A stretch of DNA of 46,216 nucleotides, filler included, from Jimgerdemannia flammicorona (Eukaryota), in assembly GCA_003990765.1 (NCBI GenBank). It is 2 parts of 2 records of this genome, joined end to end, with 100 filler letters (N's around TTAATTAATTAA, not from the genome) between each part and the next. Parts side by side here need not be neighbours in the genome. Positions count along the whole stretch, not along the records: positions 23,168 to 46,216 come from RBNJ01001165.1; 1 more part is not named here. One strand, written 5' to 3'. Made by a program: the position numbers and the translations under genes. Shown in pieces: positions 1 through 46,216 of this stretch; positions within the stretch are counted from its first letter, which is position 1, and each line of letters begins with the position of its first letter. The notes beneath the pieces are model-generated. The model did no database searches and had not been told where the DNA came from. It saw only the letters and a list, made by a program, of their open reading frames with translations.

Positions 1-43
1 CTAACCAAAAAAAAAGAAAAGGAAAAAAAAGAAGAGAGGAGGA

Positions 44-106
44 GGAGGGTTTTGGCCTATATAGTCTAGGTTCTCTTCCAATAAAAATCCATGAGATATT
101 GAGTCC

Positions 107-169
<63 letters not shown>
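44..169 (+). mobile_element. 3' end plus A60 tail of a poly(A)-tailed retroposon (family B)
   Basis: 44-109 nearly matches 22997-23063 (ggagggttttggcctatatagtcta...ccaataaaaatc.atgaga.attgagtc); AATAAA at 80-85; poly(A) 110-169. Confidence 0.75.
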
Positions 170-174
<5 letters not shown>

Positions 175-2313
175 GAAAGGAGAAATAGAAGAACTAGAGA
201 CCAATTATACTTCTGAACATAGATTGCAAGCTAGTTATGAAGATCTTAGTTGACCAGTTATAGGTAGTGGCTCAGAGGATATTGGGAGAGAAATAACAAG
301 ACTTTGTTATTGGCTAACTGATCAGAGATGAGACAGTGTAGGTCCTATAGTATGATTGAAGAGGCCAGAGCTACTGGGGTAGATAGTTATCTAGTATTTC
401 TGGATCAGGAGAAGATATATGATAGAGTTCAATAGATGTGATTATACAGGATACTAAAGTATATTAGAATTCCTCCATACTTTTAATAGTTCTTAATCAG
501 TTTGTTGAATGGTAGTTGGGTAGTTATTCTGATTAATAGATACAGAGAGGTACTATTCCCCCTGGATAGAGGGGTGCTACAGAGTAATCTGTTATCATCT
601 ACCCTCTATACCCTCTCTTTAGAACTACTGTTGAACTAGATTTGATATAAGGTGGGGGGGTTAATAATGCTAAATATAAATTGGAAGTTGGGAGCCTTTA
701 CAGATTATATGGTGATTAGATTGGACTCTGTAGAGGATATGGTAGTCTTGAAGAGAGCTGTAGAATATTATGAGAAGTACTTGGGGGCTAAGCTTAACTA
801 GTACAAATGTAAGACCCTGGTACTAGATAGAGGAGTAGTTGATAGAAATATGATTAGAATAATTGTTCTAGTAGAGAAGATGGTCTAGTATCTAGAAATC
901 TATTTCTTGATATATGGTTTTTTGCTGTCTAAGATATAATAGAAGCAGAAGCTAATAAAATGAGAGAATGTACTCCTGGGCTAGAGTGGCCAGTATATCT
1001 CATTGACAGAAAGAGTTATGGTACTAAATGTATACTAGTTACTTACTGGAATATCATCTGGACTTTTCTGCATAAGTAGTGAAAAGACTTTTATAAGTAG
1101 TCAGGTCTTAGATTTGGGCTGGACAATATAGTCAGATTGGCTGAGATATATTGATACTACTGATAACTCAGAGAGGCCTTGGTCTTATTGATTTTACTAA
1201 GTACTTATATTACTTAAGGGTATAATAACTGAAGCAGACTAGCAAGCTGAGGGGCTGAGAGTGGGTTTCTCTTATACAAAGAATTTAGAAGGTACAGTTT
1301 TTTCCCAAGAGAGTCTCTGGTGATTTGCTCTCTCTGGTAGTACTCAAGAAGAGCTATAGGATGAATTATAAGAGCTTCTGATAAGAGGTGGTTAATAGAG
1401 CCCATCATATTGATATCTACTAGTATAGTGATGAAAAGAAGGAGAACTGGAGACCCAGGATATAGAGGTGGGACTATCTTTTGTTGGAGAGTACTCTAGT
1501 AGATAATTTTTGCCTTGAGAATAATATAGAGTATCTATGTATATAAACAGGAGAGAGATCTGTTGCCAGAGCTCTGACAGGTGGTGGATATTAGTAAGAT
1601 ATAAGACTGGACCAGTATTTAGTTATAGAGTGAGGTGGTATCAAGGTGGCTTCTACCCAAGTTTTGAGTGATATGGTAGAGGCTCCTATAGTGAAATATA
1701 ATGTTGAATTTTTAGTTAGAGTACTTGATAGATGGGGGTATCTTTGACTGTAATAAGTACTTTAATATTAGACAGAAGGGGGAAGTGGTTCAGATTCCAC
1801 AATATTGATTGAGTGAGTGTGAGGTTTTGGCTAACTTCTGGTGGATAATTGAGGGCTGACTGAGGATATGACCACCTGGAGAGATAGTGGAGAGATAGTG
1901 GGATACTCTTAAGATATAACTGGTGAGAGAAGTTAGTAATAAATAACTTTTAGTAAAGTGAGCTCTGGCAGTTTGAGTAGAGCTCTCTGAATATTGGCTG
2001 TATATTTTTGAGAATAATCAGAAGCTGGCACTAGGGGTAAAAGTGGTAAGGTAAGAGTAGTTAATATTGAAACTATTAAATAGGTAGTAGATGAGATGGG
2101 AACTCAGGAGGAGTCTTTATTGTGGGTTTATAGATAGAATATATACAAAGAATGGGGAGAGAGTTGTAGTATTTAGAGAGGTGGTAATCTTTCAGTAAAA
2201 TAGGAGATGGGGTGGACCCCTCTATAGGATTGGATAGAAGGGAGACTGTTAAGGGTTAGAATGGTTTGGTAATAAATACAGGAGTCCAAGTAACTATATA
2301 AAAAAAAAAAAAA
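170..2313 (+). mobile_element. Heavily degenerate L1/Tx1-like LINE (family A, copy 1): RT to 3' end
   Basis: Colinear with ORF2 of the copy at 24935-28531 (relics of RPIMLLDID, FLDQEK, GVPQG, AFADD); many TAG/TGA/TAA stops; AATAAA 2271-2276; A-tail 2300-2313. Confidence 0.9.
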
Positions 2314-2668
2314 TACCTACTAATGAAAAGTAGTGAGCTTTATTCCTTTTCCACTCCAGTTTACTTTCTAATACAAAGAAGAAGTCTGTCAATTTTGGTC
2401 TGCTTATCAGATGAAGCCTGAAGAACTTGTTATATTTTGGTCCACTTACTAGACAAGGGTAGAAGAATTAGGAAATCTGCTCTGTTATACTGAATCCACA
2501 CCTAAGAAGGAAATCATCAAAAAATGTCTATGTTATATAAATAAGAAAACTTGCACCTATTTTTGAGAGAGAAACCATTGAACATTTTACAAAGTAACTG
2601 GAGGCTCAAGCCAATCTACATAGCCACCCCAACCTTGTAATTTGCCTCTATTGAGCTGGCATGTTACA
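2314..2668 (+). mobile_element. 3' fragment of LTR family A, interrupted by the LINE upstream
   Basis: Blocks shared with 29413-30622 and 32371-33746, including the terminus ggctcaagccaa...aaccttgtaatttgcctc.attgagc...gttaCA. Confidence 0.8.
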
Positions 2669-2835
2669 ATATATATATGATTAAATTTACTAAATTTGGC
2701 AAAGCCCTACACTTTCCAGAATTATAATCACTCGTGAGCAATTCTGTATGGCTCGGGTAAATGAGCTTCACCATCAACGGAATAAGTAATATCCGCGTAC
2801 TCTGCGAAGAAAATTGTTTATTGATTTCTTTCCTT

Positions 2836-2880
2836 TCTTTTTATTTTATTTTATTTTATTTTATTTTATTTTATTTTTTT
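2836..2880. repeat. (TTTTA)n microsatellite
   Basis: About 8 tandem TTTTA units read directly. Confidence 0.9.
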
Positions 2881-3262
2881 ATAAGCTTGGGCGACCAAGG
2901 AACTTACGAGTTGTATTCGCGCTTCTACCCCTCTCTTCATTTCACCCTTTCACCCCTTCACCCCTGAGAGCGACGACTATAAATATTTCAACCATGCTGC
3001 TTCCCCACCCCTCCCCGACTTCAGGGGTTGACGTGACCAATGCTATTAACAAATGTAACGCGCTTTCTATGTGAATCCAGTTCTCTAGAATTTTCCTTGA
3101 TATCGTGGTTCTATTTTCTTGTTCTATCTTTACACCAAATTTTAATTGCTTGTAGCATACAGTCTATGTCATAGGAATTCCAACCATACAAACAGTCTGA
3201 TAGAAATCAAAACCAAATCCATCCATTGTATATCGTAGCCTAATTCTTTCAGCTAATTCAAC

Positions 3263-3739
3263 ATGGGCAACACATTCTCTTGCCGTCATGCCTCAAAACG
3301 TCGGTCTCGCGCACCGCCTGAAGATGAAGTGTCCCGCCTTAGCCCTATGATGGAGGTGTACGGCGTGTTCATTGCGCGCTTCATCCAGATGATTCACGAC
3401 CAGGGCCTGGTGAAGAACCGAAAACGATAGGTACTTGACTTGCGATTCCAGAACTCAGAGCCAGAGAGACTGGTAGCAGCAACGGCAAAGCTCCCCACAG
3501 ATAGTAGGAACCAAAAGGAAATGTTGCTTAAATCCGTGGAGCACAGCTCCTGCGACCATGTGGATTGGACAATTTTCTTTAACTTTGTCAAAGAATGTTT
3601 TCAAGTTGGAGACGAGTTGGAAAGATTCAAGTTGGAGCTGGTGACAAGAGTCAATAGGGCCCGGCTTAGTATGGATATCGTTACAGACCCCAACATGCGC
3701 TTGATTCGCTTTCAGATCCAATTCCACAACTTCGAATAG
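3263..3739 (+). pseudogene. Pseudogenised paralog of the orphan gene at 6780-7313
   Basis: ATG 3263 gives MGNTFSCRHASKRRSRAPPEDEVSRLSPMMEVYGVF...; in-frame TAG at 3428-3430 where the paralog has TGG, plus small in-frame deletions; the frame continues to ...MRLIRFQIQFHNFE*. Both flanks also align. Confidence 0.85.
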
Positions 3740-5737
3740 ACATTTCGTATTTGGGCACATGCAACGGCGGTGGAACGGATTATTTAAACAGTATGATGAA
3801 CGATGCACACGGTTTTAATGTTTCCATAATTTTTTACGTATCTTTTATGACATTCCAATATACTTATGGCTCATATTAATATGCAACATCATGTGAAATA
3901 AAATTTGAGATAGCGGGACCAAGTATAGTTATGATAAGCAATGGTCGCATCTGCCTCACAAATGCAATTCAAGCAGGTGCTTGTTTTGCTACATTTTTTC
4001 GGTGCATCTTCACAAAGGGATATAAAGAACCATAAAAATATGAAATCTCCAAACAGAAATAAGGATATGTCGATACGCAACTCCAGAAGCATTTGAAACA
4101 TTTAACCTCAAGCAGTACCGATGTGTGGGAAATGCTCTTCATTTTGAAATCTCTTTCTGCATACTTGAAAGGTTACCCGAGATCATGCAATATGTAGCTC
4201 GATTGACCACGGCACTGTTCAAAATGACAACTTGTCAGTCATCTGACAAAACTGTTTTCAGGCCATGAGCTCGTCCTCTCGTCCCCACTGATTTCATTAG
4301 CGACTGAATCGGCAGTTGCCACTACAGGGCTGGCTGTGCCACTCTCAGATATACTTGTGCTTAATATATTTATGGTTATCTTAGTGGATTACCGGAGATT
4401 GTTTATTGATACCCATGTTATGCATTTTTACGCGTTTCAGATTATTGATTGATGACGTCACCGTTGATGATGTAGACATTTAGTATAAGCCACTATGTTA
4501 AGCTAGAATTAAATCACTACCATAATCCAGCCGGATATCAATTCATCCCGTGTCAGTTCTATGGATTATGGATGTATATATACAACGCATGTGACAGGGG
4601 AGCGATTTCACATTCATACTCTGATACGTTAAACGATAGCAGTATCGTGGGAAAAAGGAAATGATAGGGTTTTGAAAAATAGCGAGTGAGAGAAACAATC
4701 AATGATTCCAATATTTTAATCTTGTAGCAACTAGTGGATTGGCATTGGAAATCAGCTACTACACATACTATATGACTTCTCTATCATGACAGTTGCCGAT
4801 TTCGACACGCTTCCTTGACAATATTCTCCCTGTCTGAACAGTGGAAATGTCCTAGGCCTCGATGCCGATGGATTATATGTTGTGTTTCATGCACTACATA
4901 CCGTTTCTTCCTCCTTCCAGTGGTGCACCGCTGTGAGAGTAACAGGAAAAACAAGACGGCACCTTTGATAAGCATGGTCGATTCGGACGCTTGCATGCCA
5001 GGCCTTCCAGGAAGAAAATTGGTGCACTAGGTACGGGAAGATATTGGTTGGGGACGACCTCTACCCGCTCGGGGTTGTGTGAGAATTTGGTTGTGGAGCA
5101 AACGGGAGACTTTTTAGGTACGCAGTTGTGCGGAGGTGGTCTACTGGGCGCATGTTGGTCTGTCAAGGATGTGTATAAAGATCGAAATTGTTTGAGTTGT
5201 CAAAAGTTGATGTTTTATATAAACATCACTCACCGCCTACACGTTTCGACGCACAGCGCAGTTTGGGAGAAATGACAACGTTAGCGAAGCATGCAGACAC
5301 ACTATTTTCGTCACGTTCGCTTAGTTGAGACAACCACGACAAAGATAAAAAGTAAGGGTTTAGGTATTACCTATATCAACGGATAGAACATCTTGGCAGA
5401 CAAGATAATGGAAAGCAGTACTTGTGACAATCGTGTATTTGTGGTGGTTCATAAGAAATCTGCTGTACAAAATCCTATGTCTATGAAACAAATTGTGAAT
5501 AAGTTGATGCTTCATAAATTGGTTAAACTAATTTGCATAATTCGATTACATAACGAATAGAGTTCCAAAAGGGTAGTGAAAACGTAAAATAGGATTACTG
5601 ACATCCTCGTCCGTTCGAATACGACTTCAGGAAACCGCAATGGCAGTCGATAAAAAATTATTCCTGAGGAAGAAATAAAACCAACGAGGTGGTGATTCGC
5701 AAAGCCAAAAGAATTTAAGCAGATTCGCCTAGATCAG

Positions 5738-6552
5738 TTACTGGAGTTGCTAGTGAGAATAAAACCGACTAATAGGTTGTGACGCACTACTCACCGAATG
5801 ACTGGGTTGCCCCAGCTCCAGTTGAAGCTCCTCAGCGAACGACATGGTCCGCGCCGAAGACGGAACGGTTGCGCTCGTGAAGGAGTCACGCCTACACTCT
5901 CGTGGTACCTCCTCAAATTCCGCTGGTGCGTCGGGGATCATGCTCTCACGCAATCGATTTAGATCTTCGCGACAGCAGAGCAGGGTTGTAACAGTATACA
6001 TCAGACGCAGGAGTTTGTGTCTCGTGGATAAAAAGCTCCGGACTGGCGTCGTCAAAGGATCGGGAGATACCAATGTCGATCAGAACTGGCGCGTCTTGGA
6101 GTGGAGGTCGTGGTAACTATAGCCAAAGCGGTGGTCGGAGAGACGTTGCGCGAGGAGCCAGTCAGTTGTTTGGTGCAGGAGGAGTTTCGACAACTGCTGC
6201 CATGGATCAATTATTTATAAGCTCAAATTCCAACAAGTATAGGCGAAACACGCACCTCGAATTCCATTTCTTGTTTCAGCTCTTTGAGTGCGAGATGTAT
6301 TGCGGGCTCCCCGTTGTCAGTGGCGACAGTTCCTTTGTAAATTTTTGCGAACCCTCCTTCACCAATAAGTGAATATCGGTGAGTTTATCAGCAGGAAACC
6401 AGAAGAGATAGTCAACGGGTTGCGGTACGCCAAGCTGAGAGAGATGAGCGTGAAAGCAGTCGGTGCGAGCCTCAGGGAAATAGAGATTCATGGCATAATA
6501 GCTTTGACTCCATCGCATACTGCGCACCTTCTGGCTCACAGTCAGCGGCCAT
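5738..6552 (-). pseudogene. Intron-containing orphan pseudogene
   Basis: ATG 6552 (MAADCEPEG...), two apparent frameshifts, a 59-nt GTGCGT...CAG intron (6197-6255) joining ...KQEMEFE to QLSKLLL..., in-frame TGA 6080-6082, and a possible second GTGAGT...TAG intron (5750-5794). No family recognised. Confidence 0.5.
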
Positions 6553-6779
6553 GTTTTTATTGCATATGGGAAACTTAAAACGGAAGAGAAACCTAAGAAT
6601 ATCAATCGAAACGGCTTAGCATGATTGCACGTCATCATTATATATTATTATGTGACGTAGCAATATTGTAATTTTAATCTACACGCAACATTTCTCTCAT
6701 ATTAGCATATCGTGATGTATGTACATAACTCTTCACTGCCGAGTTGGTTAAGGGTGTATGTGTTCCACATACAAAATGT

Positions 6780-7313
6780 CTATTCCAAGTCATGGAATTG
6801 GAGTTGAAAGCGAATCAACCGCATGTCGGGGTCCTTCGAAGGCCAATACACCGTGGGATTCACCTTTGTAATGATATGGTCTACACTGAGCCGGCCCCTA
6901 TTCACCATTGTCACAAGCTCCAACTTGAATCTTTCGAAATCAGCCTCGGTCTCATCAAAGCGTTCATCGACGAAGCCCCAGTAGATTGCCCAGTTCAGTC
7001 GGTCGCAAGCGCTGCGCTCCACGGCTCTGAGCTTCTTCAACATTTCCTTTCTATTCCGACTGTCCGCAGGACCCTTTGCTGTTGCCGCCACCAGCTTCTC
7101 CGGCTCCGAGTTCGGGAATCTCAAGTCAAGCACCACGAAGCTGCTCCAGCTTTTTCGCTTCTTCACTAGAACGTTGTCGTGGATCATCTGGATGAAGTGC
7201 ACAATGAACACACCGTACACCTCCATCATCGGGCTAAGTCTGTATACTTCATCTTCGCGAGGTGCACGAGACCGACGTTTTGAGGCACGACGGCGAGAGG
7301 ATGCGTTGCCCAT
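6780..7313 (-). CDS. 177-aa hypothetical protein with a putative N-myristoylation motif (MGNASS) and polybasic tract
   Basis: Uninterrupted ORF from ATG 7313; protein-level homology to the 3263 paralog starts at this Met; TATA box ~85 nt upstream; differences from the paralog keep the frame. Confidence 0.75.
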   Translation of the reverse strand: MGNASSRRRASKRRSRAPREDEVYRLSPMMEVYGVFIVHFIQMIHDNVLVKKRKSWSSFVVLDLRFPNSEPEKLVAATAKGPADSRNRKEMLKKLRAVERSACDRLNWAIYWGFVDERFDETEADFERFKLELVTMVNRGRLSVDHIITKVNPTVYWPSKDPDMRLIRFQLQFHDLE

Positions 7314-7398
7314 GTTGGATTGGCTGAAAGGACAGAAATACGTTGGGTTGAGGTGTAAGATGAACGGATTCAAGTTGTTTCCGACCAGACTGGAAGGG

Positions 7399-7406
7399 TT
7401 TATATA
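7399..7406 (-). promoter_or_regulatory. Putative TATA box (TATATAAA) of the 6780-7313 gene
   Basis: Consensus TATA in an upstream region alignable to the paralog, where it reads CATACAAA (3185-3192). Confidence 0.5.
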
Positions 7407-7559
7407 GTTGGACATTTTAGACTGTGAACCCTTATGACTATAGATTAGGAACTGTGAGTTCAAGAAATAGGTAGGGATCGTATTACGGTAACATTTATAG
7501 CTAGGTTTTTATTATTATTATTCTTGTAGCATGTCCTTGCCTCCATGCAGACATTTATA

Positions 7560-8173
7560 TTCTTCAGTTACACACCAAAATGTTTTTGGAGATCCAAACC
7601 CAGGCCCTCGTTCGAATTTTACTAGGTGTCATTGAGCTTTTACAATATATATTATATGTAAGACATTTTGTTACGTTGATTTTTTGCGCATGGTTCCGAA
7701 AAGGTCGGATATTGGCAAGGGAAAGTAAAAATTTGCTCGGAATGGTGTCAAATATCATTATTTCGCGCTCCGATTAGCAGATGTTGTCAGCCATATATTC
7801 CAGGAGCCTTACCGATATCCTCTCGGCTTACAAATTGGGTTGTGGGCTTAACCAGAACTCATATTCAATTATGCAATACTACCAATCTTGATATCAATTT
7901 TGAGGTTGAAGTTGTACCTTCCTTGTATTAACTATCAACTGATTTGGAAAAAGACATTCTCATGTCAATAGTCATGACATTACTGCAACAATATAAGGCT
8001 GAGGTCAATGTCATTGGAATAGTGTGATGTCTGTGTGAACTTGAGCCCACATGACTGACACCTTGACTGAACGCGACCTCGAATTTCGATAGTAGTATTG
8101 TCTCCACTTTTTCGGCACTCGCAGGAACAAATCCCAAACGCGAATATCCGGGATGGTACCGTAGTTGTCACAT

Positions 8174-8232
<59 letters not shown>

Positions 8233-8470
8233 TTAGCTTTGACATATCGAATATTGCCTCCGTCAATTTGGGATGCAATTTCAATTGTGAGATTCAATCG
8301 AATGTAAAGATACCCGCGGTTCCGCCGCGTAACATGAAAATAAACGGGTACCACCCCCTTAATTTATGGTATAGCGATATTATGTCTCACCTTTTGGAGC
8401 TTTGTGTGGGCGACACAAACATGCGTAATTCGTGTTCCACATCCAACTGTGCGTCCGTGTAAGCGGACAT
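7560..8470 (-). pseudogene. Possible decayed orphan gene
   Basis: ATG 8470 (MSAYTDAQLDVEHELRMF...), GTGAGA donor at 8390, protein-like fragments (VRLLEYMADNIC*SEREIMIFDTIPSKFLLSL), interrupted by a T53 tract. Confidence 0.3.
8177..8229. repeat. T53 homopolymer
   Basis: Read directly. Confidence 0.95.
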
Positions 8471-9139
8471 AATGATTGGCAGTCCACCACGCGGGGAAGT
8501 CAACCCATTAGTACATATATACAATGTGCTCCGTATGCCATATTGTTGGGATGATAAGTAACTTGACCTCGAGGCCCGTAGACAAAACCAGCATGTCGAG
8601 CCCGCCTGCATACGGGTAGGTGCGGTGCTACAATTGTTGGCGCTTCACTCATTGTTTGTTGTTTGTAAGAGTTCTGTTTAGAAAGATGAAAATCACTCTC
8701 CGGGCGTGGTAAAAAAAAACGAGAACGACTTTGCGGTGGACGTTGTAGGTTCCCGACTTATGGGTGCGCATGCACAAAGAAAATATATTAATAAATAAAG
8801 ACAGCGTCCTTTGTTCGAGCAATATGGATTGCTCGTTTATTCCGTGGAGCAATTGAGCTTCCCCGCTTTGTTGGCGTACCTATCAGCCGGATTACTTTAT
8901 TTTATTTATTTTTGGAACGGAAGTTAAACATTGGTGTCAAGTATATACAATCCTGTTTCATTTGACACTGGCAATCGCCAATGACTGCCAACGACCACAT
9001 GGCTGACAGGATTAGGCCAACCTTTGCCTCCTGCTCTCCCTGCCGCACATTCACAATGCGCTGACCTTCCTTGCCCAGCGTGAAGATAGGAATGCGGAGA
9101 CAGAGAGAGGATTTTTCTACGCTTAGTCATCGTTCATCA

Positions 9140-10140
9140 TCGTTCTGCACTTAGTTGGCACGTTGAAGAGGCGAGGTTGTTCGTTGCCGAGTTCGGAGCG
9201 GACGCCAACGTCAACCACGAATGGACCCTGCTGCACAAAGCCGCATCGGCTGGGCACATCGAGACCGGTGAGGTTGTTTGTGGTCGAGTTCGGGACAGAC
9301 ACCAAAGCCAAGGACTTCCGCGAATGGACGTCGCTGTACCAAGCTGCAAGAGCATTGGCACGTCGAGGTTGTGAGGTTGCTCATGGCCGAGTTCGGAGCA
9401 GACGCTAACGCCAAGAACATCGACGGACGGACGCCGCTGCGATGGTCGGGCACGTCGAGATCGTGAGATTGCTCATGACCGAATTCGGGCCAGGGTTAAC
9501 TCCAAGCACGAAAAGACGCCGCTTCATCGGACAACGTATTACGGGATAACAACGGAAAGACGTTGCTCCACCGAGTAGCGGCGGGCGGGCACGTTTAAGT
9601 CGTGTGGTTGTTGGTGTCCGAGTTCGGGGTGGATGATAAAGTGAAGGAGAACAACAGACAGACGCCACTCCATCAGGCCGCGGTAGTCGGGTCGTGCGGT
9701 TGCTGGTAACCGAGTTTGGGTCGGACGCTAAAGCAAAGGAGAACAACGGACAGACACAACTCCACCGGCCGCGGCGGGTGAGCACCTTGAGGTCGCGCGG
9801 TTGATGGTAACCGATTTTGGGGCGAATGCCAAAGCAAAGGATAGCGACGGGCGGAGCCGTGAAAGACTGGAAGGGCTGAAACATTGAGGTCGTGCGGTCG
9901 CTGGCATATAGTTCAGGACGGACACCAACGCCAAGGCGAATGACGGTCGGCCGCGCAACATGGGCGAATAGGGATGCTAAAGTTGCTCGCGAGTGAATTT
10001 GGTGCAGACACAAACGCGAAAAGCAACGGTGGCCGAACGCTGTTGCACTTTGCTGCATAAAGCTGGTTAAGTTGCTTATAAGTAATTTGGTGCAGATGTA
10101 AACACCATGGACAATGAAAGTCTAACACCATTGCAGCTGG
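9140..10140 (+). pseudogene. Ankyrin-repeat protein pseudogene (~10 repeats)
   Basis: Repeats such as WTLLHKAASAGHIE and HVEVVRLLMAEFGADANAKNIDGRTPL; EFG-x-D anchors near 9189, 9286, 9389, 9481, 9620, 9712, 9813, 9909, 9995 and 10084; many frameshifts and stops. Confidence 0.9.
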
Positions 10141-10544
10141 TTATAAGCAGACCGATCAAAGAAACTCTGTAATGTACTTGGCCTTGTTGAATTAACTAAA
10201 GATACATAGAGATTTTAAAAGGCATACAAGGTAGTTGCTAGTGGCGTTGACCCCCAACGCTATCTTAGCTAAAGACAATTATCATATACTGTGTGCTAAC
10301 CCTTAGCTTATTGATATATGTATAACCTGATGCAAATGGAACATGCATCCACCTTCAAACATTAATTAATTCCCTATAGTAAATGTCGTCAGGGTCATCG
10401 TGGTAATTCCTTGGGTATTCGTACCCTGATTACCTGGGTCGGCCGAATTGAGCTCGGCGAACTAACCAACAAGTGTAAATATCGCTTTGACTAAAGCGAT
10501 GTGTTCATTAAATCGTACTCGATGTCACATCAGATACATTATGC

Positions 10545-10920
10545 AATGCGGGTCCCAACACCTTCTTATGGATTACCAGCCTCGTTTGTACAGCGTCTCT
10601 GCCTTATCGTGTCATCCCTGGCCACTGTAGAGTCCAGCCGGATCGTCCAGAAATGGTGTTGTTCCCGAGGGCCTTTTTTTCCAACGTCTTCTCCTGACCT
10701 ACCTTTGTCAGTTCATACAGCAACTCGGTCCTGTCGCACTTGTCCTGGCAGTCGTAAAGCATAGCAAGCTCAACACTCTCTCGTAAATATCCGAGCTTAT
10801 TTGTACTAGTAGATTGTTTAGAGATGATGCCGTGCCTCGGTGCTCTGCTTGCAACACTCTCTCTCTAGCGCCTGTTCGAACAGCGGCGGCCTTGTCGTAT
10901 TTACCATGATGATGGTAGAT
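10545..10920 (-). pseudogene. Decayed TPR array (kinesin-light-chain/TPR_10-12 type)
   Basis: Frameshift-corrected translations: YHHHGKYDKA-PLFEQAL-RERVLQAEHRGTASSLNNL; LYDCQDKCDRTELLYE...QEKTLE; AGLYSGQG*HDKAETLYKR-LVIHKKVLGP. Confidence 0.85.
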
Positions 10921-11239
10921 GATAAGCATGCAGTGCTGATATTTGATGAGCATACCATGCACTATCTTGGAGATCAAAAGCAAAACGTTTCAGTTAAACA
11001 GAATTTGCGAGGTGAATGGAGTGTAGGATGGGTTTCATGTGATATATTGCGAAAAAAAAAAAAAAAAAAATCTACTGGGATTATGTGAAGAATGCAATGG
11101 ATATAAAGCTAGTATCAATCCAATATGGATCGGTTTGTCGGATGGTAAACACGTTCGGAGGATAAACCGTCCAACTCTTGAGAGCTCAAATATACTGTCG
11201 ATTCTACTTCTGCGAGCCCGCATCCGGTATAGCTTCTTG

Positions 11240-12010
11240 AACTAGTCGAATTTTGACAAACTAGAGAAAATACACATAATGCACGGATTTCTCTCTTTTT
11301 AGATCGGCTTTGGCCTTCGGCTTTGAAATACAGATATAAAATGCCGAGAAAGACAACAGGTATGGTTGTCCGACCGAGGAATGAAGGAGGCGGATGCCTT
11401 GAAAAGCTCTTAAAATATTCTCCATGGTGCATTCATACTAGTTACCAGTCATCGCCATTAAATCCTTCAAATCTAATGTGACGATTAGTAGTGCAAAAAT
11501 ATTTCAATAAGCTAAGTGAACTATTAGCTCTTTTGTTTCTTTCATTCAGGTTTAGCCTTTATGTGGATACTTCACTTTTTCCGTTTTTTTTTTTTAAAAA
11601 AAAAACAATGTTCGCAAGCCTACCGCCATCGCGACAAATTGCAAATAGCAGTCTCTTCATAATTATTAAGCAGCCAACTTCCCACTGATTCAGCCAGATG
11701 CACATAATTGTAACATAATTTATGTGACTCCGTAGCAGCATGTCGTCTTATTTGTATTCGCATTTTGTCCTGATTCACAACAAACACCATTTTGCGGCGA
11801 CGGAGACAGCGGCTGAACTGTACAAGAGTATTTGCGACAGTTCTCTTCAAATCCATCGAGCTTGTCAAGCGAAGTGCCAAAAACGTTGTGTATCTGGCTT
11901 CGCGTGCGACAATGTTGATTTAAACAGGTGGTCCGGTTGTATGAGAATACGTAAATACCGGAGTGCAAAAATTAGATCCTCCCAACCAGTAGTGGCTTCG
12001 TCGTCACGGC
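11240..12010 (-). pseudogene. Possible NB-ARC-like domain relic upstream of the TPR array
   Basis: Colinear weak motifs: LLVGR, possible eroded Walker A (~11840-11870), GSWLLNNYEE (resembles WLL..DN), SFLGRTTIPVVFL and IRALCVFSLV (winged-helix-region-like). Confidence 0.45.
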
Positions 12011-12648
12011 TTCAACCATCTATTGAATAAAGTGCTGTAACCATCACTTAATGAATCTTATCGAATTGGCCAAATTCTCATCTAACCTGACCCTGGATAG
12101 CCAGGTTTGGGTCACTTTTGTAATTTTTTCTTTGCCGTGAACAGCTTTCGGCTGATATATTATTTTCGTGCTCGCGTGCACATACCTCGCCTCTCACCCT
12201 CTCAGGGTGGTGTACATGCATGACCGCTATAAATATAAAAGCGACATCTTATCAAAAATTGCATTATCATAGGCAACCACGGGGATGAACCTTGCGATAC
12301 ATGAAAACCGGTGTCGGATGAAAGAAATGTGACAGTACATCGGCGGACGAAATGAGAAGTTTAAAGGACACCAGCGCGGCCGAAACTGTGCACTGGATGT
12401 GGTCCTAGTGGCCTAAATGGAATGTTACTACCAGCCATATGATTACATTGGCAAATGGTGGAGGTGCGTAAAAGGGAAGATCCTAAAGCAATGTGGTGGT
12501 AGTCAATCGGAGTAAAATAATTCACACGTGAACTTTGTAATCCGTCTCCCTGTGCGCCGAATTCGCAGCATATATAATTAGAATGACCACGGCCAATTTT
12601 AAATCCTCGTTCTACTCCTTTGCTAACCCACCCGCTACCAACGGCCAC

Positions 12649-12690
12649 CCGTGAATACCAGACCGTGAATACCGGACCATGAATACCGAG
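12649..12690. repeat. 3 x 14-bp tandem repeat (CCGTGAATACC(A/G)GA)
   Basis: Read directly. Confidence 0.9.
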
Positions 12691-12894
12691 TCGTGGATGA
12701 TAATAGATTGGATGAGTAAATTATCATATGTAAATTATTGTATGTGTATTTTGGGCGTATGCATGCATGAGGAATGTTTCAGACTCGAATGCTTTGCATC
12801 GGTCAGTTCGAAGAAAGAAATTATACTTACCTCGCGGTCGAAGGGCCTACATGGGATATGTCCATGCTTGAGGGCCCTGCGCGAGTAGAGATGG

Positions 12895-13205
12895 AATGCC
12901 AGCCCATGGTCCATGAATCCTGCACTACCGCGGTCATATATGTCCTACGCGGGTCTTAGTGGGCCGATCCTCGTCATGGGGGTGAAGCCAGGCCATGGTC
13001 ATGGAGCCCTGCACTACCGCAGTCTTGGGTCGCATGAAGCGGCCTATGCAGGTCGTCGTGGGCCAGCTCTGTGTCATGGTGGCAAAGAAATAGGGCCAAA
13101 CAGTGGCGTAATATCATAAATGCCAGCCCATGGTCCTCAAATCCTGCACTACCATGATCGTATATATCGTACGTGGGTCTTGGTGGGCCGATTCTCATTA
13201 CGGGG
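12895..13205. repeat. ~87-bp direct repeat pair (12895-12982, 13119-13205) with a partial third copy (~12987-13025)
   Basis: Both read aatgccagcccatggtcc...aatcctgcactacc...gggtctt.gtgggccgat...gggg. Confidence 0.85.
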
Positions 13206-16200
13206 ATACCCACTGAATTAAGAGTCATTCAGAAGCTGGTAGAATGGAACCATCTGAGTTATAGAGGTTGTTGAGGGTGCAGAAGTCAAAGAAGCTGCAT
13301 TGGCCAGCAGAATATGACTGTCTCATAGAGTCTGTCAAGCTGAACCATAGGAAGAATGCAGTGAGAGACAAAAGACCAAGATACTTGGGAGGGAGCCTGA
13401 TATAGTTGGGGTCTGATCAGTGTGAGGAGCAAGGGAGTGGAAGTGTGGAAAATCAAAGTGGGATATTATATCAGTGATAGCATTAAGGTGAGAGAGAATG
13501 AAGAATGTACATACTGAAACGAGTATGGCACCTAGAAGCAGTAATTGGTGAAGCAGTTCAAGAAGTTTAGAGTTGTGAGAGGTACCTAATTGATGCAAAA
13601 CATTGCTGCTTGATTGTTGATATGTATATAGATGTAGCAGAAGCACCAGCATGGACCCCAGATAGCAGCAATAATAACAACAGCATATAGCTCTTTGAAT
13701 TAGATATCCTCTATGAGGAGTTCTGTAGGCCAGGGGAAAGAAAACCAGACTCTATCAAAAAGACTACAAAATCTAGAGTACCACTTATGTCTATCTAGAA
13801 GTAGTCATCAATAACATTCTCTCAAGGATTGATGATCACAATACTATTCCATAATATGTATCAGAAATTGAGAACACTACTATAAGTTAGTAAAGAAGTC
13901 TACTGATAGATTAATATAGTGATCAGGGTGGATAATAGAGATAGAGATATTGATAAAGTGATACAGGAAGGGCCAGCTCTGTAAGATGACACAATATATA
14001 TAAGAGAGAGATCTAATGAGCAAGAGTATTTCTTATTTGATAGCTGTTGCTTAGGTGGTATTGATAGGAGATTGACTGTGGAAGCTAGTTATTATTGAGA
14101 GGATAGATTGGATCTTTTTATCTAATAGTCATACTTTTATATTTATAGTATCAATTCCAATACCTAGAAATAGAATATAGATCAATAGGCCTTCAATCTT
14201 ATTATTTCAGACTAAAAAACCAATAGTATAGCAGATGGATAATAGAAGGCAGAGAGGTGTAGATACATGAGGTGAGTGGCAGACTCCAAGAGTATCAATA
14301 ATATACTAGATGATATCATTCAAGCCATGATGCCTGAAAAGCCATTTGAGCATTTTGCCAAATATATTATAAAGGAATAGAGAGGATTGTAGACCAAATA
14401 GGAGGAACCAATCAAAGTAGAAGAGACTGTATCAGTGGAAACCAAGAAGTTTCCAGTCTTTTGGATAAACTATGATATATTAAAGATATTTGCCAGATTT
14501 ATCTTAACACTTTTCAAGATGCTGTACTATATCAAGTATCTGATTAAAGATTATATATATTAGAGTAAAATTTGTCAGATGAAATAATATCATTGATAGA
14601 TATACTATGAGATCAAGATAAGTAGTAGATATAGTACCACATTATAGATTTCTTCTTAACAATAGTCTCCAGCAGTGATGTCTAAAAGTTCTGAAATAGA
14701 GAATAGAGAAAGGGGCCTGCAATACAATCAGTAGCAACCTCTATTAAAATGTCATTTGAGATTGCTTGGAGAAAGGTATATATTGAGAGCAGGTTGTAAT
14801 ATCTTTGAGAATAGTACAGGTCTACAAAACTAATATGAATACCTTGGCAAAGTGAGAGTAAGATGGTAAATAACAGGTAGTGGTTGCAGAATGTTATTGC
14901 CTAGATATCAGCTTAAAGGAGAACTATTGAGAGAGAAAAGATATCTAAGATATGTTTGGCTAATATCAGAGAAGTAGTGAGAGGTATTTGATAGTTATGA
15001 AGAAAGAGGTAAATATGATGAGAGAGAGTATATTGGGGTAGAAGAGAGAGCTATAATAAGATCTACCAATTCACTTATAATATTCTATAAAGTGCATTCA
15101 AATATACTATAATATTTTCCACAGTGAGAGTATTGGTGTTGAAAAGATATTATTGGTGATTGTAGTCCATAATAGAGGCATTGATGGTGCCAGAACAATT
15201 AATGTAGTTAAAAGTATAATAAATATTTAATAGCAGATATAGTTGATTGTATTAAGAGAGTCTGGATAAATAGGAGGATCTTGAGACAATAGGTGAGAGA
15301 TATTCAATAGAATGGCAGAGAGAATGAGAGAGAAGGTGTAAAGATATTAGCTTGCTATTCTGCAAAGCCCAAGCTATATAAGCTATATGAAAAAGAGGAG
15401 ATGTGATCTGTTGAGTATGAAATTTGAGATAATAATCAAGGAGTACCTCTTATTGATAATCACTGTTCAATTAAATGATATGGGAAATATAATAAAAGAA
15501 TACAGTTGGGTTGGTGAGATATGGGAAAGTATTATAAAGAATGATACAGCAGATTGAGTAATATGAGGAGGTTGGGAAAATTCTTAATAATCATAACTAC
15601 CCCTAAACATAGAATACAAGAAAGAGTGGCAGGGTCAATTTCCTTGATAAAATGGAGTTTGTGAGGGATAATAGCAGAGAGAGAGTAGATGATAAGCTTT
15701 CTCAGATCATATAGGTAAAAAGTGTTGTGAATGATAGCAGAAATAGTAGTAGGATTCATACTGAGATATTTAATAAGAATAGAGATATTATATATAAATA
15801 TAAAAGAGGACACACCTGAGGACATTATATCTGATATCAAGACAGCCATTGAAATAGGTACTGTCATTATAATTATAAATGATCTCATAGCACTTACTAT
15901 ATATAGAAAATAAGTAGAGTACTAGAAATAGAGATAGAATACCAGAATAGTATAGAGCTCCAGGGTGGGCTATAGAGGAAGCATCAGTGAGAAAGGGTTG
16001 GGTACTGCAAAGGTCTAGTGATACTGAGAGTAAAACAGCTATAGATAAGAGAGATGGCTAGAAAATAGATGTAACAGTTGAGAGAACTAGGTAGTATAGG
16101 ATTAACTCTAATATCTGAGATATAAAATAGTTGGAGATGGTAATTCCCAGAAATCTGACTGGAGACTAGATAAATATCTAAGACCTAACTAGAGACTGAA

Positions 16201-16680
16201 GGAGTACCTAAAATGAAAATTAGTATAGAATAAGAAATGGTCATTATTGGGATAATACTTAAAGTAGATTCAGTAAGATAATCTGGATCAGTTGTAGGAT
16301 GAAGGGTGATCATTGAGACTCAGATTTTTTCAAGACAGTGAAGTAAGGTATCAATAATCTGGTCTTATTTAGCAATATGAGTATCATAGTTAAAGTCTAT
16401 AAGTATAGGCTATAATGTAGAAGATGAGCCAGTGATGTCAGAAGAAGGTAGATATCAAGACATATTATAGCAATTGTAAAGTTAGTGAAAGATTAGTAAA
16501 TTGATAGTATTATTATTGTCAGTACATACAGTAATAGCAGCTATTATAATCTTAAGATTATGGAATAAGAGACATATATAGAGTCAGTAGTATATCATCT
16601 TGGAAAGTTGTCACCAGCAGTACAGCAGACTTGGTAAGTATGGTGCAGATGGGCTATAAATAAGCTTTACTTGTGTGAAT
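13206..16680 (-). mobile_element. Degenerate DIRS-order (Ngaro-like) tyrosine-recombinase retrotransposon; YR truncated
   Basis: Minus strand: gag zinc-finger relic (~15100-15150, SFQHQYSHCGK...C); RT (PKDWKLLGFH...FYFDWFLLFGLQSS, ~14380-14500); RNase H (FKELYAVV...IWGP...INNQAA); then the YR N-terminus (AFFLWFSLTDSMRQSYSAGQCSFFDFC...ILPASE) ending abruptly at ~13206. The 5' limit is approximate. Confidence 0.85.
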
Positions 16681-17009
16681 TGATAGAGATTGAGTTATAG
16701 ATATATATATTCAATTATTTGTATTTATTAGTTTCCTATTTATTTATTATTATTTGGAAGTAAGTAAAAGTGAATATGTTATATAAAATGAAATATGTAG
16801 TGATAATGATTGAGTGTAAAGAGAAGAAGACAGAGTATTGAATATATAAGTAAATTCTATACTATATATATATATAGATTACCTAATCAGATAAATATAC
16901 TATCTCTTCAAGATCTCTTCATCAATATAGAAGTATATAGTCAAAAACAGAATATGTCCAAAATGGGCAAAATCCTGAATTCTGAAATATATATATAATT
17001 AGAAGAAGA

Positions 17010-18627
17010 AGGGGTTGAGGAGGGAGAGCAGCCTACTAGATACTTGTCTAGGCTCCTCCTAGCTAGGAGAGTGCAACATTGATGGGATGGGGTCTTTGAT
17101 GCTGAGGGGGAGATGGTGAATGGTATGCAACAGATCCTGGGGATATTGAAGGAGAAATGGCAGGGTCTGTAGAGTAAGAAGAAAGGGGGTGTAGATGAGG
17201 AGGCAATTGGAGACACTCTGGAGGAGTGAGAACCACTGCAGGTTGAGGGACCTGGTGACTTGATCCTTTCAGTCCAAGAGGAGAAGATCCAGAGAGTCCT
17301 TATGGCAACTAAGCTTGGTACAGTATCTGGGGAGGATGGGTTACCTTGGGATTTTTGGAAGAAGATGGTGAAGGTCTCTGGAGTATTAGGGGAGATAGCA
17401 GCCCTCTGTGACCATGTGCTTTTGAATGGTGAGTGGGTTGGCAAGCAGAACTTGGGGCTGGTGGCCTTATTGTACAAAGACAAAGAGAGGAGGGAGGATT
17501 GGAAGAACTGGAGACCAATCATGCTTCTGGATATAGATAGGAAGTTAGTAACTAAGGTGATTGTTGCAAGGCTATAGATGGTTGCCCAACAGGTACTGGG
17601 GGAGGAGCAGTGGGGCTTTGTTGATGGCAGGCTTATCAGGGATGGGACTGCCTAGGTGTATAGCATAATTGAAGGGGTATGGGTTTGTGGACTGGATGGA
17701 AGACTGGTCTTTCTGGACTAGGAGAAAGCCTATTATCATGTTCAGCAGGTATGACTGGGCAAGGTTCTAGATAGGATTGGTGTCCCTCCATGTTTTTGGG
17801 CTTCTATGTTGAATCTGTTAGAGGACAGTCAGGCTGCACTAATGTGTAATGGTCACAGGGGTCTGGCATTTCCCTTGGATAGAGGAGTTCCCCAGGGGGA
17901 TCCACTGTCTCCTATTCTCTATGCTCTCTCATTGGAACCATTGATGGATAGGATTTGATGGAAAGTGGCAGAGCTCATTATATATGGTGTAGTGTGGAAG
18001 GTAGGGGCTTTTGCTGATGACATGGTAGTTGGCCTTGGCTTGGTAGTGGACATTGAGGCACTTAAGGAGACAGTAGAATAGTATGAGACACACTTGGGGG
18101 TAAAACTCAACTGGCATAAGTGTGAGACAATGGTGTTGGGAAATGAGCTTGTGAGAGGGGACATCATTGGAACAATTGTCCCTACAGGAGAGGTGGTGTG
18201 GTATCTGGATATCTTTCTTTCTGTATATAGTTCTGTCCTGCCACAAGTATGGTAAGAGAGGAGGGTGACTATTTGGGGAGAGGCTCTTCAAGGTTGGGGA
18301 GGTCACCACATCTCCCTGATAGGATAGGTGTCAATTCTGAATATCTACTGGTTCTCCAAGCTTTGGTATGTGACCTATCACTTAGACTTCCCAGCTTGGG
18401 TAGTGAAGAGGCTAACAAAACTAACTAGAGATTGGATTTGGGCAGGGAGGAGGTCCCAGGATACTCTTGCAATACCAGTGGTTAGGGGAGGACTAGGCCT
18501 TATGGATTTCCCTAAGAGGCTGTACTGTCTGCAAGCTTGGTGGTTGAAAAGGGCTGTTGAACTGCAGGGAGGGGATTGGGTGCCACTGATGCAGAAGATG
18601 TGGGAGATGAGAGTCTCTTCTCAAAGG
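17010..18627 (+). mobile_element. LINE family A copy 2 (ORF2 RT region, truncated at both ends)
   Basis: EEGEQPTRYLS, WKNWRPIMLLDIDRK, GVPQGDPLSP, AFADD, NIYWFSKLWY; close to copy 4 but with stops. Confidence 0.92.
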
Positions 18628-21600
18628 AGGAATGAGATGAGTCCATGAGGAGGAGCACTTTGGTGGACCCAGAGGTTGGGGTTGAAAGGGTCACCCAGGG
18701 GGTTGCAGAGGCAGTGAATGAGGAGAAGTGGCTGTGGAAGATACTGGAGGGGGTGGCTGCAGAGAAGCTGGGGGGAGAGGACTTCTGGGTTATGGGCAAT
18801 AGGTATTGAGAGAAAATTCTTCATGGAGAGAAGGTACCAAGGAAGGTTAGGAATGAGATTCTGGTAGTTCTCTTGAAATCAGTTGAGTATCAAGTGGATG
18901 ATCAGAGGGAGGCAGAGCTTTGAGTAATTGTGAATGACAGGGCAGCATACTTGTGGGGTTTGAGGAAGGGGTTGGAGAAGTGGAAAGTGGTCTATGTGGA
19001 TTATCAGACTGAAATGAAAGTGGTGGATAGAGTGGAGTATCAGGAAATCTTAGAGGTATTAGATGCTCAGGCTATAGTAGAAGAGGATCTAGAAGCAGAG
19101 TAGTGCTTGAATCTGGTTGAGGATGAGATGAGCATGGAATACTAGGTTGGGTTCTCAACATCAAACATTATTCAATATGAACAGTACAACTAGAATATTC
19201 ACTTTGAATATAAATGGGTTGAGAGGTGTAGCTTGGTGAAGGTATATATTTGGTTGGCTCAAGAGACTGAATGCAGATCTTTTCTTACTGCAGAATATAT
19301 ATTATGAGGTGGAAGTAGACTTACAGGATTGGACTAGAGAATGGGGGGGGGGCAGCAGTATGGTCTGGGTGGGTGGGCATTCTGATTAGAAAAGGGATGG
19401 GGGACATTGGTGATATTGGACATTGGGGGAGTAGGTTGGTGTGGGGAGTGTGGAAGAGGTCTGGATGGAGCCCTTTGACTGTTGGGTCATATTACTACCT
19501 GGTAGAGAGGGGGGAATGAGTAGATTGGATTAGAAATTTGCAAGAGAAGAGTATTATGAGTGAGGCTGGGATTGATTGCCTGGGGGGTGACTTTAATATA
19601 GTACAAGATAATGTGATGAATAGGACTGATGGTGGGAGAGAATTGGAGGACAGAAGTGGCAGGTTGGAGGACTGGATAGAGGTAGAGAGGCTGAGTTCTC
19701 TGGTTGATTTGGGAAGGTAGTTTTGGGAGGATCGTCAAATTTATACTTACTGGGTAATAGGGCTGGGCTCCAGGATCAACTGGATATTAATGGCAGAATG
19801 CTGGGGAGTGGATGTCTGGGCTGCACTGGAGGTGGTTTAGTGCCCATGGTCAGATCTCTGGGGTCTGATAGGGAAGGGGAGGTTTGGGGGAAGTGGAGAT
19901 GGGCCTGGACATTGGTATCTGAATTCTTCTTTGTTGGAGGATGGGTCTTTATGAGTGGACTGGGAGGTGGAGGTTATTGGGAAAATTAGTCAGTGGTGGA
20001 AACAGGGTCTGGTGATTGGGGATCACTGGCAGAGGCTGAAATTGAGTGCTCAGAGATATTGGAGGGAGGCAAAGAAAGGATGGAGTAGTCAGCAGTGGCA
20101 GAGAGTGCAATGGGCTTCACAGCAATTGGTGGCTCTTCTGGAGAGTTGGGCAGGGGTGTAAGAGGATTGAGAGGAGGCCAACTGGTGTATTCTGCAGATT
20201 CAAAAGGAAGTTGAGGAGCTTAAGGAAGTGATATGAATAGAGGAAGAGGTTAAGCTGAAGGGGATGGTGGTGAGGCTGCAGTGGCAAGGGTTGGAGGAGA
20301 GAGAGTGGTCCACTAGGTTTTTATCATGGTTGCTCCAAGTATAGAGAACTAAACAATGGTGGGAGGATATCTTGGATGAGGATGGGAAGATGGTGGTGGG
20401 GACTCTGGCAATTCTGAGATTGCTGAGGACTCACTGGGGGAACTTATGGAGTGAGAAAGAAGGGGGTGAAGATGTCCTGAATATTGAGCATCAGTTGGAG
20501 GATTGGCATCTAGATCCTGCATTAGGTCTGGGGACACTGGAGGTTCTGGTGAGATGAGAGGAAGTGTGTACAGTTTTGGCTGTGACAAGCAAGGGGACTG
20601 CTCCAGGAGATAATGGATTGCCCTGGGATTTTTGGAAGAAGATGGCTGGGGTAGCAGTGGCTCTGGAGGAAATGGTGGCAATGTGTGATGAGGTGCTTCG
20701 ATCTGGAGCTTAGATTGGGGGCCAGCATCTAGGGCTGGTCTCCTTGCTCTATAAGAATAAGGGGAGAAGAGAAGATTAAAAGAACTGGAGACCAATCATG
20801 CTTCTGGACATAGACTGCAAGTTGGTGATGAAGATCTTGGTGACTAGGCTGCAGGAGATCACTCAGCAGGTACTAGGAGTGGAACAGAGAGGATTTATTA
20901 ATAGTTGGTTGATCTGAGATAGTACTGCCTAAGTCCATAGGGTGATTGAAGAGGCCAGGGCTGCTGGGGTGGATGGTCAGCTTGTGTTCCTGGATCAGGA
21001 GAAGGCATATAACAGAGTAAGAAGAGTCTGGCTGGAGGGAGTATTGAAAAGGGTGGGAGTTCCCCTGGGGTGCAGGAGGGCATTAATCAGTTTATTGGAG
21101 GGCAGTCATACAGCTCTTGTAGTGAATAGGTACAGGGGTGAGACTTTTCCACTAGGGCATAGGGTGCCACAAGGAGACCCTTTATTACCCATCCTTTATA
21201 CTCTTTCCTTGGAGCCCCTGTTGGACAGAATCTGACATCAAATTGGGGGTTTGGATATTTTGGAGATTAACTGGAAGGTGGGGGCATTTGCTGATGATAT
21301 GGTGGTTGGACTGGGCTCTTTGGAGGATGTGGAGGAACTGAGGAGGATGGTGAAATAGTATGAGAGGGACTTGGGTACTTGACTCAATTGGCACAAGTAT
21401 GAGACTCTGGTGTTAGGTAATAATATTATTGAAGGTTATGTGATTGGGACAGTGGTTCCAGCATAAAAACCAGTCTGATACTTAGAGATATACTTTTTGA
21501 TATATGGGTCCCTTCTGCCCTATGGGTGGTGGGAAAGATAGTTACTTATATAGGGGAATGAGCTCATATAGTGGAGTGGTGGCATATATCTCTGGCAGGA

Positions 21601-21906
21601 AGGGTAATGGTGCTGAATGTGTATTGGTTGCCAAAGTTGTGGTTATGGGGTACCATTTGAACTTTCTGGCATGGGTGGTCCAGCAACTTCTGAAGATAGT
21701 AAGGTCATGGATCTGGGCTGGGAGGCAAAGTCAGATAGGTTGGGAGGTTCTCACTCTACCTGTTGACTGAGGGGGACTGGGCTTGGTGGATTTTATCAAG
21801 CACCTTCATTGTCTGCAAGTATGGTGGCTAAAGAGAGTGAGTGAGCTGTAGGACTAGAAGTGGGTACCACTTATGCAGAGGTTGTGAGAAGTTCAGTCCT
21901 TTCTCC
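18628..21906 (+). mobile_element. LINE family A copy 3 (ORF1 3' part, APE endonuclease, RT; 3' truncated; diverged subfamily)
   Basis: ORF2 ATG 19177 (MNSTTRIFTLNINGLRG), LGGDFN, FLDQEKAYNRV, VPQGDPL, AFADD; multiple stops. Confidence 0.9.
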
Positions 21907-23067
21907 ACTACCTTACCAGTTACAATAGTTTGGTAGGCAACCTTCTGAGTCCACTTCCACAATTATTACCTCCTCTACCTTAGGTTGATTTGCTGTATCT
22001 GCTGCAGAGTAGTGGGGGGAAAGCAATGGTGATGAGTTGCCTCTTTATGGTATCAGATTGGTATCTTCTCCACTTTTTTGCAGTTTCTGGTGCCTTTGAC
22101 TGTGTCTGAAGTGTATTTGTTTTGGTGCAGCACCTTCTTCCTTTTGCCATTACCAACAAGGTGCTGTCTCGGTATGTCATGGGTTATATAGGGAGTTGGC
22201 CAACCTTAGACATCAAGTGCTCAGTGTAGGTTACCTGCAGGTCCTCAGTGTCTGTGGTGGAGCTCTCTGGCTTTGGCAAGCTTCCTGGCAAGTGTGGTTC
22301 TGATATAGGTGACTGCTTTTTGGGTGTTGTCAGGATGGGAGGGGAGATGGCTATCATAGATAGGAGGAAGAGTAATAATGGTGAACTAGTAGAGTGCCAG
22401 ACTGGGGGTGGTCATTGGGGCTGGAGCAGGTACTGCTTCAGTGGGGCCTTTTGATTGGTGCAGAGCAGTTAGATAATAGGTATCACTCTTGACTTCTTTT
22501 GGCAATTCAGCAGGTGAGGCCCCAGTCATTAGGGGGGGTTGGGGGGCCTAAGGCTACCCATTTCAGATATCTTGACTGTACTCAACTGAAACTGAGAGCT
22601 GATATGGCAACGTGATCGAGACCCACAGGCTTGAGTAGTGGGGTATTGGGGGTTTCCTCTTACCTTACATATAAGTCCTTTACTCACCTTGACTGGGAGA
22701 ACCAGGCCCTACCCACTATGATGTACTTTGATGAGAGTTTTTCTTTACCTGTCATTCTCTTTGAGATGGCAGGGGCTATTCTATTCGGCTTGGACATGGC
22801 CTTATACATATGTTGGGGTCTTGGGCATGCACTTTCGGTCATTGGCATATAGCTGAGTTCCCCCTGGTGGTAGGGAGAGCATGGTGCACAGAATGAGGTA
22901 TGGGCCAACATAGGCCCTGCTGCACCTGGCATGGTCAAGCTACTGGACAATAGCTAGTCTAGGTTAATGGGGGAAGAGTGCTTAATGGGTGGTAGGGGAG
23001 GGTTTTGGCCTATATAGTCTAGATTCCCTTCCAATAAAAATCTATGAGACATTGAGTCTGTTAAAAA
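21907..23067 (+). mobile_element. 3' part of the family B poly(A) retroposon
   Basis: Not alignable to family A; CpG-depleted; ends in the same 3' sequence and AATAAA as 44-109, with A's running into the gap. Confidence 0.6.
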
Positions 23068-23167
23068 NNNNNNNNNNNNNNNNNNNNNNNNNNNNNNNNN
23101 NNNNNNNNNNNTTAATTAATTAANNNNNNNNNNNNNNNNNNNNNNNNNNNNNNNNNNNNNNNNNNNN
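23068..23167. other. Artificial assembly spacer N44-TTAATTAATTAA-N44
   Basis: Exactly 100 bp, symmetric, with a six-frame stop linker at 23112-23123. Confidence 0.95.
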
Positions 23168-24902
23168 AAAAAGGGGAAGTGGAGGGACTGCTGGGGGTAG
23201 TGGTGGGACTGCTGATGGTGGTGTAACAGCGATTCGGGAAAAAAAGAGAGATGTGGCAGTTGATGGCCAGGGGGGGCAGGGGTTCCCAATGAGGAAGGGG
23301 GACCTGGCAGATGATGTAACGGGACTGGCAGTGGCCCCGTTGCTCAAGAAGTCAATCTCGGAGTTCGCGGTTACCTTGTGCTTCCGAGGCTTGGCAGTGA
23401 CAGCAAGGATGGTCCTGGGGCTTATCTCGAGGCAGGTGGCTGGGGCGGCTTCGGTGAAGTTCTTGAAGGGCATGGAGGGGGTTGAGGTGGGCTTTGAGGA
23501 GGTGGGCCTACTGGATGAGGCCATGAAGACGGGCATGGTGGTTGGGGAGGTGGTGGTCCCCATGGTAAGGTGCTTGAGGTGGGACCCCAGAGTGGCACAG
23601 CTCCTGGTGAGGGGAGTGCCCATGGTAACTAAGGAGGAGACAAGGAGGAGGGTGGAGGAGGTGATGGTTGAGTATGGAGATGTGGTGGACATTGGCTTTC
23701 AGTTGTGGGAGGGGACGACTATCAGGACGGGCGACATTGATGTCAGGATTCAGTTGGTAGGGAAGGAGGCTACAGGGAAGACGAGTGATTTGCCCTTAGT
23801 GCTGATGTGGGGGGCTGTCGTCTGCAAGGTGTCGAGGGTAAAGGGGAGCGAAGAGAAGGAAGAGGACTTGTTGGAGGCACTGGAGGAGTTGGGTGGTACT
23901 GTGGAGAGAAGGGCGAAGGCCTGGAAACTGTATGAGGAGTCGACGCATCTGGAGGTTGTGGGTGGGAGGCATATCCGTATGGATAAGAAGCAGTGGGAGT
24001 GGATTCAGGGATGTAAGAAGCAGAAGGAGCTATTGGCGAGTATGACTGATGGGGGGAAGAAGAAGTCAGGTGGAGCTGAGGAGGCTGGAGGCACTGAGGC
24101 CAGTGTCTGGGCTGGCAAAGTGGGAGAGGAGGTGGAGGCGAAGGAGACAGGGACTGGGAAGGGGCTGGACAAGGACCCATTTGCTGATGGTACCTTTGAA
24201 GTGTGGGAGCCAGTGCTGGATACCACCCCCCCCCCACTTATCAGGAGGGGCCCAGTTGGGAAGCGAGGGGGGACAGAGGATACACAGATGCAGGGGGCCC
24301 AGCAGGTGCGATTTGGGGTCCCTGATATGGCTCAAGGGGGTCAGGTAGTGGCAGTTGGCGAGGATGAGCTGGTGGATGTCCCTGAGGAGGAGTGGGATGA
24401 GGCTGCTAGTGTAGGAGCTGACACCACAATGTTGGATGCAGGGCGACTGGGGACTCTGGGAGGGAAGGAGGTAGGGAACTTGTTGTGGGTATGCAAGGTG
24501 ATGGATAACCTCGCAGCAGAAGCATTGGGGGAGGTGGACCTGCGGGCGATGCCTGAGGAGCATTGGGCAATGATTCTGCATGGGGATGGAATAGTGGAGG
24601 CTCTGAAGGTGGAGATTCTGGCGATTTTGATGGAGGAGGAGGGATATGAGGTTGATGAGGTGAGGAAGGCAGAGCTGGGGGTGGTCGCTGGTGAGAGGGC
24701 AGATTACTGTTGGGCAGAGCGTCATGGTCTGCAGCTCTGGCAGGAGGCCTGTCTGGAGTATCATGAGGATTTTGAGGAGTGTGAGGATGGGGCAATGGTA
24801 GAACTTCTGGGAGAGTTGGAGGCACAGGAAGCTGGGGAGAGGAAACTGGCTGCTGAACTTAACTTGGACTTGGTGCAGGAGAGGCAGGATGCCGACTTAT
24901 AG
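23168..24902 (+). CDS. LINE ORF1 (5'-incomplete, >549 aa; RRM-like segment, acidic C-terminus)
   Basis: Frame open from the gap to TAG 24900-24902; LLVRGVP...EYGDVVDI...TGDIDV...LP resembles Tx1/L1 ORF1 RRM regions. Confidence 0.8.
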
Positions 24903-24934
24903 AGGATGGGCCCTGACATATATCATTATTCTTT

Positions 24935-27900
24935 ATGAACAGTACAACCAACATTTTTTCCTTGAATGTGAATGGGCTAAGGGGCTCTGGGTGGCGTAGG
25001 AACATTTTTACTTGGCTCAAGAGATTGGAGGCTGATCTCTTTTTATTGCAGGATGTTTGATGTGAGGATGAGGATGATCGGGTGGAGTAGACTAGAGAGT
25101 GGGGGGGGGCTGCTGCTTGGTTTGGAAAGGTGGCGATTCTGGTGAGGAAGGGCAGAGGAGACTTGGGGGGAATCAGAAGCTAGGGTGATCACTTGGTCTG
25201 GGGAGATTGGCATCAGCCAGGGTGAGAATCAGTGATGGTGGGCTCTTGCTACTGCCCTGCGGTTAGGGGTGAGAGGACTGCATGGATTAGGGGATTGCTG
25301 GAGGAGGGTGTTCTCTTGGAGGAAGGGGTCGATGTTCTCGGTGGGGACTTTAATATGGTTCGGGATCAGCATCTGGATAGAACTGATGGAGGGAGGGGTG
25401 CCAGGGGTAGAAGTGGAGGTCTGGATGCATGGGAGGAGGTGGAGATGCTGAGCTCCTTGGGGGATATGGGCCGAATGAGGTGGGGTGCCACCAGGGTTTA
25501 CACACATTGAGTGAATGGCCTGGGCACAAGGATTGACTGGATTTTGACAGTGGAGTGCTGGGGCTCAGATGTTTGGAAGGCATTGGAAGTAGAGTGGTGC
25601 CCATGGTCTGATCACTGGGGACTGTTGGGGCAGGGGCAGTTTGGGGGAAGTGGAGATGGACCCGGACATTGGTGCCTTAACTCCTCCCTGCTGGCTGAGA
25701 AGGGGCTGTGGGAACTATGGGTGGAGGACATTCAGGCGAGAGTTTGTATCTGGAAGTGTGAGGGTTTGCCTGTGGTTGCCCGTTGGATGCGATTGAAAGA
25801 GACTGTAAGGGTTTATTGGGGAGAGGCTGGTAGGGAGGCTGGGAGGCAGCGAAGGAGACGTACGAGGTGCACTTCCAGTAGGCTGAGGAGACTACAATTA
25901 GATTGGGCAGACTTGCTCACTGTTGTAGGGGTGGAGGATTGGAGGTTAGAGAGGGCGAAATTGGAGATAGTGGAACTACAACAGGTGCTGAGGGAAGAGG
26001 AGGAGACACATATACGGGGCATGGCTGCTAGGCTGCAGTGGCAGGGGCTTGAGGAGGGTGAGCGGCCTACTAGGTACTTATCAAGACTTCTCAAAGCTAG
26101 GAGGGTGCGTCATCAGTGGGAGGGGGTCCTGGATGCTGATGGGGACATGGTTCATAGCATGCAACAAATCCTGGGGGTCTTGAAGGAGAGGTGGCAGGAT
26201 TTGTGGAGTGAGGGAGAAGGGGGTACAGATGAGGCAGAGATTGCGAGTACACTAGAGGAGTGGGAACCACTGCAGGTTGATGGACTGGGGGACTTGATCT
26301 CACCGGTCAAGGAAGAGGAGATCCAGGGTGTCCTGGCCGCAACTAAGCTTGGGACTGTGCCAGCAGAGGATGGATTGCCTTGGGACTTCTGGAAGAAGAT
26401 GGTGAATGTCCCTGGAGTATTGGGTGAGATGGCTGATCTTTGTGACCATGTCCTTCAGAGTGGGATGTGGGTTGGAGAGCAGGATTTGGGGCTGGTGGCC
26501 CTACTGTACAAGGATAAGAGAAGAAGGGAAGACTGGAAGAACTGGAGGCCAATCATGCTTCTGGATATAGACAGGAAGATGGTGACTAAGGTGATTGTCG
26601 CAAGGCTGCAGAAGGTTGCCCAACAGGTGCTGGGGGAGGAGCAGAGGGGCTTTGTTGGGGGTAGGCTAATAAGAGATGGAACTGCATGGGTTCATGGTGT
26701 CATTGAAGGGGCCCGGGCCTGTGGACTGGATGGGAGGTTGGTCTTTCTGGACCAGGAGAAGGCCTACGACCGTGTATGGTGGGTGTGGCTGGGAAAGGTG
26801 TTGGACTGCATTGGTGTTCCCCCAACATTTAGGACCTCTATGTTGAGTCTGCTGGAAAGTAGTTGGGCAGCTCTGACGTATAATGGTCACCATGGGAGGG
26901 CTTTTCCCTTGGGAAGAGGGGTACCTCAGGGGGACCTGCTATCCCCGATTCTCTATGCCCTTTCACTGGAGCCATTGATGGATAGGATCCGCCAGAAGAT
27001 AGCAAGACTCTCTATATATAGTATCGTGTGGAAGGTGGGGGCCTTTGCTGATGATATGGTGGTTGGACTTGGGTCTGTGGCAGATGTCGAGGCACTTAAG
27101 GAGACTGTGGAATGGTATGAGGCTCATTCAGGGGTGAAACTCAACTGGCATAAGTGTGAGACAATGGTGCTAGGGAATGGGTTAGTGGGTGGGGATGTCA
27201 TTGGAACAATTGTCCCTACTGGTGAGGTGGTGAGGTATCTGGGCATCTTCCTCTCTATATATGGTTCTGTCTTACCATATGTGTGGTGGGAGGGCAGGGT
27301 GAATAGTTGGGGGGAGGCCCTTCGAGAATGGGGAGGCCGCCATATCTCTCTAGCAGGGCGGGTGTCGATCCTGAATGTATATTGGTTCCCAAAGCTGTGG
27401 TATGTAGCATATCACCTAGACTTCCCAGCATGGGTGGTGAAGAGGCTACTGAAGGTGGCGAGGGATTGGATCTGGGCAGGGAGGAGGTCCCAGGTCAGTT
27501 GGGATACTCTTGCGAGACCAGTAGTCAGGGGAGGTCTTGGCCTGGTGGATTTCCCTAAGAGGCTACACTGCTTGAGAGCCTGGTGGTTGAAGAGAGCTGT
27601 GGAATTACAGGGCAGAGGTTGGGTGCCTCTGCTGCAGAAGGTATGGGAGATGCGAACATCCCCTTGAGGGTCCTCTGGGGACCTGCTCTCTTTGGTGGGG
27701 CTGAATGGAGTTCGGAGGCTATGGTTCAAGGGGTTTTGGTAGGGTGTGGCTGAGGGAGCACACCGAATTGGCCTGTGCTGGCAAGGTAATGAGGGGGAGG
27801 TAGTGTGGGGGCCTAATATGTGGTGTTGGGATCGACTGCTCCTGGGGGGTACCCCCCTGGCTGCGTTCGATATTGGGGAGGGAGTGGAGTGTCAGCAGGG

Positions 27901-28531
27901 GCTTGGCCAGGACCTTTGGCCAAGTGGCTGGCAGGCTGTTGGAATCGGAGAGGAGTGGGACTGGGCAGGCATCTGGTCTTGGAGTGCTGAGGTATGGAGG
28001 TGGCTTCCTCCCAAGTACTGGGTGGTATGGTGGAGAATGTTGCAGAGGAATGTCATGCTGAATTTCCACTCGGGGCATTTAGTAGAGGGTGGACAATTTG
28101 ACTGCGAGGAGTATTATGATGTTGGGCAAGCTGGGGGTTATGTACAGATGCCGGAACATTGGCTGGGAGAGTGTGAGGTCTTGGGGGAATTTTGGGCTGA
28201 GATAGGGGATAGACTGGGTGTTGGGCATCAGCTGGTAGGGGAGGGGGGTCGCTGGGAGGACTTAAAATCTCGGCTTGTGGGTGGGATAGGGGATAGTTGG
28301 CTCACTGTAGGATGGGTGTTGGCAGTATGGGTGGGACTGATGGGATATTGGCTTTTCATGTTTGAGGAGGGGCAGTGGCTGGGGCTACATGAGAAGGTGT
28401 TACGGTGGGAGGAGCTACGTGAGAAGGTGTTATGGTGGGAGGAGCTGGTGGGGGATCTGCTGACAGGTTGGTGGGTGGGTTGGGGACCTCAGGGGGGACG
28501 ACGTCGAGGTTTGGTGATGGAGAAGTGTGAG
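24935..28531 (+). pseudogene. LINE ORF2 (APE endonuclease-reverse transcriptase-Cys/His domain) with several nonsense codons
   Basis: MNSTTNIFSLNVNGL, LGGDFN, RIDWIL, SDH; RT WRPIMLLDID, LDQEKAYDRV, GVPQG, FADD, RYLG; C-terminal DCEE(C/Y)...PEHWLGEC; stops in the APE region and at 27665-27667. Confidence 0.93.
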
Positions 28532-29030
28532 ATCTTAGAAGACTTTTAAAAGATAATTAGTAGTCAGCTGAGAGTATATCTATCTGAGTAGAAGATAGAG
28601 GAGTGGTGGGCTGTCCTTTAGATACAGCTGGTGGGAGGGGTAGATAATGAGTAGTTGATAGTTAGGTGGGCTCTGACTATTTGGATTGAGCTTGCTAGAT
28701 ATTAGCTATATATATTTGAAGATAGTCAGAAGTTAGTACTTTGGGTATAGGTTATATAGTGAGAGTGGTTAATATTGGAGCTTCTGAATAGATAGTGATA
28801 GAGATAGAGACCCTGAGGGAATCTGCAGTATAGACTTGTAGAGAGAATTTATATAAAGAGTGGGAGAAAAATCAGTATATCTGGGGGGGTAGTTTTCTTC
28901 TAAAGAGATGGGAGGAGAGAAAGAGAGAGCTCTCTATAGAATTGGGTAAAGAGAGCTCATCTATATTAATATAATATAAAATGGTTGGTAATAAATATAG
29001 GAGTCTAAGTAACTATAAAATAAAAATAAA
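28532..29030 (+). mobile_element. Old LINE family A 3' fragment with polyadenylation signal and A-rich tail
   Basis: Aligns with 1820-2313; ggtAATAAAta.aggagtc.aagtaactata followed by an A-rich run. Confidence 0.85.
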
Positions 29031-31980
29031 AATGGAGTTATCTGACTCTCTACCAGTTTCTGAACTAGCCCTATTCTTATTATATTTAAGAAAGAAGGAT
29101 AGAGACTCTATATATACTATAGAAAGCTTAACTAAGTAATAAAAAAAGATATCTACTCTTTGCCAAGAATTGATAACCTCCTAGACCAACTATAAGATAT
29201 CAGATACTTCAGCAGTATAGACCTTTTTACAGAATTTTATAAGATCTCTATAGACTTCAAGGATATTCAGAAGACAGCTTTTCTTACTCTAGAAAAACTG
29301 TTTGAATATCTCTAAATATTCTTTGAACTCTGTAATATACTCTCTATCTTTTAGAGAATAATGAACTCAGTCTACAGTCTACTGATCCACTACTATCTGA
29401 TTATATATACATTATGATGAGCAGCAGAATTATACTGTTGAAATCATAAATTAGCCACATATTATATCTAGTGTACTAAGCAACCAAGACTGCTTTACTG
29501 CACCAAACCTGTATAATTAGCCAGAGATACTAGAAACAGTATATTTATCTGTATCAGTCCAGTATACTGTACTGAGTGAATATACTGTTCTGGTCTAGTA
29601 TACTATACCATTCAGGTATATATATCATAGATAGCAATCTATAATTAGCTACATAGTAACCAGTAGCAACCACAACTGTATAAAATACCCCAGAGATAAG
29701 AGTGAATAAACCTCAGTCTGAAATTGAATCTAAAGCAACAGCATTCTCTTTCCACTCTGGTCCCCTTTTCAATACAAAGCCTTGGTTCGCTTGCCAGATA
29801 AGCCTGAAGAATTTGAGTGTATCTGCCACTTGAAGAGCCACCATTTTCAAGAAGTTCACCATCTTGCCACAAAGCCAATCTCTTTTGATGTAACTTCACA
29901 CAAATGAAGCCAGTCTTGACATAACTTTGCCAAGAAAAGAATCTGAGTTATTTAAGAAGTCCGCCGATTCAGGAAGAATCTGCGTCATCTGCTGTTTTCG
30001 AGTTATCTGCTATTCCCAGAGAGCCCACTATTCTTGCCACAAGCCAGTCTATCTGATGCAACTTCGCAGTGGAGCCAGTCCATCTGACATAACCCCATGC
30101 AAATGAAGCCAGTCTTTGACATAACTTGCCAAGAATCCGCGACATCTGAGTTATCCGCGTTATCCGAGTTATCTGCATTATCTGAGTTATCCGATATTTC
30201 CAGAAGAACCTGCCGACCTGCACCCAAATCCAGTTATCCGCCAAAATCGCATACTTTTGGAGAAACATCACGCTACACAAGAGATCGTCACGCCAAGATC
30301 GTCATGCAGAAATCACACATACTTTTGGAGATCGTTGCGCTACACAAGATCGTCATGCAGAAATCGCATACTTTTGGAGATCACAGAGATCGTCACCCAT
30401 ACTGTGCCACATGCAAATTGCCGCTACACCCAGAGAACCGTCCCAATAAGGAAATCGATCGCAGATATCCAGCTTTGACTATTATACCACTAAACACCAA
30501 GGATCTTAGGAATCTTAGAACATTTTGTTGCTTTTTGACATAGTAACTGGGGGCTCAAGCCAAACTACACCAACCCCCAACCTTGTAATTTAATTTGCCT
30601 CTATTGAGCCAGGCACGTTACAACATATAGATAATTCTAACATCTATTTAGCAAATTTTGAAGAACCCCTGCACTATCTAGAAGAATTCTTCCAGCTCAC
30701 CTATAAGAACTACCTGAGACTCAATACTAAGAAATACTACTTTGAAAAACAGAAACTCAAATTTCTTAGATTTATAATTTCTAAAAAAAAAACCCCATAA
30801 AGACCTAAAGAAAACTGAGAAGATCAACAACTGACCAGTATCTAAGATCCAGAAGGAAACACTATTATTCCTAATATTAGTATTCTACTACAGAAGATTT
30901 ATCAAGAACTTTATCCAAATCACTACTCCAATTCAAACCCTTCTCAAGAAAGAAGTACTATACAAATAGATAGAACTACAAGAACTAGCCTTCAGAGAGC
31001 TCAAACACTATATGACTATAGCACCAATCCTTATATAACCTAATCTATAGAGACTATTCATATTATATACAAATTCCTCTAAAGATAGTCTTTGAACATC
31101 CTAGCTCAAGAAGGATCTAACCAGTAGTACTATATAATAACTTATATAAGTCAAGCTATCAATCAGTAGTAAGCTAATTATAGTAACACCAAACTAGAAT
31201 ATCTTGTAGTTATATAGGCAGTCACCCTATTCAAATACTACTTTATCAGAAAAAGATTTACTTTAATAACTAATTATATTACTTTCAAATAGCTACTTAA
31301 CTATAAGAAACCTATTGAAATTCTTATTTACTGGATTCTTATCCTATAGAATTACAAAATCACCATTATTCACAAAGCAGAGAAAGCTAACAATAATATT
31401 GATATACTTTTCCACTAGCTCTAATAAATCAGAAAAAGAGTATATTAAGAAACTAAATTCTAAAAAAAGCTTTTATAACTATTAAAGTACAAGATCTCAT
31501 CTAATAAAAATACCAGAAAGTTCATCAGAGATAGATAAATATAGAGGAGAGGCTATAAATAATATATCAATACTAGTCCTATCTCAGAATATAAGTTTGA
31601 GATATATTTAAGAAATATAACATCTACTAGAAGTATTATAAAAAGAAGAGTACTAAGTATGTACTACTATAACTAATTATACCATCAGATTATATCTTTC
31701 AAAGATGAGAAATAGATGTTATTAGACTCTTATTAGTTATACTAAGAAAAAACAAATATATTCTAGTATTTGTAGAATATCTAATCAAATAGCTCAAAGC
31801 TTTTTCAACAAAATTACTAATATCTTGATCATTTTTGGCCTCCTCTATAGTCTCATACTTAGATATAGACTCTCAGAAGAACTTATTTCTAATAGAGATA
31901 TAGAATTTATTAATAATATAATCATAAGTTATATCTAAATTTACAAGATCTATCTCAAATAAACTACATCATATGTACCT
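29031..31980 (+). mobile_element. pol: Highly eroded Ty3/gypsy pol relic (RT-RNase H-integrase) split by a solo LTR
   Basis: YRKLN...DIYSLPRIDNLLDQL...FSSIDL; RNase H region 31050-31420; integrase motifs resembling WGIDVIGP, VEYLTKW and ELISDRGTEF after reversing G>A/C>T changes. Confidence 0.85.
29413..30622 (+). mobile_element. Solo LTR, family A, TSD ACAT
   Basis: T(A)TGATGAGC...GTTACA; ACAT at 29409-29412 and 30623-30626; TATA-like ~29678 and AATAAA ~29705; homologous to 32371-33746. Confidence 0.88.
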
Positions 31981-32370
31981 CTGCTTCTTATTCTAAAGCT
32001 TATAGGAGTAGATCTAACTATTCTTACTCTAATCTAATTATTGAGTTTATATGGTAGATTCCTACTCTATGGTAGAGTGATATTCAGATTAAAGTAGTAT
32101 AGTATTGATCTGAATCAATTCACTCCTCAGTTACTATTTATACTTCAGAGTTAGAGATATAATCTAAAAATTTCTGATTAATTATAGTAATTGATTCTGA
32201 GGTCTTAGTATAGTCAGTGTGGCTTTAGATAAGTATGTATAATCTATAGTAGCTACAGATATTTCTAAAGCCTGAGTGGTGGTTTCTAAATATCTTATAA
32301 AGATTTTAATAGATTTGGTCTACAAGCTATTGATTGAGATATTGATTAGTATTTTCCTAATTCTATCTAG

Positions 32371-33746
32371 TGTGATGAGCAAATAGTATAATATAGCCAG
32401 ATGATATGAATTCAGCATAGTATAGTTACCAATACATATCATACTTATAATTAACCAGAATACTGAATCAGGGTTGTTTAACTGTGTCCTGAGGATACAT
32501 CTGTATCTGGCAGACATACTTATGTCCTGCAGACACACTCATATCTTAAGGATACACTCAAACATTACCAGAAATAATAAATCTATAATTATCTAGATAG
32601 CAATCAGATAGTAATCACAATATATAAAATACTCTAGAGACAAGAGTGAATAAACCTCAGTTCTGAAATATAAAGCAAAAGACAAGTCTACCTACTATAC
32701 TTCAAGAGATATATATGCCTGCCAAAAGCCACTTGATCTAGAAAAGGATTGCAATACTTAGGAGAAATGTCTACTCTATAGTCACTACTAGGATATTGTG
32801 AGCTTTGTCCCTTTCTCACTCTGGTCTACTTTCCAATACAAAGCCTTGGTTCACTTATCAGATAAGCCTGAAGTTTGCCACCAAGTTCAAAGAAGAACTT
32901 CACTGCCATTTGAGAAATCTGCCACTTAAGGAATAAGCCACTATGTTTTTGGTTCACTTTCCAGACTAAGTCCGAAGAACCAGAGTTATTATTCTAGAAG
33001 CTCACTGATTCAGAAGAATTCATATCACCTGCTGTTTTTAAGTTATCTACATTTCCAGAAAGCCTGCTATTCTTGCTACAACTAGTCTCTTGGCATAACT
33101 TCACAGTGATTCATTTGTGCAAATGAAGCCAGTCTTGATATAACTTGCCAAGAACCCAAGTTATTATTCCCAGAAGAGCCCAATTTGGAAGAATCTACAC
33201 TATCTAAGTTATTTCCCAGAGAGCTACCAGTTAAGAAGAATCCGTGACATCTGGATTATCTAAGTTATCTGAGTTATCCACACCATCCAAGCTATTAGTT
33301 TGTTCCCAGTGAGTCCAAGAAGAACCTGCCATCAGTATAATTTCCAGAGAACCCAACTTAGAAAAATCTGTGATATTCAAGAACCCTGCTGATTGTACCA
33401 CAGAGATCATTGTACTACACAAGTTTGTCATACAGAAATTGTATACTTTTGGAGATCATCATGCTATACATAAAATTCTACCAATTCCCAGTTGACTCAA
33501 AAAGAAAATCCATTTACACACAAATTGCCGCTATATCCAGAGAATCATCCCAATAAGGAAATCTGCATAAATTGACTACTATGCAAACAGAGGAACTACT
33601 ACTGTATCCAGATTGATGATTATACCACTAAATACCAAGGACCTCAGGAATCTTAGAATATTTTATTGCTTTTTGCTGGGGGCTCAAGCCAAACTTCATC
33701 AACCTCCAACCTTGTAATTTGCCTCCATTGAGCCAGGCATGTTACA
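32371..33746 (+). mobile_element. Solo LTR, family A, TSD CTAG
   Basis: TGTGATGAGC...TGTTACA; CTAG at 32367-32370 and 33747-33750. Confidence 0.9.
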
Positions 33747-34093
33747 CTAGTCCTAATGACTGTTATAAGATAGGTTCTAGTCTATAGATCAATTGAATTA
33801 TCCATAATTAGTTCTGGATATTCTCTTATCTAAGATTGAATCTTAATTCCAACTTATAAGAGAGTCTTAATACTATCTTGGCTTGAAATTCTACTACTAT
33901 TAAGTTATAATATACTTATCTCAACTTCTCTTATATCTTTAGATAACTTGAACAATAAGATATTACTTAGGAATTTAATACACATATATATTAAGAAGCT
34001 GTTTAATTATTCTTTCACTTAGTAGTATTTATTAAGATTGAGAAAGTATAGTTTCTTATAGCAGAAAATAAAGGTGTTATCCTTCTTTAGTAA

Positions 34094-34414
34094 TAGTGCT
34101 CTCAAATGAATTGAATCAATTCGAATTGAATCAAATTGAGGGTCCAATTCGAAACCTATTTTTATAAATATAATAACTCGACGAATACATGTCCAAATTC
34201 AATGTTATTTAGCTTATTAGATTCCCCTATATAAGGGGAATCTAACAAGCTAAAGATCATTGAATTTGGATGTGTATTCGTTGAGTTATTTAATTTCTAA
34301 AAATAGAGTTCGAATCAGACCTTGAATCAAATTGGGTCTCAATTCGATTCAAAGTTTTTGAATTGAATCAAATTTGGGTCCAATTTGATTCAATTCGATT
34401 CGTTGGGAGTACTG
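34094..34414. mobile_element. 321-bp fold-back MITE, probably hAT-derived, TSD TTTAGTAA
   Basis: TIRs tagtgctctcaaatgaattgaat / attcgattcgttgggagtactg; 8-bp TSD at 34086-34093 and 34415-34422; internal palindrome centred near 34231. Confidence 0.85.
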
Positions 34415-36354
34415 TTTAGTAATAGTGGTTATAAGAGACATATTCTTACTATATATAGACTAAATATCTTATAATTTAGATTTAAAGAGATTTCTTTTTT
34501 AGATTTATATATCAGTTCTTAGTTCTAATAAAAGTTAGCTGAACTTCTAGAGTTTAGTCAGAAATACTAGAGTAACTTAGATATCATTACTAAGAAACTC
34601 AGAGAAATATATATAGAGAGAGATTTGTACTTAACTAAGAGCTGGTTTATTTCAAATATAATTACTGAGATATTTATACATATTAGCTAAGTAATAGTTT
34701 ATAGTTTTCTAACTAAGTATATATAACTAATTTAGTATATAATTATATTGATTATTTGTTTGCAAAATGAATGGTCTATATTGTACTTTAGATAAATAGG
34801 ATAATATATTAGTTAAGTAATACAGTTACTATAATATAGGCTATAGCTTTAATATTAAGATATTTTGATATATTATTTCTATATTTTGCTTATCTCACTT
34901 ATATCATTCATCTTTTTATATATTACTCATTTATAATATTATTACTGGGTTATGTGATTACTATTTATAGTATATTATCAATTTATTTATAATATAATTT
35001 TTATTATATCTCTTTCTCTAAATATATATATTATATACTCTAGAATACTATCCTTGACTATCAATACTAGTTTATCTAAAAATATATTAATTTAGATATA
35101 TATGATCTTGAGTAGTATTTATAAGCTACTGATAAAGTTATATCTAGAATACAATAGATTATCAGATATTTTATAACATTAAGAAACTATTAAGTAGATA
35201 GACTCATTATTAAGAGTAATATAAATATTTTAGAGATTTTGAACAAATATAATATCTCTACTTTTAGACAGTAAATTCTACTCTATATTTATTAATTATT
35301 CAGAAAAATATCCTTTATTATTAGTGATATATAAGGTATTACTCTTGTTAAAATTGATGATCTCAATAATACTCATACTATATAAATAGAGTTAAATCTT
35401 ATAAATGACTTTAATCTCTAAGACTACTATAATAATAACACTTAGCTATATGAGAATAAGATATTCAATACTATTATTAGTCTCTTTTAAGAACTAATTA
35501 TATAAGTCATAATCTCTATTAGTATCTAACTATCTGACTACTCTATCAGACTAATCTCTAACTAGTTATCTATATTATCTGAGATCATAAGTTTAGAGAC
35601 TAACTCAGATGAGTCAACCTATTTTTCTTCTTTCTAATTTCTTATATAGAAGTCTTCTATTACTATATAATATAATATAATATATAATAAGTCTATAGCA
35701 AAATCTAGAATAATTATCTCATAGTTAATATATAAAGATAATATTATTAAATAGTATTATTATGACTTAGTAATAATACTATTATAGTATAATCTTTATA
35801 TTATATTTTAGTAACTTTATATCTTAACCAATAGTTAGCAAAAGTTAAAAGATCTCCAAAATGTATAAATACTTCTATAAATATAATATAATAAAAGACA
35901 GAATTTTTACCTCTCAATTAATTAGTCTCTGAATTATTTAGAATAAAATATAATATCTAAAATTAGATATTTTGAACTTTATAAATACTTATACTCTAAA
36001 GAATATATATAATTCTCAGAACTAGACTATATCTGAAAAGGATATACTAAAAGACTTAAACTTTAAAGAATTAAAGTCTGTAATTGCTAAATTATTATAT
36101 AAGTCTATCAGAAGAGAATTAGATCAATTAGAGATATAACAGACAGTACTTAGATATTAAGATAGCTACTTTCTCAAACTAAAGAAATCTAATATAAGTA
36201 TCTTTAAGGTATTGATACTAAGGATTATTAACTTAAGAAGTATAATTATAATAATAGTAAAATATATTATTATATATATATTTCAAGATATCTTTCAATT
36301 GTTCTTTTGTTTAGTTATATTTACTAAGATTGAGAAAGTATAGTTTCTTTATAG

Positions 36355-37923
36355 TATTATATAGTAGTCACTGAGTCCTTCAAATATACCAGATTCTCTT
36401 CAAGGTATATCTCTTAGACTAACTTAAGTTTATTATAAGCAAGTTCTTATTAGAGTGTCTTCCCAAGATTTTATAGTCCTCAAACTTCTTATCTTTTAAA
36501 CTGTCTTATTATCTCTTAGATTGCTTACAAGAGATTGTGTATAAGTGAACTAGAACTGACTTTATTTCAGAGGAAATAAGAGGAATATTTATATAAAATA
36601 TAATTCAATGATTGCTAAGATATAAAGCTAAATATAAATTTCAATAACTAAAATAAAATGCCAGGATAGGAAAAACTGCTAAGTTCCAGGATCGACACTA
36701 ATGGTTATACAGATTTAGGATGCTGGTATAATTTGATATCACATCAGAATACTAGTGCTGGCATTATTCAGTGTTACATCAGAATGCTGGTGCTGGTATT
36801 ATTCAGTATAATCAAGGGACTTAGAGCAGAATGTTCAAGACCATAGGGGCTTCATTATCAGAAATCAGAATGTCTTTGAAGGAGATGAGGTCTGCAAATT
36901 CATTGTCATTACATAGGTTGTTTTCGTATATATTATACATTTCACATACTTCATGTGCTTCATTGTGTATCTCATGTATATTGCACAGGATAACATCATC
37001 ACTAATGACATCATCATGTTTGGCAGTAGGAAGGAGATCTGAAGCTCTTCAGTCTATAAGGTTCTCTTCTACAAAATAGGAAATAAATGTGGGGTCTTGG
37101 AGAGGTCTAACCTGGATGCTTGGGCCTTAGAATACTGAGATCAATCCTTGTAGGAATTGGTCTGGGTTGTCCTGGAGGATGAGATGCCAGAAGTTTTCTA
37201 CTTCATCACTATTGAGGGTGATAGTGGACTGGGCTTCTGTAGCCATCCTGGCTTCTAGTACATTGATATAGTAGGATGATAGATCTCTGAAATCTGAGAC
37301 TCTAACATACTCCAAGTTGGAGATTGACCATGGTGCATATCTGAAGATCTGATAGATCTTCTTAGCTGTCCTCATTTTGCATATATCCATGAGAGTGGCA
37401 TCTTATAGCTCTTGAGTGCTGGCCTATGGGAACTCTCAGCAGAGGAGGTTTCCTATTTCATACTCCTGCTATATTTGGAGGCATTTGGTAGCAATAGTGA
37501 TCCTTTTTTCCATTTCACAGTAGTAGAGGATATAATGATAAGAGTCACTGGTACCCAGGTTGATACTAGGAGTCCTTCTTGAGTGGGTCCTCATGGCTCT
37601 TCTAATGTCTTGGAATATCCTTTCTTTGACTGAAATACCTTGGTGGTTCTTTGATCTTGAGATTTGGTGGACAGCAGGCATTTCATTTATAGTGAGTCTT
37701 TGAGCTATTTTGGGATTGATGGGTCTTATTGGTTACTGTTACTGTAGTTCCTTGATCCTTCTTTTATATTCCTCAAGATACTTGTACTGTAGTCACAATG
37801 ACTCACAGTTGGTCATCATTACTCATCTCATATGCCATATGATCTTCTTGTGCTCCAATCTGATAGCTTGTAAGGAAAGACTGTCTCCTGTGCTGATGTC
37901 ATCATTCTGGAGTCACCATTATA
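36355..37923 (-). repeat. 3' LTR (family B)
   Basis: Direct repeat of 43608-45159; terminal TG/CA eroded to TA. Confidence 0.92.
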
Positions 37924-38225
37924 TCTTCCTTCTGAATAAGGATCTTCTCAAGCATCCTTATTTATTGGTCCAGTTCTGAAAAATTTGCTGATCCCATAAC
38001 CTCTGGCAAGGGGTCAAAAAGTGGTATTTATGGGCTGATATCTTCTTTTTGTATTTTGGCGTGATGGTGAAGGGTCACATTCTTCATATAGAGCAAGGGC
38101 CTAATTCTGATCTTGACTAATCAATTGACAGTTTGAACTCCTCTGGCTTTGAAAGTCTCATGGATGAGTAGTTGCTAGTGCTATATCTCTTAGAGAATGG
38201 TCCAGACAGATAGTCTGCTGGTCAT
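36821..38225 (-). pseudogene. Extra ORF3 (~468 codons) from just after integrase through the PPT into U3; function unknown
   Basis: Track ORFs 37469-37681 and 37127-37390 share a frame with TAA 36821-36823; one 1-nt frameshift upstream; the 5' LTR copy keeps one frame for 362 codons (45158-44073) to the same TAA. Confidence 0.75.
37924..37933 (-). other. Polypurine tract
   Basis: Minus strand AGAAGGAAGA abuts the 3' LTR. Confidence 0.7.
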
Positions 38226-38236
38226 GGGACATGCTG

Positions 38237-41200
38237 TTACAATTCGTGGACTAGAACCTTGTTGGCAGTTATAACATTTTACTTCTTTTGTATAGTTTCA
38301 TGGTACTTCTTGAGTCTGTTCCTATGTACTGTGGTAGGCAGTATGGTCTCTGAGATTTTTCTAAGCCAGAAGGTAGTTCCCTTGATATCTTGTATGTAGA
38401 AGGGTCCTTCCTATTTGGTCTCCAGTTTTTATGATCATGAGGCTTCTACCATATTTCAATACAGTAGGACCTTTTCTCTGATTTGGATGGGTTCTAGATC
38501 TTATAATTCTTTTCCACATTCTTCCTTATCAGCACTTGTGACTTGATGATGTAATCTTCGGCCTTCTTCCTGATTTGGTGTAGTCTCTGGATTTTTGCAT
38601 TAACCCATCTCCAAGTTAGATCTAGATTTGTAGCTGAGGTTCCATCAGAATCTTCTTCTCCAAAGAGTAGTTCTCTTGGGGTAAAGTGTGTGATGTCTTA
38701 TAGGATAGAGAGAGCAGTTGGGAGATAATTATCCCAATTCTCATATGTCTCTGAGATCTTTGTCAGGATGTTCTTGAGGGTCTTGTTGGTTCTCTCTATC
38801 TGTCCATTTCCTTGAGAGTGATATGTGGTGGTCTTGATGTGCTGGATCTTATATTTCTTATACATTATCTCATAAAATCTATTGACAAATTCTGTACTAT
38901 GGTCTGTTGTGATTTACTTCAGTGTCTTATAGTGGCAGATGATTTCTCCATACAGAAAGTTAGCTATAGAGAGAGTATTGGCTTCTTGTAATACTCCTGC
39001 TTCTATTCATTTGGTAAAGAGGTCTATAATAACTATAATACAGTGGTTTCCTGATAGTGTTACTGGTAGTGGTCCAATGATATCTATTGTGATGTGGTGG
39101 AAGGGGATAGACTCAATTCTTGATGATCTGAGTACCTGGTCTTACTGATCTTATTTCTGTTTTTGACACTTATCACACTCTTTGACAAATTGGTACAGGT
39201 CTTCTTCCATTTTGGGCCACCATATGATTCTTTTTACCTTGTTATATATGTTGGTTCCTCCTAGGTATCTTTGCTTGTATACTTCTTTCATTACTTGATA
39301 CTTCCTGTGTTCAGGTATTACTAGCTTTCCTCCTTTTCTGAGTATAGTGTTGTCTAGTTCAAACTGTTTCCAAGTCTGGTTGATGATGGTAATTATCCAG
39401 GGTTTGAGGTGGTTGGGTATCTTCCACTGCTCAAGGTAGCTGATTAATCTATAGTATAACTCCTTATTCATGTTGAATAGTCTTGATGGGAGTGTTTCAG
39501 GGTATCTTTGAGAGTGCATCAGTATTGGTATTAGTTCTTCCTGAGCAGTGCTTGATAGTATAGTTATACTCTTATAATATATAGATCCATCTGGCATATA
39601 TTCCTTTGGGGTTCAGAGTGTAAAATAGCCAGACAAGAGCAGAATGGTCTGTTTGAATAGTGAAGTATTTCCTGACTAGATAGTAGTAGAACTTATCTAC
39701 TACCCAAACTATTGCTAAACATTTAAGCTTACATAACTCATAGTTCTGTTCTGCTCTGTGGGTACCTTGGCTTGTATAGGAGATAATATATTCATGTCTA
39801 TCTTTCTTCTGAGCTAGGACTGCTCCAAGTTCTATAGCACTTGCATCTTTCTGTAGGATGAATTCTAGATTCCAATCTGGTCTTCTGAGGATAGGTGCTT
39901 GAGTCAATCTGGTCTTGAGTTCATTGAAGGTTTCTTGACATTCCTTGGTTCATTCAAATTTGATATCCTTCTTCAATAGCTTGTAGATAGGTGCTGCAAT
40001 ATTAGAGTATCCTTTGATGAATCTTCTATAGTAGCTGGCTAGTCCAAGGAAGGTATGGACTTCTGTGGTTATTCTGGGTCTTAGGTAGGCTGCAACAGCC
40101 TCAATCTTCATAGAGTCTGTATGGATTCCGGTCTGGTTGATGAGGTGTCTTAGATAGGCAATTTCTTGAGCTATAAACTTGTATTTCTTAGGCTTGATGT
40201 AAAGACCATACTCCTTGAGCTTCTTGAGAGCTAGCTGTATATAATTGATATGTTCTCATGTAGTATTGCTGAAGATGATCATATTATCAACATAAATAAA
40301 GAGCCATTTTCCAATCTTATTGCTGAAGACTCTGTTCATCATTTGCTAGAAAATTGCTGGGATATTGCATATTCCAAATGGCATTTACAGATAGATATAG
40401 GTAGCATCAGGTATGATGAAGACTGATTTCTCACTGGTATCTTGAGTGAGACCAATCTGATGGAAGCCTGAGAACAGATCCAAGGTGGTATAGTATTTGG
40501 CTTCACTTCCAAGAGTGGTAAGGATTTCTTAAATATTTGGTAAGAGCTGTCTATCCTTCTTGGTGATGGCATTGAGCTTTCTATAGTCAATGCAGAGTCT
40601 TGGTGCAAACTCTTCAGAATTGCTTTCTTTCTTTGGGACAAGGATAATAGATAAAGCCCAGGGACTAATAGCTTACTTGATGATTCCAGCTTCTTCCATT
40701 TCCTTGAGTTCTACTCACAGTCATTCTCTGTAGGCAGGTGGTATGAGTCTGACTTTCTAATAGATGGGCTTGGTATTGCCAGTGTCAGCTTCATGGTAGT
40801 ACTTGGGTTCTTGATTGTAGATATTTTTGAAGTCTGTAGCAAGTACTCCTTCATTCTGGTGCAGGATCTTGAGAAGTTGTTCTTCTAGGGGAAAGTTTTC
40901 TCCAATAGTATATGTGTACTTGTTCTGGTCCTTGTCTTTCTTGTATTCAAGTTTGGTAATCTTGGTGGTAGCATAGGCTCCTCTTCCAGTAGATCTAAAG
41001 CCTTATTCTCCTCTCTTGGTCTTGATGAGTTTGATGTCTTCAATGATCTTGAGTTTCTTGATTTCATGGATCAGCATCTGGCCAATCCTGTCATGCTTCT
41101 TGACTTCAAATGGAGTAGTAGGGTTGTGATTCCTGACTATGAGAAAGATCTTGTCAGTATAATCAGGGTCAATTACTCCTCCTTCAACTGAGATTTCACT

Positions 41201-43487
41201 TTTGGCCAGACTGCTTCTGGTCTTGATAATTCCAGCATGGTTCTCTGGTAGCTTGACTCCAATTCCAGTATCAAGTAAGGTGGTGGTCTGTGGTTTGAGA
41301 GTAGCATTTTGAATGCTGACAAGGTTTATTTCTATGGTTCCTTCAGTCTTATATTCTGGGATCTTGGCTTTGGGGTGAAACTTCTTGACCTTGAGAGTGA
41401 TGTCTGATTCTTGTTTCTCCTCATCGTCACTGTCAACTTGAAGCTCTGGGGAGTGGTCATCTTCTTTGGCTTTTCTTTTTACTTTGGCAGCTTCTTGCTT
41501 GTATTTCTATTGATAGATTTTTCTGACTTCACTGATACAGGACTAGCAGTCATTCAGGTGTTCAGAGCAGTATCCTAGTACCATGGGGGTATCTTCCTTG
41601 AGGAATATAGTCATTGATGATCTTATAATACCACTGCTCATCTGTGAGCTTGGGTGTCTTGTTCTTGTTCTTGTTCACTGAGTATATGAAGACCTCTGTA
41701 TCCTCTTCATCTTCTTTCTCTATGTTTGGTAGGACTCCTTTGTAGACATTGATAGAGACTTGTACCTTTCTTCCTCTATAGTTGATCTGCATCTTCTGGG
41801 CATTGAGATCAATGATGGCCTTGGCCTTGTGAAGCCATTGGTTACCAATAAGGATGTCATAGTTGGTGGTACTTATAACAATCACATCTACTGGGATGAT
41901 AGCTCCTCCTATCTTGATGGGAACTTCTCAGATTTTGCTAAGAGGGGTAGCTCGTGTACCATCTGCTGTAACATAGACCATCTTGGTGGACTCTTCAATA
42001 TCCCAGCCTAGGCAGTTAATTGTCTTCTTGCTCATAAGACATCCTCTAGCACCAGTATCAATGATGGCATCAAAGATACAGTCTTCAATCTGACATAGGA
42101 TATAGGCTGATGTCTTGTGCTGGTCTTTGGATTCTTTACCTGAGTTTTTGGATTCTTCCTGTGCATTGTGAGCCTCTACAATCTTGTACTCTTGATTCTT
42201 AGCAGTAGTTGCAAGTCCTACTCTCAACTGTTGTCTGAAGACAGGAACTTTAGCTAGTTGTCTAAAAGTAGTATTGACCTTCTGTTCTTTGAGGTTCTTG
42301 TAGATATCATACTGGTGGATCTTGGTCTTGCACAGCTTCTATTCCTTCTTGTTTTTGCTTTCTTCTGAGACTGGAGTAGTGCCTTCAATAATTTGGCAGG
42401 CAGCTTCATCTAACTCCATATTCTGATCAATCTCCTTAAGTTGGGTTTTGCTTTAAATAGTGACAGCTAGGGTCTTCTTTGGTCTTCCAACTGGTTTGCT
42501 GTTGCTCTTCTTATCATAGGGCTTGAACTGGGTTCTGATACCTTCAGTAGTATAGTAGAATTCAAGCTCCTTATAGTATTCTTCATCATCAGTGTCACCA
42601 ATCTCCTTGATGACTACTGCCTTAGTTTGTTCTCTAGTTCTGCTAGTATTGCTTGGTTGGGCTTTGCATCTTGTTTCAGTTATACAATTCTTTATATAGT
42701 GGTCTTCTTCTGTACATCTGAAGCATATGATATTGTATACTTCTGTAGCAGCTGCAAATCTCTACACTGGTCTCCTGTTGGTGCTTCAGACTTCACTAAC
42801 AATATTACCAAGATGTGCAGTCATTTCAGCAAACTGCTTAGCAAGTTCCTCCACTGGGTCAGCTTTGGCTGTCTTGGGGATAGGTGGGGATAGTTGTCTG
42901 TTTACAACTGTAGTAGGTATGATACTGGTTGGCTTCGATGGCTCTATCTTGATGCCAGTTATTTTCTCTATTGAGTGTTTGGCAGAGTATCTGGCAGTTC
43001 AATATCTCTGTGCAAAGACCACTTTCTGATCAAGAGTCAGTACAGCTGAAGTAGACCAGATTGCTAGGGCAATTTCAGAGTGAACTCCTTTGAGGAAGGT
43101 TGAATCTGCTATTTGTTCCTTGAGGGCATCATCATAGTCAGCCAAGACAATCTGGTGGCAGATTTAGATATAGAATGAGTTGGGATCTTCACTAAGTCTC
43201 TGGTAGATAGTATTGAGTTGATCCTTGAGAGCTTGTTTGATCTCTTCAGTATAGTATGTTGTTCTGAGAAAGGTCTTTATGTTGACAAGTTTGGCTGCAC
43301 CATTATCAGCAATAGTGGCTACATTGAACTTGTCTCTGGCAGGTCCTCTGAGGCTGACTGATAGAAGGGCCAATTGTACATCCACACCAAGGGCTTATAT
43401 GGTAGCAAATTGTTCAAAGTCTTCAATGAAGATCAGGATTGACTTTTCAGTAGTATATCTATAGAATGTGGGGGGATGCATTTCCAT
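38237..43487 (-). pseudogene. gag-pol: gag-pol polyprotein with nonsense codons
   Basis: ATG 43487; knuckle CFRCTEEDHYIKNC (~42684-42725); protease AIIDTGA...DILIG; RT with IYVDN (eroded YVDD, ~40285); RNase H QKDAS; integrase CDKCQ, SIDIIGPLP and GPF-type motif. Confidence 0.92.
40985..41400 (-). pseudogene. dut: Trimeric dUTPase domain between protease and RT
   Basis: LKVKKFHPKAKIP...EGTIEINL (eroded motif I), TRSSLA (II), GGVIDPDYTD (III), HDRIGQ (IV), RGE*GFRSTG (V). Confidence 0.93.
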
Positions 43488-43587
43488 CTTATCTTAAATT
43501 CTTATAGGGGTGACTCTTGTAGTCAGATTAGTTGTTGTGGAGGTTGTTCATTTTTCAGCTTGAAAGTGAGGGATTCATCTTGAATCA

Positions 43588-43604
43588 CCAGCCAATGGGC
43601 ACCA
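43588..43604 (-). other. Primer binding site (tRNA not assigned)
   Basis: Minus strand TGGTGCCCATTGGCTGG begins 3 nt after the 5' LTR terminal CA. Confidence 0.7.
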
Positions 43605-43607
43605 AGT

Positions 43608-45159
43608 TGTCATGTAGTAGTCACTGAGTTCTTCAAATATATCAAATTTTCTTCAAGGTATATCTCTTAGACTAACTCAAGTTTGTTATAAGCAAGTTCT
43701 TATTGGAGTGCCTTCCCAAGGTTTTATAGTCCTTAAACTTCTTATCTTTAAACTATCTTATTATCTCTTAGATTACTTGTATAGAATTGAGAGTAAGTGA
43801 ATTGGAACTAACTTTATTTTAGAGGAAATAAGAAGAGTATTTATATAAAATATAATTCAATGGTTGCTAAGATATAAAGCTAAATATAAATTCCAATAAC
43901 TAAAATAAAATACCAGGACAGAAAAAACTGCTAAGTTCCAGGATTGGCACTGATGGTTGTATAGGTTCAGGATGTGGGTATAATTCAGTATCACATCAGA
44001 ATACCAGTGTTGGAACAATTCTGTATCACCTCAGAATGCTGGTACTGGAACAATTCTGCATCACCTAGGGACTTAGAGCAGAATGTTCAGAACCATGAAT
44101 GCTTAATCCTCATTGTTGCTGAAGGAGATGAGGTCTGCAAATTCATTATTATTATATAGGTTGTATGTTTCATATACTTCATACATATCATGCATCTTAT
44201 ATATATTATGCAGGATGACATCATCACTGATGATGTCATCATGTTTGGTGGTAGTAGCAGTGGGAACAAGGAGATCTAGAGCTCTCCAGTCTATGAGGTT
44301 CTCTTCTACAAAATAGGGAACAAATGTGGGGTCTTGGGGAGATCTAACCTAGATGCTTGGGCCTTAGAATACTGAGATCAATCCTTGTAGAAATTGATCT
44401 GGGTTGTCCTGGAGAATGGGATGTCAGAAGTCTTCTACTTCATCACTATTGAGGGTGATAGTAGACTGGGCTTCTATAGTCACCCTGGTTTCTAGTGCAT
44501 TAATACAGCAGGATGATAGGCCTCTGAAGTCTGAGACTTTAACATACTCCAAGTTGGGAATTGATCATAGTGCATGCCTGAAGATCTGATGGATCTTCTT
44601 AGCTATCCTTATCTCACATATATCCATAGGAGTGGCATCTTGTAGCTCCTGAGGGCTGGCCTGTGGGAACTCTCAGTAGAGGAGATTTCCTATTTCATAC
44701 TCCTACCATATTTGGAGGCATTCAGTAGCAATGGTGATCCTTGTTTCCATTTCATAGTGGTAGAAGATAAAGTGATAAACATCTGCAGTATCCAGATTAA
44801 CACTAGGAGTCCTTCTTGTGTGGGTCCTCATGACTCTTCTGATGTCTTGGAACATCCTTTCTTCAACTGAGGTACCTTGGTGATTTCTTGACCTTGAGGT
44901 TTGGTGAGCAGCAGGCATTTCATTTGTGATAAGTCTTTGAGCTATTTTGAAATTAGTGGGTCTTATTGGTTGCTACTATTGCAGTTCCTTGATCCTTCTT
45001 TTATATTCCTCAAGATATCCATACGTGGTCACAATGACTCACAGTTGGTCATCATTGCTTATCTCATATACCATATAATCTTCTTGTGCTCTAATCTAGT
45101 GGCTTGTAAGGAAGAGCTGTCTCTTGTACTGATGTTATCATTCTGGGGTCACCATTACA
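43608..45159 (-). repeat. 5' LTR (family B)
   Basis: Minus strand TGTAATGG...CATGACA; TATATAAA at 43840-43847; ~2.6 x 35-bp tandem repeat at ~43977-44066. Confidence 0.93.
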
Positions 45160-45211
45160 ATATATATTCTTGATATAATTTAGTATACTATATGAGGTAA
45201 GGAGCTCTGCT

Positions 45212-46216
45212 TTTTTACACTGCCTGCGAGCTTGGTGGTTGAGAAGGGCTGTTGATCTACAGGGTGGAGGTTGGGTGCAGTTGATGAAGAAGGTGTGGGA
45301 GATGAGAGTCTCCCCCCAGGGGTCCACAGGGGATCTACTCTCTTTGGTGGGTCTGAATGGAAGTCGATGGTTATAGTATAAGGGCTTCTGGTGGGGAGTG
45401 GTTGATGGGGTGCACCAGATAAGCCTACGCTGGCGTGGAAATGAGGGGGAGGAGGTATGGGGTCCAGCTATGTGGCGATGGGACTGTCTGCTTCTAGGGG
45501 GAGTTTCATTAGCTGAGTTTGACATTGGCGATGGAGTAGAGGGTCAGCAGTGAATTGGCCAGGATCTTTGGTCAAGTAGCTGGTAGGCAGTGAGGATTGG
45601 TGAAGAGTAGGATTAGGCAAGGATCTGGTCTTGGAGTATGGAGGTCCGGTGGTGGCTCCCTCCTAAGTTCTGGGTAGTGTGGTGGCATATGTTGCGGAGG
45701 AATGTTATGTTGAACTTCTGTGCTGGACATCTGGTGGATGGGGGTCAGCTGGATTGTGAGGAGTGTTATAATGTTGGGCAGGTTGGGGTTTTGTGCAAAT
45801 GCCAGAACATTGGCTGGGGGAGTGTGAGGTTCTGGGTGACTTTTGGGTAGCTGTAGGGGACCGCCTTGGGGTTGAAAGGAGACCAGATGGGGAGAGAGGT
45901 CGCTGGAAAGATCTGGAATCTAGACTTGTGGGAGGTGTCAGTAATAGGTGGCTTACTGTAGGATGGGTTGTGGCAGTGTGGGTGGGGTTGGCTGGACATT
46001 GGCTCTTTGTTTTTGAGGAGGGGCAACAGATAGGGATACAGGAGAAGTTATTGAGATGGGAGAAGTTGGTGGCAGATTTGTTGATAGGGTGGTGGGTTGG
46101 GTGGGGACTGCAAGGTGGGTGACGTCGCCGTCTGGTGGAAGGGATCTGTGAGCAGAGTAGTGGGTGGGTGGCGATGGTGTTTGATAAAGTGGTTTTTCAT
46201 CGAGAAGGGGTAGGGG
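45212..46216 (+). mobile_element. LINE family A copy 5 (ORF2 C-terminal part, runs off the window)
   Basis: LHCLRAWWLRRAV, WWLPPKFWVVWW, DCEECY...MPEHWLGEC; colinear with 27563-28530. Confidence 0.92.

What the first reader, a model, noticed from the sequence alone, without database searches (positions are those of the whole stretch)
36821..38225. Gypsy element with a ~468-codon accessory ORF running through the PPT into U3
Seen: an ATG at 38225, just after the integrase end, opens a sense frame (MTSRLSVWTIL...IRMLEKILIQKEDIMVTPE...YLEEYKRRIKEL...EYEIGNLL...AKKI(H/Y)QIFRHAPWSIPNLEYV...acidic tail) that crosses the PPT and fills ~1.1 kb of U3. The 5' LTR copy holds frame for 362 codons; the distal indels between LTRs net 15 nt; both end at the same TAA just before 35-bp repeats and the TATA box. 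Internal stops are compatible with C>T/G>A erosion. No signal peptide or TM helix is evident, so it is not env-like. Established: U3-overlapping accessory genes are known in complex retroviruses (HIV nef, MMTV sag) and are unusual for fungal Ty3/gypsy. Inference: an undescribed accessory protein (transactivator or anti-silencing factor) that solo LTRs could also disperse; with the dUTPase this gives a retrovirus-like complex genome.
Basis: partly seen in the sequence, partly recalled or inferred. Interest (0 to 1): 0.8.

Follow-up and report, generated by a model that had tools for sequence, protein, structure and literature searches.

The report
Protein gene hidden inside a retrotransposon's LTR
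Each long terminal repeat of this decayed gypsy-type retrotransposon carries a mutated copy of a real, conserved gene of about 286 codons for an unknown soluble protein, an arrangement best known from one mouse retrovirus and not one I could find described for retrotransposons.

Summary
The element (minus strand) is a Ty3/gypsy retrotransposon with a dUTPase between protease and RT. Its LTRs are 1.55 kb (36360-37923 and 43613-45159) and 14% diverged, mostly by transitions.

Inside each LTR lies a decayed 286-codon frame (37681-36821 and 44918-44073) with 6 and 7 stops and no frameshift. Eleven intact relatives, 27-75% identical, exist in public metagenome protein sets. They form an orphan family with no Pfam or PDB match. 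All five relatives that reach the N-terminus start MP(A/P)xR at the window's ATG 37681.

So the gene lies wholly within the LTR. A TATAAAAGAA box sits 80-87 nt upstream of the ATG in both the window and a distant metagenomic relative. This suggests the gene has its own promoter.

The protein has a basic N-terminus, a helical core and an acidic tail, with no membrane segment. Its function is untested. A regulatory or transactivator-like role is my best guess, at low confidence. No RNA data, host identity or further LTR context could be obtained.

The parts
36360..37923 (-). 3' LTR (1564 nt). It starts TATAATGG (TG>TA relative to the 5' copy) and ends ...CTACTATA.
   Evidence: LTR-LTR alignment; motif coordinates
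43613..45159 (-). 5' LTR (1547 nt), TGTAATGG...CTACTACA
37924..37933 (-). Polypurine tract AGAAGGAAGA, abutting the start of the 3' LTR
   Evidence: sequence read
43592..43604 (-). Primer-binding-site-like TGGTGCCCATTGG, 8 nt after the 5' LTR
   Evidence: The tRNA match was not tested.
36821..37681 (-). LTR-internal ORF, 3' LTR copy: ATG 37681-37679 to TAA 36823-36821, 286 codons, 6 internal stops, no frameshift
   Evidence: single tblastn HSPs of intact homologues; stop map; alignment A4
44073..44918 (-). LTR-internal ORF, 5' LTR copy: ATG 44918-44916 to TAA 44075-44073, 7 internal stops, no frameshift
37759..37768 (-). TATAAAAGAA box 87 nt upstream of the ORF's ATG (3' LTR), at LTR position about 156
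   Evidence: Identical in both LTRs. The same 10-mer lies 80 nt upstream of the ATG in L001.
44996..45005 (-). The same TATAAAAGAA box in the 5' LTR
36741..36807 (-). 35-bp tandem repeats (1.9 copies) just after the ORF stop, enhancer-like. The 5' LTR copy is at 43982-44066 (2.4 copies).
   Evidence: The motif ACTGAATAAT recurs downstream of the ORF in L001.
36586..36595 (-). Second TATA-like box, TATATAAATA (5' LTR copy at 43838-43847). It is the candidate promoter of the genomic RNA.
   Evidence: The function is inferred.
36561..36566 (-). AATAAA polyadenylation-signal-like hexamer, 29 nt after the second TATA (5' LTR copy at 43813-43818)
   Evidence: The function is inferred.
37934..38278 (-). 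Spacer between the pol stop (38281-38279) and the PPT.
41006..41506 (-). dUTPase domain between the protease and RT of the decayed pol
   Evidence: Pfam PF00692, E 2.1e-20
38279..43612 (-). Internal gag-pol region, full of stops and frameshifts. It holds a weak zinc knuckle, aspartyl protease, dUTPase, RT, RNase H and integrase.

Best explanation
Each LTR of this Ty3/gypsy element carries a mutated copy of a genuine, selectively maintained gene of about 286 codons. The gene lies entirely inside the LTR, at LTR positions about 243-1103. The window's two copies were inactivated after insertion by the same transition-biased, CpG-erasing decay that ruined gag-pol.

Shown: the gene is real, its limits are as given, it belongs to an orphan protein family, and it sits in both LTRs.

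Inferred, about 50%: the gene is a self-contained transcription unit. A conserved TATAAAAGAA box 80-87 nt upstream of the ATG would start a roughly 1.2-kb mRNA that ends at the LTR's own AATAAA. Under this reading the 5' LTR, the 3' LTR and any solo LTR can each express it. The element's genomic RNA would start at the second TATA, downstream of the 35-bp repeats, which places the gene in U3.

Inferred, about 25%: the product is a nuclear regulatory protein. It is soluble, with a basic N-terminal 40 residues, a helical core of about 170 residues carrying the motifs W(H/Q)EYEI, HQ(I/V)FRHxP and LQDNPDQ(F/W)LQ, and an acidic, disordered C-terminal tail with DLIxF and VLNF hydrophobic motifs. Such a protein could act as a transactivator or adaptor that raises the element's own expression or counters silencing.
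For: Reality of the gene.
- phmmer-type searches with the stop-masked window frame found intact proteins. Three of 298 candidates passed, at E 1e-104 to 3e-74 and 62-70% identity. Five hits with E<=0.001 were found in 1.84 billion representatives. A profile search added two more.
- Together with a cluster member (P0006) and the ORF read from L001, this gives 11 stop-free relatives at 27-75% identity. They fall into three subgroups and align without frame breaks.
- Nucleotide identity between the L001 ORF and the window copies is 0.61-0.66 at codon position 2, 0.50-0.52 at position 1 and 0.37-0.40 at position 3.

Limits of the gene.
- All 5 relatives that reach the N-terminus (P0004, P0007, P0009, P0012, P0013), and the ORF read from L001, begin MP(A/P)xR at the window's ATG 37681/44918.
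- In-frame stops lie 17-19 codons upstream in both LTR copies and 17 codons upstream in L001.
- At 37739 all 14 X1 soil-metagenome contigs that cover the place change TAA to TAG, so the upstream stop is kept.
- tblastn finds the gene at exactly two places in the window, one in each LTR, as single HSPs.

Decay after insertion.
- The LTRs differ at 218 of 1529 aligned sites, and 192 of these are transitions.
- The rate is the same upstream of the ORF (33/237), inside it (123/831) and downstream (62/461). Differences fall 40/33/50 on codon positions 1/2/3.
- CpG observed/expected is 0.02-0.04 in the element, against 0.79 in window 1-17000.
- Of the 13 in-ORF stops, 12 sit where the nearest homologues have W, Q or R.

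Own promoter.
- TATAAAAGAA is identical in both LTRs and in L001, at 87 and 80 nt from the ATG.
- The 41 nt around the ATG give the best-scoring nucleotide match between L001 and the 5' LTR (80% identity, E 6.5e-4). The conserved blocks are colinear.

Protein features.
- Net charge is +5 to +8 in the first 40 residues of three of four intact members (+1 in P0009). The C-terminal third is strongly acidic. Max KD19 is <=1.07.
- The AF2 core-domain model is helical (pLDDT 66, pTM 0.61).
Against: - There is no transcript evidence of any kind: no RNA run holds the stretch. The promoter, the poly(A) site and the U3/R assignment are therefore read from motifs only.
- The TATA 10-mer match alone is not significant (E 4.5).
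- Linkage of the family to gypsy LTRs rests on this one element. L001 is a 1535-nt contig with no recognisable PPT, gag or pol, and the other homologues are known only as proteins from 0.6-4.8 kb contigs.
- Two of the in-ORF stops are shared by both LTRs (TGA at 37438/44675 and TAA at 37129/44366). Either the copy that inserted was already broken or the mutations were parallel.
- The codon-position test used a protein-guided alignment, which favours positions 1 and 2.
- Function: there is no Pfam hit, no PDB sequence hit and no fold match (best Foldseek E 0.26; best VIA Z 4.5). The whole-protein model is poor (pLDDT 37). An acidic tail with hydrophobic motifs is common in many unrelated proteins.
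- All four in-ORF indels between the LTRs are multiples of 3, while the three indels outside are 1 nt. Purely neutral post-insertion decay does not predict this. It hints that the two LTRs may come from different family members by recombination.
Confidence: 0.6

Rival explanations
1. Long-R model. The upstream TATAAAAGAA is the element's only promoter, so U3 is only about 185 nt. The ORF then lies in a roughly 1.2-kb R region and is the 5'-proximal cistron of the genomic RNA, repeated at its 3' end. Gag would be reached by splicing, reinitiation or an internal entry site.
For: The upstream TATA is the one conserved with L001, at the same spacing to the ATG. L001 does not reach the second TATA, so conservation of that box could not be checked.
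Against: A 286-codon ORF plus about 700 nt before gag would block scanning ribosomes. Tandem 35-bp repeats, then a TATA, then AATAAA 29 nt later is the canonical enhancer-promoter-poly(A) layout of the end of a U3. An R of 1.2 kb would be exceptional (recalled knowledge, not tested).
Confidence: 0.2
2. nef/sag-like expression. The ORF has no promoter of its own and is translated from a spliced subgenomic mRNA made from the genomic transcript, using the 3' LTR copy only. This is how the first reader pictured it, but with the corrected ORF limits.
For: This is how U3-overlapping genes of complex retroviruses are mostly expressed (recalled knowledge). The ORF is on the sense strand, downstream of pol.
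Against: The conserved TATA box and leader block directly upstream of the ATG in two distant family members are unexplained by this model. No splice signals were examined and no RNA data are available.
Confidence: 0.15
3. One reading: a roughly 468-codon accessory ORF that starts at ATG 38225 after integrase and runs through the PPT into the LTR.
For: A sense ATG exists at 38225. In the 5' LTR, the LTR's first 80 codons are in the same frame as the conserved ORF.
Against: The frame stops after 11 codons and has about 11 stops in its first ~145 codons. In the 3' copy a 1-nt indel puts it out of frame with the conserved part. No homologue extends upstream of the MPA start. The upstream in-frame stop is kept in other copies and L001 has one too.
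Confidence: 0.03
4. Passenger gene. The ORF is a host (or other) gene once captured into an LTR and carried along, with no role in the element's life cycle.
For: There is no similarity to any retroelement protein. LTR context is shown for one element only.
Against: Three divergent subgroups (27-75% identity) keep the ORF, its start and the upstream TATA. Relatives appear only on short, unnamed metagenome contigs, and none is a named host gene. Soil contigs hold the family in thousands of fragments (5900 laid from X1).
Confidence: 0.08

Closest known systems
MMTV sag (superantigen ORF in the mouse mammary tumour virus LTR)
   Same: An ORF of about 300 codons lies inside a long (>1.2 kb) LTR, upstream of the promoter-proximal part of U3. 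Every LTR therefore carries a copy. The MMTV layout is recalled, not from a call.
   Different: Sag is a type II membrane glycoprotein. This family has no hydrophobic segment and no Pfam hit of any kind at E<=1. The host is a soil eukaryote and the element is a Ty3/gypsy retrotransposon, not a betaretrovirus.
Accessory regulators of complex retroviruses that overlap U3 (HIV nef; foamy-virus tas/bet with an internal promoter)
   Same: These are sense-strand extra genes 3' of pol/env that reach into U3. Foamy viruses use a dedicated second promoter, and Tas combines a DNA-binding part with an acidic activation domain (recalled). That resembles the basic N-terminus and acidic tail seen here.
   Different: Those genes start upstream of the LTR and only overlap it, whereas here the whole gene lies inside the LTR. 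There is no sequence or fold similarity.
Extra ORFs of plant Ty3/gypsy elements (Retrosat2/RIRE3/RIRE8 ORF0, Ogre ORF1, Athila env-like)
   Same: They are lineage-specific ORFs of unknown function in gypsy elements with long LTRs (PMC3485330, passages read; PMC2864245, passages).
   Different: ORF0 lies in the internal region upstream of gag-pol and the env-like ORFs lie downstream of pol. None is inside the LTR.
dUTPase-bearing fungal gypsy elements (PosPlaTy3-5 of Postia placenta; elements of Phanerochaete and Tuber)
   Same: A dUTPase domain lies between PR and RT (PMC2864245 passages).
   Different: That paper's figure legend lists an 'add. ORF' of unknown function for some fungal elements, but the passages I read do not place it. 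I did not see the figure or the supplements. The nearest named pol relatives here are Mucoromycota at 42-43% identity, not Basidiomycota.

Membership tests
Ty3/gypsy LTR retrotransposon | Two direct long terminal repeats (TG...CA) with a PBS after the 5' LTR and a PPT before the 3' LTR | tested here: met
   The LTRs are 84.4% identical. The ends are TGTAATGG...CTACTACA, the PPT is AGAAGGAAGA at 37933-37924, and a TGG-starting PBS-like site is at 43604-43592. No clear target-site duplication was seen.
Ty3/gypsy LTR retrotransposon | Pol domain order PR-RT-RNase H-integrase | tested here: met
   Pfam hits along the minus strand: Asp_protease_2 (41931-42338), dUTPase (41006-41506), RT_RNaseH_2 (39575-39949) and Integrase_H2C2 (39154-39612). 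The top homologues carry PF00078, PF17919, PF17917 and PF00665.
Ty3/gypsy LTR retrotransposon | Gag with a CCHC zinc knuckle | tested here: inconclusive
   zf-CCHC_2 scores E 0.0012 with 19 bits, below the 27-bit cut-off. The copy is decayed.
dUTPase-bearing gypsy elements | dUTPase domain within pol | tested here: met
   PF00692, E 2.1e-20, 73 bits against a cut-off of 22. The closest relative, P0015, also carries PF00692 together with PF00078.
MMTV Sag-like LTR-encoded superantigen | ORF contained in the LTR upstream of the genomic promoter | tested here: inconclusive
   The ORF is wholly inside both LTRs. Whether that part is U3 depends on the transcription start, which could not be mapped (no RNA).
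MMTV Sag-like LTR-encoded superantigen | Type II membrane protein with a hydrophobic anchor, and sequence membership in the Sag family | tested here: not met
   Max Kyte-Doolittle-19 is 0.64-1.07 in four intact members. There are 0 Pfam families at E<=1 for four intact members.
Retroviral/acidic transcriptional activators (Tas-, VP16-like) | Nuclear localisation, DNA or cofactor binding, and an activation domain that works in a reporter assay | not testable with these tools
   Only composition is known: a basic N-terminus and an acidic tail with DLIxF/VLNF motifs. There is no sequence or fold match.
Plant gypsy ORF0 (Retrosat2 type) | Extra ORF in the internal region upstream of gag-pol | tested here: not met
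   Here the ORF is inside the LTR, not between the PBS and gag. The ORF0 position comes from PMC3485330 passages.

The most novel reading that the evidence does not exclude
The LTR of this gypsy lineage is itself a complete gene, with promoter, 286-codon ORF and poly(A) signal. It would encode a new kind of retrotransposon accessory regulator that is expressed from both LTRs and from every solo LTR. Recombinational loss of the element's interior would then leave behind a working, dispersed trans-acting factor. That factor might boost sister elements or blunt the host's CpG-methylation-based silencing. The result would be a retrovirus-like 'complex genome' that evolved independently in a soil eukaryote, probably an early-diverging fungus.
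Probability: 0.2. Interest if true: 0.85.

Novelty: new variant of a known kind. Interest (0 to 1): 0.62.

Why it matters
Accessory genes are what separate 'complex' retroviruses from simple retroelements. Genes that lie wholly inside an LTR are very rare; MMTV sag is the textbook case. A conserved orphan protein family carried in the LTRs of a retrotransposon, apparently with its own promoter, would be copied twice per element and would survive as solo LTRs. That changes how such LTRs should be annotated, because they are usually masked as non-coding. It also gives a concrete candidate for a TE-encoded regulator or counter-silencing factor.

The family can be tested now. Natural intact members exist (for example the 291-aa ORF of L001), so nothing needs to be repaired. 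The finding also shows that LTR masking hides real genes: none of the 11 relatives carries a name other than 'hypothetical protein'.

Tried and rejected
- Whole genome: none is held for this window.
- Earlier notes of this scan: nothing found by place, sequence or words.
- DNA context of relatives:
  - The first metagenome scan found none among 81 pattern matches.
  - The second found 1 locus, L001, among 93.
  - Viral contigs gave 0 of 49 and genome contigs 0 of 15.
  - L001 is only 1535 nt and shows no PPT, gag or pol, so linkage to gypsy LTRs outside the window stays untested.
- Sequencing runs: no RNA holder was listed. Only four soil-metagenome DNA runs hold small shares of 0.02-0.15.
- Laid contigs: they show thousands of short family fragments and that the window has A/T where they have G/C (X1: A>G 352 and T>C 278, against G>A 173 and C>T 122). 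Only 40 of 1635 difference rows were printed, so the stop positions could not be checked one by one. The joints between the two LTRs in that table are alignment switches between repeat copies, not structures.
- Structure:
  - The whole-protein AF2 model was unusable (pLDDT 37.2).
  - The core-domain model (pLDDT 66) gave no Foldseek match at E<=0.001 (best 0.26) and no VIA match above Z 4.5. That is below the level expected by chance for helical models.
- ESM Atlas: only unnamed clusters came up. One at 0.89 is mostly Mucoromycota, and the Atlas's own model of P0004 has pLDDT 0.35. These are leads only.
- Other sequence libraries: there was no match in the PDB sequence profile search and none in Pfam.
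- Clathrin-box reading of DLISFE: rejected, because the acidic last position is not kept (K or S in several members).
- RIP versus CpG deamination: not separable. C/T differences have A as the next base in 63 of 115 cases, but opposite-strand decay of one CpG in the two copies gives the same count.
- dN/dS among intact copies: impossible, because only one relative's DNA is held.
- Literature: seven full-text searches were run. I read passages of PMC2864245, PMC3485330 and PMC10787394. None described an ORF inside the LTR of a retrotransposon. The supplements and figures of those papers were not seen.
Full report
**Anatomy of the element**

The region is a Ty3/gypsy retrotransposon on the minus strand.
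- Two direct repeats align at 84.4% over 1577 columns (full alignment).
- Motif coordinates place the 5' LTR at 45159-43613 (TGTAATGG...CTACTACA) and the 3' LTR at 37923-36360. The 3' LTR starts TATAATGG, a G>A change of the TG.
- A polypurine tract, AGAAGGAAGA (37933-37924), abuts the 3' LTR.
- A PBS-like TGGTGCCCATTGG (43604-43592) follows the 5' LTR after 8 nt.
- The interior is a decayed gag-pol. Pfam finds an aspartyl protease, a dUTPase (E 2.1e-20), RNase H and the integrase zinc-binding domain in the gypsy order.
- A 644-residue stop-masked frame (10 stops) has 571 homologues at E<=1e-10 among 7999 scored candidates. The best is an unnamed 514-aa protein at 82% identity that also carries dUTPase and RT. 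The nearest named ones are Rhizopus and Rhizophagus proteins at 42-43%.
- Pol ends at TAA 38281-38279.
- The host is therefore not identified. An early-diverging fungus is a reasonable guess, not a result.

**Checking the observation**

First, the stretch from ATG 38225 is not open.
- It reads MTSRLSVWTIL and stops, and it has about 11 stops in its first ~145 codons.
- Over 38330-36800 the three sense frames have 41, 22 and 23 stops. So the 468-codon frame as a whole is no more open than another frame.
- In the 3' copy a 1-nt indel at 37788 separates this stretch from the downstream part.

Second, the downstream part does stand out. From 37792 to 36824 there are 8 stops in 323 codons. In the 5' LTR one frame holds for 361 codons with 13 stops.

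Third, the downstream part has intact relatives.
- The stop-masked frame found three stop-free proteins at E 1e-104 to 3e-74 among 298 candidates.
- It found five proteins at E<=0.001 among 1.84 billion cluster representatives, with no length limit and none fused to anything else.
- A profile search added two more.
- A cluster look-up gave one more member of the window's subgroup (P0006) and P0011, an N-terminally truncated reading of the L001 ORF. One metagenomic contig, L001, carries an intact 291-codon ORF.

**The real limits of the gene**

- Five relatives from all three subgroups (P0004, P0007, P0009, P0012, P0013) and the L001 ORF begin MP(A/P)xR. They align to the window's NEMPA, that is ATG 37681 in the 3' LTR and 44918 in the 5' LTR.
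- tblastn with the four closest relatives hits the window at exactly two places, one per LTR. The hits are single HSPs (P0004: 37681-36824 and 44918-44076), so neither copy has a frameshift.
- Upstream of the ATG both LTR copies have in-frame stops 17-19 codons away, and L001 has one 17 codons away.
- At 37739, all 14 soil-metagenome contigs of run X1 that cover the place read TAG where the window has TAA. The stop is kept in other copies.
- The gene is therefore 286 codons long, at LTR positions about 243-1103, and does not cross the PPT. The spacer between pol and the PPT (38278-37934) has no detectable coding content.

**Evidence for selection, and for later decay of this copy**

- The 11 relatives share 27-75% identity with the window frame or with each other, yet they align without frame breaks and share motif blocks: W(H/Q)EYEI, HQ(I/V)FRHxP, LQDNPDQ(F/W)LQ, F(E/Q)GPxI, IxWR, DLIxF and VLNF.
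- Between the L001 ORF and the window copies, nucleotide identity is 0.61-0.66 at codon position 2, 0.50-0.52 at position 1 and 0.37-0.40 at position 3. One caveat applies: the codon alignment follows the protein alignment, which favours positions 1 and 2.
- By contrast, the two LTRs of this element differ as neutral sequence would.
  - There are 218 differences in 1529 aligned sites, and 192 are transitions.
  - The rate is equal upstream of the ORF (33/237), within it (123/831) and downstream (62/461). Differences fall 40/33/50 on codon positions 1/2/3.
- CpG is almost gone from the element (observed/expected 0.02-0.04), while window 1-17000 keeps 0.79.
- Of the 13 in-ORF stops (6 in the 3' copy and 7 in the 5' copy), 12 sit where the nearest relatives have W, Q or R. 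Those 12 are compatible with one C>T or G>A change. One (TAA at 44105-44103, opposite E) needs a transversion.
- Two stops are shared by both LTRs, so either the inserting copy was already damaged or hot-spot mutations recurred.
- One oddity remains. The four indels inside the ORF are 12, 3, 15 and 9 nt, whereas the three outside are 1 nt each. This may mean the two LTRs derive from different family members.

**Signals around the gene**

- A TATAAAAGAA box is identical in both LTRs (37768-37759 and 45005-44996) and lies 87 nt before the ATG. L001, whose protein is only about 40% identical, has the same 10-mer 80 nt before its ATG.
- The 41 nt spanning the ATG and its leader give the best-scoring nucleotide match between L001 and the 5' LTR (80% identity, E 6.5e-4).
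- All matched blocks are colinear: TATA, leader, ORF blocks, then an ACTGAATAAT motif in the 35-bp repeats.
- Downstream of the stop come the 35-bp tandem repeats, then TATATAAATA (36595-36586), then AATAAA 29 nt later (36566-36561), and then about 200 nt to the LTR end.
- This is the usual layout of enhancer, promoter and poly(A) signal at the end of a U3.
- None of this has been checked against RNA, because no RNA run holds the stretch.

**The protein**

- Four intact members have a pI of 4.5-4.9. Three of them have a net charge of +5 to +8 in the first 40 residues, and P0009 has +1.
- All four have a strongly acidic last third and no hydrophobic window above 1.07. They are soluble proteins and not env- or Sag-like.
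- There is no Pfam family at E<=1 and no PDB chain by profile search.
- AF2 on the whole protein failed (pLDDT 37). A core-domain model is helical at moderate confidence (pLDDT 66, pTM 0.61). It has no significant structural neighbour (Foldseek best E 0.26; VIA best Z 4.5).
- ESM Atlas returned only unnamed clusters, one of them mostly Mucoromycota at score 0.89.
- The charge layout and the DLIxF/VLNF motifs in an acidic tail resemble activation domains. I take a regulatory role as the most likely function, at about 25%.

**Comparison with what is known**

- The layout is closest to MMTV sag (recalled), but this protein fails Sag's defining features.
- HIV nef and foamy-virus tas overlap U3 but start outside it (recalled).
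- The extra ORFs of plant gypsy elements lie in the internal region (PMC3485330, passages read; PMC2864245, passages).
- A dUTPase in fungal gypsy elements, including between PR and RT, is already described (PMC2864245).
- Seven full-text searches found no report of a retrotransposon gene lying inside the LTR. I did not see the figures or supplements of the papers read.

**Verdict**

The finding is real and interesting, but it needs correction. It is a decayed copy of a conserved, LTR-internal accessory gene of an orphan family, not a 468-codon frame running through the PPT. The gene and its limits are well supported. Its own promoter is plausible. Its function and its general linkage to gypsy LTRs remain open.

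Noticed in passing
window 23124-28549 (+): A non-LTR (LINE-like) retrotransposon with long open frames. One of 592 aa has no Pfam hit and runs into a stretch of N at its start. One of 718 aa has an RVT_1 domain (E 1.1e-29). The + strand has a strong G-over-C skew of 0.36-0.57.
   Followed up: partly
window 45216-46065 vs 27564-28414: The sequence just beyond the 5' LTR is 74-75% identical to the 3' part of the LINE-like element. The gypsy element therefore appears to have inserted into another copy of that LINE. Further diverged LINE pieces lie at 17011-19937 (direct-repeat families D3, D5-D7).
   Followed up: no
whole window: CpG depletion is confined to repeats. Observed/expected CpG is 0.02-0.04 in the gypsy element, 0.16 in 17000-28500 and 0.25 in 28500-36300, but 0.79 in 1-17000. 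This fits methylation-linked or RIP-like mutation aimed at repeats.
   Followed up: partly
window 36870-37031 and 37788, 36497, 36361: All four LTR-LTR indels inside the ORF are multiples of three (12, 3, 15, 9 nt), while the three outside it are single bases. Neutral decay of two LTRs from one insertion does not predict this. Recombination or conversion between family members is a possible cause.
   Followed up: no
P0013 (175 aa, metagenome protein): Compared with P0012, this relative shows R>C, R>H and R>W replacements. That is the pattern expected from CpG transitions, so it is probably itself a partly decayed copy that happens to stay open.
   Followed up: no
window 6783-7508 (-): A 242-aa open frame in the CpG-normal, non-repeat part of the window has no Pfam match. 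It may be a host gene and could help identify the organism.
   Followed up: partly
window about 8200: A long T run (read as poly-F in a 131-aa frame at 8067-8462) lies in the unique part of the window.
   Followed up: no
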